64,000 nt of DNA, taken from positions 1 to 64,000 of the forward strand of contig NW_027363086.1 of NCBI RefSeq assembly GCF_046119375.1, in the 5' to 3' direction. This document shows, piece after piece, positions 1 to 64,000 of the stretch. The notes under the pieces are model-generated. The model was not told the DNA's origin. It saw nothing but the letters and a program-made list of their open reading frames with translations, and did no database searches. The position numbers were made by a program, and so were the translations under genes. The stretch is from Phyllobates terribilis. Taxonomy: Eukaryota. Within the stretch, counting starts at the first letter, position 1; the number at the start of each line of letters is the position of its first letter.

Positions 1-55
1 TTGTATAGTTGTTCAGAGGTTCCACCTCCCAGACCCGTTACAGTTTGCTCGGGCC

Positions 56-1006
56 ATGGAACCCGGTGGCACCCAAACTCCCTCGCTCTCGGACCTATGC
101 CATGAACTGTCCCGTCAGAGGTCCCAACAGTAGTCCATCCTGAGCCACCTGCGGAATGTCAACTCTCGCCTGGACACTCTGACTGCTCCACCAGCAACCA
201 CCGCTAGTGTCATGACTCGCAACCCGGCAGCGCCGCTGCCCACCAATACCATGGCATCCTGCCCCGGTCCCCGGCTTTCTGCACCTCCTCGCTTCGGAGG
301 CGACCCCGCTCAAGCTCGGGGCTTCATAAACCAGTGCACCCTGCACTTTGAACTCCTGGCCCACCAGTTTATCTCCGACCGAGCCAAAGTGGCATTCATC
401 ATGTCCCATCTCACTGGGGAGGCACTGGCATGGCTTAACCCTCTGTGGGAGAGAGGGGATCCCCTGGTGTCCGACCTGTCGTCTTTCCTCACTGCTTTCC
501 GAAGGGTCTTCGATGAACCGGGACGAAAGACCTCATCTGCCTCCTCTTTGCTACGTCTCCACCAAGGGAGTCTCACCGTGGGCCAATATGCCATACGATT
601 CCGCACCCTCGCTTCTGAGCTTGCCTGGGATAATGAGGCCCTGGTGTCCGTCTTCTGGGAGGGCCTTTCCGGTCGGATTAAAGATGAGCTCGCCGGTCGG
701 GACATTCCTACCACCCTGGATGACCTGGTGTCTCTGGCTACCCGGATTGACATCCGGTTTCAAGAACGTACCAAAGAGACCACCCGTGAGAGAAGGTTTC
801 CCCGCCTAGCTCCTACTTTCCAGAAACCTGTCTCCTCTTCTGTCACTCCCCGGGCGCACTCACCCGAGTCCATGCAGATCGACCAGACCAAGTTGGTCAA
901 ATCTCGCCAAGAGTCACGCCGAGCCGAGGGCATTTGCTTCTATTGTGGCAGTAAGGAGCACCTGATTCGTTCCTGCCCGGAGAGGCCGGGAAACTCCAGT
1001 GTCTAG
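56..1006 (+). pseudogene. Element A gag (PEG10/RTL1-like retrotransposon capsid plus CCHC knuckle) with one premature stop
   Basis: ATG at 56 is in frame with ORF 212-1006; in-frame TAG at 131-133. Contains the motifs 'PPRFGGDP..ARGFINQC' and CFYCGSKEHLIRSC. Confidence 0.88.
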
Positions 1007-1049
1007 GACCGCTCGGAGAGGTCGCCCTAGACAAAAATAAGTCCTCTCC
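988..1049 (+). promoter_or_regulatory. -1 ribosomal frameshift signal (G GGA AAC plus predicted H-type pseudoknot)
   Basis: Heptamer 988-994 is in the gag frame and pol is in the -1 frame. Stem 1: gtctagg 1001-1007 / cctagac 1026-1032. Stem 2: ggagagg 1015-1021 / cctctcc 1043-1049. Confidence 0.85.
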
Positions 1050-4000
1050 AACCCTGACTTTGTCTGTATCTATCTCCTGGGGAGAGAACCGTCACTTTGA
1101 ACTCGCCCACCTGGACTCTGGATCCGCTGGAAACCTCATCTCTCAGTCCCTGGTTGAGAAATACCATATTCCCACCAAGTCTCTGGCTGAACCTTTGTCA
1201 GTCGCCTCCGTGGATGGAAGACTCCTTCCGGTGACCATCCTGCTCGTCACGGAACCCATAACCCTGCAGGTGGGAATGCTGCACTCTGAGGTAATCTCCT
1301 TCCATGTGTTGTCCGGACTCTCCCACTCCCTATTGCTAGGTCTACCTTGGCTCCAGACACATGAACCCGTGTTGAACTGGCATTCCGGTGAAGTACTCCG
1401 GTGGGGGCCGGCCTGCCATAAGACCTGCCTGGTTCCGGTTCGTCCGGTTCGTCCTCCACCTATCCCAGCTAATTTACCCGGTCTTCCGGCTCCTTACTGG
1501 CCCTATGCTGACGTCTTCGGTAAGAAGGAAGCAGAGACATTGCCACCTCATAGGCCATATGATTGCCCGATCGACCTGGTACCCGGCGCCACTCCACCCC
1601 GTGGGCGTATTTATCCGTTGTCTGCGGCAGAAACCCGGGCCATGTCTGAGTACATAGAGGAGAATCTGGCCAGGGGATTTATCCGGAAGTCTACTTCCCC
1701 GGCTGGTGCCGGATTCTTCGTTGTCAAAAAAAAAGATGGCTCGCTTCGCCCCTGTATTGACTATAGAGGACTCAATCAGATCACGGTTAAAAATAAATAC
1801 CCCCTTCCGCTCATCTCTGAGTTATTTGATTGCCTTAAAGGCGCCAGGATCTTTTCCAAGCTGGATCTACGTGGAGCATATAACCTGGTCCGTATCCGTC
1901 AGGGAGACGAGTGGAAAACAGCATTTAATACCCGGGACGGACACTATGAGTACCGTGTGATGCCCTTCGGTCTCTGCAATGCTCCCGCCGTCTTCCAAGA
2001 ACTGGTCAACGACATCTTCCGTGACCTTCTTTACTCCTGCGTGGTGGTATACCTGGACGACATCTTGGTCTTCTCTCCGGATCTTCCCACACACCGGAGG
2101 GATGTTCGTCAGGTCCTGCTTAGGCTCAGGCAGAACCACCTCTATGCTAAATACGAGAAGTGCCTTTTTGAGCAGACCTCTCTTCCTTTCCTGGGCTATG
2201 TTATCTCCCGGACAGGCTTGCGAATGGATCCCGAGAAGCTCTCTGCTGTCCTAAAGTGGCCCCGTCCGGAGGGCTTGAAGGCGATACAGCGATTCCTGGG
2301 CTTCGCTAATTACTATCGTCTCTTCATTCCTCACTTCTCGTCACGGACTGCGCCCATATCTGCGCTCACCCGTAAGGGAGCAAATCCCAAGGTATGGTCA
2401 TCCGAAGCTGAGGAGGCCTACCTTTCCCTGAAACAAGCCTTCTCCTCTGCCCCTGTGCTGCACCGTCCGGACTGCAACAAACAGTTCTACCTGGAGGTTG
2501 ATGCCTCCTCCTCTGGAGCCGGAGAAGTGCTCACCCAAAAGTCTTCCTCCGGGAGAATGGTAACCTGCGGCCTTTTCTCTAAAATCTTCTCCTCCTCTGA
2601 GCGCAATTACTCCATAGGAGACCGAGAACTGCTAGCCGTTAAATTGGCGCTGGAGGAGTGGCGCTACCTGCTTGAAGGTGCTCTATACCCGGTGATCATC
2701 TACACGGATCACAAGAACCTGGCATATCTCCAAAATGCTCAGAGACTTAATCCACGTCAGGCCCGGTGGTCTTTGTTTTTTGCCCGCTTCGATTTCATCC
2801 TTCATTTCCGCCCGGCGGACAAAAATGTCAAAGCTGATGCCTTGTTCCGATCTTTCCTGTCCTCCGACCAAGAGGAGGAACCTATGCACATTATCGACCC
2901 CTCCAAGGTGATGAATGTGGCCCCCTTGGATTTGACTCGTCTTCCACCCGGCAAGACGTTCGTGGCGCCTCCAGACCGTGAGAGGGTTCTTCGCTGGGGT
3001 CATTCTTCTAAACTAGCTGGTCATGCTGGCCAAAAAAAGACCTTCCTACTCATTTCCCGGCATTACTGGTGGTCTACCCTGCGTAAGGATGTGGTAGACT
3101 TCGTCTCTGCCTGTTCATCTTGTGGCTGCAACAAAGTTCCCAGACACTTACCAGCTGGTCATCTCCTGCCGCTTCCCATACCTGTTGCCCCGTGGCAACA
3201 CATCGCTATGGACTTCATTACGATCTTCCTGTCTCTGCCGGGTGTACTGTCATTTGGGTGGTCGCGGACCGCTTCTCTAAAATGGCCCACTTCATTCCCC
3301 TGCCTGGTCTTCCGTCTGCACCTGAGCTGGCTAAGGACTTTATCTGCCATATCTTCCGTCTCCATGGCCTACCCCTCCACATCGTGTCGGATCGAGGGGG
3401 TTCATTTTACCTCACGCTCCTGGAGAGCCACATGTAAACTGCTGGACGTCACCCTGGACTTCTCCTCCGCTTACCACCCTCAGTGCAATGGTCAAGTGGA
3501 GCGGATCAATCAGATCCTTACCAGCTATCTCCGACACTTTCTTAATGCCCACCATTCTGATTGGGTGGACCTCCTTCCTTGGGCCGAGTTCTCTTATAAT
3601 AACCACGAGAGCGAATCCTCTTCCAAGTCCCCGTTCTTTATTGTCTATGGCCAGCACCCCCGGATTCCGTTTCCCGTCTCCGCCTCTGTGGACAACCCTG
3701 CCGCGCAGTCTCTTGTCAGAGAGTTTTCTACCATTTGGGAGAGTACTAGGTCTGCACTTCTTCAGTCCTCCGAGCGGATGAAGCGATATGCTGATAAGAG
3801 ACGTCTGGATCCGCCTCAATTCCGTCCGGGAGACAAGGTTTGGCTCTCTTCCAAACATGTACGGCTCAAGATACCCTCCTACAAGTTAGGTCCTCGCTTC
3901 ATCGGTCCTTTCGAAATCCTCAGGCAAATTAATCCAGTGGCCTACAAATTAAAACTCCCGGCCACCTTATGGATTCCCAACTCCTTCCACGTATCTCTCC

Positions 4001-4256
4001 TCAAACCCGTTGTCTTTAACTCTTTTTCCAACAATCCAGGTACTCCTCCTGCTCCGGTTTCCGCTGAAGACGTCTTTGAGGTAGAGAGTATTCTGGCCAC
4101 TAAGAGGGTAAGAGGAAAGACCTTTTTTTTGGTAGATTGGAAGGGGTTTGGTCCTGAGGAGAGAACATGGGAGCCCTGGGAGAACATCCATGCCCCTCTC
4201 ATCCTTGCTAAATTTCTCTCTGGACAAAAAAAGGGGGGGCCTAAAGGGGGGGGTAC
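988..4256 (+). CDS. Element A pol: aspartic protease, RT, RNase H, integrase, chromodomain (integrase core garbled between two compensating frameshifts)
   Basis: LDSGSAG, YLDD, EVDASS and HHCC motifs; chromodomain [25 protein letters not shown]. Comparison with element B shows a -1 indel near 3222 and a +1 indel near 3398. Confidence 0.93.
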
Positions 4257-5393
4257 TGTAGCGTCGGCGTCCCTGCCTCCTGCTAGGCAGGGACGCCGTT
4301 CCCCTCACCTCTCCGCTCCGTGCCCGGCGGCTTCCTCCCGCTCTGCTGGCAGCGCACGCTGCTTCCCGGCCTCTGTGCTTAGGGCGCGCGCGCGCTCCCC
4401 CTCTCTTAAAGGGGCCGCGCGCGCCGTCCTAAGGAGTCCCCAGCCAATGGCCGGAGGACCTCACCATATATAAGGCACCTCCTCCAAAATGGAGGTGCCC
4501 GAGCAATGTTGTTGCAAAGCCTTTCAACTCTGCTTCAGCCCTCAGGTCCCGTTACCAGTTACCTGCCAGTCACCTGCCAGATTCCTGCCTGTTACTTATC
4601 TATCTGCGGTCCGACAGTCTGCCTACCAGCCCTGCCAGTCTGTCTATGGATCAGTCTGCCCGCTCACCTGGGAGCGCTCACCTGCTACCTGCCTGCTAGC
4701 CTACCTGGAGGCTCCGCCGTCACGTGCTGGGACCACCTGCCTGTCCAGAGACTCTTGCCCGCTCACCTGGGAGCGCTCACCTGCTACCTGCCTGTTAGCC
4801 TACCTGGAGGCTCCGCCGTCACGTGCTGTGACCACCTGCCTGTCCAGAGACTCTTGCCCGCTCACCTGGGAGCGCTCACCTGCTACCTGCCTGCTAGCCT
4901 ACCTGGAGGCTCTGCTGCCATGTGCCGTGACCTCCCGCCTGTCCAGACACTCTTGCCCGCTCACCTGGGAGCGCTTCTCTGCTACCTGCCTGCTAGCCTA
5001 CCTGGAGCCGTCACTTGCTGTGACCACCGGCCAGTCCAGAGACTCTTGCCCGCTCACCTGGGAGCGTCCACCTGCTACCTGCCTGCTAGCCTACCTGGAG
5101 GCTCTGCCGTCACTTGCCGTGACCACCCGCCTGTCAAGAGACTGTCTCCGTCACTTGCCGTGACCTCCTGCCCTTCTACCCAGAGACTGTCCCCGTCACT
5201 TGCCGTGACCTCCTGCCCTTCAACCCAGAGACTGTCCCCGTCACCTGCCATGTCCTCCTGCCCTTCTACCCAGAGACTGTCCCCGTCACTAGCCGTGATT
5301 ACCTGCCCGCCTTCCCTGGGAGCCACCCGCTTCCTTACAAAGACTACCCCCTTGTATAGTTGCTCAGAGGTTCCACCTCCCTGACCCGTTACA
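4257..5393 (+). repeat. 3' LTR of element A (1137 bp) with internal 99-bp x~5 and 45-bp x~4 tandem arrays
   Basis: TG..CA ends and a TATA at 4466-4473. The unit gcccgctcacctggg starts at 4658, 4757, 4856, 4955 and 5048. Confidence 0.92.
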
Positions 5394-8300
5394 TAGAGGA
5401 CTCAACCAGATTACTATCATAAACAAATATCCCCTGCCACTCATCTCTGAGCTGTTCAACCGCCTTAAAGGTGCGAAGATCTTTACCAAGCTCGATCTTC
5501 GTGGGGCATATAACTTGGTCCAGATCCGCCAAGAAGACGAGTGGAAGACGGCATTCAATACCCGGGACGGCCACTATGAATACCGTGTGATGCCCTTCGG
5601 CCTCTGTAATGCTCCTGCCGTCTTCCAAGAATTAGTTAATGACATCTTCCGTGACCTCTTATATTTTTGCGTGGTGGTGTACCTGGACGACATCTTGGTC
5701 TTCTCTCCGGATCTTCCCACACACCGGAGGAATGTTCGTCAGGTCCTGCTTAGGCTCAGGCAGAATCACCTATACGCAAAATTTGAAAAATGCCTCTTCG
5801 AGCAGACCTCTCTTCCGTTCCTGGGCTATATTATCTCTAAGACAGGTCTACGGATGGACCCCGAGAAGGTTTCTGCCTTCTTAAAGTGGCCCCGTCCGGA
5901 GGGGCTGAAGGCGATTCAGTGATTCCTGGGCTTCGCGAATTATTACCGTCTCTTCATCCCACATTTCTCTTCCCGGACTGCTCCCATCTCTGCGCTCACC
6001 CGTAAGGGAGCAAATCCTAAGGAATGGCCGTCCGAAGCAGAGGAGGCCTTCCTCTCCTTAAAACTAGCCTTTTCTTCTGCCCCAGTGCTGCACCGTCCGG
6101 ATTGCAACAAATTTTCTGGAGGTTGATGCTTCCTCTTCCAGAGCGGTGCTCACCCAGAAATCTCCGTCCGGGAGAATGGTAACCTGCGGCTTCTTCTCCA
6201 AGCTCTTCTCATCCGAGCGCAACTACTCCATAGGAGACCGAGAACTGCTAGCCATCAAATTGGCGCTGGAGGAGTGACGTTACCTGCTTGAGGGGGTTCT
6301 GCACCCGGTGGTCATCTACACTGACCTCAAAAACCTGGCATATCTACAGAATGCCCAAAGACTCAATCCACGTCAGGCCCGGTGGCCTTTGTTCTTCGCC
6401 CGTTTCAACTTTACCCTACATTACCGCCCTGCGGACAAGAACGTTAAAGCCAACGCCTTGTACCGATCCTTCCTGTCTTCCGATCAAGAGGAGGAGCCTA
6501 TGCATATCATCGATCCCTCCAAAGTGATGAATGTGGCCCCCTTGGACCTGTCTCGTCTCCCACCCAGTAAGACATTTGTAGCGGTTCCAGATCGTAAGAA
6601 GGTTCTTCACTGGGGTCATTCATCTAAACTAGCCAGCCATGCTGGCCAGAAGAAGACCTTCTTGCTCATTACCCGGCATTACTGGTGGCCTACCCTGCGC
6701 AAGGATGTAGTAGACTTCGTGACGGCCTGTTCGTCCTGTGCCCGCAACAAGGTTCCCAGACATCTTCCAGCCGGCCGTCTCCTGCCTCTTCCCGTACCTG
6801 CTGCCCCATGGCAACACATTGCTATGGACTTTATTACCGATCTCCCTGTTTCTGCCGGTTGTACTGTCATTTGGGTGGTCGCTGACCGCTTTTCTAAAAT
6901 GGCCCACTTCATCCCTCTGCCTGGTCTCCCGTCTGCATCTGTGCTGGCTAAGGACTTCATCCATCACATTTTCGTCTCCATGGCCCACCCCTCCACGTTG
7001 TGTCTGATCGCGGGGTCCAGTTTACTTTGCGTTTCTGGAGAGCTACGTGTAAGCTGCTGGATGTCACCCTGGATTTTTCCTCTGCTTACCATCCGCAGTC
7101 AAATGGCCAAGTGGAACGTATCAACCAGACCCTTACCAGCTTCCTCCGGCACTTCGTCAACGCTCACCATACCGATTGGGTAGAGCTCCTACCATGGGCC
7201 GAATTCTCCTATAACAACCATGAGAGCGAATCTTCTTCCAAGTCCCCGTTCTTTGTAGTCTACGGTCAACATCCCCGGATTCCGTTTCCCGTCTCCGCTT
7301 CAGTGGACAACCCTGCCCCGGAGTCTCTGGTCAGCGAATTTTCCACCATTTGGGAGGACACTAGGTCCGCACTTCTTTATTCCTCCGAGCGGATGAAGAA
7401 ACATGCTGATAAGAGACGCCAGGACCCACCTCAATTCCATCTGGGAGACAAGGTTTGGCTCTCCTCCAAACATGTTCGTCTCAAAATACCCTCCTATAAG
7501 TTGGGTCCACGGTTCATCGGTCCTTTTGATGTCCTCAAGCAAATCAACCCAGTAGCCTACAAGTTAAAACTCCGGGCCACCTTACGGATTCCCAACTCCT
7601 TCCACGTATCTCTCCTCAAACCAGTTGTGCTTAATTCTTTTTCTGACAATCCAGGTACCCCCCCAGCTCCGGTCTCCGCTGAGGATGTCTATGAGGTAGA
7701 GAACATTCTGGCCACCAAGAGGGTAAGAGGAAAAACCTTTTTTCTGGTGGATTGGAAGGGGTTTGGCCCAGAGGAGAGAACTTGGGAACCCAGGGAGAAC
7801 ATCCACGCCTTTCTTCTCCTTAAAAAATTTCTTTCTGGCCTAAAAAAGAGGGGGCGTAAAGGGGGGGTACTGTAGTATCGGCGTCTCTGCTCCCTGACAG
7901 GCAGAGACGCCGTCCCTCTTACCGCCACGCTCCCGGCCCGGCGTCTTCCGGCTTTCCTGCTGCTGCTGCCGGCGCGCGCAGCTTCCCGGGCACTGTGCTT
8001 AGGGCGCGCTCTCCCCCCCTCTTAAAGGGGCCGCGCGCGCCGTCCTAAGGAGTCCTCAGCCAATGGCCGGAGAACCTCTCATATAGAAGGCACCCCCTCC
8101 AAAATGGAGGTGCCCGTGCAAGGTTGTAGCTTTGTGTCCTAAACTCTGCTTCAGCCCTCAGGTCCCGCTGCTAGTCTGACTACCAGTCCAGTCCGCCAGC
8201 CTGACTACCAGTCCAGTCCGCCAGCCTGACTACCAGCTCAGTCTGCCAGCCTGACTACCAGTCCAGTCCGCCAGTCTAACTACCAGCCCTGTCCGCCAGT

Positions 8301-8741
8301 CCTGTCCGCCAGCCTGACTACCAGCCCAGTCCGTCAGCCTGACTACCAGTCCTGTCCGCCAGCCTGACTACCTGTCTCCGCCAGCCCGACGGTCTGCCTA
8401 CGATCCAAACCCGCCAGTGTGTCTATGGGCCTGGCTTGCCTGCCTACCCGGAGAACGTACCAGTTACCTGCCGTGCCTATCAGTCAGCCTACCTGGAGGC
8501 TCTTATCAGTTACCTGCCGTGCCTACCCGGAGGCTCCTGCCAGTTACCCGTGGGAGTCCCCTGCTCTCATACAAAGACAGGCCCAGAGTAGCACCTGGTC
8601 CTTCTGCTCGGTCCTTCCCTGGTTCACAGAGTCGATTGAGCCGCCGTGCTACCCTGGTCAGTCCGAGTTGATACCTAGTTACGCCCCTCTGGTCCCTCCT
8701 TGCTCCGCAGCACAGAGGTTCCACCACCCGGATCCGTAACA
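5394..8741 (+). mobile_element. 3' part of related chromoviral Gypsy element 'B' (RT-RH-IN-chromodomain pseudogene plus 3' LTR), interrupted in RT by element A
   Basis: Sequence resumes mid-RT (tagaggactcaacc, compare 1764 in A). Stops at about 5918 and 6275, plus frameshifts. PPT precedes the LTR at 7871-8741. Confidence 0.93.
7871..8741 (+). repeat. 3' LTR of element B with a ~25-bp tandem array (ctgactaccagtccagtccgccagc)
   Basis: Starts tgtag after the polypurine tract and ends ccgtaaca. U3 is similar to the LTR of A. Confidence 0.88.
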
Positions 8742-9356
8742 AGAAGCAGAGGTGACTCTTGGTCTTCCTTTCCTGGGGCGGTCCTCATGTGAGCCAGTTT
8801 CTTTGTAGCGCTTGATGGTTTTTGCAACTGCACTTGGGAACACTTTCAAAGTTTTCCCAATTTTTCGCACTGACTGACCTTCATTTCTTAAAGTAATGAT
8901 GGCCACTCGTTTTTCTTTACTTAGCTGCTTTTTTCTTGCCATAATACAAATTCTAACAGTCTATTCAGTAGGACTATCAGCTGTGTATCCACCTGACTTC
9001 TGCACAACACAACTGATGGTCCCAACCCCATTTATAAGGCAAGAAATCCCACTTATTAAACCTGACAGGGCACACCTGTGAAGTGAAAACCATTTCCGGT
9101 GACTACCTCTTGAAGCTCATCAAGAGAATGCCAAGAGTGTGCAAAGCAGTCATCAAAGCAAAAGGTGGCTACTTTGAAGAACCTAGAATATAAGACATAT
9201 TTTCAGTTGTTTCACACTTTTTTGTTAAGTATATAATTCCACATGTGTTAATTCATAGTTTTGATGCCTTCAGTGTGAATGTACAATTTTCATAGTTATG
9301 AAAATACAGAAAAATCTTTAAATGAGAAGGTGTGTCCAAACTTTTGGTCTGTACTG
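8742..9356 (-). mobile_element. Tc1-like DNA transposon 5' portion, interrupted by element B
   Basis: TIR cagtacagaccaaaagtttggacac on the minus strand, flanked by TA at 9357-9358. Transposase N-terminus MARKKQLSKEKRVAII...GRPRVTS starts at 8942. Confidence 0.92.
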
Positions 9357-10106
9357 TATATATATGTGGAATGTTTGAGCTGAACGAATCTGTAACAGAG
9401 TGAAATTTGCTGAATATATGTGCAGCTGCTAAGTGAGATTTGTGTGACAGAGGCCTCATGTATGTTTGTTTCTTTATGTGAAGGTACAAAATTACATTTA
9501 AGTCTGAGAAAATGATGATACATAATTAAGTATTATCTATATAATATATATATTTCTATATTTCTTTAGTAATTATTACTTCTTGATTTAGCTAATAGTG
9601 GATAAGGGTAACCACACATTAAAATGGTTTATAAAGCAAATTTACATTTAGAATAATTTTTCACAATGATAATTTTATAGTATTCAAGGATATTATTATT
9701 TTTAATGGTTACATAAATAGGTACACACCTCTTCAGACAAATATATGCTATGACATTTATGCAAAATATTTATAGAAGAATAATTATTTTTAATTTGGTT
9801 CTGATATATAAATTATTTTCTAAAATAATATTTTTTGCCATTAAGGGGGAAAATGTGCTTTTGATCCTGATTACATAATCACTTTTGATCAATACTTATT
9901 TTTCACACATTTTAATGAAGAAGAAATATTAATAAGCTACAATGGTATGATTAAGAAGGGTATTACATGCAAAGTTACATAATTTAATCATTTTTGGTAA
10001 TACAAGGTTATGACAAATATGAAATCATCCAGATAATGGAAATATAAGGGTATTTTTATGGAGAATACAATTACTCTGCATTTATCATTAACATATAAAG
10101 GCCTTA

Positions 10107-10141
<35 letters not shown>

Positions 10142-10458
10142 TTTAGTCTTAATTTAATTTTTCTTTTTTCAATTTTATTCTTACTTTCTTCTTATTTTTT
10201 CATTTTTCATTTTTAATTCTAATTTTTTTATTTTATTATTTCAGTTCAATATCTCAATTGAGAAAACACATTCATATTTAATAAAGTAATGTCTAGTACA
10301 AGAATATTGCTTCATTAAATATAATGATATGGTTCCAATATAAGAAAAAAAATATTTCAATTTTTTGAGTAAACACAAGTCATTCTTGCATTCATTCATT
10401 CATATATTTATTCATTTTGGTTCATGAGTATACTTTCTTTGGTATTATTGGTAAACAC

Positions 10459-13400
10459 TAGTGATTAGCGAGCTTGCTCGCCACTGCTCGGTACTCACCC
10501 GAGCATCTCAGTACTCGAGATGCTCGGAGCTCGCCGAGTACTTTCGAGATGCTCGAGCGGGAGCTCGGGTCCCCGTCCTGCATGTTTGGCGCTATTTAGA
10601 GCACCAATCATGCAGGGATTGTCTGCCACTCACTGTAATGCCACAGCCATGGTGGTTGTGGCATTACAGTGATTGCCCAAATCGATGGGAACAGTGCTCA
10701 CAGAGAAACATGAAAAGCCGGCAATTCAGCAGCGGCATACACCGGTACCGACAATTTAGAACAGAAAGAATAGAGCATCACACATAGATTAGATAGATAG
10801 AAACATGTCAGTCACATATATAATAAGTACAGTGACACTGTTGGTTACTGTACTTGTTATTTAGTGTTAAAATAAAGGATTTATTAAAAAAAAAAATAAT
10901 AGTGTTTTCATGCACCCGTCTCTTTAAAAAAGCCGGCCGGCAATTCTTCAGCGGCATACATCGGTACCCGACAATTTAGAACAGAAATAGAGCATCACAC
11001 ATAGATTAGATAGATAGAAACATGTCAGTCACATATATAATAAGTACAGTGACAGTGTTGGTTACTGTACTTGTCATTTAGTGTTAAAATAAAGGATTTA
11101 TTAAAAAAAAAATTGGCATAGGGTTCCCTGTAATTTTAGTCTCTAGCGGAGGTTAAGCAGACGGCTGGGGCAGATGTCTGAAACCTGGGAAGGGGGTAAT
11201 ACCCACGGAGCTTCCCAGGCCACTAATATCAGCCCCCAGCTGAATACCTAGCCTTTACCAGCTATTAAAATGGGGGACCCCCCCAAAAAAGTGACGAGGG
11301 GTCCCCCCTATTTTAATAGCTAGCAAAGGCTAGGCAGACAGCTGGGGGCTGATATTAATAGCCCAGGAAGGGTGGCATGAATATTGGCCCCCTCCCAGGC
11401 TAGAAACACCAGCCGTCAGCCGCCCTATGGATGCGCCAATTCTGGCACTTATCCTCGCTCTTCCCACTGCCCTGTAGCGGTGGCAGTGGGGTAATAGGGC
11501 GGGCGTTGATGTCAGCTTATAATGCCAGCTGAGATCAAGCCCAGGTTAGTAATGGAGAGGCGTCTATAAGACACCCCCATTACTAACCCCATAGTCAAAG
11601 TTAAAAAAAAACACAAACACCCAGAATAAAGTCCTTTAATTGAAATAAACGCACAATTCTTTAATGTTCTAAATTAAACCATACTTACCATCACGCCCAT
11701 TCCAGCTGAAGCCAATGTCTTCTGCAATAAAAGTAAAATAATAAACCAACCTCATCCTTACATTTCCATGGTTCCCAGGACGGCTCCAGCTCTGCTACAT
11801 TCACATGACAGGCTGGATCGCAGCCGAAAGCTGAATTTCATGAAATAATAAAAAAAAAATTGACGTGGGGCTTCGCCCTATTTTTGTGTCCAGCCAGGTA
11901 CAGCAGGCAGGAGCGGGCTGCCCCCAACCACCAGCTGCCAATTTGTACCTGGCCGGACACAACAATATAGGGAAGCCCTTTTTTTTCTTTATTATTTCAT
12001 GAATTTCATGAAATAATAAAAAAAAAAAATACATGGGGCTTCGCCCTATTTTTGTGTCCAGCCAGGTACAACTAGGCAGCTGGGGGCTGGAATCCGCAGC
12101 GCATGGAGGCCCAAGCTTTCTGCCCCCCCCCCCCCGCTGTAAATTGCAGTCCGCAGCCACCCCAGAAAATGGCGCGTTCATAGAAGCGCCATCTTCTGGT
12201 GCTGTACCCAACTCATCTAGGGCCCTGGTGCGGTGGCTCACTGGGTAATAAAGGGGTTAGGGTCAGCTTGGTATTATCAGCTGGCCCTAAGCCCGAAATT
12301 CATGGGGTCACGCCAATATTAGACATGACCGCCATGAATTTCTAGTAAAGTATTTAAAAAAAACACAACACCCAGAATAAAGTCCTTTAATTTAAATAAA
12401 CGCACAATTCTTTAATGTTTTAAATTAAACCATACTTACCATCACGCCCATTCCAGCTGAAGCCTATGTCTTCTGCAATAAAAGTAAAATAATAAAGCAA
12501 CCTCATCCTTGCCTTTCCATGGTTCCCAGGACGGCTTCAGCTCTGCTACATTCACATGACAGGCTGGATCGCTGCCGAAAGCTGCCATCCCGCTTGCCAT
12601 GCCGCAGACTCTGAGAAGCGCAGGCATGCTTGCGCTCATCAGTGTATGGCTGTGACGGCATCCAGATGAGCTGAGTTCATGTCCAATGAACTCAGCTCAC
12701 CTCATGCACGTCACTGACAGCGTGGGAAAATTCTCCTGCGCATGCGGTGAGCGTGAGAGAATTCTCCTGCGCTCAGCGCAAGCGCAGGAGAATTTTCCCA
12801 CGCTTGCGGTGAGCGCAGGAGAATTCTCTCACGCTCACCGCATGCGCAGGAGAATTTTCCCACGCTGTCAGTGACGTGCATGAGGTGAGCTGAGTTCATT
12901 GGACATTAACTCGGCTCATCTGGATGCCGTCACAGCCAGACACTGAGGAGCGCAAGCATACCTGCGCTTCTCAGTGTCTGCGGCATGGCAAGCTGGATGG
13001 CAGCTTTCGGCTGCGATCCAGCCTGTCATGTGAATGTAGCAGAGCTGGAGCCGGCCTGGGAACCATGGAAAGGTAAGGATGAGGTTGGTTTACTATTTTA
13101 TTTTTATTGCAGGAGATCGTTGGCTTTAGCTGGAATGGGCGTGAAGGTAAGTATGGTTTAATTTAGAACATTAAAGAATTGTGCGTTTATTTCAATTAAA
13201 GGACTCTATTCTGGGTGTTTGTGTTTTTTTTTAACTTTGACTATGGGGTTAGTAATGGGGGTGTCTTATAAACGCCTCTCCATTACTAACCTGGGCTTGA
13301 TGTCAGCTGGCATTATAAGCTGACATCAACCCCAGCCCTATTACCCCACTGCCACCGCTACAGGGCAGTGGGAAGAGCGAGGCTAAGTGCCAGAATTGGC

Positions 13401-15697
13401 GCATCCTATGGGGTGGCTGACGGCTGGTGTTTCTAGCGTGGGAGGGGGCCAATATTCATGGCACCCTTCCTGGGCTTTTAATATCAGCCCCCAGCTGTCT
13501 GCCTAGCCTTTGCTAGCTATTAAAATAGGGGGGACCCCACGTCATTTTTTGGGGGGGTCCCCCATTTTAAGCCTTTACTAGCTAGGTATTCAGCCCCCAG
13601 CTGAATACCTAGCCTTTACTAGCTATTAAAATGGGGGACCCCCAAAAAAATGATGTGGGGTCCCCCATTTTAATAGCTAGCAAAGGCTAGGTATTCAGCT
13701 GGAGGCTGATATTAGTAGCCTGGGAAGCTCTGTGGGTATTACCCCCTTCCCAGGCTTCAAACATCTGCCCTAGCCGTCTGCTTAACCTCCGCTAGAGACT
13801 AAAATTACGGGGAACCCCACGCCAATTTTTTTAAATAAATCCTTTCTTTTAACACTAAATGACAAGTACAGTAATCAACACTATCACTGTACTTATTATA
13901 TATGTGACTGACATGTTTCTCCTGCGCTCACCGCAAGCGCAGGAGAATTTTCCCACGCTTGCGGTGAGCGCAGGAGAATTCTCTCACGCTCACCGCATGC
14001 GCAGGAGAATTTTCCCACGCTGTCAGTGACGTGCATGAGGTGAGCTGAGTTCATTGGACATTAACTCGGCTCATCTGGATGCCGTCACAGCCAGACACTG
14101 AGGAGCGCAAGCATACCTGCGCTTCTCAGTGTCTGCGGCATGGCAAGCTGGATGGCAGCTTTCGGCTGCGATCCAGCCTGTCATGTGAATGTAGCAGAGC
14201 TGGAGCCGGCCTGGGAACCATGGAAAGGTAAGGATGAGGTTGGTTCACTATTTTATTTTTATTGCAGGAGATCGTTGGCTTTAGCTGGAATGGGCGTGAT
14301 GGTAAGTATGGTTTAATTTAGAACATTAAAGAATTGTGCGTTTATTTCAATTAAAGGACTCTATTCTGGGTGTTTGTGTTTTTTTTTAACTTTGACTATG
14401 GGGTTAGTAATGGGGGTGTCTTATAAACGCCTCTCCATTACTAACCTGGGCTTGATGTCAGCTGGCATTATAAGCTGACATCAACCCCAGCCCTATTACC
14501 CCACTGCCACCGCTACAGGGCAGTGGGAAGAGCGAGGCTAAGTGCCAGAATTGGCGCATCCTATGGGGTGGCTGACGGCTGGTGTTTCTAGCGTGGGAGG
14601 GGGCCAATATTCATGGCACCCTTCCTGGGCTTTTAATATCAGCCCCCAGCTGTCTGCCTAGCCTTTGCTAGCTATTAAAATAGGGGGGACCCCACGTCAT
14701 TTTTTGGGGGGGTCCCCCATTTTAAGCCTTTACTAGCTAGGTATTCAGCCCCCAGCTGAATACCTAGCCTTTACTAGCTATTAAAATGGGGGACCCCAAA
14801 AAAAATGACGTGGGGTCCCCCATTTTAATAGCTAGCAAAGGCTAGGTATTCAGCTGGAGGCTGATATTAGTAGCCTGGGAAGCTCTGTGGGTATTACCCC
14901 CTTCCCAGGCTTCAAACATCTGCCCTAGCCGTCTGCTTAACCTCCGCTAGAGACTAAAATTACGGGGAACCCCACGCCAATTTTTTTAAATAAATCCTTT
15001 CTTTTAACACTAAATGACAAGTACAGTAATCAACACTATCACTGTACTTATTATATATGTGACTGACATGTTTCTATCTATCTAATCTATGTGTGATGCT
15101 CTATTCTTTCTGTTCTAAATTGTCTGGTACCGGTGTATGCTGCTGGTGATGAATTGCCGGCCGGCTTTTTTAAAGAGACAAAAACACTATTATTTTTTTT
15201 TAATAAATCCTTTATTTTAACACTAAATGACAAGTACAGTAACCAACACTATCACTGTACTTATTATATATGTGACTGTCATGTTTCTATCTATCTAATC
15301 TATGTGTGATGCTCTTTTCTTTCTGTTCTAAATTGTCAGGTACCGGTGTATGCCGCTGATGAATTGCCAGCCGGCTTTTTTAAAGAGACGGGTGCATGAA
15401 AATCGGAGGGCACTAGTGTGTTCCAATTGCCCTGCTATGTTTTTCACGCACCCTCCTATATACCTTGCCTGCCTGTCTGCCTATATATTCTGCCAGCCTG
15501 ACGTTTAATTGAGCACTGTTCCCATCGATTTGGGCAATTTTTGACCTTCTGCAGACCGACGGGGGGACCGCCAGAAAAATGCTCGAGTTTCCCATAGACT
15601 TACATTGGGCTCGTTGCTCGGGTCGAGCACCCGAGTATTCCAATTTGCTCAACCCGAGCTTCGAGCACCCGAGCCTTTTAGTGCTCGCTCATCACTA
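10459..15697. mobile_element. Non-autonomous hAT-type element (5.2 kb) with a large internal palindrome
   Basis: TIRs tagtgattagcgagc / gctcgctcatcacta. 8-bp TSD gtaaacac (10451-10458) / ataaacac (15698-15705). Subterminal gctcg repeats; symmetry axis near 12792; no transposase seen. Confidence 0.85.
12762..15071. repeat. 1155-bp tandem duplication (12762-13916 / 13917-15071) of the right palindrome arm
   Basis: Near-identical copies with ttct microhomology at the junction and a few substitutions. Confidence 0.9.
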
Positions 15698-17201
15698 ATA
15701 AACACTTGTTTCAAAACACACTGACACCTATGGGTTGGAAAAGGTAATTACACCTATGACATAAAAATGTTCTATCACATGAAGAACTTGATTAATAATG
15801 AATTACTATCTATTATTGTTTTATTATTCCAAACATAATTTATTTTAATATTTTGATAATAATTAGATGAACATTATTGATTGCTATGGTACCCTATGAT
15901 ATTATAGGTTAGGAAAGTTGCCAGATTTGGTATCAGATTAGCGAATGAAGACTTCAATCAAGACATTGCAATTATTAATTCTATCTTAATAAAGATTTTT
16001 CATATTTATAAATTAAAGAGATTCTCAAAAGTTACAAGAAGAAGCAACCGATATACGGAAATCTCAGAAGGTAAAGATGTTGTGAATGCTGAGTGATAAT
16101 AGACTGTGTCAATTACAATACATTCACACCACTGATAACCACGACTGCAGAGGACGATGATCCTATATGAACTGGGTTGTGTTCAAGTTTCATCATGTTC
16201 CAGTGGTTTCCTATCACCTGAAAGCTGGTGAATAATAACGGAGTGTCAGGATTCTGCCAGCCTGATATATGTGTTCTGTACATTAAGGATTAAGTACTGG
16301 TTATGGTGCTATATAGAGCAGGGAAGTGTCAAGTTAACCCTTGCTTTTCTGACCAAAGACGTCACACCTGTTCCAAAAGTGACAGGAGACCAGTGCGGAT
16401 GACACGGAGGATTCCAGAATTATCCAAAGACAATCCAACGTAAGTCCAGGTGACACTGCACAGATATTAAAGCTACATTTCATCCATGGACTTTGTTTTC
16501 TTATCAATTGACACACATGATCTTTCTAATAAAGAGTACAGTTTAAAGACTGAACAATAATGAACACAATTATGGACTGTACAATATCTACACGCTATAA
16601 TTTATTTCAAAGGAATTTTCATCTAAAGACTGTGTTTTAAAAGAACCAAGAAGAAGACGAGACAAGAACCGATGACATCAGATGATGACGATTGGACCCG
16701 TGATTATTTCGATTTAGATTTAGGGAAGTATAATTATATATGTTAAATGAATAAACAGACTGCGACCCGCATAATAAATGACGTGGGTTAATGGTCCCCA
16801 GAAAAATTCCGACCCCGTCTCCACATAGCCCACTCAAGACTTATATAAAACTAGGAGAACAGCTGAGTGAAATCGCATGAAAAGACTTTATTGTAGACAT
16901 AGTTCATTAAAAGACAATACATAGCATTAATAGTTATGACACAAAATTAAGACAAGCAGACAAATGGTCCCGCATATTTGTAAGTGGGTCTCTCCAGAGG
17001 TTCACCCCTAGAGTCAGAAGGGTGCATGCTTACACTAAAACAGGGAGAGGGACGCACAATCAGGGCAAGCAAAAAGGTCACTCCCATATGGACCATGCGG
17101 TCCAGAAAGACCCAAAGGTCATATTGTACCAAACTTACCCTAATGTAAGGGGCCCCAGACCTCTGGGAGACCACACAGGGACCAGATAGTGAATGAGAAA
17201 G

Positions 17202-17248
17202 GCCTCGACGCGCGTTTCGCCGGGTGTAGATCAGCTTTATCAAGAGGC
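17202..17248 (-). ncRNA. Minimal type I hammerhead ribozyme-like motif (U3-A8 variant)
   Basis: gcctc-UUGAUAA-a-gcug/cggc-GAAA-cgcgcg-UC-gaggc. Helix I 5 bp, helix II 4 bp, palindromic helix III acgcgcgu. Confidence 0.72.
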
Positions 17249-18209
17249 GTGTGTGAGGGTGCTGCCAGGACCTTTAAATACGCCCAGAAGTGTCACATGA
17301 TACATCATGTGGTCGTCCAAGATGGCCGCCAAGTACTGGATGATGGGCGGCGCATGCGCAACGGCCGTCACATATCCCGCGCACGCGCCCCAGCTGTCAT
17401 GACGTCGGCGCGCGGACCGAAATGCAAATGAATGCTATTCCCGGCGGCGCGCCGAAGGCATAAAGACAGCCGAGCGCAGCACGGCACGGGACGGACCGGG
17501 CGCATGTGCACTACATCCATGTAGGAGGTGAGCTTGGGACTGAGTGCCAATAACAGAAATGAAACCACATAAAGGGAGCAACAATATCCCCACCAATCAA
17601 AACCCGGTAGCTATTCCAGCCAGCCAGCACAATACTAATGTTCTATAAAAGTTAATATCATGATACTAATAGTAGCAAATAATGCTGGTCATGGAAGTAC
17701 AGCTCAATAGAAAGGTATGAAAGGAGGGGATGGTGCATTAGGTCAAAAAAAGAGGTACATATGTCTATACAATTAGCGTTATAACAGCATAAGTCCCCTT
17801 GCAAAAGGGGACATATAGTGCCAAAAAGTGCACAACTATAGATTTCTCAACATGGTTTCAATCAGTCACAAGTACCAGATATCAAACAGAATCCACAAGT
17901 AAAGTGTACATCCCGGTCAAGAATCAAGAGTGCAGTAGCAGTATCTGTATCAGAATCTCTTGTAGACATCAAAAGACGAAGGAGTTCAAAAGACAGATCG
18001 TCTGCCATAGATGTACATCAAAAAGAAGAGGTCCTGGGGCACAGTCACTGTCGGAGAAAATGTGAGTACAAAGAGAATAAAAGGGAAAATATAAAAATTA
18101 GAAAAGAATATAAAAACTAAAAACCTAAAGCCATGGTCCAGAAATAGACATATCATGGTCCACAGGGGAGCAGAAACACAGAACATATCATACAATCCGT
18201 CACTTCATT

Positions 18210-20747
18210 TCAGAGGAAGGACGAGAACCCCAAACTCTCATTGAGGCCCCGCGGAGCCATGGTGTCTAAAGTGACGATCCATCTGGCCTCCTTTTGGGCC
18301 AGAAGTTGCTTACCATTTCCACCCCGGGAGCCCAAATGTATGACATCAATGCCGCAAAACTTTAGTGTCCTCGGATCGCAATTGTGGACAGCCTTAAAGT
18401 GACGCGGCAATGTTTTGAGCTCCCTGGGGTCGGCCACCGTCCGAGCCGCGCCAATGTCCCGCACGTGTTCACAAACCCTGATCCTCAGCTCTCTCGTAGT
18501 GAGTCCTACATAAATTAATTGACAACCACATGTAGCATAATATATAACATGGGTTGTACCGCATGAGATGTAATTGCGGATTTTAAACTCACGAGAGCCA
18601 TCAGAGAACGTGAACACCCAGCTGCGCAGGATATTGGCGCAGGCGGCACAGTGGCCACAGGGGAACGAGCCAAACGTGGGTCCGCGGGACACAAATGGAT
18701 TCGTCAAGGGAGTTATATAGTGGCTGGATACCAGTATGTCACCCAGGTTATTGGCCCGCCGGGGGGTCATTTGTGGATAGCTTCCTAAAGATTCACGTAG
18801 GGAGGGCTCCGCGCTGAGCACACCCCAATGACGGGAAAGGATCCGCCGCATATTCCCCCACTCATGATTATATGTGGAGATGTAGCGGATTCTTTCCGTT
18901 GTCACCCGTTTGGATGAATTTGAGGAATAAATCAGATGGTTACGGAATGTGTTCCGTGCTCTCGAGTAGCCACGGCCGATGCAGTGGTTGCTATACCCAC
19001 GTTGCCTGAAACGTTCTGCCAGATCCGAAGCCTGTCTCCTAAACTTGTAGTCGGTGGAACAGATCCGCCTCATCCTCAGGAATTGTCTGACCGGGATGGC
19101 ACGAATTGTAGAGGGATCATGTGCAGAGGCAGCATGTATTAAGGAATTGACCGAGGTGGGTTTTCTAAAGACATCAGTCTGGATGGTGTGGTACTCACCC
19201 ACCTCCAGACTGATGTCTAGAAAGTCAATCTGTTTATGATGGTATGTATAGGTAAGCCTAATGGAACGATTGTTTGAGTTAAGCTGCACCATGAAATCGT
19301 CAAGCTCCTCCACCGTCCCCCGCCACAGAAACAAAATATCATCGATGTATCTAAGCCATGACACGACGGGGTCGGCGCGGCGCACGCCCTCGTCGCCAAA
19401 AATGTCTCTCTCCCAGGACCTCAAGAAGAGATTGGCGTACGAGGGCGCACAAGACGCCCCCATCGCCGTGCCACGCCTTTGTAGATGCACCGTATCTTTG
19501 AATAAAAAATAATTGTGGTGGAGGACGAAGTGGAGGAGATCAAGGATAAAATTTCGTGAGAGGCCGTCCAGATCGGACGCCCCAAGGAAGAGGCGGACTG
19601 CAGAAAGGCCCAGATCATGGCTAATACATGTGTAGAGGCTCTCAACATCGGCCGTGACTAGCAGGATACCATCCGTCACAAGGACGCCATTAACGCGCCT
19701 TAAGACGTCCATCGTGTCCTGAATGTATGAAGGAAGTGTCTCCACTAATGGGCGAAGGTGGCTGTCAATATACTGGCAAATAGGACCACACAAATTACTT
19801 AGGCCTGACACGATTGGACGTCCCGGCGGGTTGAGGGCGTCCTTGCGAATTTTTGGAAGTAGGTAAAAAGTAGCAGTTTTAGGGAATCGAACAGGTAAAG
19901 CTTCAACTGTTTGCTTGTTAATAATTCCCTGATCACAGGCCCTGCCCAGGATCCCCTGGAGCGCGGCAGAGAAGGAGGCAGTAGGATTAAAGGGTAACCT
20001 CGAATATGTCTTGGTATCCCTTAGTTGGCGTAACGCCTCCCTCTCATATTTAGAACAGGGCCACAGTACAATGTTCCCTCCCTTGTCCGCTGGTTTAATA
20101 ACCACATCACGAAGTGATTTCAACCGTTCTATCGCAGTACGCTGAGAATGAGTAAGATTGTCAAAGCGTCTGCGTGTGGAGAGATGTCTCAAATCCTCCG
20201 TCACTAGACGCACAAATATTTCAACTGCCGGACTCAGGGACAAGTGAGGGAACCTTGTGGATCTAGGATACCTCGACTGTGGTAACCCACCTGTAATTGG
20301 GGGTTGGTCCTGCTCCATCAAGAGGTCCTACAAATCCTTCAATGCCTCCATCTCTGTCGTGGTTACAGGGCCATCCTCACCATGTGGCCTGGAATGTAAT
20401 TTTTTAAGAATAAGTTTACGTGCAAACAGGTGAAGGTCCTTCAGGGCAGTAAAAAAATTAAATGCATTAGTGGGTGCAAAAGATAGTCCCAGCCCCAGGA
20501 CCTCCATCTGCTTGTCAGTTAGTACGTGGTTGGATAAGTTAACAATGCGGAGCCCCCCGCAAGCAGCACTAACCTGGTAAGGTGTGGCACGTGTTCTTCT
20601 ATTATTGGGTCTTGTTTGAATCTTTGAAGATAGGAAGCCATCCACACCAGGGCGGCCACCTGGGTTGCCACCTGGGTTTTCTGACGGTGTTTGTTCGCCA
20701 TTAGAAGTAGTTGAAGCGACCAATGTAGTTAAATGAATATTAGTCAC
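18210..20747 (-). pseudogene. PLE1 ORF: N-terminal domain, RT, Cys linker, GIY-YIG endonuclease; a single in-frame TAG at 20330-20328
   Basis: Motifs IVNLS..LGLSFAP, KPADKGG, GTAMG, RYIDDI, CGHCAAC and VIYYATCGCQLIYVGLT. ORFs 20328-20747 and 18210-20321 are in the same frame. Confidence 0.9.
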
Positions 20748-20813
20748 GGCTTACCATAACATGGATTCACATCATTATGCTATTGAATACATATAACAAT
20801 AATCCGATATTGA

Positions 20814-20847
<34 letters not shown>

Positions 20848-21555
20848 ATTGTTATGGACATTAAATGATATTGCCAAGGAAGAAGAAAAGAAAAATGATC
20901 CTATTATCCTAATGATGAACCTATCTACTTTGAGGATTTCAGTTGATGTCTGTCATCCTCAAAAGGGGGAATTGTTAAATATTAATTACGGATATTAATT
21001 TTATTCTGAATTCTGTACCATACATTGCATAAGATTGCATCAGCCATTGTGCTAGGGTTTCTAGGTAACATGCGCTATTTGTTTATTTTTAGTTAGTCCA
21101 TTTCACAGGACACTGGACGACACATGGTGTCATCCTAACACACGTGCTGGACACAGACAGACGCAACCTACCATCCAGGATCCAAGGAAAAGATGAGTGA
21201 ATCTCAACTATTAAGCTAATTATGGATAAATGGACAATCACTCTAACTATTTAACTATTTTATGTAACTATTGCAATCATTCTTTATAATGGACAATCCA
21301 AGAATAAATCGATATATTTTTTTATAAGAATATCGTGATATTGATACTTTGATCAATCGCATCTGATAAGAAGTCCTCAATAGAAAAATATACTGAAAGA
21401 AGTATTTTTTTTACACCTTCAGACATTTGTCCCATGGTTCACTCAAACCAACACTGTGGGACCATTTGGCTGCCAAAATATTATAGGGAGTCTGTTCCCA
21501 ACCTGGTATCTCAATAGACTCAGTAACAACTATCTTTTTCTTAAATAAAGGCATG

Positions 21556-22389
21556 TGTGACATGCAGAAGGAATGCTGTTGCTTCAAAAGCATCCAGCAA
21601 CTGTTACAAAATAACACAAGCACAGGAGACAGGAAGTGTTGTGCTCCAGAAGCATCCAGCAACTAGAGGGGTTAACACCGTCACAGGAGACAGGGAGTGT
21701 TTTAGCAGAGCCCCAGGGGGATTGTGGGGAACTTGTTATTGTAGTTTGGCTGAAGCCGAAGAGAAAGGTAGTGTGTTATCTGGATCTGACAGAAGGCAAC
21801 TAAACAGGATTCAGATCACGAGAGAAAATAAACACATGTCAGATAAACTCCCTGAACTAACAGTGCAGAGTATTATCGGGCAGGAAGATAAGAACTGGAA
21901 GGAATTGTGTCACAGGGATCATCTCCCTCATCAAACCCTGCCCCCCTACATCTCCATGCAGGATACAGAATGCTGTTTACTATTGTGTCCTTGTGAAGGA
22001 AAAGCCTGTGGTTGTGTATGCATAGAAGTGTGCTGCTAAGAGATCTAATCTATGCTGAATTATGCTACTGAAGAGACTGTAATACTGTGCCTTGTGAAGA
22101 AACTACTGTATTGTTACTGGAGCCGGTTGCTCAAGAAACTCAGACTGTACTGTAATGAAGATTGTTGCTGTAATATCCCTGAATTGCACTGGCCGTGCTT
22201 CAGATTACATTCCACTGTTAAACTGTTAAAAAAGACTCTTGTTAGATGTGTCTGGTCAGCAATTGAATCTATCATGTGCCTGAGAGAAGCTTCTGCCTAT
22301 GGTTGCCCTGAGTAACATTTCCCCGAGGATTCCAAAGAATTCATGAAACCGGTCTCGTCCTATCTGAACCTAGTGACGTGCGTGTAACA
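21556..22389 (+). repeat. 5' LTR of element C
   Basis: tgtgaca...gtgtaaca; repeated at 33499-34471. Confidence 0.93.
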
Positions 22390-22390
22390 T

Positions 22391-22403
22391 TGGTGGCCCG
22401 TAC
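22391..22403 (+). promoter_or_regulatory. Primer-binding site complementary to the tRNA-Ile(AAU) 3' end
   Basis: tggtggcccgtac lies 1 nt after the LTR. From memory, the tRNA-Ile(AAU) 3' end is ...CCCCGUACGGGCCACCA. Confidence 0.75.
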
Positions 22404-22540
22404 AGGGAATCCTAAGTGGGAATTAGCATGTAGAGGGAGAAGAGGAAAAGTGTCTGGAAAACACAGCAGCAAAACACATCAATTCAACTCTGCTACACCA
22501 GTTAAAGGGGACCAGACCTAAAGAAAACTCACTAGCAGCA

Positions 22541-23937
22541 ATGGATGTGGAAATACAAATGGACAGAATTAGTGAGCTGCTTCTTCAGTTAACCTGTGAA
22601 AAATTGAGAACAGTAGCAGAACATATAAAGATGTCAGAAGAACAGATTTCTAAAGCACACAACCGCAGGTAACTGTTAGCTGCCATTAATGCAAAAATGG
22701 ATGAGCTGGGGAGAAAGAAGCTGAAGACGTCATGGGGACATTCCTCCAGGAGCTAACACAGTTTCTAACCTGGCTGAAGTTTGAGGATGGAGGGGTGGCA
22801 CCAATTACCAAAAGCAGGAATCTCCATCCGCAGACAGAACTACAGGAATTTAAAGAACAATTCAAAGCCCTAACAACAGCCCTACAGGAATCAATCAAAA
22901 CCTCTGAACGGGTGACAGACTCAGACACAACCTTTACCCTGCTCGGACTAGATAAATCAGAAAGACAGTCCTCTGTAACACCACAAATCACCATAAGGAA
23001 AGAATTCAAGATCCTGGGACAGATTTGAGAGTGTGAACAGAAAGAGAAACTGTCTTATATGAACTTGCTGCACCAGATCGATGCTGGCTTACAGAAAGGC
23101 TACAAGCCAGATGAGATCATTGAGGGGGTGGTGAAAGCGATCATCCCAGGACTGAACCTCCGTAGTATGCTAGAAATGAAGAGTCAATTGACCTTGCAAC
23201 AGCTGAAGATGATTTTGAAAGGGCACTATAAAGAAGAGAGTACTTCAGAATTGTTCCACCGACTCATTAACCTCTCACAGAAAAATAATGAATCACCCCA
23301 AAGTTTCTTGTTCAGAGCAATTGAACTGAAGGAGAGATTGTTGTTTGCATCCAGAGATGTAGAAGCGGAGAAGAGGTTTGATGCTAGACTATTCCAGAAG
23401 AAGTTTTTGAGAACATTGGGAACGAGATTAATCAGCAAAGGCATCAAGTTGCAGCTGAAACAGTACCTAGAAGATCCTGGCATTCTGGACCAAGTCCTAA
23501 TTGAAAAAATGAATGAGGCAACTTGTTTGGAGTCAGAGAGCGAACAGAAGTTACAGATAGGCTCTGCTCCTAAAATCACCAAAATGAGTCAGCTGAAGCT
23601 GGGGACCCCCGGTGGCCAGTCCGAAGATCATCATGGAGACCCTCCAGTGCCACCTCCGAGAGGGAACTTTAAATCACCAACAAAAGAGAGGACCGCCAAC
23701 GCTGACTGGGAGGAAGTAATAGATCTGCGAGCCGAGTTGATTTCGGTAAAAAAGTTGATTCGTACCAGGCTGGAACCTGTATCCCTCAGACCCAGGAGTG
23801 GGTTCCAGAACAGAAGATACCCGACTTGTGAAGTGTGCCGTTCATCAAATCAGAGTACGGTGTGTGTCCACTGTCTAAGATGTGGTGAGGAAGGACATTT
23901 TGCCAAGGAATGCAAAGGGTCAGAGATGGGTCGTTGA
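22541..23937 (+). pseudogene. Element C gag (degenerate) ending in a CCHC knuckle
   Basis: KEFKILGQI...LLHQI...AIIPGLNLRSMLE and CLRCGEEGHFAKEC; stops at about 23026 and in the 5' part. Confidence 0.8.
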
Positions 23938-24966
23938 AGTAGCTGACTTCAATTCCAGCATCAAGTACAGGCCAGGAAAATGCAATGCGGATGCTGACGG
24001 ATTGTCGAGAATGCCTCTAGAGCCTATGGAGTTCATGCAAAAATTCTCGGAGGAAGTCAGTCTGGAAGCAATTGAGAGCACTACCCAAGCAGTACAAGTT
24101 TATCAGGAGGAAGACACACCATTGTGGTGTCCGTTGACGGTGGAAACCACCATAAAAGCGGGAGAATAAGATCACCCCCTGTCTATTCAACAACTACCAA
24201 AAGAAAAAATCCATAGAGCACAACGGAAAGATCAGATAATTGGTAGAATACTACTTTATGTGGACCAAGATCGGTTTCCAAGTAAACGGGAGAGAGATAA
24301 TGAATCACCAGCAGTATGTTTTAGTTAAAGAATGGACGAAGCTCTACCTCAGTGAAGACAGTATCCTGTATTGTAAAGGAGGACAAAACCGGCAGTTAGT
24401 ACTACCCAGAGTATTCCGTAGGTTGATCTTCAAAGAACTCAATGAAAACATAAGACACCTAGGAGTGGAAAGGACCACCAACTTGATCCGTGAATATTTC
24501 TTCTGACCGTACATGCAGAGAGATATTGAGAGGTATGTGACCAGGGAGTGTGGGTGTCTGAAAGATAAACATCCCAACACATCAACCCAGGCACTTATGG
24601 GCAACTACAGTATGTATCCGTTTGAGATGGTCTCAATAGACTTTCTACATCTCGAGACGTGCAAGGGTGGCTACGAATACATATTGGTGGTGATGGACCA
24701 TTTTACTCGATTTGCCCAAGCATATCCCACCACCAATAAAGCTGGTCAAACAGTGGCAGAGAAGTTCTTCAATGATTTTGCTTTGAGGTTTGGTTTCCCT
24801 ACGAGGTTACACCACGACCAAGAAAAAGAAATTGAGAACCAGCTCGTAGACAAGCTAGGAAAATACTGTAGAATTCAGAGATCCCACACAACGCCCTATC
24901 ACCTAGAGGGTAATGGACAAGTGGAACGTTTTAAGCGGACATTATTGTCGATGTTGCGCACTTTAA
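23930..24966 (+). pseudogene. Element C RNase H tail/connection and integrase N-terminal part
   Basis: YRPGKCNADADGLSR, HLGVERT, SIDFLHL, VMDHFTRFA, GNGQVERF. Interrupted at MLRTL by a MITE. Confidence 0.85.
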
Positions 24967-25376
24967 AGTGGTTGTCCACTACTTTTACATTGATGCCCAA
25001 TTCGTAGGATAGGGCATCAATGTATGATCGGCCAGGGTCCCGCACGCGGCACCCCGGCCGATCAGCTGCTACTAGCGCCGGCGGCGGTGGCCGCAGGCCG
25101 GAAGTGATCACCAGCGGAGCTCCACCGTCAAATGGTAGTGGCCGCCGCGGTGTACTGCACATCCGCCTCCTATTCAATTGAATGGGAGGCGGATGTGCAG
25201 CACACCTCGGCGGCCACTACCACTTGACGGCGGAGCCCCACAGGTGAGCACTTCAGGCCGGTGGCCAACGATAACAGCTGGTATGTGGGGGTGCCACGTG
25301 TGGGACCCTGGCCGATCATACATTGATGCCCTATCCTACGGATTGGACATAAATGTAAAAGTAGTGGACAACTTCT
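24967..25376. mobile_element. TTAA-target MITE (T2/Kolobok-like) inserted in the integrase of C; its last bases are interrupted by element D
   Basis: TTAA at 24963-24966 and 32103-32106; TIR agtggttgtcc / ggacaacttct. The same family is at 48970-49313. Confidence 0.85.
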
Positions 25377-26018
25377 TGTCAGGACTCTTGTTTTCCTTTG
25401 GGACATTTCTGCCCTTTTTCAAGATGGCGTCTTCTGTATCATGTGCCCTTACCTCCTGCCCTTATTACTCCACCCCAGCCTCTAGTCCAGTGCTAGAGTA
25501 TTTTGCCTGAGATCCTCCTTCTGGTGGCTTCCTGGCTTTCTGCATGCTCCCGAAATTCTGCTGGAATCATCTGTTCCCTGAGAGCCTGCTTCATACTCTA
25601 GTTTCCAGCATTTCTCGTGCCCCTGGCTGTTTTGTGCTGGTTCCTCTGCACCTCTGCCCTCCATCTGCTTTGGCTCTCAAGTAAGCTGCTCTGAGTTCTC
25701 AGTCTCCTTATTCGGATGGTTGCTGAGCATGGGACTGGTCTGCACTGTCCGAGACTTTACCCGGGCCTCTTTGATTGCTTCTGCATTGTATGGACTTGCT
25801 GATGTATAATGGTGAACTAACCTTGCAAAGACTCATTATTCTGTGAACTTAAGACTGAGATTTCTCTGCATTTTTGTGCAAAACACTGTGTGCTTTAATA
25901 TAGACTTTTCACCTATAAACTGTGTACTGTTGTGTCTCGCTCCACGCAAACAGTCTCCTTAGTTATCCACTATAATTGTTACAGGATACTCTAGCCCCTT
26001 TAGGAGACTGCTGGAGCA

Positions 26019-29000
26019 ATGACTGCAGAAAGCAAGTTAGAGCAGGTGTATGCCATAATTAGATCTCTGCAGAAAGATGTGGAAGGTGTGCAAAAGAGAC
26101 TTGGAGGCCTTGTGCACAATCAACAAGTGTTTGGACAAACTTTACAGGACTTAAGTATCCGTATGGCGGCTCAGGAAAACAAACTTGCTGGCTTGGAGTC
26201 CCAATATGGACGGGCTTTCCAGGACTTAAACACGCAAATAGCGGCACAAGTGACTTTACCCTCTGGTAAACCGCCACTAGCCAGTCCACCTAAGTTGCCA
26301 CCATTCAGGCTTAATGGTGATCGTGACAAATTTTGCGGTTTTGTGAACCAGTGTATGCTATATTTTGATGTGCATGTTGACCGTTTTCCTACTGATCGCT
26401 CTAAAGTATTGTGTGTAATTATGCTGCTGACCTCATGAGCGCTCGCCTGGGCGAATCCGATGATCGAGTCTCGTGATCCACGGTTAAATGATTTGGATGA
26501 GCTCTTGGCCGCTATGGCATTAATGTTTGATGACCCTAATCGCCGCGCAACTGCTGAGTCTGCTTTATTATCTGTACGCCAGGGTAAACGCTCTGTTATT
26601 GAATATGCGACTGAATTTAGGAGATTAGCGGTTGATACTAATTGGGACAGTTATGCACAATTGCCTATTTTTAAGAAAGGTCTGTCTAGAATTGTGAAGG
26701 ATGAACTAGCCCGTTCAGAGTCACCACAAGAGTTAGAAACGTTTATACAGCATTGTGTACGCATAGACATTCGTCTTACTGAGCGTAGACAGGAGAAATT
26801 GGCTGTATTTAACCGTATGTCTAATTTTTCCTTTCCTCCAAAAGAGCCTTCAGGTAAATCATCTCGGGAGGTAGAGGAGGTGGCCATGCAGATTGATTCT
26901 GTGCAGAGGCGTGAGAGTAATGAGCGCCGAGAGCACCGTCTGCGAGAGAGGCTATGTTTCTACTGCAGTCAGTCAGACCACTTCCCAATTTACTGTCCTA
27001 AGCTGTCTGACAAGGTGCTAGCAGCGGTAGGGGAGTATGATAACTGTGACGATGAGTCTGACATCTCTGAATGTAGCCTGCCATTAAACGCTGTTTTCCA
27101 TTCTGTCTCTCTGGCTACACCTCCCAGGGAGCTGCAGGAAAAGAACTCTCACTCTTCACTCCCTATTAAGATTCTGTGTACAGGGCAGTGGATTTTCAGT
27201 GCGGCTATGATTGACTCTGGCGCTGGGGGCAACTTTATGGACATTACATTCGCCAAGGAACATGGCATTGAGATACAGCGTAGAGCCTCACCAATTGCCA
27301 TGGAAACAATGGATGGGTCACCCTTAGTCTCTGGGCCTGTGGATCAGGAAACAGTACCCCTTGAAATTTTGTTGGAGCCTAATCATCAGGAGCAACTTTC
27401 TTTTCTATTAATTTCTTCTCCTCATTTTCCTGTGATTTTAGGCATCCCTTGGTTGCGTGCTTGAAACCAGATTGTCAACTGGGAGACCAAGGAGATTACC
27501 TTCCCAACAAGGAGCAACTCAGCGATTACAGAAGCCGTTCCTGAGTCCAGAGATAAAGAATCTCCTGCACAGGTTTTTACTTTACCTTCTGTGTATAAAG
27601 ATTTCTCTGATATTTGTGACCAGAAGAAAGCAGATCATCTTCTTCCACATAGGCATTATGACTATCCCATTGAGCTGCTTCCTGGGACAGCTATTCCTTT
27701 CAGTAATGTATACCCTTTGGCGGCACCTGAGCTTCAGGCCCTGAAGGAATATATTGATGAAAATCTGGCTAAAGGCTTCATACGCCCTTCTTCCTCACCA
27801 GCAGGGGCGCCTATATTTTTTGTGAAGAAAAAGGATGGGACCCTGAGACCCTGTATTGACTATAGGGAACTTAATAAGGTAACCATACGGAATCGCTATC
27901 CTTTGCTGTTGATTCCCGAATTATTGGACAGAGTTCATCATGTCAAGATATTCACTAAACTGGACCTTCGTGGGGCTTATAATCTGGTGCGTATTCGTTC
28001 CGGTGTTGAATGGAAGACAGCATTCAGATGTCGGTATGGACACTTTGAATACCTCGTGATGCCCTTTGGGCTTTGTAATGCCCCTGCGACGTTTCAACAT
28101 CTTGCTAATGACATTTTTAGAGATCTATTAGATCAGTTTGTGGTGATCTATTTGGATGATATTCTATTTTTTTCTGACTCTCTGCAGGAACATGAGGAAC
28201 ATGTCAAATCTGTTTTGAAACGTCTGATAGAGAACCATCTGTATATCAAGCCGGAGAAATTTGAGTTCCATCGTTCTGAGATCCAGTTTTTAGGTTATAT
28301 CATCTCTCCTCAGGGGCTGAACATGGAATCTGGTAAGATTCAGGCAATCCTTGACTGGCCGGTACCTAAGAACGTTAAAGAGGTCCAACGTTTTATCGGT
28401 TTTGCAAATTTCTATAGACGTTTTATTCAAAATTTTTCTGATATTGTTCGGCCCATCACTTCCTTGACCAAGAAAGAAAAGCCCTCTAAGTGGTCATCAC
28501 AGGCTCAAGAAGCTTTTGATCGGCTTAAGACCCGTTTCACCTACGTACCGCTGTTGATCCACCCAGACCCAGCACAGCCTTTCATTGTGGAGGTGGACGC
28601 TTCTGATAATGCTTTGGGGGCTACTCTCTCCCAAAGAACTGGAGAGAAGAGTCTGCTACATCCTTGTGCTTGTGGGAGACAAGGAATTGCTGGCTATTAT
28701 TGTAGCTTTCAAGGAATGGAGGCACCATCTGCAAGGAGCCACACAACAGATTGTAGTATTGACTGACCATCGGAATTTAGAGTTCCTTAGATCCGCTAGA
28801 GGTCTTTCTCCTCGGCAGGCTCGTTGGAATCTATTTTTAAATCAATTTAACTTTGTTATTTCGTACCACCCAGGTTCTCGTAATGGGAAGGCTGATGCTT
28901 TATCCCGATTCCATGCTGCGGATTCCGTACATGGAGCCCCGTCCAAGACCATTCTATCTGATGCCAACTTCATCGGAGTGATCCACAATCAAGACTTATG

Positions 29001-31574
29001 GAAGGAGTTCAAGGAGGCCTATGACAGTGATGTATTTCTGGCCAATCCTCCTGCTGATATCAATCTCGTTCTTAGGAGTGACATGTGGTTCAGAGATCGA
29101 CGTATCTACGTCCCTGAGGCCGTCCGTCAACAGATCCTCAAGTTGGTCCACGACTCCAAGTTGGCTGGTCCCAGGGGGGTACAGAAGACACAAGAATTCC
29201 TAAACAGATTTTTCTGGTGGCCGACTTGCCTGAAGGATACTAAGGACTATGTGCTCTCTTGCGAGGTATGTGCTCGTTACAAGACTCCTCGTGTGTCACC
29301 TACGGGTCTTCTTCAACCATTACCTGTTCCGTCTCGTCCATGGGGGTCTATCTCAATGGACTTCATCGTGGAGCTGCCTATGTGGCGCCCAGCTGCGCTT
29401 GGTACTACAGATCCTAGAGGGTTGCATAGAAGGATTTCTCCACAAGAGGCCCCCACAGCACACACACACCTCCACCTTCCACCTCAGACCACCAGAGGGA
29501 GCCCGTTAGAGATATAAATAGGGAAGGTGGAGCTAGGCAGCTCAGTGATTCAGCAGTTCCTGCTCAGACACAGAAGTAGTCAGTGCAGTCGAGCCAGAGC
29601 CTAGCAGTTCCTGCAGAAAGAGTTCAGTATAGTCTGTAGAGTGAGTCCAGACTAGAACTCACAGAGCTCAGGATAGAGAGCTAGGAGTGTGCCGACACTC
29701 TGAGAGTGGCGAAGAAGAGCAGCGTCCTGGCTGCAGTGTGTGTAGCCTAGTGAGGGGCTGAGCGGGGCCGAAGGCGAGTGGAAAGGGAGTGGCATAGGGG
29801 GCAGAGAAGCTTAACCAGCTCACCCCGAAGCATATACCGGACACCGGGTCCGAGTCTACGTGGATCTTCATGACCAGTAGAAAACAACCGGAACCCCTGG
29901 CGAACTACATGTCCCAGGATCACCAAAAGCTGATACGTACCAGGGTCAGGAATCACGGAGACCCCAAAGAATAGGGAGAGTGATCTCCAACAGAAGGCCC
30001 TATCACCAAGTCAGCAGGTGCAGAGCAGAAACCAGGTTAGGTCTAGCTCCAGGCAGGTCAGAAACTTACTACAGAGAGGCAAGAGACAGGAGGCTCTACA
30101 CCCGCTCACTGGGGAGGATCTTGATATGCACCCTTCACCCTACAGTGCTCCAGGATGTGCCTGAACTTCCATCAGTAAAAGGTACTGAAGTGACTTTCGT
30201 GTGTGCTCCTATTCTTGCTCTGACCCTGCTGGGTCCCCTCTGTCCTGCATCCCCCTCCCTCCTACGCTGCCCTGAGGCCCTGCTCCACCTGTGGGGAGCA
30301 ATACCATCTAAGCTGCCACAACACCGGCCTCAGTGGACTGCTGCAGCGCTGGTGATCCTCACCAGGCACCACAGGTGGCGTCACGAACATTTACAAACCT
30401 ATTATCCCAATAGACATTCCCCTCTTTTCAGTTGTCCGCCCTGGGCCACGAACCGGGCCAGCCACCATGATATCCCCCAAACATCTGAGGGCCCGGCTGC
30501 CGAGTACCCCACGGCCCCGGGGGCGCGACAACTTCATCGGGTGGTATGAATACGATCCTGGTGATAGTTGATCGTCTGACCAAGGCTGCCCATTTTGTTC
30601 CTTGCACTGGCCTCCCCTCAGCTAAGGATACAGTGAAGTTGATTATACAAAATGTTTTTCGGCTGCATGGGGTCCTGGATGAGATCATCTCTGACCATGG
30701 AGTGCAGTTTACCTCAAGATTTTGGAAGGGGTTTTGCTCTGCACTCAATATTAATGTCTGTCTTTCTTCCGCTTATCACCCTCACACAAATGGCCAGACC
30801 GAGCGTACCAATCAGACTTTGGAACAATATCTAAGATGCTATATCAGCGATCTTCAGTATGATTGGTTGGAGCTTCTTCCATTAGCTGAATTCTCTTACA
30901 ACAACTCTCAGAGTGCCTCCACTAAGTTAACACCTTTCTTTGCCAATTTGGATTTTCATCCGAGTATTTTTCCTAGGTCTCCGATTAATGCTCCTGTTCC
31001 AGCTGTAGAGGAAAGGCTGACTGCAATGAGGCAAAATTTGGAGGTTCTGAAGGAATCTCTGACCTCGGCTCAGGAACGTTACAAAAGATCGGCTGATAGA
31101 TTCCGTAAACCAGCACCCATGTTTAAGGTAGGAGATTCCGTGTGGTTATCCACTAAAAATCTAAAGTTGAACTTTCCTTCACAGAAGCTTGGATAGAAGT
31201 TCATCGGTCCTTTCAAGATCAACGGTATTGTGAGCTCTGTGGCCTGCCGTCTGAAGCTGCCTAGGAATATGAAGGTACATCCAGTTTTTCATGTTTCCTT
31301 ACTGAAGCCTGTGTCTCCTAATACCTTCCAGGGACGTGTTGTGCCACCTCCACAGCCTGTAGTGATTGATGGGCAAGAGGAATTTGTGGTGGAGGAAGTG
31401 ATTAACTCTAGGACTCGCAGGAATCGGCTTCAGTATTTGAAAAGATGGCAGGGGTATCACCCTGAAGAAGACTCTTGGGAACCTGTGGAAAACATCAATC
31501 CCCATAAAAAGATTTCTCGTTTCCATCAAAGATTCCCTGAGAAACCGGGTCCAGGATCATCCTCAGGCTGCTAG
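26019..31574 (+). pseudogene. Element D gag-pol with several stops and frameshifts, split by solo LTR E
   Basis: ORFs 26019-26438, 26460-27464, 27591-28766, 28585-29380, 30546-31196 and 31230-31574 are collinear gag-PR-RT-RH-IN-chromodomain pieces. Confidence 0.9.
29381..30530 (+). mobile_element. Solo LTR 'E' (1150 bp) inside the integrase of D
   Basis: Ends tgtggcgccc / gggcgcgaca (9/10 inverted match); TATA-like tataaata near 29513. Integrase reads DFIVELP before the LTR and SGGMNTIL after it. Confidence 0.85.
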
Positions 31575-32106
31575 TAAGGAGGGAGTAATGTCAGGACTCT
31601 GAATGTTTCATTTTCTTTTGGGACATTTCTGCCCTTTTTCAAGATGGCATCTTCTGTATCATGTGCCCTTACCTCCTGCCCTTATAACTCCACCCCAGCC
31701 TCTAGTCCAGTGCTAGAGTATTTTGCCTGAGATCCTGGCTGTTTTGTGCAGGTTCCTCTGCACCTCTGCCCTCCATCTGCTTTGGCTCTCAAGTAAGCTG
31801 CTCTGAGTTCTCAGTCTCCTTATTCGGATGGTCGCTGAGCATGGGACTGGTCTGCACTGTCCGAGACTTTACCCGGGCCTCTTTGATTGCTTCTGCATTG
31901 TATGGACTTGCTGATATATAATGGTGAACTAACCTTGCAAAGACTCATTATTCTGTGAACTTAAGACTTTGAGATTTCTCTGCATTTTTGTGCAAAACAC
32001 TGTGTGCTTTAATATAGACTTTTCACCTATAAACTGTGTACTGTTGTGTCTTGCTCCACGCAAACACTTTCCTTAGTTATCCACTATAATTGTGACACTT
32101 CTTTAA

Positions 32107-33210
32107 CAGCTGACGAGAAGAAAGACTGGAAGAGTTCTCTGTCAAAAGTGGTACATGCTTATAACTGTGCAAAGAGTGATGCAACAGGTTACTCAACCTT
32201 CTTCCTATTAAATGGCCAAGACTGCCAATCGACATCATGTTCGATACTACTGTGTCAGAGACTTACAGAACGTATCTGGAGTACGTTCGGAAATGGAAGG
32301 AACGGATGGCAGAAGCATACAACATAGCGTCCAAAGTGGTTATGCAAGGACAGAGCAAGAGTAAGGAGTACTATCATCGAAAATGTTATGGAACAGAAGT
32401 GGTACCAGTAAGCTGGGTGCTAGTCAAGAAGACAAGGTGTATGTGGTCGTAAAGAGGAAAGTCGATGACAGTCCAGTGTATGAAATCCGATTGGAAGGAG
32501 GGGACAATAAAACCAGAATAGTCTATCAGAATTTATTACTACCATGTCATTATCTCCCACCACAACAAGACTTCCCAGAAGCAGAGCGACATCGACCAAG
32601 ATCGACTAAGAGACCACCACAGATTAAAGCTCCGGTGGGAGATAGTGACCTTGAAAGTTCCAATGAAGAAGAGCACACCGTTTTATTTCTCGGACCGGCA
32701 AGGAGAGGGATGTACCATCCTCAGGAGAGTGAACTAAGTCCAGAGGCTCCAGAGTTTGTACCAAGGAGTACAGATGAAGTCCAATTCAGATCTGATGATC
32801 GAACACCGGTCACTGGAGAGACCGATCGACACTCAGGAGAAGCAGAATTACCAGACCATGTAGAACCAAGCGATTCCAGAGAAGTGCAGGAACTTACAGA
32901 GGCAGTTCCAGGAGCATCTGAGGAAGCACGGGAAATGAGTGCGGCGGAAGAAACTCCTGTGACCGAAGAACCCGTGGTATCTGAGGAACAACCCTCCAGG
33001 AGGATGTCGACTCGAGAAGTGAAGAGGCCCGTGATACTGATGTATGAGACACTTGGTGAACCGAGTCAAGTGCCAAGGACTGTCGACTGGAAACAGGTAT
33101 CTTTGCCTACGGACCAGGTAAGCCCACTGGAGTGGTATTCACCACTGAGAGGCAGTATGGAAGATGTTGCCTGGTGGAAAGACTTGTTTTCATGCTTTGA
33201 TTTTCCTTAA
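32107..33210 (+). pseudogene. Element C integrase C-terminal part with a long acidic tail
   Basis: Removing the MITE and D restores MLRTL-TADEKKDWK..VHAYN. YVVVKRK..PVYEI..VYQNLLLPC is followed by a low-complexity tail. Confidence 0.8.
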
Positions 33211-33498
33211 AAGACTTTGTAGAAATAAAGAACTGTTAAGGCCTAGTGAGAGAGACAGCTTGTTGAAGATGTACGAAAAGCTCCAGCTGAAGCTGAAGAG
33301 ATTGTGTTAATTGTGTTAATTGTTTATTTCTTACAGGAGTACTACAAGAAAAAGGTTGTAGAATAGATTGTTATAAATGTTTATAAATGTTATGCCAATT
33401 TGTATATAAAGTTACTCAACTTTCACCACTGTCTCAGAATTGGTTAGATTGACCAATTAAGAAGAATGTTGAGGACGACATTCAAAAAGGAGGGAGAG

Positions 33499-34471
33499 TG
33501 TGACATGCAGAAGTAGTGCGGTTGCTTCAAAAGCATCCAGCAACTCCAAAGACATACTGATACAGAATCTAGATTGTGAGCCCCAATGGGGACAGTGCCC
33601 ATAATGTCTGTAAATTGTCTGAATTGTAAAGCGCTGCGGAATATGTTGCCGCTATATAAATAAAAAGATTATTATTATTATAACTGTTACAAATAACACA
33701 AGCACAGGAGACAGGAAGTGTTGTGCTTCGGTAGCATCCAGCAATTAGAGGGGTTAACACAGTCACAGGAGCCAGGGAGTGTTTCAGCAGAGTCCCAGGG
33801 GGATTGTGGGGAACTTGTTATTGTAGTCTGGCTGAAGCCGAAGAGAAAGGTGGTGTGTTATCTGGATCTGACAGAAAGCAACTGAACAGGATTCAGATCA
33901 GGAAAGAAACTAAACACAGGTGAGATAAACTCCTTGAACTAACAGTGCAAAGTATTATCGGGCAGGAAGATAAGAACTGGAAGGAATTGTATCACAGAGA
34001 TCATCTCCCTTATCAAATCCTCCCCCCCTCCATTTCCATGCAGGATAAATAATGCTGTGTACTATTGTGTCCTTGTGAAGGAAAAGCCTGTGGTTGTGTA
34101 TGCATAGAAGTGTGCTGCTAAGAGATCTAATCTATGCTGAATTATGCTACTGAAGAGACTGTAATACTATGCCTTGTGAAGAAACTACTGTATTGTTACT
34201 GGAACCGGTTGCTCAAGAAACTCAGACTGTACTGTAATGAAGATTGTTGCTGTAATATCCCTGAATTGCACTGGCCATGCTTCAGATTAAATTCCACTGT
34301 TAAACTGTTGAAAAAGACTCTTGTCAGATGTGTCTGGTCAGCAATTGAATCTATCGTGTGCCTGAGAGAAGCTGCAGCCTATGGTCGCCCTGAGTAACGG
34401 TTCCCCGAGGATTCCAAAGAATTCATGAAACCTGTCTCGCCCTATCTGAACCTAGCAGCGTGCGTGTAACA
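33499..34471 (+). repeat. 3' LTR of element C (carries a SINE 3' fragment)
   Basis: Direct repeat of 21556-22389 plus a 136-bp insert. Confidence 0.92.
33546..33681 (+). mobile_element. 5'-truncated SINE 3' end with an (att)n tail, inserted in the 3' LTR of C
   Basis: Absent from the 5' LTR; flanked by aact/aact. Starts with ccaaagacatactgata, also present in the SINE at 54706-54870. Confidence 0.8.
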
Positions 34472-35494
34472 CATGTTTAACGCAATGTCACTCTATCACA
34501 CCTTATCACACAGAGGCCTTATAAATTCTAGATGATTGGAATTTTGAACAAAAAGAACTTCTGAACCTTCTGCGTATCCTGCTGACTACGCCAAATGTTT
34601 TGCCAAGTTTTTTTTAACGCTAAGGTTCGGATATGGCTTTAAAGAAGGAAACCACTTGCGATGTTACGCAATTTTATTTATAATAGTTGATTTAAAAGAT
34701 AAAATACATAATTAAAGGAATAGTATGATATGATGATATTGCGAACACTTTTGTATATGTTATAATACAAATGTTAAGTACATATATATACTCACTTCAT
34801 CACCAAGGAGCTTTTAAACATCATCCGTCGGGAATATCAGAGAAGCAATTTCACCAAGACAGAGAACTCCTAGAAATCTTCATAACACTGCATGGACAGG
34901 TATCACAACACTACACACCAGTGCAGGTACAACTTATGGCTTCTGCTCAGTAATATTCTCTCTGGCCTTATATAGTAAATGTATACTACTAAGTCTAATT
35001 CACCTTTGCCCCGACAGTGGCTGGCTGTAGGAAGAAAGATAAATCAGATACAGGCTCTTACATAGACAATGGTACACAATTCAAAAAGCTCTTAGGGATC
35101 AAGTACCGTATTTTTCGGACTATAAGACGCACTTTTTTCCTACAAAATTTTGGAGGAAAATGGGCTTACGGAGCACTGAATATTCATGCTCCTTAATAGC
35201 GGCACACAGTGTATTCCCAGTGCGGCTCCTGCTGCTGCCGGGCGATCGCTTTTGCCCGCTGTCAAAGGGCATGGATATTCACTCCCTCTCCACACCCATG
35301 GGAGTACACAGTCCCAGCGTGAGGAGCAGTGACTTCCGGCAGCTGATCTCTCCCTGTGAGCTGCGCATGGCAGTGACCCCATGCGCGGCTCACATGGCAA
35401 GATCAGTGCGGGCAGACAGAACACAGCGCTGGAGGAGAGAGAAGAAAGGTGAGTAGGAGTGTTTATTTTTTTATGTGCAGTGTGATGGGGATTA

Positions 35495-37080
35495 GGGGGA
35501 CCATGAATACCAGGATAAGGATGAGGGGGGCATACATAAAGGGATAAGGATGAGGGGGACCATGCGTGCCAGGATAAGGATGAGGGGGCCATACATACCA
35601 GGGTAAGGGGGCTATACATAACAGGATAAGGATGAAGGGGCCATGCATACCATGATAAGGATGAAGGGGCAATACTTACCAGGTTACGGATGAGGGGGTC
35701 ATACATACCAGGATACGGATCAGGGGGCCATACATACCAGGATAAGGATGAGGGGGCCATACATACCAGGATAAGGATGAGGGGGATCATACATACCAGT
35801 ATATGGATGAGGGGAATCATGCATACCAGGATAAGGATGATGGGTGCCATGCATACCAGGATAAGGATGATGGGTGCCATGCATACCAGGATAAGGATGA
35901 GGGAAGTCATGCATACCAGGACAAGGATGAGGGATGTCATAAATACCAGGATAGGGATGAGGGATGCCATACATACCAGGATAGGGATTAGGGGTGCCAT
36001 GCATACCAGGATAGGGATTAGGGTGCCATGCATACCAGGTTAGGGATTCGGGGTGCCATGCATACCAGGATAGGGATTAGGGGTGCCATACATACCAGGA
36101 TAGGGATGAGGGGTGCCATGCATACCAGGATAAGGATGAGGGGTGCCATGCATAACAGGATAGGGATTAGGGGTGCCATGGATACCAGGATAGGGATTAG
36201 GGGTGCCATGCATACCAGGTTAGGGATTAGGGGTGCCATAATACCAGGATAGGGATGAGGGGTGCCATGCATACCAGGATAAGGATGAGGGGTGCCATGC
36301 ATACCAGGATAGGGATTAGGGGTTCCATGCATACCAAGATAGGGATTAGGGGTGCCATACATACCAGGATTGGGGTATGAGGCGTGCCATGCATACCAGG
36401 ATAAGGATGAGGGGTGCCATGCACACCAGATTGGAGGGGTGCCATACATATCAGGATGGAGGAGTGCCATGCATATCAGGATGGAGGGGTGCCATGTGAA
36501 GCATCGGCGTCTCTGCCTCCTGGCGGACAGAGACGCTGTTCCCCTCACCGCCGCAGTCCAGGTCCGGCGTCCTCCGGCTCCCCTGCTGCTGTGGCGTGCA
36601 GCCACCCGGGCACCGTGCTTAGGGCACGCGCGCGCTCCCTCCCTCTTAAATCTAGCCTACCTGGAGCACCAACCTCTTACCTGTCGTGCCCACCAGCTCG
36701 CCTACCCGGAGCAACAGTCTGGCTATCTGTCGAACCAGCCTGCTTATCTACCCGGACCACCCATCAGCCTTCCTGCTGTGCTCATCCGCTGTACCCATCT
36801 GACCCGTGGGAGTCACCTGCTCTCACACAAGGTCGGTCCTAGAGTGGCACCTGGTCCCCCTGCTCGGTCCCTCCCTGGTTCACGGAGTTGATTGAGCCGC
36901 CGTGCGACATTGGTCAGGCCGAGTAGGCACTTAGTCACGCCCCTCTGGTCCCTCCTTGCACCGAAGCACAGAGGTTCCACCTCCCGGACTCATAACACCA
37001 TGCATATCAGGATGAAGGGGTGCCATGCATATCAGGATGGAGGGGTGCAGTGCATACCAGGATGGGGATGGGGACCAGGT
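35495..37080. repeat. ~27-bp minisatellite (ccatgcataccaggataaggatgagggg-type), interrupted at 36497-36997
   Basis: Dozens of tandem units; the ORF track shows 9-aa periodicity. Confidence 0.93.
36497..36997 (+). mobile_element. Solo LTR 'F' (501 bp) of the A/B family
   Basis: tgaagcatcggcgtc...cataaca; TSD ccatg (36492-36496 / 36998-37002); similar to the ends of LTR B. Confidence 0.88.
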
Positions 37081-38214
37081 ATAATAGGAAGGGGGGGGGG
37101 GCATATATACCAGGATGGGGGATATTATCAGAATCGGGGGACATTACCCCTATAGCAGTGTCAGCAACAGACCCCCTCCCCCTTAACAGGGCATCGTGAC
37201 CACATTTTTTGCTTTAATTTTTTTTCTATTTTCCTCCTCTAAAACCTAGGTGCGTCTTATGGTCCGAAAAATACGGTAAGTAATTAAACACAAAAGGTTA
37301 TGTAAATCTTCATGTTTTACAATAACCCTCCATAAACAGAAGACTATTGGTGATAGATGCTTCAGACAATGAATAAGCAGGTCCTAACATAGTCTTGTGT
37401 CTAAACTTCAAGTAAATACAAAGTAAATGAAAACAGAATGAGCCTTATCTATCTGTCAGTATATAACCAAACCAGAGCACATGCTGGTTTGATTTGAACA
37501 CATTCTTTATATTTCATATTGGACCCAGAGTTCCATACATGTGTTCCTGAAATACTCGGTTTCACCATATCGCCCCTTATATCTATATAGTGCTGTCACA
37601 CGTGCCACTTCTGAAGCTGCCAAAGGACAATTATACAGAAGCCCAAAACGTGACTTGTCTGAAATAAAAAAAAATTCTGTATGGCTCTATATGGTTTATT
37701 ATATAGTTTCTGTATGGCACTATTATGTAGGTACTCACTGTAAGGCAGTATAATGTTGGTACAGTATAGCACTATTATGTAAGTATTGTATATGTATTAT
37801 ATATGATCCATACCAGCGCTCGGCCATATGGACACTCGGCATGCAATGCAAGTTATATACCTTGAACTACTTGGTCTCATCACTCCATTCGAACCCAATA
37901 TCTTATGTCGCTAAACCATATTCAGAGACACAAATCTTCTGAATTCTGGGGGTAGGCGATGACCTTTATTAACAAATGATATAAAGCTCACACAAAAATA
38001 CAGGAGGATCTTGCATTTTAGAATGGATGATGAAGAAGTCACCAGCCATCGCCACTGCTCCTGCGGAGGGCAAGTCTGGATCTGCCTGTTTACCATGTCG
38101 CTGCCAAGTGTCTTCTCATCTTCTCAAGCAAGATTATCCATCCTCCAACTGTGACAATTATAAAGAAAGCAGAAGACATAATATCAATACATATTTTTTT
38201 ATTTTACTCACTTA

Positions 38215-38285
38215 TATAGCGCCATTAATTCCACAGCGCTTTACAGACATTATCATCACTGTCCCCATTGGGGCTCACAAGCTAG
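38215..38285 (-). mobile_element. SINE 3' tail fragment
   Basis: Reverse complement resembles 33570-33660 (gtgagccccaatggggacagt...gtaaagcgctg). Confidence 0.65.
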
Positions 38286-38389
38286 ATTCATATAAAATGT
38301 AACAGTAATGTACATATGGTAACAACCCTAATAAGGATAAAAATAATAAATGTCATAATAATGTACTCAATAATGTGAGGGAGGGTGGG

Positions 38390-38652
38390 CCGTGACACTT
38401 GCAAAATCTTGATGGCTGAGAATACAGAAATAGCGTTTCAGGAGTATAAAGATCTCAATAAGAAATGTAAAAAAGTAATCAAACTAGTAAAGTTATCTAC
38501 CAAAACACAAATCGCCAGTGACATTAAAATAAATTCCCCCAAATTTTTACAAATATATCAATGCCAAAAAGAAAAAAATGGATGGTATCGGCCCTTCAAA
38601 AGATCATAATAAAATAATTATAGAGGGCAAAGAAAAAGCTGAAATATTCAAC
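38390..38652 (+). mobile_element. Degenerate CR1 ORF2 fragment
   Basis: KKCKKVIK..KTQIASDIKIN.PK and GKEKAEIFN resemble the CR1 at about 62550-62750. Confidence 0.55.
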
Positions 38653-39910
38653 AGGGATGCCCAAACTTTTACATGCCACTGTATATGTGTGTGTATGATT
38701 GTGTCCATGTGATTGCAACTGAAGTTTGTTTGTGAGACGCACAAGAGTTGTTTACATTAGAACAAGCTCACTGACAGATTCTCAGCTAACTCACTCTGCA
38801 GCCAGATGTGCAGGGTAATAAAGAGTCTGTAAAAGCCACACAGTGTAAAATTTGTAAGGAAATCCAATTTCAAGCAATATTTTTAGCTCTATTTACATGC
38901 ATTAAAGAAGTTATCCACTACTTGGACAACTCCTGTTTATACCCCACGCTTGGCCCCCGTAAAATAATAAAACTTATACTCCCCTCCAGTGCTGGCGCCG
39001 TTTCCGTGGTGTCAGAATTCGCTGTCCCCGGGGCTCACATTGTCTTGTTGTTGTGACATGTGACACCGGTGACAATCAGCGCAGGCGTCAATGTCTCTGC
39101 GTTCAGACAAATGGGACATGAAAAGGAAGGCAGAGATGAGCCGCATTCAGGGTCTCCTCTTCATGTTCGATTTGTCCAAAGGCGGAGACAGTGACGCCAG
39201 CACTGATTGGTCACGAGTGTCACATGTCACAATAACTGCACGAGAACCCCGGGACCGCGAGTGTCGACAGCGTGGGAACGGCGCCAACAAGGGAGGTGAT
39301 ATAGTTTATTTTATTTTATCATGGGAGGTGAGTAAGGCTGTGTGCCCACAATGCGTTTTTTAAGCGTTTCCGCAGCAGCAAAAACAGTGCAGAAACGCAT
39401 TAAAAACGCATGTTAGAAGGCCTGCCATGATCCCCAATGATAATCCGCGTGTGCTATGCACATGCTGCGGACATTTCTGCTGCGGATTATCATTGCGGAA
39501 AAAAACGCAGCACTATCAATTATTTTGCGGAAGCGCTGCATTTTCGCCGCCATTGACTTGCATTAGAATACGCCAATTCCGCAAGACTGCATCTGTACTT
39601 GCATAATTGGCGCGTTCTAATGTGCGGATGGTACCCGGGTGTAGAGGAGAAGAGAGTCTCATCCACACCCAGGTACCATTAAAAAAAAGCTGTAAAAAAA
39701 AGAATAAAATAAAAAATAAATATATACTTACCTTCCGGCGGCCCGCGCTGTGCTCCTCCTTACTTCCCGGCACTTCGCGATGGAATGAAGGACCTGCGCT
39801 GACGTCAGAGTCATGTGACAGGTCACGCGACGCTGACGCCGGCAGGTCCTTCAATCCACCGCTGCCGGCAGCCGGGACGGTGAAGCAAGACAGCGCGGGC
39901 CGTAAATATA

Positions 39911-41207
39911 CGAGGGCGATCCAAAAGTAATGATAATCAATACTAAACACAATGAATATAGTCAAAAATTTTTTTTATTTTTCTACATAGTCTCCTAACA
40001 AGTCTATACATTTAGTCCATCTCTTTTCTCAACTTAGAATTCCCTTCGAAAAAAATTCTTGATCTTGACCCTCAAAAAAATCCCCAACAGCTGTTATCAC
40101 GTCGCTATTGTCGTCAAATTTCTTGCCCCGGAGGTGTTCCTTGAGCCAAGGAAAGAGAAAGAAGTCACTGGGGGCTAGATCTGGCGAATAGGGGGGGGGG
40201 TTGTTCCACCAGTTCAAAGCCCGCTTCTTGTATGGTAGCCATGGCAACTGCAACTTTGTGAGCCGGCGCGTTATCTTGGTGAAACAGCACTCCAGCCTGC
40301 CGTTTGCCGCGCCTTTTCTCCTTGATAGCCTCCCGCAATCTTCTTATTTGTTCTGTGTAGTAGGAGCCCGTAATAGTGGCTCCCTTCTCCAAATAGTCCA
40401 CCATAATAATTCCTTCAGCGTCCCAAAAAACGGACGCCATAACCTTCCCTGCTGAGCTTGACACTTTGAGTTTCTTCGGTGTCAGTTCGTTGGCTCGTTT
40501 CCATGTCATCGATTGTTGTTTCGTTTCGGGATCAAAGTGGTGGATCCAGGTCTTGTCCATGGTCAAAAAACGTGACAAAAAATTCTCCTTGTCTGCTTGG
40601 AACTTTTCGAGACGTGCTCTTGAAATGTTAACTTGTTTCTTCTTTTGCTCGTCGGTTAACATTTTTGGCACCCAACGCGCCGAGACCTTTCTCATATGCA
40701 ATTCTTTTGCAAGGATTCTTTGAATACTGCCATATGAGATCCCTGTGACCTCCGCTACATGCCTGATAGTCACTCTTCGATCGGCCAATACAACTTCTTC
40801 AACTTTTTTCATGTTTTCTTCATTGAGGGACGTGGATGGGCGTCCTTCACGATGTTCATCTTCCGTCGATGTTCTTCCCAGCCTAAATTCCTTGGCCCAG
40901 CGTGCAACTGTGGAATATGGAAGAGAAAAGACCCCAACGTTTCCACCAAGTCGCTGTGTATGTCTTTGGTAGTAATTTTTTTCAAGCAGAGGTATTTGAT
41001 GACAGCTCTGAGCTCGTTTTTTTCCATTTTGATGTTCACTCCTCGGCAGTTCCTACTCAAATGAATGTAGCTCCCGTGAATCGTGGCCTATTTAAGTGAT
41101 TTTTTTTTCCTGGACTAGTGGGTACCTAAGAGAGAAGAAAACATTTTATTTTAATTTCTGTGTGCAATAGAAATAACCGATTATCATTACTTTTGGATCG
41201 CCCCTCG
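39911..41207 (-). mobile_element. Full-length mariner element (1297 bp, irritans/Hsmar2-like TIR)
   Basis: TIR cgagggcgatccaaaagtaatgataatc at both ends; TA TSD at 39909-39910 and 41208-41209. Confidence 0.93.
39975..41027 (-). pseudogene. Mariner transposase (DD34D type) with frameshifts and a stop
   Basis: MEKNELRAVIK, WVPKML, TMDKTW, HQDNAPAH, YSPDLAPSDF; frameshifts near 40925 and 40195. Confidence 0.92.
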
Positions 41208-41621
41208 TATATTTATTTTTTTATTTTTTGACATTCTCTCGGTCACACTATATAAATTCATGCCGGTTGCATGGATTTATATAGTGTGACCAAGTTGTCA
41301 AGCATTTTCCAAGTGATGCTAAAATCACAACCCGCATGCGGAAATGCAAGTGAAGAACGCTTCACATCCGCATGTCCCTGGCAGGAAAAACGCATGTACA
41401 ATCCGCATGTACAATCCGCATGTACAATCCGTATGCGTTTTTTTCTGCCAGGGAGATGCAGAAACGCTCAGGAAAAAATCCTGAGCATTTCTGCATCGTG
41501 GGCACATAGCCTATAGGTTGTTTTTTTTTTTATCTTATCAGGGTTCAACATTTTCAAATGAAAAGATTCATTAGGTGACTCTTTGTATCAAAGTACACTG
41601 AGTGTATATGCATGCACCGCA

Positions 41622-41802
41622 CGATGACATCACAATGGCTTAGAACCTCCAGCGACCGGCTGATGATGTCACAATCGGCCCCTGCGTATAAGTATGGGCG
41701 CCGGCCGGATCCCAGTCACTCACTATTGTGTGTTGCAAAATTTGCTATAGAAAGTGATATTTATTTGTTATTATCAGCGCCCTCCGGTGGGAAGAGAGAA
41801 AG
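41622..41802 (+). promoter_or_regulatory. Candidate promoter plus non-coding first exon, copy 1
   Basis: TGACATCA at 41625, TGATGTCA at 41664, TATAA at 41687, Inr-like ccagtc near 41712, donor AAG|GTAAGT after 41802. Confidence 0.5.
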
Positions 41803-42802
41803 GTAAGTCTGAACTTCATCTAATGAGTAATGGGAGTCTGTCCCAGGGGGAGACACAACCTGTAGATGATTATAGGGGGGACATATATAGATTTCCCTAT
41901 AAAATTATCCCCAATAACAGTATAGACACGGTTTTGTAAACTGTCATTAACCCTTTTAGAACATGGCCAATATTTCCTCCTCTTCTTATTCTTCATTTTT
42001 CCAATCACTTAGTCAGGTGAAAGCTTGTTTTTTTCTTTTTGTGAGACGAGTTGTTGCTGAAAAATGGGGAAACAATTACGAGTGCGGTGAAATGGTGAAA
42101 AGCAAAAGAAATTTTGCAACAGTTTTTTGTGCTTCCTTTTCACCGCATTCATTTTTTGGTAAGATTGATCTGGAAATATGATTCAGGGTCAGCGTGATTA
42201 CAGCAATATCAAACATATTGCTTTTTTATTATCATTATTATCATTAGTATTATTATTACAGTGGTTGCAACAATTTCAGAACTTTGTAAAAAAAAAAGTT
42301 TTTTTCACCATTTTATGAGCCTCTGCTCTTGTTTTTTTTCCATGGCGAGTTGTCATTATTATTGACACCATTTTTGGGAACATACAAAGATTTGATGACA
42401 TTTTATTGCATTTTTTGGGGGGAAGATGCTGCGATAGAAAAAAAAAGGCAATTCTGGCGTTTTGATGGTTTTTCTTACTTTTATGGATACATTGATGCAC
42501 AATATGTATATTTTTATCTCTTTAGTTTTTAATTAGGAACAGGAGTTAATTGAACTTTTTATATTTTATATATATTTTTTTAAATTTTTGTTGATATTTA
42601 TTTTTATTTTTTTACTCCCCCTGGTAGACTTGAACCTATGATTGTTTGATTGTTTATACTATATACAGCAATAGCACAGTATTGTGGTATATATTGAAAT
42701 TTATGTTCTTATTGTGCTGTAGTACCACAATTCTCAGCATGCACTTCTAGAAAAGTATAGGACTACAGGTGTCAGCATGCCCTGTCATCAGAGTCCTTAT
42801 CA

Positions 42803-43091
42803 TTCTGTAGTACTACAACACCCAGTATATACATCTGGAAAAGTATAGAACTAGCAAGATCCATCCTCAAGTCTTTCATTGTGCTTTGGTCTATAATGAA
42901 ATTGATGTTCCTCTTGATGGATGGATGGATGGATGGATTCAGTAGTACTACAAAACTCAGCATGTCCATCCATCCATCCAGAGGGACATGCATTTCAATA
43001 TAGACCACAGCACAATGAAAAACGTGAGGGTGGAGCATGCTAGTTCTATACTTTTCCAGACGTACATACTGGGTGTTGTAGTACTACAGAA
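42803..43091. repeat. ~290-bp imperfect inverted repeat (MITE-like) with (ggat)n/(atcc)n inner arms
   Basis: 42803-42856 is the reverse complement of 43039-43091, and the inner arms also pair. Confidence 0.75.
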
Positions 43092-43122
43092 TCCATGGAT
43101 GGACGGATGATTAGATAGATCG

Positions 43123-43320
43123 ATGACATCACAATGGCTTAGAACCCCCAGTGACCGGCTGATGATGTCACAATCGGCCCCTGTGTATAACTATGGGCGC
43201 CGGCCGGATCCCAGCCACTCACTATTGTGTGTTGTACTCACGATTTCTGTGTTGCAAAATTTGCTATAGAAAGTGATATTTATTTGTTATTATCAGCGCC
43301 CTCGGTGGAAAGAGAGAAAG
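43123..43320 (+). promoter_or_regulatory. Candidate promoter plus non-coding first exon, copy 2
   Basis: Direct repeat of copy 1 at an offset of about 1.5 kb; TATAA at 43186; donor AAG|GTAAGT after 43320. Confidence 0.5.
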
Positions 43321-44004
43321 GTAAGTCTGAACTTCATCTAATGAGTAATGGGAGCCTTTCCCAGGGGGAGACAACCTGTAGATGATTATAGGGGGACATA
43401 TATAGATTTCCCTATAGAATTATCCCCAATAACAGTATAGACACGTTTTTTGTAAATTGTCATTAACCCTTTCAAAGCACGGCCAATATTTCCTCCACTT
43501 TTTTATTTTTCTGATCACATAGTCAGGTGAAAGCTTGTTTTTTTTTTTGTGAGACGAGTTGTTGCTTAGAAGAACAGCATTCATTTTACCTTATATTATA
43601 CTGAAAAATGGGGAAAAAATAATAACTATGGTGAAATGGTGAAAAAAAAACAGAAAAACAAAACTGTTTTTTGTGCTTTTTACCACGTTCATTTTGTGGT
43701 ACGATTGATCTGGAAAGATGATTCAGGGTTCATATTGTTTTATTATTATTATTATTGTTATTACTTACCGTAAGTGGTTACAACAATAGTTTTAGAATTT
43801 AAAAAAAAAATTGATTTGTTTCACCATTTTATGGCAAGTTGATGTTTTTATTGACACCATTTTGGGGAACATACACAGTTTGGGTGACTTTTTATTGCAT
43901 TTTTCGGGGAAGGTGCCGTAATAAAAAAAAAAACAAGGGAAAAAAAGGCCATTCTGGCGTTTTGATTGTTTCTCTTACTTTTATGGATATATTGATGCCA
44001 GAGA

Positions 44005-44735
44005 CTGTATTTTGCAGATTAGAAGATGCACCCCAAATTTTGGGGAGGAAAATGGGAAAAAAATGAAATTAATAAAATAGTGCGTCTTATAATCCCCTTT
44101 TACGATAGCTTACCCGGGGGTGGTCGAGGGGGCTGCGGTGAAGCGGGATCCCAGGAGGCAGGGTCGCTGCTGCAGAAAGCTTTCAACGGTGGCAGGAGTG
44201 GGGCGATGCTGCAGGGCCCGGGCTGGAAGGTTGGGGTGCTCAGCACAGTGCGAGACTGCTCCGGGCCACGGGCTTTCAGAAAATATCAAACAAGTCCCCA
44301 CACTGCCCATCGTTTGCATCGTTTTCACTGCAGTGGACTTTGGGAAAATGGCGCATGTTTAGATTGAGATCTCCGCTCCCAAGATCGAGATCTCGGGAGC
44401 CGAGATCTACACATGCTCCGCTGGAGGCGTCCATTTTCCCGAAGTCCACCGCAGTGAAAACGATGGGCAGTGCGGGGGCTCCACTGACATTTTCTGGAAG
44501 CCTGGTGCCCGAAGCAGCCTCGCATCGCTGACCACCCCCACCTCCCAGTCTGGGGCCCACAGCATCGCCCCACCACCTTCAACTTCCTGCAGCAGTGACC
44601 CTGACTCCTGGGACCCTGCTCCACCGCAGATACCCCCCCAGCCCGGTAAGCTACAATTGGATTATAAATCGCACCCCCATTTTCCCCCCAAATTTGGGAG
44701 AACAAAAAGTGAGTCTTATAATCTGAAAAATACAT
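44005..44735. mobile_element. Tc1/mariner-type MITE related to the one at 35106-37276
   Basis: Degenerate TIRs ctgtattttgcagattagaagatgcac / gtgagtcttataatctgaaaaatac, followed by (ta)n. Confidence 0.65.
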
Positions 44736-44994
44736 ATATATATATATATATATATATGCTTGTTTTTTTTCTCTTTATTTTTGAAATCTTTATATTTTAT
44801 TATTTTTTTTATATTAAAGAAAAACTTTTTTTGCTGAATTTGACCTCATTTTTAGTCCCTCTAGGGGACTTAAACTTATTGTTGTTCGATTGCTTATTAC
44901 ACTATATACTGCACTACCACGGAATTGACTGAGACTAATGCAATATTTTTACCGTCTTGTGTTTTTCTCCAGTGTTTGCAGGGCTCTGTTGAAC

Positions 44995-45202
44995 ATGGCA
45001 TCTCTCTTCAATTCCACCCCAAAAATGCCACTTCTATTAGAAGATGTGGAAAAAGGAAAAGACCAGCAAGATGAGGATGAAAACTGCGAAGAACAGGACC
45101 TGCACGCCCGGACTGGAGTCTCCATAGTCCGCTCTTTCATTATTGTAGGCGTTCTAACCTTCATCAATCTGGTCACCTTCATAGCTGCCTTCACTTTCGT
45201 AG
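44995..45202 (+). CDS. spns1: SPNS1-like coding exon 1
   Basis: MASLF...[30 protein letters not shown]; donor gtaagt. Confidence 0.85.
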
Positions 45203-48200
45203 GTAAGTAGGCGTAAACCGGCTTATGTCGGGGGCAAGGTGTATAAGGCCCAAAACTGCAAAAAAAGAAGAAAATCTTCATGGCCAACGAGAAGGCTCGT
45301 TAGCTGCTGTGATGTCTATTCCTGCACTTCTCTAATTACAATAATCATTCGTGTTCTTCTTTTTGTTCTGGCAGGAGCGATTTCTTACCTACAAAGCGCA
45401 TTTAAAATGGACGACAGCAAATCCGGCCTTATAAGCTTAGGTAAACTTTTAACATAAAATCCTATTCTATAGGTCACTTGTGAGGACGGCTGGAATCTCG
45501 TGACATCATAAGGTTCCAATTTTGTAACGTTCACATGATGGCCGCCTTTATAGTTACCAAAAATGCAAACAGTGATGAGGACGGGAGAAGTGTTTTCAGT
45601 GCAACAGTTTAAATAATCCTCAAATATAAATAAATATATGTTAAAGAAATCATTTCTATTAACTGTGACCTCTTGTTTTTCCCCTTCTAGTATTCACGAT
45701 CAGCAGTGTCCTGTTTGGTCAAATCTATGGATACCTGGGTGACCGCTGGAACAGAAAATACATCATGTGTGCAGGGATGTCCTTCTGGTCGGCCATCATT
45801 CTCTGCAAGTCCTACGTTCCCAATGAGGTAACTGATCTAATTGGTAGAAGCATAAAGACTTAAGGCTCATGCAGACGTCTGTGGATCTCGGTGCCATCAT
45901 GGACAATAATGCACGGACTGGCCGCGGTTCTTCCGACCCGAGCATCGCTATCACGCTGTCAGAGATCGGACCGGGATCCACCGACGTCTGCATGAGCCCT
46001 AAAGCCTCTCACTTGTTTGTATGTAGATCAGTATTTTGCATTAGTATTTGCAAGACAAAAGTGAGAGCGGGTCCAAAATTAGGAAAAGTTTATAATTTTT
46101 CCATTACCGTATTTCTTTAGGTGTCTTAGAAAACTTTCATAAATGGTCACTGAATATTTTTTTGTGTTTTCACAGTATTTTACAGTTTTTCTCCTAATTA
46201 ATGGACTGTCTGGAGCTGCAGAGGCAAGTTTTAAAATAACTGCCCCCTCCATCATTGCCGACGTCTTCGTGGGAGATCGGCGCAGCCGCGCGCTTAACTT
46301 GTATTACTTAGCAGCACCCTTTGGCTGGTGAGTGTACATCTATTTATTGTTTTAAGGAGGGAATCATAGCCAAACTGTCTAAGAGTAAGTCCGACAAGGC
46401 GGATTTGCTGTGGACTTTTTTCGGTACGGATTTTGCTCTACAGATGCATGTACAATACATATGGATGGCGTTTCAAAAACCCCTCCGCAAGTAATGATCA
46501 TGGTGTCGCAACACGTAGGGGGAGGATCAGCAGTGAACCAGCAAACATTTCTGGAATTGCTGCAGATTTCTAGGAAATTGATTCAAGACTCTAAATGGAA
46601 ATATTTTTTCAGCAATGTCAAGACTTTCCCTAACAGAAAACTGCACTGATTGCTATGGGCAAAAAAGTTTTCTGCTAGACAGTTTGACTTTTAGCACTTA
46701 TGACAAGAGCTCCTCAAAGAATGTGAAGACTCAGAATGATCTTACACTTTTTATTGTTTTTTTATAAATCATTTAAATGGACATAGGAAATGTTGTAATA
46801 TATCTTATCAGGAAATATACTTATTTCCCTTCATTAATTCACTGATAAAAATCCATCTTCAGTGACAAGACAGATTGTAGCTTTATGCGGCATGGGGTAA
46901 CAGTTGCTGCTCATAGAAGTCTATGGAGGGGGTGGAGTAGGAAGGAGGAGCCGGAAAAAGGCACTCAAAAATGTATATGTTTATATGTGTGCAGAAATTA
47001 TGACAACTTTGTTTTTGTTTTTTACAGTGGCCTTGGTTACATCATTGGGTCTAAAGTGACAAGTGCATTTGGTGGCGCCTGGCAATGGGCCTTCCGGGTA
47101 AGTAATAGGTCTGAGGGATCTTGTGGACAAACTGTGAATCTTAATTATAATTCCTGAATCGTATTAAAGGGAATCTGGCAGTATGTTTTTCCATTTGATC
47201 TGAGAGCAGGGGCCCTGTAGGGGCAGAGCACCTGATTCCAGCGATGTGTCACTTACTGCTCCTTGTAGATGCTTTAAAAAAAAAATCACTGTTTTATTAG
47301 CAGGAGATTATGACGAGGGGACTAGTTGTCTCGTGCCATGTAGTCCTCCTGTTCTGTGTAACCCCGACCCCACCACTGATTGGTGGCTTTCTGCCTATGT
47401 ACAGTGTGCACAGAAAAATCTACCAATCAGTGGTGTAGGCAGGGTATACAGAGCTCAGCATTCAGAGTACTGCTAGATCTGCAGCGAGAAAACTGGGATT
47501 TTATCAATACTTCACCAAGCACACCAGCAAGTGACACATCGCTGGAATCGGGGTCTCTGTCCCTGCATTATGCTGCTCTCAGATGCGCAGCAAACACCTC
47601 GTCGCAGATCCCCTTTAATGGAACCAGTTCCACAACAGTCTGTGCTCATGTCCTTTTTGTGATGAAACCTCTGTATATGTGATATGTGATGTCTCCTTCT
47701 TCATCTACACAGATCATCTCTGCTCTGGGCCTGGTAGGAGTCCTGCTCATGGCTGCATTTGTAAAAGAACCGTCCAGAGGAGCTGCAGAGGAAAAGAACA
47801 AACCACTGAGCTTCAAAGGATGGCTTATGGATGCCAACCAACTGCGTAAAAAGTAGGTGTCTTCTGTGCATTGATTTATGTCACTGATCTCCCCCGTGAC
47901 TTCTGCGTCATTTACAAGTTTTTTACCCTTTTCTCTCTCTGCAGCCGAAGTCTTCTGTTTTCTACTCTTGGGACTATTATGGTAAAATTTGTGGCAGCTG
48001 CATTCGGCTTCTGGGCTGTTACTTTCCTGAAGCGTGCCCGGGCTCTCATGCTACAGAAGGCGCCATATCAGACTCAACTATCCAACTATGATGACAGGTA
48101 CAAGTTTAGCAAACTTTAATTTGACATTCACTGGTGGGAATTTAATTCCCCCTATGACCGTTTTCTCTCTAAAAAAATATATTTATATTTCAAATTATTA

Positions 48201-51200
48201 TTATATCAAATTATTTATATTTCATTTCTTCAAGCTACTTTACTAATCTCTTTACCGCTTTTCTTTGCAGTCTGATTTTCGGAGGACTTACGGTCATCTC
48301 TGGCATCCTTGGAGTTGGAACAGGGGCGGAGATAGCCAAGAGATGCAGGAAGTACAACCCTCGTGCTGACCCTATAGTTTGTGCGGTTGGATTGCTGGGC
48401 TCCGCCATTTTCCTGCTGTTGGCTATTATTCTTGCAGACATCAGCCTTGTGGCCACTTATGTAAGTACCTGGAGTACAGATTGCTTTCATCCCCTTACTG
48501 GGTCTCGGCTATAGGACCGAGCAGTAGAAATCATAGACTATGGCGGGGGCTGTCTATGAATGTACGGAGACTGGGGTGGATGAATGGATTATAAAGACAA
48601 AACCTATGGGGGATAGGAAAGCGTGCAAGACACAAATGTTTATATGTATTGTTCTTTACTCTCTGCAGGTGTTTATATTCATCGGGACCATATTTCTGAG
48701 CCTGAACTTTTCAGTTTCAACTGATATCCGCCTGGTGAGTGGAGAAAAGCGCTAAACTTATCATAGCTATAATTATATGTATGTAGTCAGTCTCTATGTT
48801 CTGTTTTTACCCATCAAATGCCCCATAATCCTGGCTGTGCCCAAGCGTCTGTTGGGTAATTCCCAACTAAAAATAAACCTGGCGCAAGATGATTAAAAAC
48901 TTCTTTAGTAAAATCTCAGTCCACAACATGTCTGGGCTTCTTATCTATCCTGGCTGATTGTGCATTTAAAGGGGTTGTCCACTACTTTCACATTGATGCC
49001 CTACCCGTAGGATATGGCATCAATGTAGGATGGCCGGGGTCCCGCACGCGGCACCCCCGGCGATCAGCAGTTATTGGTATCTGCAGCGGCTGCCACCGGC
49101 CGGAGGGGCTTACCTGCGGTGTTTGGCCGTCAAGTTATAGTGGTCACCGCGGTGTACTGCACATCCACCTCCTATTCAATTGACTTGAATAGGTAAGGAC
49201 TTCCGGCTGGTGGCAGCCGCCGCCGGCACCGATAACTGCTGATCGGAAGGGATGCCGCATGCGGGACCCCGGCCGATCATACATTGATGCCCTATCCATA
49301 GTGGACAACTTCTTTAACTTAGGCTTCAAGTATGTTCACTTTGTCCATGTTCTCTTGTCTCGTTGGGTTCAGTGACTCCTTCTGCTCATTCAGAATATTC
49401 TCTTGTTTCAGTATGTGGTTTCTCCCACAAGGCGATCAACAGCACAGGCGTTATCGATGGCGGGGTCCCACCTGCTGGGGGAAGCTGGAAGCTCCTATTT
49501 CATCGGGCTAGTAAGTAGCTGTTACATATTCTCACATCACTTTAGGGCTACATTCACACATCTGTTTCCATTTGTACATTGTCGCAAAACAGACCATTTT
49601 TCTCTTGTGTCATCTGTTTTTTTAAAAAGTGAAGGTGGTAGACTGTCCAAACTTTATTTATCCATTGACTCTTAATAATGGATCAATGAAAAATGGATGA
49701 AACACAGATGGAAAACTGAAGTACAAAGTATATCATCCTTTCTCCATCCATTTTTAACAGATTCCTATAGACTAGAAATAGTAACCCCAGTTTTAATTTT
49801 TATTTCATAAATCAATAGTACAGTACACATGAAAATAAGAAACGTTGGAATATATCTTTTCAGAGAAATCTGCTTCTTTCTCCTCTCGAACTGATCGTTT
49901 ATTCTCAAAGTTCTCACTGTATTCAGTGAAGCATTACTGGGATAGGAGATGACAGTTGGTGCTTATAACATTCTATTTAGAGGAAAGAGGGAGGAGCTAG
50001 AGGCAGGCTCCCCCCATGTACATAGAATCTGATCAACAGCAATTGTCATCTCCTATCTCAGTAATGTAAAAATCTGTCTTCACTGATTACAGATTTTATC
50101 TGTGAATTAAGAATGTTATAAATTAATGGAGGAAAAATAAGCAGATTTATCTGATAAGATCTACCACAAAGTTGCTTATTTTCACGTGTACTGTATTGAT
50201 TTTATAACGACAGTTACTCTTTACTGGCCAAGTCTGATCCGCAGAACGGATGAGAATAGGACATGCTCTGTCACAGTGGAGTTTTTAAAACTCGCTGTAG
50301 CCTATTCATAACATACTTAAAAGGGTTCACCGGGACTATTTGATTTTTTTTACTATGGGCTAACAGGCAAGTCGTTGCTAAATACCTGCCTGTAGTGCCC
50401 GGGACCGATCTCTGCCAACACCCGCGATTCAGTGGCCTCCCCTGATATCACGTTGACAGAGCAGCATCTTCTCTTCCGCTCTGTTGACGGGGTGGCAGAA
50501 CTCCAAAGACAAGATGTCCTGGAGTTACGTCACAGATTATCTGCTGAAGAAGGATGTCACAAGTGTCCTGTTCCCAGACAATGTGTAGTACTGGAGCTGC
50601 GGATACTGGAAGCATTGCTGTTCATAGTTTGGAGGAGCCGCTATCTGCAGTGAGGCACCTTCTCTTTCTATGATCACCAGATTTCATTGGTATCCATTGA
50701 CTGCTGTCAGCATAAACGTGTCCAGTCAATTATGTTTTTTTACTTTCATTAACCATACATAATTATTTATCTCGTCTCATCTTCAGATATCCGACCGCAT
50801 CAAAAGTTACAATCCAGACTCGGCTCTTTCGAACTTCCGCAGTCTGCAGTACGCCCTCATGGTTTGCCCCTTTGTGCTGGTTTTCGGAGGAGGATTCTTT
50901 TTCGCATGCGCCCTCTTTGTTGAAAATGATCGTAAGAAGGCAGAGACAGAGTCTGAAGGTACGTGCAGAAATAAGTTAATTATCCGATCATATCTCTTAC
51001 AGAATTGGATTAGCATTAGCTCCATAATTAGTAAATGTAATACCCAGCATCTGTATAATACATCCATCCCCATAACAAAGCTCCATAACATAACATTAAC
51101 AAAGCTGCATAACATAACATTAACAAAGCTGCAATTAACTTATTATTATGGCATAAATAGTTTTATCCTAAGGCTATGTGCCCACGATGCAGAAATGCTC

Positions 51201-54200
51201 AGGATTTTTCCTGAGCGTTTCTGCATCTCCCCTGGCAGAAAAAACGCATGCGGATTGTACATGCGGATTGTACATGCGGATTGTACATGCGTTTTTCTGC
51301 CAGGGACATGCGGATGTGAAGCGTTCTTCACATGCATTTCCGCATGCGGGTTGATAAGCGCTTTCCAAGCGATTTTAGCATCACTTGGAAAGTGCTTGAC
51401 AACTTGGTCACACTATATAAATCCATGCAAACGGCATGGATTTATATAGTGTGACCCCAAAGAATGGTTAAAAATAAAAAAATAAATATATACTTACCTT
51501 CCGATGGCCCCGGCAGTCTTGCTTCACTCCGTCCTGGCTGCCGGCAGATCGCGGTACACTGAAGGACCTGCCAACGTCAGCATCGCGTGACCCGTCACAT
51601 GGCTATGACGTCAGCGCAGGTCCTTCAGTCCACCGCGATCTGCCGGCATGGGAGGACGAGCGCACCGCGGCCCGCCGGAAGGTAAGTATAACATATATTT
51701 TTTATTTTATTCTTTTTTTTACAGGTACTATGGCACCTGGGTGTGGATGTCTCCTCTCCTCCACACCCGGGTACCATCCCCACAATGGAACGCATACATC
51801 TACATATACAGTGATGCGGAGTCCATGCGGTCTAATGCAAGTCAATGGCGGAGAAAACTCAGCGCTTCCGCAAAATAATTGGTAGTGCTGCTTTTTTTAC
51901 GCAATGATAATCCGCAGCGGAAATTTCTGCAGCATGTGCACAGCACATATGGATTATCATTGGGGAACATGGCAGACCTTCTACCATGCGTTTTTTAAGC
52001 GTTTCTGCAGCGTTTTTGCCGCTGCGGAAACGCTTAAAAAACGCATCGTGGGCACACAGCCTAAGTGTGACCCTACCCTACTGATATGGGGCTGATTATA
52101 TGACATAAATTGTATTTGAAAAAATCTGCTATGTCTTTTTGGTGGAATCTACTTTTAAGAGAACCTGTCACTCGCCATAAATATACATTTATTTTAACCC
52201 GGTATAAATGCTGCTATTCTCCTGAATACGGCATTGTTTGTCTCTTGTTCTCAAATCTCCTTGTTCCTGATAGGTCTCCCTGCTCCCTATACATTTATCC
52301 ACTATTTTAGCCAACTGGCCGTTGTCATCAAGATGTTTCTCAAAAAGAGAAGTTTTTGAGGGTCACGCCCACTTGGCAAAAATAAATACAAATACTAGAT
52401 TTACATAAAGGGAAAAGGGGGCAATTTCTCAGGAAATTAGAATCTTGAGGAACAAAGGATGAACAATGCCAGATTCAGGAGAACAACAGGATTTACAACG
52501 GGTAAAAAATGGTAAATGTCGGATCATCTCGTTCAATTGTTTTTACTTAACATTTACAAAAAAAATAACATTAAGAAGGAATATAAATTGGGGAGGGGAA
52601 AAAGGAGTAATGGGGTAACAATGGGAAGTTACAGGAGAGAAAGTAAAGGCAAGGCTAGTCATTATTATTAGTAATAAACAACTATTATAACTTTGACCAT
52701 AATATGTGTAAACAATTAGTTTGGTATATATCCGGTATTGTTTGTTTATACAACTATTTTAGTTTTTAAGTTTTGGGTTTAGCCTGAGTAAAAAAAAACT
52801 CTTCCACTATGGCATTCATCTAACTAAATATCAGCTACAACATTTTTTCACTAATCGCAAAGTTGAACTTTAATATTGTGCGTTGATGCCTTTCCATTAC
52901 TTCTAATATTGATGGAGGAATTATTTGCTTCCATTTTGTTGCGATTAAATGTTTAATCACCAAAAAGATATGACAAGAGATATGTTGAAATTTGGGTGGG
53001 ATTTCTTCTAGACCTTGTGATAATAATATTAATTGTGGTGTAAGTGGAATATTGGGTTTAGAAATTCATAGGAGTAAGTTCAAAGTTTCTTTCCATAATT
53101 CCTTTATGGACAACTCCAAAATATGTGTAAAATGTCTCCCGGTTTAGCACAACCTCTCCAGCATAGAGGAGGTTGGGAAGGAAATGCTCTGCGGGGTCTC
53201 ATTGGAGTAAAGGAGCACCGCAGCATAATGTTATAGTGCGTCTCTTGGAAACACGTAGTGGCACAATATGTCAGGTTTAATGCTTTACTGTACATGTAGA
53301 TAATCCTTCTGTATCATTTTATATCAAATAATTTAATTTTATTTCATCTTTATAGACTTTGTCCTGAAGGAGGTAATATCTACAGCTCCATAAATTAGAA
53401 CTTTTTAAAGCTGGACCTGAGGAAAAATGAAAGGTAAGATAAGATGGGAATAGTCAACTTTAACTTTTTTAATTTTTGGTAATGAGAATATATAATTTGA
53501 GAATATAATTTGAGTGGGTTTTCAGATCCTATTATTTCAGAGTTAGAATTTTTAGTTTCTTTCCAGGCCAGGTATCTCTTCTTAGAACTATTCAATCCTT
53601 TTACAAGAGGAGATAAAATATTAAGTACCAATTTTATTTTTTTAAGGGGATGAGTGATAATACCAGATGGGAAATATATTAGTTATACAACCATATAAAT
53701 CATCGTATAAAACTGTACACTTGTTAAACTACGTTTTGCTTCTTTTGTTGGAGACAGTGGCTCCAGCTTTGCGGCACGAATCATCACGTTGTACATTCAA
53801 TGTCCGTTCCGGCTATGACAACTTGCTGGAGGTCCTAGATTCATTGGGGATCTGCAGGGGTTTGTCTGACATCTTTAAGTTCCTGGATGTCTTTTAATGT
53901 TTTAGAAATACTTGATCTTTTACTAAAGCTAAAATAGTGGGGAGAAGATCCTTTACAGTAAAAATAGTTCTATTTAGATCTAGCTTTATTAACGCTACAT
54001 AATCAATAATTTATTTTTTAATTTAAATTTATAGATTTAAAAAATTGCACTCATGTACTTCTTAGATATCCATGAAATGCTTAGTGCCGGCCAATATGAA
54101 ACATTCTGGGTTTAGGAATCCAGTGGGTGGTCTCAGATCTCACATAGTGATTGTCAGCCCCCTCTATATGAATGGGGGGTACAGTCCTAAACTAAGAATA

Positions 54201-54391
54201 AGCCAATATCACTTATCTTAAATCTTTTCTCACAAGGCTAGAAATCAGTAACCAGGAGTACATTGCCTGCCGCTTATATATGATATCCAGTTGTTTCATC
54301 TTCAGTCATATTTATTATTTCTACAGATCACTATTCCGGAGAGAGGCCTGATTGTGATCCGTCAATGAACAAAGAATCCAGCCGGATGTGA
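44995..54391 (+). CDS. spns1: Spinster homolog 1-like MFS transporter (diverged paralog), 12 coding exons, about 505 aa
   Basis: Exons 44995-45202, 45375-45440, 45691-45827, 46176-46327, 47028-47097, 47713-47852, 47945-48097, 48271-48460, 48669-48734, 49412-49510, 50787-50958 and (tentative) 54327-54391. All introns are GT-AG, phases are consistent, total 1518 nt. Motifs [47 protein letters not shown] and SHLLG match SPNS1 best (recalled sequence). Confidence 0.88.
45375..45440 (+). CDS. spns1: SPNS1-like exon 2
   Basis: [22 protein letters not shown]; 66 nt, flanked by AG and GT. Confidence 0.85.
45691..45827 (+). CDS. spns1: SPNS1-like exon 3
   Basis: [34 protein letters not shown]...VPNE. 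Confidence 0.92.
45863..45999. mobile_element. Small Harbinger-type MITE in intron 3
   Basis: TIR ggctcatgcagacgtc / gacgtctgcatgagcc with tta/taa flanks. Confidence 0.7.
46176..46327 (+). CDS. spns1: SPNS1-like exon 4
   Basis: [38 protein letters not shown]...PFG. Confidence 0.92.
47028..47097 (+). CDS. spns1: SPNS1-like exon 5
   Basis: [23 protein letters not shown]. Confidence 0.92.
47168..47614. mobile_element. TTAA-target MITE in intron 5
   Basis: ttaa|agggaatctg...cagatcccct|ttaa. Confidence 0.7.
47713..47852 (+). CDS. spns1: SPNS1-like exon 6
   Basis: [26 protein letters not shown]...[10 protein letters not shown]. Confidence 0.9.
47945..48097 (+). CDS. spns1: SPNS1-like exon 7
   Basis: [10 protein letters not shown]...[11 protein letters not shown]...YDDS. 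Confidence 0.9.
48271..48460 (+). CDS. spns1: SPNS1-like exon 8
   Basis: [39 protein letters not shown]. Confidence 0.93.
48669..48734 (+). CDS. spns1: SPNS1-like exon 9
   Basis: [22 protein letters not shown]. Confidence 0.9.
48970..49313. mobile_element. TTAA-target MITE in intron 9 (same family as 24967-25376)
   Basis: ttaa|aggggttgtccact...gtggacaacttct|ttaa. Confidence 0.85.
49412..49510 (+). CDS. spns1: SPNS1-like exon 10
   Basis: [33 protein letters not shown]. Confidence 0.93.
50787..50958 (+). CDS. spns1: SPNS1-like exon 11
   Basis: [38 protein letters not shown]. Confidence 0.93.
51172..52061. mobile_element. Harbinger-type MITE in intron 11
   Basis: TIR ggctatgtgcccac / gtgggcacacagcc; TAA TSD at 51169-51171 and 52062-52064. 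Confidence 0.85.
52535..54300 (-). mobile_element. Degenerate L1-type LINE 3' fragment in intron 11; boundaries approximate
   Basis: [19 protein letters not shown] is the C-terminal Cys motif of L1 ORF2; many stops in flanking frames. Confidence 0.6.
54327..54391 (+). CDS. spns1: Candidate terminal exon 12 ([21 protein letters not shown])
   Basis: Acceptor tttctacag in the correct phase 1, TGA at 54389-54391. No recognisable homology to the known SPNS1 tail. Confidence 0.45.
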
Positions 54392-54426
54392 CGACTCTTC
54401 CACAAGGCGAAAACAAGTCAGAAAAA

Positions 54427-54671
54427 AGAGACAGATTCCGGGCTCGGTCTCTGTTCTCGCATACGACATTTACTGGACTTTCCGCAGTCAGATGAACTCA
54501 CGGAATAAAGTGAGGTTCCTGCTGCATCAAGAGGCAGATTCCGGGCTCGGTCTCTGTTCTCACTTCTGGATACGACATTTACTGGACTTTCCGCAGTCAG
54601 ATGAACTCACGGAATAAAGTGAGCTTCCTGCTGCATAAGGAGACAGATTCCGGGCTCGGTCTCTGTTCTCG
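54427..54671 (+). repeat. ~105-110-bp unit repeated about 2.4 times just after the candidate stop
   Basis: cagattccgggctcggtctctgttctc occurs at about 54432, 54536 and 54646. Confidence 0.85.
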
Positions 54672-54705
54672 TCCTATCATGATTAGTGCCACATTGAAGA
54701 CTATT

Positions 54706-54870
54706 GGGCAACACGGTGGCTCAGTGGTTAGCACTGTTGCTTTGCAGCGTTCGGGTCCAAACCCAACCAAAGAGAACAACTGCATGGAGTTTGTATGCTC
54801 TCCCCGTGTTCGCGTGGGTTTCCTCCGGGTTCTCCGGTTTCCTCCCACACTCCAAAGACATACTGATAGG
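54706..54870 (+). mobile_element. tRNA-derived SINE 5' part (V-SINE-like), 3' truncated
   Basis: A-box-like tggctcagtgg; central gggtttcctccgggttctccggtttcctcccaca motif. Confidence 0.8.
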
Positions 54871-55661
54871 AAATTGATAAATAAATAATTAAATATTATT
54901 TCAACTATTATTGAAAATTCTTATATTTGACTCCTTGAATGAAGCTAATAGTCAGTGTATGATAACATATCTGAGCCACTGTATGGGTCTTCACAGTGCT
55001 TAATAGAGGCAACTGGGGGTCAACCCAACAAATCATAGGAGCCTCAGGTCTGGTCAATGATTCCTCCCCAGGTCCACACATTGCATTCCATGTCCTGAGC
55101 TCACGTATGTGATCAGTCCTCCATTATGGTAAATGGAAAATATAGAAACAACCAATCAAAAGTCTAACACCTTACTGCCCTATGACATACTATTACATCA
55201 TGGGCACATGGGATTAAACATGAACTGTGCTATTTTCATGGTAGTCGTGCTGTGCAGGCTTAGCAGCTGAGCCCGCACTTCAAGGAGAGTTGGCTGCAAC
55301 TGCCGACTTTGGTGTTAGCACTTATCCCGACAGTTTAACCCTTTAGATGATGCGGTCAATAGCGACCACCGCATCAATATGGTGGACAGAAGGAAGGGGC
55401 CCCCTCTGTACCTTCATTATTACCCCCATGTTACAATCACGGTGTATCGATGGTTATCATGGCAAGCTGAGACCTAACAACAGCCTCTGGGTCTATCAGC
55501 AATGGAAGCTTGTTGAAAAAAAGAAGGATCGCTTCACTGTACCAAACTTTTAGGGTGCTCTGAAGAAATAGGTAGTATAGATATCAAAAAAGAACTTCGG
55601 CACTCCAATATGGATGCAAAAAATTGGTTTTTATTAGCAGAATTCCCCTTAAATGAAAAGC

Positions 55662-55701
55662 AGGCCAACGTTTCGACCTAACATGGTCTTTCTCAGGGCC
55701 T
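55662..55701 (-). ncRNA. Minimal hammerhead ribozyme-like motif (C3/A8 variant)
   Basis: aggcc-CUGAGAA-a-gacc/gguc-GAAA-cg-UU-ggccu; palindromic ACGU helix III. Confidence 0.65.
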
Positions 55702-55950
55702 ATGCTAAACATCAAAAGAATATATCCCATCAACATTTGTATATAAACAGAAAATAAGGAAAAACAAAATATACACATACATCTACTTATAAATGATGTG
55801 GAATAACCCACAAAAGATTGTGAAATAAATTTGTAAGGTACAGTAGAATATGCAAATAGCGTGCGTTTTTTTAAAAAAATGTTTATATATGTATATAAAT
55901 TCAAGAATAATGATATAGTAGGAGACCTCATGCTGCCACAAGAATATAAA

Positions 55951-55985
<35 letters not shown>

Positions 55986-55988
<3 letters not shown>

Positions 55989-56381
55989 TACAGACCAAAA
56001 GTTTGGACACACCTTCTCATTTAAAGATTGTTCTGTATTTTCATGACTATGAAAATTGTACATTCACACTGAAGGCATCAAAACTATGAATTAACACATG
56101 TGGAATTATATACTTAACAAAAAAGTATGAAACAACTGAAAATATGTCTTATATTCTAGGTTCTTCAAAGTAGCCACCTTTTGCTTTGATGACTGCTTTG
56201 CACACTCTTGGCATTCTATTGATGAGCTTCAAGAGGTAGTCACCGGAAATGGTTTTCACTTCACAGGTGTGCCCTGTCAGGTTTAATAAGTGGGATTTCT
56301 TGCCTTATAAATGGGGTTGGGACCATCAGTTGTGTTGTGCAGAAGTCAGGTGGATACACAGCTCATAGTCCTACTGAATAG
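55986..56381 (+). mobile_element. Tc1 5' fragment (same family as 8742-9356), inserted at a (TA)n tract
   Basis: TIR cagtacagaccaaaagtttggacac; truncated at a tagtcct direct repeat. Confidence 0.9.
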
Positions 56382-56607
56382 TCCTAAATAATCAGTAACA
56401 TGAAATATATTCAATTATTATAAAATGACAAACAATCTAGTCACCCATACTGAAAGCCCAGTGAATGACCCACAACTTAAAACTTTAATCAGTAGCATAG
56501 AATTATCCGCTAAACCCTGGTTTATTATCCTATCCAATAGACACTGGACAGAGTGAGTTTTATGTAATATAGGTAGAGGGATTTTTGGGGGGGGATATAG
56601 GAATTTT

Positions 56608-57321
56608 TTATTCATATTGTGCTTCATACTCCCTATTAAGTCCTTTCGGAGTGAGGATCTGTAGCGTATGTATCCAGTATAGCTCACGTTTTTTGAGGTT
56701 TTGAATCCGGTTGCCCCCCCCCCGTCTATTTGGCGGAATGTGATCAATTACTTGATACCTTAGTTGTGAAATGTTGTGGGACATAGCTAGAAAATGTGCT
56801 GGTATAGGTAACATCATGCGTCCACAACGAATTGTTGATTTGTGTTGTGAAATGCGGTCTCGGATATGTTGGGTGGTCTCACCAACATACGCGAGACCGC
56901 ATGGACACTTAATTAGATACACCACATACGTGGAATCACAAGAGAAATATTCTTTAATAGAATAACGTTTGCCAGAATGAGGATGTGTAAAAGTGTCATC
57001 CTTAGTAATATTTGAACACTGTAAACATCCTAGACACGGGAAAGTTCCCCTCCGGGGGGTGGCCAAGGTGCGTTGGATTGGTCCCTTATTTGTGGATCCC
57101 ATGTCAGCTCTAACCAAATGGTCGCGAATGTTTCGGGATCTTTTATGACATAGTAGGGGGACATCAGTAAATTCCTCTATATCCGGATAAGATTGCTCTA
57201 ACAGGGACCAATATTTTTTAATGCACTTGAATATCTGTCCCCCAAAGGGGTGATAGGTGTTCACGAAAGTCAGTTGTGAGTTATTATTCCGTCGTGAAGT
57301 AGGTTGGGTGACCTGGTTCAA
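56608..57321 (-). CDS. PLE2 C-terminal fragment: Cys linker plus GIY-YIG endonuclease (open to its stop)
   Basis: CLGCLQC; VVYLIKCPCGLAYVGETTQHIRDRISQHK. Confidence 0.85.
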   Translation of the reverse strand: MNQVTQPTSRRNNNSQLTFVNTYHPFGGQIFKCIKKYWSLLEQSYPDIEEFTDVPLLCHKRSRNIRDHLVRADMGSTNKGPIQRTLATPRRGTFPCLGCLQCSNITKDDTFTHPHSGKRYSIKEYFSCDSTYVVYLIKCPCGLAYVGETTQHIRDRISQHKSTIRCGRMMLPIPAHFLAMSHNISQLRYQVIDHIPPNRRGGGNRIQNLKKRELYWIHTLQILTPKGLNREYEAQYE

Positions 57322-57547
57322 GATATGTGATGGGTAAAGACCATGTTAGGTGGAAACGGACTGCTTTTCATTTATGGGGAATTCTGCTAATAAAAACCAT
57401 TTTTTTGCATCCATATTGGAGTGCCGAAGTTCTTTTTTGATATCTATACTACCTATTTCTTCAGAGCACCCTAAAAGTTTGATACAGTGAAGCGATCCTT
57501 CTTTTTTTCAATTGACTGTTTCTTGGGATTACGCTCCTGTGGCTTCA

Positions 57548-58327
57548 ATGTCGTTCACAACCTTTGCCTTTAATCAGGAAGAAGCAAGTGGAATACTTGC
57601 ACATGTCACAACTCCCGTTACATTTCTCCACACCCCCACTGAGGAAGTACGCATAAGGGACCTAAAGAAGGAACAAAGGAGGTATACCGCTTTGGATCTA
57701 CACTGCGTTACTCTCGCAGAATATCACAAAACACAACGAATTCCACGAGGATGAAGAGTCAACCTACGTCCTACTCTATTTATTGATAACTCTGATTATT
57801 GCAGTAAGTTCGAGGGGATCCTCAACAAATGCTCAATGGACATTATTGTGTTGACAATTGATTTTCTCCAGAAGGAAATAACCAATCTACATACTAGGAT
57901 TGCCTCTACTGAGCAACAATTGAGTAATACGATTTCATCTGAAGAATTTACAACACTGAAAAACAAAGTGGACAAAACCATTTCTGATTCTGAATATCGC
58001 AACGAACTCCAGATCCAGAAAAAATCTAAATTTCTATGTGACGCTGAAAACTACCTCAATAATCAAGTGTATAGATGGCGCTCTTCAGATCAAGGCAGAA
58101 GCAGCAGATCATACAGGCGAGGATACAACTCTTCTCCAGGCCGACACTCCTCTACAGACAGCAAACGAGGTACCTATCAACCAAATTATTTTTTGGATCA
58201 ACGCAGAAACCGTCCACCAAGAATAAGACGAGGCGGGGGAGGCGATCGACAGACAGACAACGCTCGGATGACAACTCGTTCTCGGGTAGGACTAACATCG
58301 TGTATAACATCTTCTCACAATCCTTAG
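57548..58327 (+). pseudogene. PLE2 upstream ORF/N-terminal domain (IPRG motif, coiled-coil-like, RS/RG-rich tail), one internal stop
   Basis: ORFs 57512-57754 and 57836-58327 are in the same frame, separated by TGA at 57752-57754. Confidence 0.7.
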
Positions 58328-60179
58328 CACCGGCCGAATTAGACCTATTGCAAAAAGGTCTTTCATTTAGCCCTACACCTGCCTTTGATACATTCCAACT
58401 GGAGCAAGAACTACAACGCTTTTATAGAACCTTAAGATTGAAAGTCCATTTTTCCTCTGGTAGGGGGCTTACTACTGATCCTCCAGGTGCCTCTCAGAGC
58501 AGCCAGAATGATGGAATGTTCTCTTTACATGGCTTGAAACTGCGTATTCCTAGCCATTTCCAACCGCCTTGTACATATTATCATGTAGAGACATATATTG
58601 ACTTGGTCCAGAAAGACATTAATGAAGTCCTACAAGCCATAAAGAGAGGCGATCTGCATAACAAAAATAACCTCAACCCTGAGGAAAGTATGGCCCTCTC
58701 CTCATTGAAAAAAAGGAAAGAACTTATTGTAAAACCAGCTGATAAGGGGGGAGCAATTGTTATTATGGACCGGTCTTATTATATATCAGAGATATACACT
58801 CAATTGAATGATACTGAAACGTATCTACCTATAACACGTAACCCCACCACAGAGGTAGCTAATTTAATTAAAAATTTAGTCTCACATCATGCTCAGAGAG
58901 GCACAATCGATTCCAAACTGTCAGAATTTTTGGTCAATCCAAACCCAATAATGCCGGTATTTTATACCTTACCCAAAATACACAAGAATCTATGGGCACC
59001 ACCCGGGAGACCTATTGTAGCCTCTACAGATTCTATTTTGTCACCCTTGGCTATTACATTAGAAAAAATTTTAACACCCCATATTCAGAAGATTACCTCA
59101 TACCTTAAGGACACTACCCATTTTTTGACATGCATAAGAGAATTAGGACCAATCCCTACTAACAGCATCCTAACAACAATGGATGTCAACAGTCTCTATA
59201 CTAGTATCAATCACCAGTAGGGCATTTGTGCCACAATAAAATTTGTAAGAGCCCATACTACATTCTCAGCCGATCAGATTGACTTTTGCAGTGATTTATT
59301 AACTTTGATCCTCACCAAAAATTTTTTCATGTTTGAAGATCGTTTTTTCTTTCAAAAGAGGGGTACGGCGATGGGCTCCAATGTGGCACCCCCCTATGCC
59401 AATATCTTCATGGGGAATTTTGAGATAGATCATGTATATACTCACCCTCTGTTTGAAAAGCATGTGCTATGCTGGAGACGTTTTATTGACGATATTTTCT
59501 TTATTTGGACTGGCACAAGACAAAACTTAAAAACTTTTTTTGATGACCTTAACAGCAAACTTACTAATCTGACATTTACCATACACCAAGACCCACATTC
59601 CATACGTTTTTTGGACACACGGATTACACTCGTTGACACAGGATATCTAGTCAGTGACTTATACACAAAACCAACAGATAAAAACAGTCTATTGTTGTAT
59701 TCCAGTTCTCACCCGGGCCATATTAAAAGGTCATTACCAAAATCACAACATAATAGGGTGGATCGAATAGTGTCTACTGCAGATTCTAAAAAAATTAGAC
59801 ATGAGGAGATGAACGACAAATTTCGACAGAGGGGTTACCCATCACATATCTTGAACCAGGTCACCCAACCTACTTCACGACGGAATAATAACTCACGACT
59901 GACTTTCGTGAACACCTATCACCCCTTTGGGGGACAGATATTCAAGTGCATTAAAAATATTGGTCCCTGTTACGGCAATCTTATCCGGATATAGAGAAAT
60001 TTACCGATGTCCCCCTACTATGTCATAAAAGATCCCGAAACATTCGCGACCATTTGGTTAGAGCCGACGTGGGATCTACAAATAAGGGACCAATCCAACG
60101 CACCTTGGCCACCCCCCGGAGGGGAACTTTCCCGTGTCTAGGATGTTTACAGTGTTCAAATATTACTAAGGGTGACACT
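58270..60179 (+). pseudogene. PLE2 reverse transcriptase region with a stop (59218-59220) and a frameshift (about 59985)
   Basis: VYNIFS..LQKGLSFSPT, LPKIHK, MDVNSLYTSI, GTAMGS, FIDD. Confidence 0.88.
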
Positions 60180-60444
60180 GGAAGTGCATTCAGGTGAAGG
60201 GTGCATTGCTGGAAAAGGGAAAAAAAAAAAAACTCTTTAAATATCTTAGTTTGCGAGTGTGAACGAGCTGCGTGAGTCCGGAGCGTAAGTGCGAACGAAA
60301 GTAAGTGTGTGACTTGTTTTTCAGTGACTTTGTATTCAGGGAGTTTGGAAGGGAGGACTTTGGACTGAATTGCTGACTGTATTTCATTAATTCTTTACTT
60401 TACTTTTTACTTAACATTCTGTATATTGCAATCCCCATTAGGAA

Positions 60445-61175
60445 ATGAGCTCCATTATTGACAATGCTATCCAGTGTACATCTTGCCACATGTATGTATT
60501 CCTTGAACAGCAGGTCGAGGTTGCTTACTGCTGCGCGAGATGTGTGCACGTTGTGCGTTTGGAAGCCCAGATACTGGATCTAAATGAGCAGCTGGCAACA
60601 CTGAGATCCATTGACAACATGGAAAGGAGTCTGCTGCTCACTGAGCAGCAGCTTACTGGGGTAGATGTGGGGGAGGGTGGTAGTCGGGAGCTGCAGGACA
60701 GTGAGGTCGCTAGTTGGGTGACAGTTAGAAGGGGTGGTAGAGGGAAGAGTGCCAGGGAGGCTAGTCCTGATCTGGCACACCCCAATAAGTTTGCAAAGTT
60801 GGCAGATGAGGGGAGTGATGGTACAGGGGTAGCACTACTGCAGCAAGGCATCTCCGGCTTTCAGGGGACGAGTGTCAGCTCCAGTAAAGAGGGAAATAGG
60901 AGAGTAGGGCAGGCTAGGCAGGTGCTGGTAGTGGGGGACTCAATTATTAGAGGAAAAGATAGGGCAATCTGTCACAAAGACAGGGATCGTCGAACAGTGT
61001 GCTGCCTACCTGGCGCTCGAGTCCGGCACATCGCTGATCGGGTTGACAGATTACTGGGAGGGGCTGGTGAGGACCCAGCGGTCATGCTGCACATTGGCAC
61101 AAATGACAAAGTTAGAGGTAGGTGGAAGGTCCTTAAAGATGATTTTAGGGAATTAGGCTGCAAGCTGAAAGCAAG

Positions 61176-61208
<33 letters not shown>

Positions 61209-61428
61209 GGTACCACGTGCCACGCCAGAGAGGCAACGGGAGATTTGGGAGATAAATAAGTGGCTCAAGAACTGGTGTAGGAAAGAGGGATTTGGGTTCC
61301 TGGAGAACTGGGCCGACTTCTCAGTTGGCTACAGACTCTACGCTAGGGACCGGCTGCACCTTAATGGGGAGGGTGCAGCTGTGCTGGGGGAGAAAATGGC
61401 TAGAAGGTTGGAGGAGTGTTTAAACTAG
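60445..61428 (+). CDS. CR1 ORF1p (zinc finger, coiled coil, SGNH/GDSL esterase), 327 aa, open
   Basis: CTSCHMY..CCARC, VVGDSIIRG, HIGTND, DRLHLN. Confidence 0.9.
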
Positions 61429-64000
61429 GGATTGGGGGGGAGGGTATTCATTTTATAGGTGGGGAAGATAGTGCAGATAGTGACCTGGGCACAAATAAAG
61501 AAATTGGGGGTGGGGTTAGAACAGTCAATAAAGTAAGATGGAATAGAGGTACAGAGAGATACATAAAATGCATGTACACTAATGCCAGAAGCCTCACCAA
61601 CAAAATGGAGGAATTAGAATTAATTTTGTTGGAAAATAATTATGACATGGTAGGGATATCTGCGACATGGCTGGACGAGAGCCATGACTGGGCAGTTAAT
61701 TTACAGGGCTATAGTCTGTTCAGAAATGACCGTACAAACAAGCGAGGGGGGGTGTGTGTTTATATGTAAAATCATCCTTAAAACCTGTCTTGCGGGAGGA
61801 TATATGTGAATCTAATGAAAATGTAGAGTCCCTGTGGGTGGAGATAAGGGGAGGGGGAAAAAATAATAAATTACTGATAGGGGTTTGTTATAAGTCTCCA
61901 AAAATAATGGAAGTAGCGGAGAATATCCTCGTAAAGCAGATAGATGAAGCAGCGACCCAAGGAGAAGTCATTATTATGGGAGACTTCAACTACCCTGAAA
62001 TACATTGGGGGACAGAAACATGTAGTTCAAGCAAAGGAAATAGGTTTTTGACTACTATGAGAGACAATTACCTTTCACAACTGGTTCAGGACCCAACAAG
62101 AAGGGGGGCACTGCTAGACCTAATATTAACCAATAGGCCAGACCGCATATCAAATATATTAGTTGGGGGTCACTTGGGTAATAGTGATCACAAAATAATA
62201 CGTTTTCATGTAACCTTTAATAAGATGTGTAGTAGCGGGGTTACAAGGACACTAAACTTCAGGAAGGCAAATTTCCAACGGTTAAGAGATCATCTTAGTG
62301 CAATAAACTGGGACGATATCCTGAGACATAAAGCTACACAAAGCAAATGGGAGACATTTATTAACATCCTGAATAGGACCTGTGCACAATATATACCCCT
62401 TGGGAATAAACATGCTAGAAATAGGAGGAAACCACTATGGCTAAATAGAGCTGTAAGGGGCGCAATAAGTGACAAAAAGAAAGCATTTAGAGAACTAAAG
62501 CAAGTAGGTAGTGATGAGGCATTAAATAAATATAGAAAATTAAATAAATTATGTAAAAAACAAATCAAGGCAGCAAAGATTTAGGCAGAGAGAATTATTG
62601 CCAGAGAAAGTAAAAATAACCCCAAAATATTCTTTAACTATATAAATAGTAAAAAACTAAAAAATGATAGTGTTGGCCCCCTTAAAAATAGTCTGGGTGA
62701 AATGGTGGATGAGGATGAGGAAAAAGCCAATATGCTAAATGATTTTTTTTCAACCGTATTTACACAAGAAAATCGCATGACAGAAAACATGATTAGTGAT
62801 AACAAAAATTCTCCAGTAAATGTCACTTGCTTAACCCAGCAGGAAGTATGGCGGCATCTAAAAATCACTAAAGTTGACAAATCACCGGGCCCGGATGGGA
62901 TACACCCGCGAGTACTGCAGGAATTAAGTAACGTCATAGATAGACCATTATTTTTAATCTTTAAAGATTCCATAATAACAGGGTCTGTACCACAGGACTG
63001 GCGTATAGCAAATGTGGTGCCAATATTCAAAAAGGGGACAAAAACTGAACTTGGAAATTATAGGCCGGTAAGCTTAACCTCTACTGTGGGTAAAATCCTG
63101 GAGGGTTTCCTAAGAGATGCTATAATAGAGTATCTGAAGAAGAATAACCTCATGACCCAATATCAACATGGGTTTACGAGGGACCGTTCCTGTCAAACTA
63201 ATCTGATCAGTTTTTATGAGGAGGCAAGTTCCGGACTGGACCAAGGAAATGCAGTGGATGTTGTGTATATGGACTTTTCAAAAGCTTTTGATACGGTTCC
63301 ACACAAAAGGTTGATACACAAAATGAGAACAATGGGGATAGGGGAAAATATATGTATGTGGGTTAAGAATTGGCTCAGTGATAGGAAACAAAGGGTGGCT
63401 ATTAATGGAAAACACTCAAACCGGGTCTCAGTTAACAGTGGGGTACCACAGGGGTCAGTATTGGGCCCACTTCTTTTTAACATATTTATTAATGACACTA
63501 AACTCTGCAGGGTAATCAATACAGAGGAGGACAATTTTATATTACAGGAGGATCTATGTAAACTAGAAGCTTGGGCTGATAAATGGCAAATGAGCTTTAA
63601 TGGGGATAAATGTAAGGTAATGCACTTGGGCAGAGGAAATAAAATGTATAATTATAAGCTTAATTGTAAAACACATGGCAAAACTGTTACTGAAAAAGAC
63701 CTGGGTGTATTGGTGGACGACAAGCTCAGTGTAGTGGCCAGTGTCAGGCTGCTTCTGCAAAGGCAAATAAAATAATGGGATGCATTAAAAGAGGCATAGA
63801 TGCTCATGAGGAGAACATAATTTTACCTCTATACAAGTCATTAGTGCGACCACACTTAGAATACTGTGTACAGTTCTGGTCTCCGGTGTATAAGAAAGAC
63901 ATAGCTGAACTAGAGCGGGGGCAGAGAAGAGCGACCAAGGTTATTAGAGGACTGGGGGTCTGCAATACCAAGACAGGTTATTACACTTGGGGTTATTTAC
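61416..64000 (+). pseudogene. CR1 ORF2 (APE endonuclease plus RT) with a frameshift, a stop and the FADD motif deleted
   Basis: KCMYTNARSL, GDFNYP, SDH, NYRPVSLTS, DFSKAFD, GVPQGSVLGP. FINDTKL lacks the ..FADD segment; TAG at about 62582. Confidence 0.9.

What the first reader, a model, noticed from the sequence alone, without database searches (positions are those of the whole stretch)
44995..50958. Intact SPNS1-like transporter with a remodelled substrate site (NYMDR to TFIAA)
Eleven exons splice into an open frame with SPNS1-type exon sizes and phases, so the gene looks maintained. Yet the TM1 motif INLLNYMDRF of SPNS1 reads [10 protein letters not shown], removing Asp75 and Arg76 (human numbering, recalled). 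Arg76 is implicated in lysophospholipid headgroup binding, as is the equivalent Arg in SPNS2 for S1P. Other polar positions also change (TRG to ING, GET to GTI, NW to NF), while the Asp94, Glu164 and His427 equivalents are kept. Inference: a duplicated, proton-coupled spinster paralog that has lost the anionic-headgroup contact and may carry a different, more neutral or cationic substrate. It would be a candidate lineage-specific transporter.
Basis: partly seen in the sequence, partly recalled or inferred. Interest (0 to 1): 0.7.

Follow-up and report, generated by a model that had tools for sequence, protein, structure and literature searches.

The report
Poison-frog SPNS1 paralog, remodelled pocket
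This is one copy of a recently multiplied, fast-evolving extra copy of the lysosomal lipid exporter gene SPNS1 in the golden poison frog; it keeps the transporter's moving parts but has lost the arginine that SPNS1 needs to carry lysophospholipids, so it probably carries something else.

Summary
Eleven GT-AG exons (44995-50958, + strand) give an open 484-codon frame. That frame is identical to the first 484 residues of RefSeq XP_073524703.1, "protein spinster homolog 1-like", of Phyllobates terribilis. A short last exon (51003-51013) or exons derived from transposable elements (TEs) finish the gene.

- **TM1 motif:** it reads [10 protein letters not shown] where 22/22 canonical vertebrate SPNS1 read INLLNYMDRF.
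- **Other changes:** R157N, E392T and W399F are also real. D94, E164 and H427 are kept.
- **Separate canonical gene:** the frog has its own canonical spns1 (XP_073504788.1).
- **Origin:** the gene belongs to a paralog clade that split from spns1 in hyloid frogs and evolves fast.
- **Asp-Arg loss:** it is shared by Phyllobates, Ranitomeya and Anomaloglossus.
- **Copy number:** P. terribilis carries at least about 15 near-identical copies.
- **What is kept:** fold, gating salt bridges, luminal gate and TM5/TM8 lipid gate.
- **Literature:** R76A abolishes LPC transport in human SPNS1.

My best reading is a working amphiphile transporter with a changed head-group site. The substrate is unknown, and proton coupling is uncertain because of E87Q.

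Selection evidence is indirect: open-frame maintenance, conservative replacements and rate heterogeneity. I could not compute dN/dS because no DNA of other copies was obtainable. Expression rests on one spliced contig.

The parts
44995..45202 (+). Coding exon 1. Holds the start codon, the acidic N-terminal tail and TM1, with [15 protein letters not shown] in place of the canonical INLLNYMDRFTVAG. Codons 45183-45188 (GCT GCC) encode Ala-Ala at D75/R76.
   Evidence: A contig in run X1 matches 45015-45164 with 0 mismatches.
45375..45440 (+). Exon 2. Luminal loop and start of TM2. Gln at E87; D94 and S97 are kept.
45691..45827 (+). Exon 3. TM2-TM3 with MFS motif A ([11 protein letters not shown]); R121 is kept.
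46176..46327 (+). Exon 4. TM4 with R157N (ING for TRG); E164 and D177 are kept.
47028..47097 (+). Exon 5. TM5 lateral-gate residues P196, G200, L201, Y203 and I204 are all kept.
47713..47852 (+). Exon 6. TM6 and the start of the central loop.
   Evidence: Same boundary as canonical frog SPNS1 contig L001.
47945..48097 (+). Exon 7. Amphipathic linker and TM7; D263 and R300 are kept, A291G.
   Evidence: An X2 contig joins this exon to exon 8 with 0 mismatches.
48271..48460 (+). Exon 8. TM8-TM9; D321, S322, G326 and V337 are kept. This is the best-conserved exon.
   Evidence: (human SPNS1 2.7e-17, SPNS2 about 1e-13)
48669..48734 (+). Exon 9. TM10 with E392T and W399F (GTIFLSLNF for GETLLSLNW).
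49412..49510 (+). Exon 10. TM11; R415, H427, Y436 and S442 are kept, D431E.
   Evidence: An X2 contig holds exactly this exon between other flanks.
50787..50958 (+). Exon 11. TM12 and the start of the cytosolic tail. It ends in phase 1 at a GT donor.
51003..51013 (+). Candidate last exon (…E-L-D-stop) of the annotated 487-aa isoform, reached through an unusually short 44-nt intron (50959-51002).
   Evidence: No read evidence was obtained.
54320..54388 (+). Alternative downstream exon ([20 protein letters not shown]…) used in the RefSeq isoform XP_073524703.1.
57563..59991 (+). Stretch that supplies the C-terminal exons of the long RefSeq isoforms. It overlaps ORFs of a Penelope-like or other TE, so these isoforms are probably chimeric or read-through models.

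Best explanation
**What it is.** The locus is one copy of a recently amplified array of 'SPNS1-like' genes in the golden poison frog Phyllobates terribilis. The family arose by duplication of spns1 in an ancestor of hyloid frogs. The canonical gene was kept elsewhere and stayed almost unchanged, while the extra lineage evolved several times faster and duplicated repeatedly.

**What changed.** In the dendrobatoid branch (Phyllobates, Ranitomeya, Anomaloglossus) the central-cavity head-group site was rebuilt:
- TM1 Asp75-Arg76 became Ala-Ala, Ala-Thr or Ala-Ser.
- TM4 Arg157 became Asn or Lys.
- Tyr73, Trp399, Glu392 and Asp431 also changed.

**What was kept.**
- the 12-helix MFS fold and motif A;
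- the interdomain salt bridges D177-R415 and R121-D263;
- the luminal gate D94-R300-S442;
- E164 and H427;
- the TM5/TM8 lateral gate (G200, L201, Y203, I204, S322, G326) through which SPNS1 admits the lipid tail.

**Inferred mechanism.** It is a rocker-switch MFS transporter that still takes an amphiphile with a hydrophobic tail through the TM5/TM8 cleft. It can no longer hold a phosphate head group the way SPNS1 holds LPC, so it has a different substrate. With Gln at E87, and without the conserved C-terminal tail, its pH dependence and its sorting may also differ.

**Shown versus inferred.** Shown: gene structure, paralogy, residue states, copy number, fold prediction and one spliced transcript contig. 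Inferred: that it transports at all, its substrate class, and its location in the cell.
For: **Gene model.** It is identical to the RefSeq protein.

**Paralogy.**
- A canonical spns1 is present in P. terribilis. It is 56% identical to this protein.
- In the ML tree the paralog ('L') clade of 22 sequences has 100/99 support. It sits inside hyloid SPNS1, after Pseudophryne.
- The window gene groups with Ranitomeya (100/99) and then with Anomaloglossus (96/87).

**Residues.** The residue table is.

**Literature.**
- R76A, E164 mutants (E164A/E164K) and H427A abolish or reduce LPC transport (PMC9546575, PMC10115416).
- SPNS2 Arg119 and His468 hold the anionic head group. Arg200 braces the TM1 backbone, and R200S is null (PMC11739509).
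- D94, R300 and S442 are the proton-sensing gate, and TM5/TM8 is the LPC entry (PMC11725778).

**Maintenance.**
- Neutral codon simulations to the observed 33% amino-acid divergence from Ranitomeya expect 9.2 stop-creating hits. None of 300 simulations stayed stop-free.
- Replacements are more conservative than neutral: mean BLOSUM62 is -0.21 against -0.60 ± 0.13.
- Among-site heterogeneity in six dendrobatoid L proteins exceeds neutral simulations. The variance of states per column is 1.05 against 0.80 ± 0.05, and the invariant fraction is 0.293 against 0.253.
- Five R. variabilis copies that differ by 5-12% are all annotated at full length (493-496 aa).

**Fold.** AlphaFold2 gives pLDDT 85.2 and pTM 0.84 with 12 TM helices. 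The best structural matches are SPNS2 and SPNS1, with target-normalised TM-scores (TMt) of 0.86-0.90. Pfam MFS_1 scores 122.9 bits.

**Where the changes sit.** Changes at canonical-invariant sites concentrate in TM1/2/4/7 (38/79) and spare TM5/8 (5/29) (the grouping was chosen post hoc).

**Expression.** A contig in run X2 joins exon 7 to exon 8 with no mismatch.
Against: - No dN/dS could be computed.
- Constraint is clearly relaxed. 34% of the sites invariant from fish to mammals are changed (66/195).
- Since the split from Ranitomeya, canonical-invariant sites differ almost as often as variable ones (27% against 36%, p = 0.045).
- H427, kept here, is Asp in Ranitomeya, so even the 'kept' triad is not stable in the clade.
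- In human SPNS1, R76A is simply a null mutation.
- Expression evidence is thin. It is one spliced contig from a run whose RNA status is a guess, and it cannot be assigned to this copy. No full-length L-type transcript appeared among Logan proteins.
- The AlphaFold alignment is dominated by canonical sequences, so confidence in the fold is partly inherited.
- The near-identical copies may in part be uncollapsed haplotypes.
Confidence: 0.55

Rival explanations
1. Redundant duplicates under relaxed constraint. After the hyloid duplication the extra copy lost SPNS1 function (natural R76A, R157N, loss of the C-terminal tail). It survives only because segmental duplication in TE-rich DNA keeps producing young, still-open copies. 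The protein has no useful transport activity.
For: - 66 of 195 canonical-invariant sites are changed, and invariant and variable sites diverge at nearly the same rate.
- L-clade branches are long (0.3-0.8 against 0.03-0.1 for canonical SPNS1).
- R76A and R200S equivalents are null in human proteins.
- RefSeq isoforms fuse to TE exons.
- There is little transcript evidence.
- The copies are near-identical and recent.
Against: - Open frames are kept across Phyllobates, Ranitomeya and Anomaloglossus at 33-45% divergence, where neutral evolution expects 9-14 stop hits.
- Replacements are conservative and rates differ among sites.
- Gating and lateral-gate residues are retained selectively.
- The fold is predicted with confidence.
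- Ala75 is fixed in six of seven dendrobatoid sequences.
Confidence: 0.25
2. A maintained protein whose role is not bulk transport. It could be a sensor or 'transceptor', a regulator or dominant partner of canonical SPNS1, or a fast-evolving decoy or interaction surface in a host-pathogen conflict. Fast evolution together with copy-number gain is typical of such genes, and SPNS1 is a host factor for at least one virus.
For: - The family evolves fast and gains copies repeatedly in several frogs.
- There is an excess of hypervariable columns: 11.9% have 4 or more states against 7.1% in neutral simulations.
- SPNS1 is a host factor for EV-A71 (title and abstract of PMC12718360).
Against: - The residues that drive the alternating-access cycle are kept, which a mere decoy would not need.
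- I did not map the hypervariable sites to exposed surfaces.
- There is no evidence of any pathogen link in frogs.
Confidence: 0.1
3. A host gene captured and spread by a mobile element. On this view the copy number reflects transposition rather than organismal function.
For: - About 890-bp repeats lie in inverted orientation on both sides of the gene.
- Hyla sarda has 274 members about 98% identical (median of 15 sampled), and those sampled lie on at least 6 large contigs.
- The P. terribilis copies lie on several scaffolds.
Against: - Each flanking repeat is a complete element with its own terminal inverted repeats, so these are two separate insertions, not the ends of one element.
- The P. 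terribilis duplication unit extends beyond the right repeat, because the copies share the downstream TE exons.
- All 11 introns are kept, so these are not retrocopies.
- The window holds only one copy in 64 kb.
Confidence: 0.07

Closest known systems
Canonical vertebrate SPNS1 (SLC63A1), the lysosomal proton-dependent LPC/LPE exporter; human structure 9BOI
   Same: - It nests inside the frog SPNS1 clade and is 56% identical to the frog's own SPNS1.
- The predicted 12-TM fold matches 9BOI at 47% identity and TMt 0.88.
- Exon boundaries are shared where tested.
- These residues are kept: D94, S97, R300, S442, E164, H427, D177, R415, R121, D263, G200, L201, Y203, I204, S322 and G326.
   Different: - D75A and R76A; R76A is a null mutation in human SPNS1.
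- R157N, Y73F, E87Q, E392T, W399F and D431E.
- The conserved C-terminal tail (…RGRSTKVPVSSVLI) is absent.
- 34% of universally invariant sites are changed.
- It is multi-copy.
SPNS2 (SLC63A2), the sphingosine-1-phosphate exporter
   Same: - Best Foldseek matches, with TMt 0.86-0.90.
- Gln at the E87 position, as in SPNS2 Q130, which the literature links to lack of pH dependence.
   Different: - SPNS2 keeps Asp118-Arg119, Arg200, Tyr116, Trp440 and Asp472; this protein changes all of their equivalents.
- The tested exons match human SPNS2 chains less well than human SPNS1, and the full-length search returned only SPNS1-type proteins. No SPNS2 sequence was in the tree.
SPNS3 (SLC63A3); no established substrate as far as I know
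   Same: It is a spinster-family member that has also lost the TM1 Asp-Arg. Carlito SPNS3 reads NYMNWF. This is a precedent for a family member maintained without this motif.
   Different: - SPNS3 forms a separate, well-supported clade (100/100).
- It keeps R157 and W399 but loses E164, the opposite pattern to this gene.
Other hyloid 'SPNS1-like' paralogs (Rhinoderma, Bufo, Eleutherodactylus, Leptodactylus, Hyla)
   Same: They belong to the same duplication-derived clade. They share Gln87 and the truncated C-terminus, evolve fast, and are often multi-copy.
   Different: Most keep Arg76 (DR, ER or NR) and Arg157. Full loss of both residues is confined to the dendrobatoid branch.

Membership tests
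Major facilitator superfamily | Pfam MFS_1 above the gathering score, with a 12-TM fold of two six-helix halves | tested here: met
   MFS_1 scores 122.9 bits against a cut-off of 33.4. The AlphaFold2 model has 12 TM helices, pLDDT 85.2. Foldseek hits are all MFS transporters.
Major facilitator superfamily | Motif A in the TM2-TM3 loop (G-x-L-x-D-R-x-x-R-K) | tested here: met
   [11 protein letters not shown] is in exon 3 and R121 is kept.
Spinster / SLC63 family | Closest sequence and structure relatives are SPNS proteins | tested here: met
   Exons 4 and 8 hit only SPNS1 and SPNS2 chains at significant E-values in the PDB. The full-length search returns SPNS1 proteins. The top 14 structural matches are SPNS2 and SPNS1.
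SPNS1 orthologue (lysosomal LPC/LPE exporter) | One-to-one orthology with vertebrate spns1 | tested here: not met
   A separate canonical spns1 (XP_073504788.1) lies on another contig. The gene sits in a duplication-derived clade.
SPNS1 orthologue (lysosomal LPC/LPE exporter) | Substrate triad R76 / E164 / H427, required for LPC transport | tested here: not met
   R76 is Ala; E164 and H427 are kept. The requirement comes from PMC9546575 and PMC10115416.
SPNS1 orthologue (lysosomal LPC/LPE exporter) | Invariant TM1 segment N69-G81 and TM4 R157 | tested here: not met
   The segment is 22/22 invariant in canonical sequences. Nine of its 13 positions are changed here, and R157 is Asn.
SPNS1 orthologue (lysosomal LPC/LPE exporter) | Five-residue luminal proton-sensing network E87, D94, S97, R300, S442 | tested here: inconclusive
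   Four of the five are kept. E87 is Gln, as in SPNS2. E87A is still active in human SPNS1, but Q130E/A140S confers pH dependence on SPNS2.
SPNS1 orthologue (lysosomal LPC/LPE exporter) | TM5/TM8 lateral lipid gate (P196, G200, L201, Y203, I204, S322, G326, V337) | tested here: met
   All eight are kept in the window protein. Their roles are described in PMC11725778.
SPNS1 orthologue (lysosomal LPC/LPE exporter) | Conserved cytosolic C-terminal tail | tested here: not met
   The tail …IVVP..RGRSTKVPVSSVLI is missing in the dendrobatoid and most other L-clade proteins shown. Only Leptodactylus keeps a divergent longer tail. The window isoform ends …ETESEELD.
SPNS1 orthologue (lysosomal LPC/LPE exporter) | Lysosomal localisation and LPC/LPE transport at acid pH | not testable with these tools
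   This needs expression and uptake assays.
SPNS3 | Placement in the SPNS3 clade | tested here: not met
   SPNS3 sequences form their own clade (100/100), outside the tetrapod SPNS1 group that holds this gene.

The most novel reading that the evidence does not exclude
The dendrobatoid SPNS1-like genes may be transporters for lipophilic amines rather than phospholipids. That would make them candidates for moving or clearing dietary alkaloids, or other cationic amphiphiles that get trapped in acidic organelles.

What does not exclude this reading:
- They keep the lipid-tail gate and the acidic E164, but they have lost the phosphate-binding arginines.
- They have multiplied to about 15 or more near-identical copies in the most toxic poison frog.

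What speaks against it:
- The same remodelling is found in Anomaloglossus. From my own knowledge, this frog belongs to a family (Aromobatidae) that is not classically chemically defended.
- Related paralogs that still have Arg76 have expanded in non-toxic hyloids.
- No expression data from skin, liver or gut were available.
Probability: 0.07. Interest if true: 0.85.

Novelty: new variant of a known kind. Interest (0 to 1): 0.55.

Why it matters
**For the transporter field.** SPNS1 is otherwise one of the most rigidly conserved lysosomal transporters. The TM1 segment is identical from fish to mammals. Here is a natural series of paralogs in which the head-group site is taken apart step by step: DR, then ER or NR, then NS, then AS, AT or AA, with R157 going R, then K, then N. 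The gating machinery and the lipid-tail gate stay. This offers a ready-made set of variants for asking which residues set substrate choice in the SLC63 family. It may also say something about what SPNS3, which lost the same motif, might do.

**For frog biology.** The finding flags an undescribed, amplification-prone transporter family in hyloid frogs, and a specific testable candidate in poison frogs. As far as I know, the membrane transporters that handle their lipophilic alkaloids are still unknown.

**For annotation.** The RefSeq name 'spinster homolog 1-like' hides the fact that the protein cannot work like SPNS1. Several annotated isoforms are chimeras with transposon exons.

Tried and rejected
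- **Exon 1 against the PDB.** It gave no spinster hit, and Pfam on single exons was weak. The full protein became usable only after the representative search returned the annotated protein.
- **Tandem copy inside the window.** Rejected; tblastn finds a single copy in 64 kb.
- **SPNS3 orthologue.** Rejected by the tree.
- **Composite transposon bounded by the inverted repeats at 39335-41517 and 51167-52062.** Rejected. Each arm is a complete element with its own terminal inverted repeats, and the left arm carries a nested mariner-like element.
- **dN/dS.** The look-up of encoding contigs returned no DNA for P0154, P0153, P0183 or P0283 because the sample files are too large.
- **Exon-sized word searches.** Searches with exon 1 and exon 8 found nothing.
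- **Logan contig L001.** The one contig I obtained (L001) turned out to be a canonical frog SPNS1. It served only to check exon boundaries.
- **Sequencing runs.** Only three small runs of one study held parts of the stretch. Most depth fell on intronic repeats, and only a few low-depth contigs touch exons.
- **Invariant against variable site test.** It gave only a marginal signal for the closest pair, so I added codon simulations.
- **Literature.** Searches for spinster with poison frogs, and for 'spinster homolog 1-like', found no paper.
- **Full protein as typed letters.** I did not type the spliced 484-aa protein into any tool. I used the stored ids P0001:1-484 and P0283, which differs from the window at one residue (T400A).

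Full report
**1. What is in the sequence**

Reading 44800-51200 on the + strand and splicing by eye and by script gives eleven exons, all with AG acceptors and GT donors. Their coordinates are 44995-45202, 45375-45440, 45691-45827, 46176-46327, 47028-47097, 47713-47852, 47945-48097, 48271-48460, 48669-48734, 49412-49510 and 50787-50958. Joined, they make 1453 nt with no stop codon and encode 484 residues.

The window has no N. tblastn of the model on the window finds only this one copy. The rest of the 64 kb is transposon sequence: Ty3/gypsy-type, Penelope-like, LINE-type and mariner-like ORFs.

**2. Identity**

Single exons match only spinster proteins among solved structures.
- Exon 8 scores 2.7e-17 to human SPNS1 (9BOI) and about 1e-13 to SPNS2.
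- Exon 4 scores 6e-10 against about 1e-6.

The exhaustive representative search with exon 8 returned a 671-aa protein that is 100% identical over the exon. Its first 484 residues equal my model exactly. It is RefSeq XP_073524703.1, 'protein spinster homolog 1-like [Phyllobates terribilis]'. So the gene is already annotated, and the organism is the golden poison frog.

The annotated isoforms differ only after residue 484.
- A 487-aa form ends ELD. In the window this needs a 44-nt intron (50959-51002) and exon 51003-51013.
- Longer forms splice to 54320-54388 and into exons at about 57563-58168 and 59677-59991. These overlap transposon ORFs and are probably read-through chimeras.

**3. The motif**

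In an alignment of 22 canonical SPNS1 sequences from ray-finned fish to mammals, positions N69-G81 (…NLLNYMDRFTVAG) are invariant. The window protein reads [13 protein letters not shown].

I calibrated human numbering on mammalian sequences against residues named in the literature.
- Also changed: Y73F, E87Q, R157N (TRG>ING), E392T (GET>GTI), W399F (NW>NF) and D431E.
- Kept: D94, S97, R300, S442, E164, H427, D177, R415, R121, D263, P196, G200, L201, Y203, I204, S322, G326 and V337.

**4. What those residues do (literature)**
- R76A, E164A or E164K, and H427A abolish or strongly reduce LPC transport by human or mouse SPNS1 (PMC9546575; PMC10115416).
- In SPNS2 the equivalent Arg119 and His468 are proposed to hold the anionic head group, with Tyr116, Trp440 and Asp472 as further contacts.
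- Arg200 (SPNS1 R157) braces the backbone of Asp118/Arg119, and R200S is null (PMC11739509).
- D94, with R300 and S442, is the proton-sensing luminal gate.
- E87 and S97 distinguish the proton-dependent SPNS1 from the uniporter SPNS2.
- The salt bridges D177-R415 and R121-D263 stabilise the outward state.
- LPC enters between TM5 and TM8, lined by G200, L201, Y203, I204, S322 and G326 (PMC11725778).

The window protein has therefore lost four of five head-group contacts (Y73, R76, W399, D431; H427 stays), and also the arginine that braces TM1. It has kept the parts that make the transporter cycle and the cleft that admits a lipid tail.

**5. Paralogy and history**

The same genome encodes a canonical 'protein spinster homolog 1' (XP_073504788.1, 522 aa) on a 418-Mb contig. 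It has the standard motifs and is 56% identical to the window protein.

A maximum-likelihood tree of 50 sequences puts all 'SPNS1-like' frog proteins in one clade (100/99). That clade branches inside neobatrachian SPNS1, after Pseudophryne and next to the hyloid canonical genes. The duplication therefore dates to an ancestor of hyloid frogs.
- Canonical terminal branches are 0.03-0.1 substitutions per site. Paralog branches are 0.3-0.8.
- Within the clade, the window gene groups with Ranitomeya (100/99), then with Anomaloglossus (96/87). A second P. terribilis paralog on a 985-Mb contig joins next (100/99).

The state at D75/R76 follows the tree.

| Lineage | D75/R76 |
|---|---|
| Rhinoderma, Bufo, one Eleutherodactylus copy | DR |
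| Leptodactylus | ER |
| Hyla, the other Eleutherodactylus copy | NR |
| Second P. terribilis paralog | NS |
| Anomaloglossus | AS or AT |
| Ranitomeya | AT |
| Window gene | AA |

R157 is R in most of these. It is K in Anomaloglossus, in the second P. terribilis paralog and in Bufo, S in Hyla, and N in Phyllobates and Ranitomeya.

The loss is thus old, stepwise and shared by Dendrobatoidea; it is not a private defect. All but one L-clade protein (a Leptodactylus copy) also lack the conserved C-terminal tail of SPNS1. A precedent exists in the family: primate SPNS3 reads NYMNWF and has Ser at E164.

**6. Copy number**

The 90%-identity clusters hold 23 RefSeq accessions of this gene type from P. 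terribilis. They lie on a 258.8-Mb chromosome and on scaffolds of 3.14 Mb, 2.13 Mb, 656 kb (the window's) and 192 kb. They differ from the window protein at 0-2 residues (A2V, N58S, D82N, A126V, V134I, N136K, T326A, S383T, T400A).

Each contig has several distinct sequences, four of them on the window's own scaffold. That gives a minimum of about 15 loci if every scaffold is real, and about 4 if the scaffolds are haplotigs of one array. The copies share the downstream transposon-derived exons, so the duplication unit exceeds 13 kb.

R. variabilis has at least five copies that are 88-95% identical, all on one chromosome. Hyla sarda has a cluster of 274 members. The 15 members sampled are a median 98% identical and lie on at least six large contigs.

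**7. Is it maintained?**

I could not obtain DNA of any other copy or ortholog, so no dN/dS was computed. Indirect tests gave the following.
- **Open frame.** Neutral codon simulations that start from the window CDS and run to the observed 33% protein divergence from Ranitomeya expect 9.2 stop-creating mutations. None of 300 simulations stayed stop-free.
- **Kind of replacement.** Observed replacements are milder than neutral ones. Mean BLOSUM62 is -0.21 against -0.60 ± 0.13, and -0.22 against -0.67 ± 0.11 for Anomaloglossus.
- **Rate heterogeneity.** Across six dendrobatoid paralogs at matched divergence, the variance of states per column is 1.05 against 0.80 ± 0.05 (0 of 400 simulations reach it). 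The invariant fraction is 0.293 against 0.253 (P about 0.02). There is also an excess of hypervariable columns.
- **Constraint is much relaxed.** 66 of 195 sites that never vary in canonical SPNS1 are changed. Since the Phyllobates-Ranitomeya split, such sites differ almost as often as variable ones (27% against 36%, p = 0.045).
- **Where the changes fall.** They are not spread evenly. 38 of 79 invariant sites in TM1/2/4/7 are changed, against 5 of 29 in TM5/8. I chose this grouping after seeing the data, so it is descriptive only.

**8. Fold**

AlphaFold2 with a 79-sequence alignment gives pLDDT 85.2 and pTM 0.84 with twelve long helices. Foldseek's best matches are SPNS2 and SPNS1, with target-normalised TM-scores (TMt) of 0.86-0.90. 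The bacterial spinster homologue and other MFS lipid or choline carriers follow. Pfam MFS_1 is well above threshold. The alignment is mostly canonical sequences, so this shows the sequence is compatible with the fold, not more.

**9. Expression**

Only three small runs of one study held parts of the stretch. Their RNA status is a guess.

Laid on the gene, one contig of run X2 joins 48094 to 48268 with no mismatch. This is the exon 7-exon 8 junction; the cut is ambiguous by the shared CAG. Another X2 contig holds exactly exon 10 between foreign flanks, with two mismatches. Run X1 has unspliced pieces and an exon-1 piece (45015-45164, no mismatch) that stops short of codons 45183-45188.

So some copy of the family is transcribed and spliced. 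Level, tissue and copy are unknown. The Ala-Ala codons were not covered by reads, but the same residues occur in every annotated copy.

**10. Interpretation**

The best-supported reading is a maintained but fast-evolving MFS transporter. It still cycles and still admits a hydrophobic tail through TM5/TM8, but it cannot bind a phosphate head group as SPNS1 and SPNS2 do, so it has a different substrate.
- Proton coupling is open: D94, R300, S97 and S442 are kept, but E87 is Gln.
- The charge argument for a cationic substrate is weak, because two acidic residues (D75, E392) were lost together with two basic ones (R76, R157).
- Rivals are decay under relaxed constraint, a non-transport role, and selfish spread.
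- I examined the inverted repeats around the gene as a possible sign of a mobile unit. They are two separate insertions of one roughly 890-bp element.

**11. Novelty**

The gene model is in RefSeq. I found no paper on these paralogs. The remodelled site, its stepwise history, the hyloid-wide family and the amplification appear undescribed. I file it as a new variant of a known kind. The link to alkaloid handling in poison frogs is attractive but unsupported. From my own knowledge, Anomaloglossus belongs to a family (Aromobatidae) that is not classically chemically defended, and it shows the same remodelling.

Noticed in passing
Proteins P0216 and P0303-P0316 (Hyla sarda): The Hyla sarda 'spinster homolog 1-like' cluster has 274 members at 90% identity or more. 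Fifteen sampled members are a median 98% identical, and the members read lie on at least six large contigs (192-621 Mb). All fifteen carry YANR in TM1. This looks like a very recent genome-wide burst of a cellular transporter gene. The mechanism (segmental duplication, retrocopies or carriage by an element) is unknown.
   Followed up: partly
window 39335-41517 and 51167-52062: Two copies of one roughly 890-bp element with terminal inverted repeats (AGGCTRTGTGCCCACRATGC…) lie in opposite orientation on either side of the gene and are 83-90% identical. The left copy is split by a nested mariner-like element at 39903-41215, which has 36-37-nt inverted ends and the transposase ORF 40165-40812 (-).
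   Followed up: yes
window 54320-54388, 57563-58168, 59677-59991: RefSeq isoforms of this gene and of its sister copies (651-706 aa) extend the transporter with exons taken from transposon ORFs downstream, such as MDIIVLTIDFLQKEITNLH…. These are probably read-through or chimeric models, not a real domain fusion.
   Followed up: partly
window 50959-51002: The 487-aa isoform needs a 44-nt intron, which is very short for a vertebrate. Without splicing the frame stays open to about 51098. The true 3' end of the coding sequence is unsettled.
   Followed up: no
window 47184-47581, 48776-49372, 49771-50168, 45791-45989: These intronic stretches have contig depths of hundreds to more than 20,000 in all three runs, so they are high-copy repeats. 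Those at 45860-46000 and 49032-49274 are hairpin (MITE-like) elements.
   Followed up: no
window 1-8000 and 23000-31600: Two Ty3/gypsy-type retrotransposons are present. One has a 1137-aa pol ORF at 1060-4473 and a second, broken copy at 5515-7875. The first 8 kb are GC-rich (0.53-0.57) compared with 0.35-0.49 elsewhere.
   Followed up: no
Protein P0049 (Carlito syrichta SPNS3): Mammalian SPNS3 has Asn-Trp at the D75/R76 position and Ser at E164, but it keeps R157 and W399. A second spinster-family branch has therefore dispensed with the Asp-Arg motif independently.
   Followed up: partly
Search result: No Phyllobates/Ranitomeya-type SPNS1-like protein from Dendrobates tinctorius appeared among the listed hits, although its canonical SPNS1 did. 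This could be loss, non-annotation or a limit of the search.
   Followed up: no
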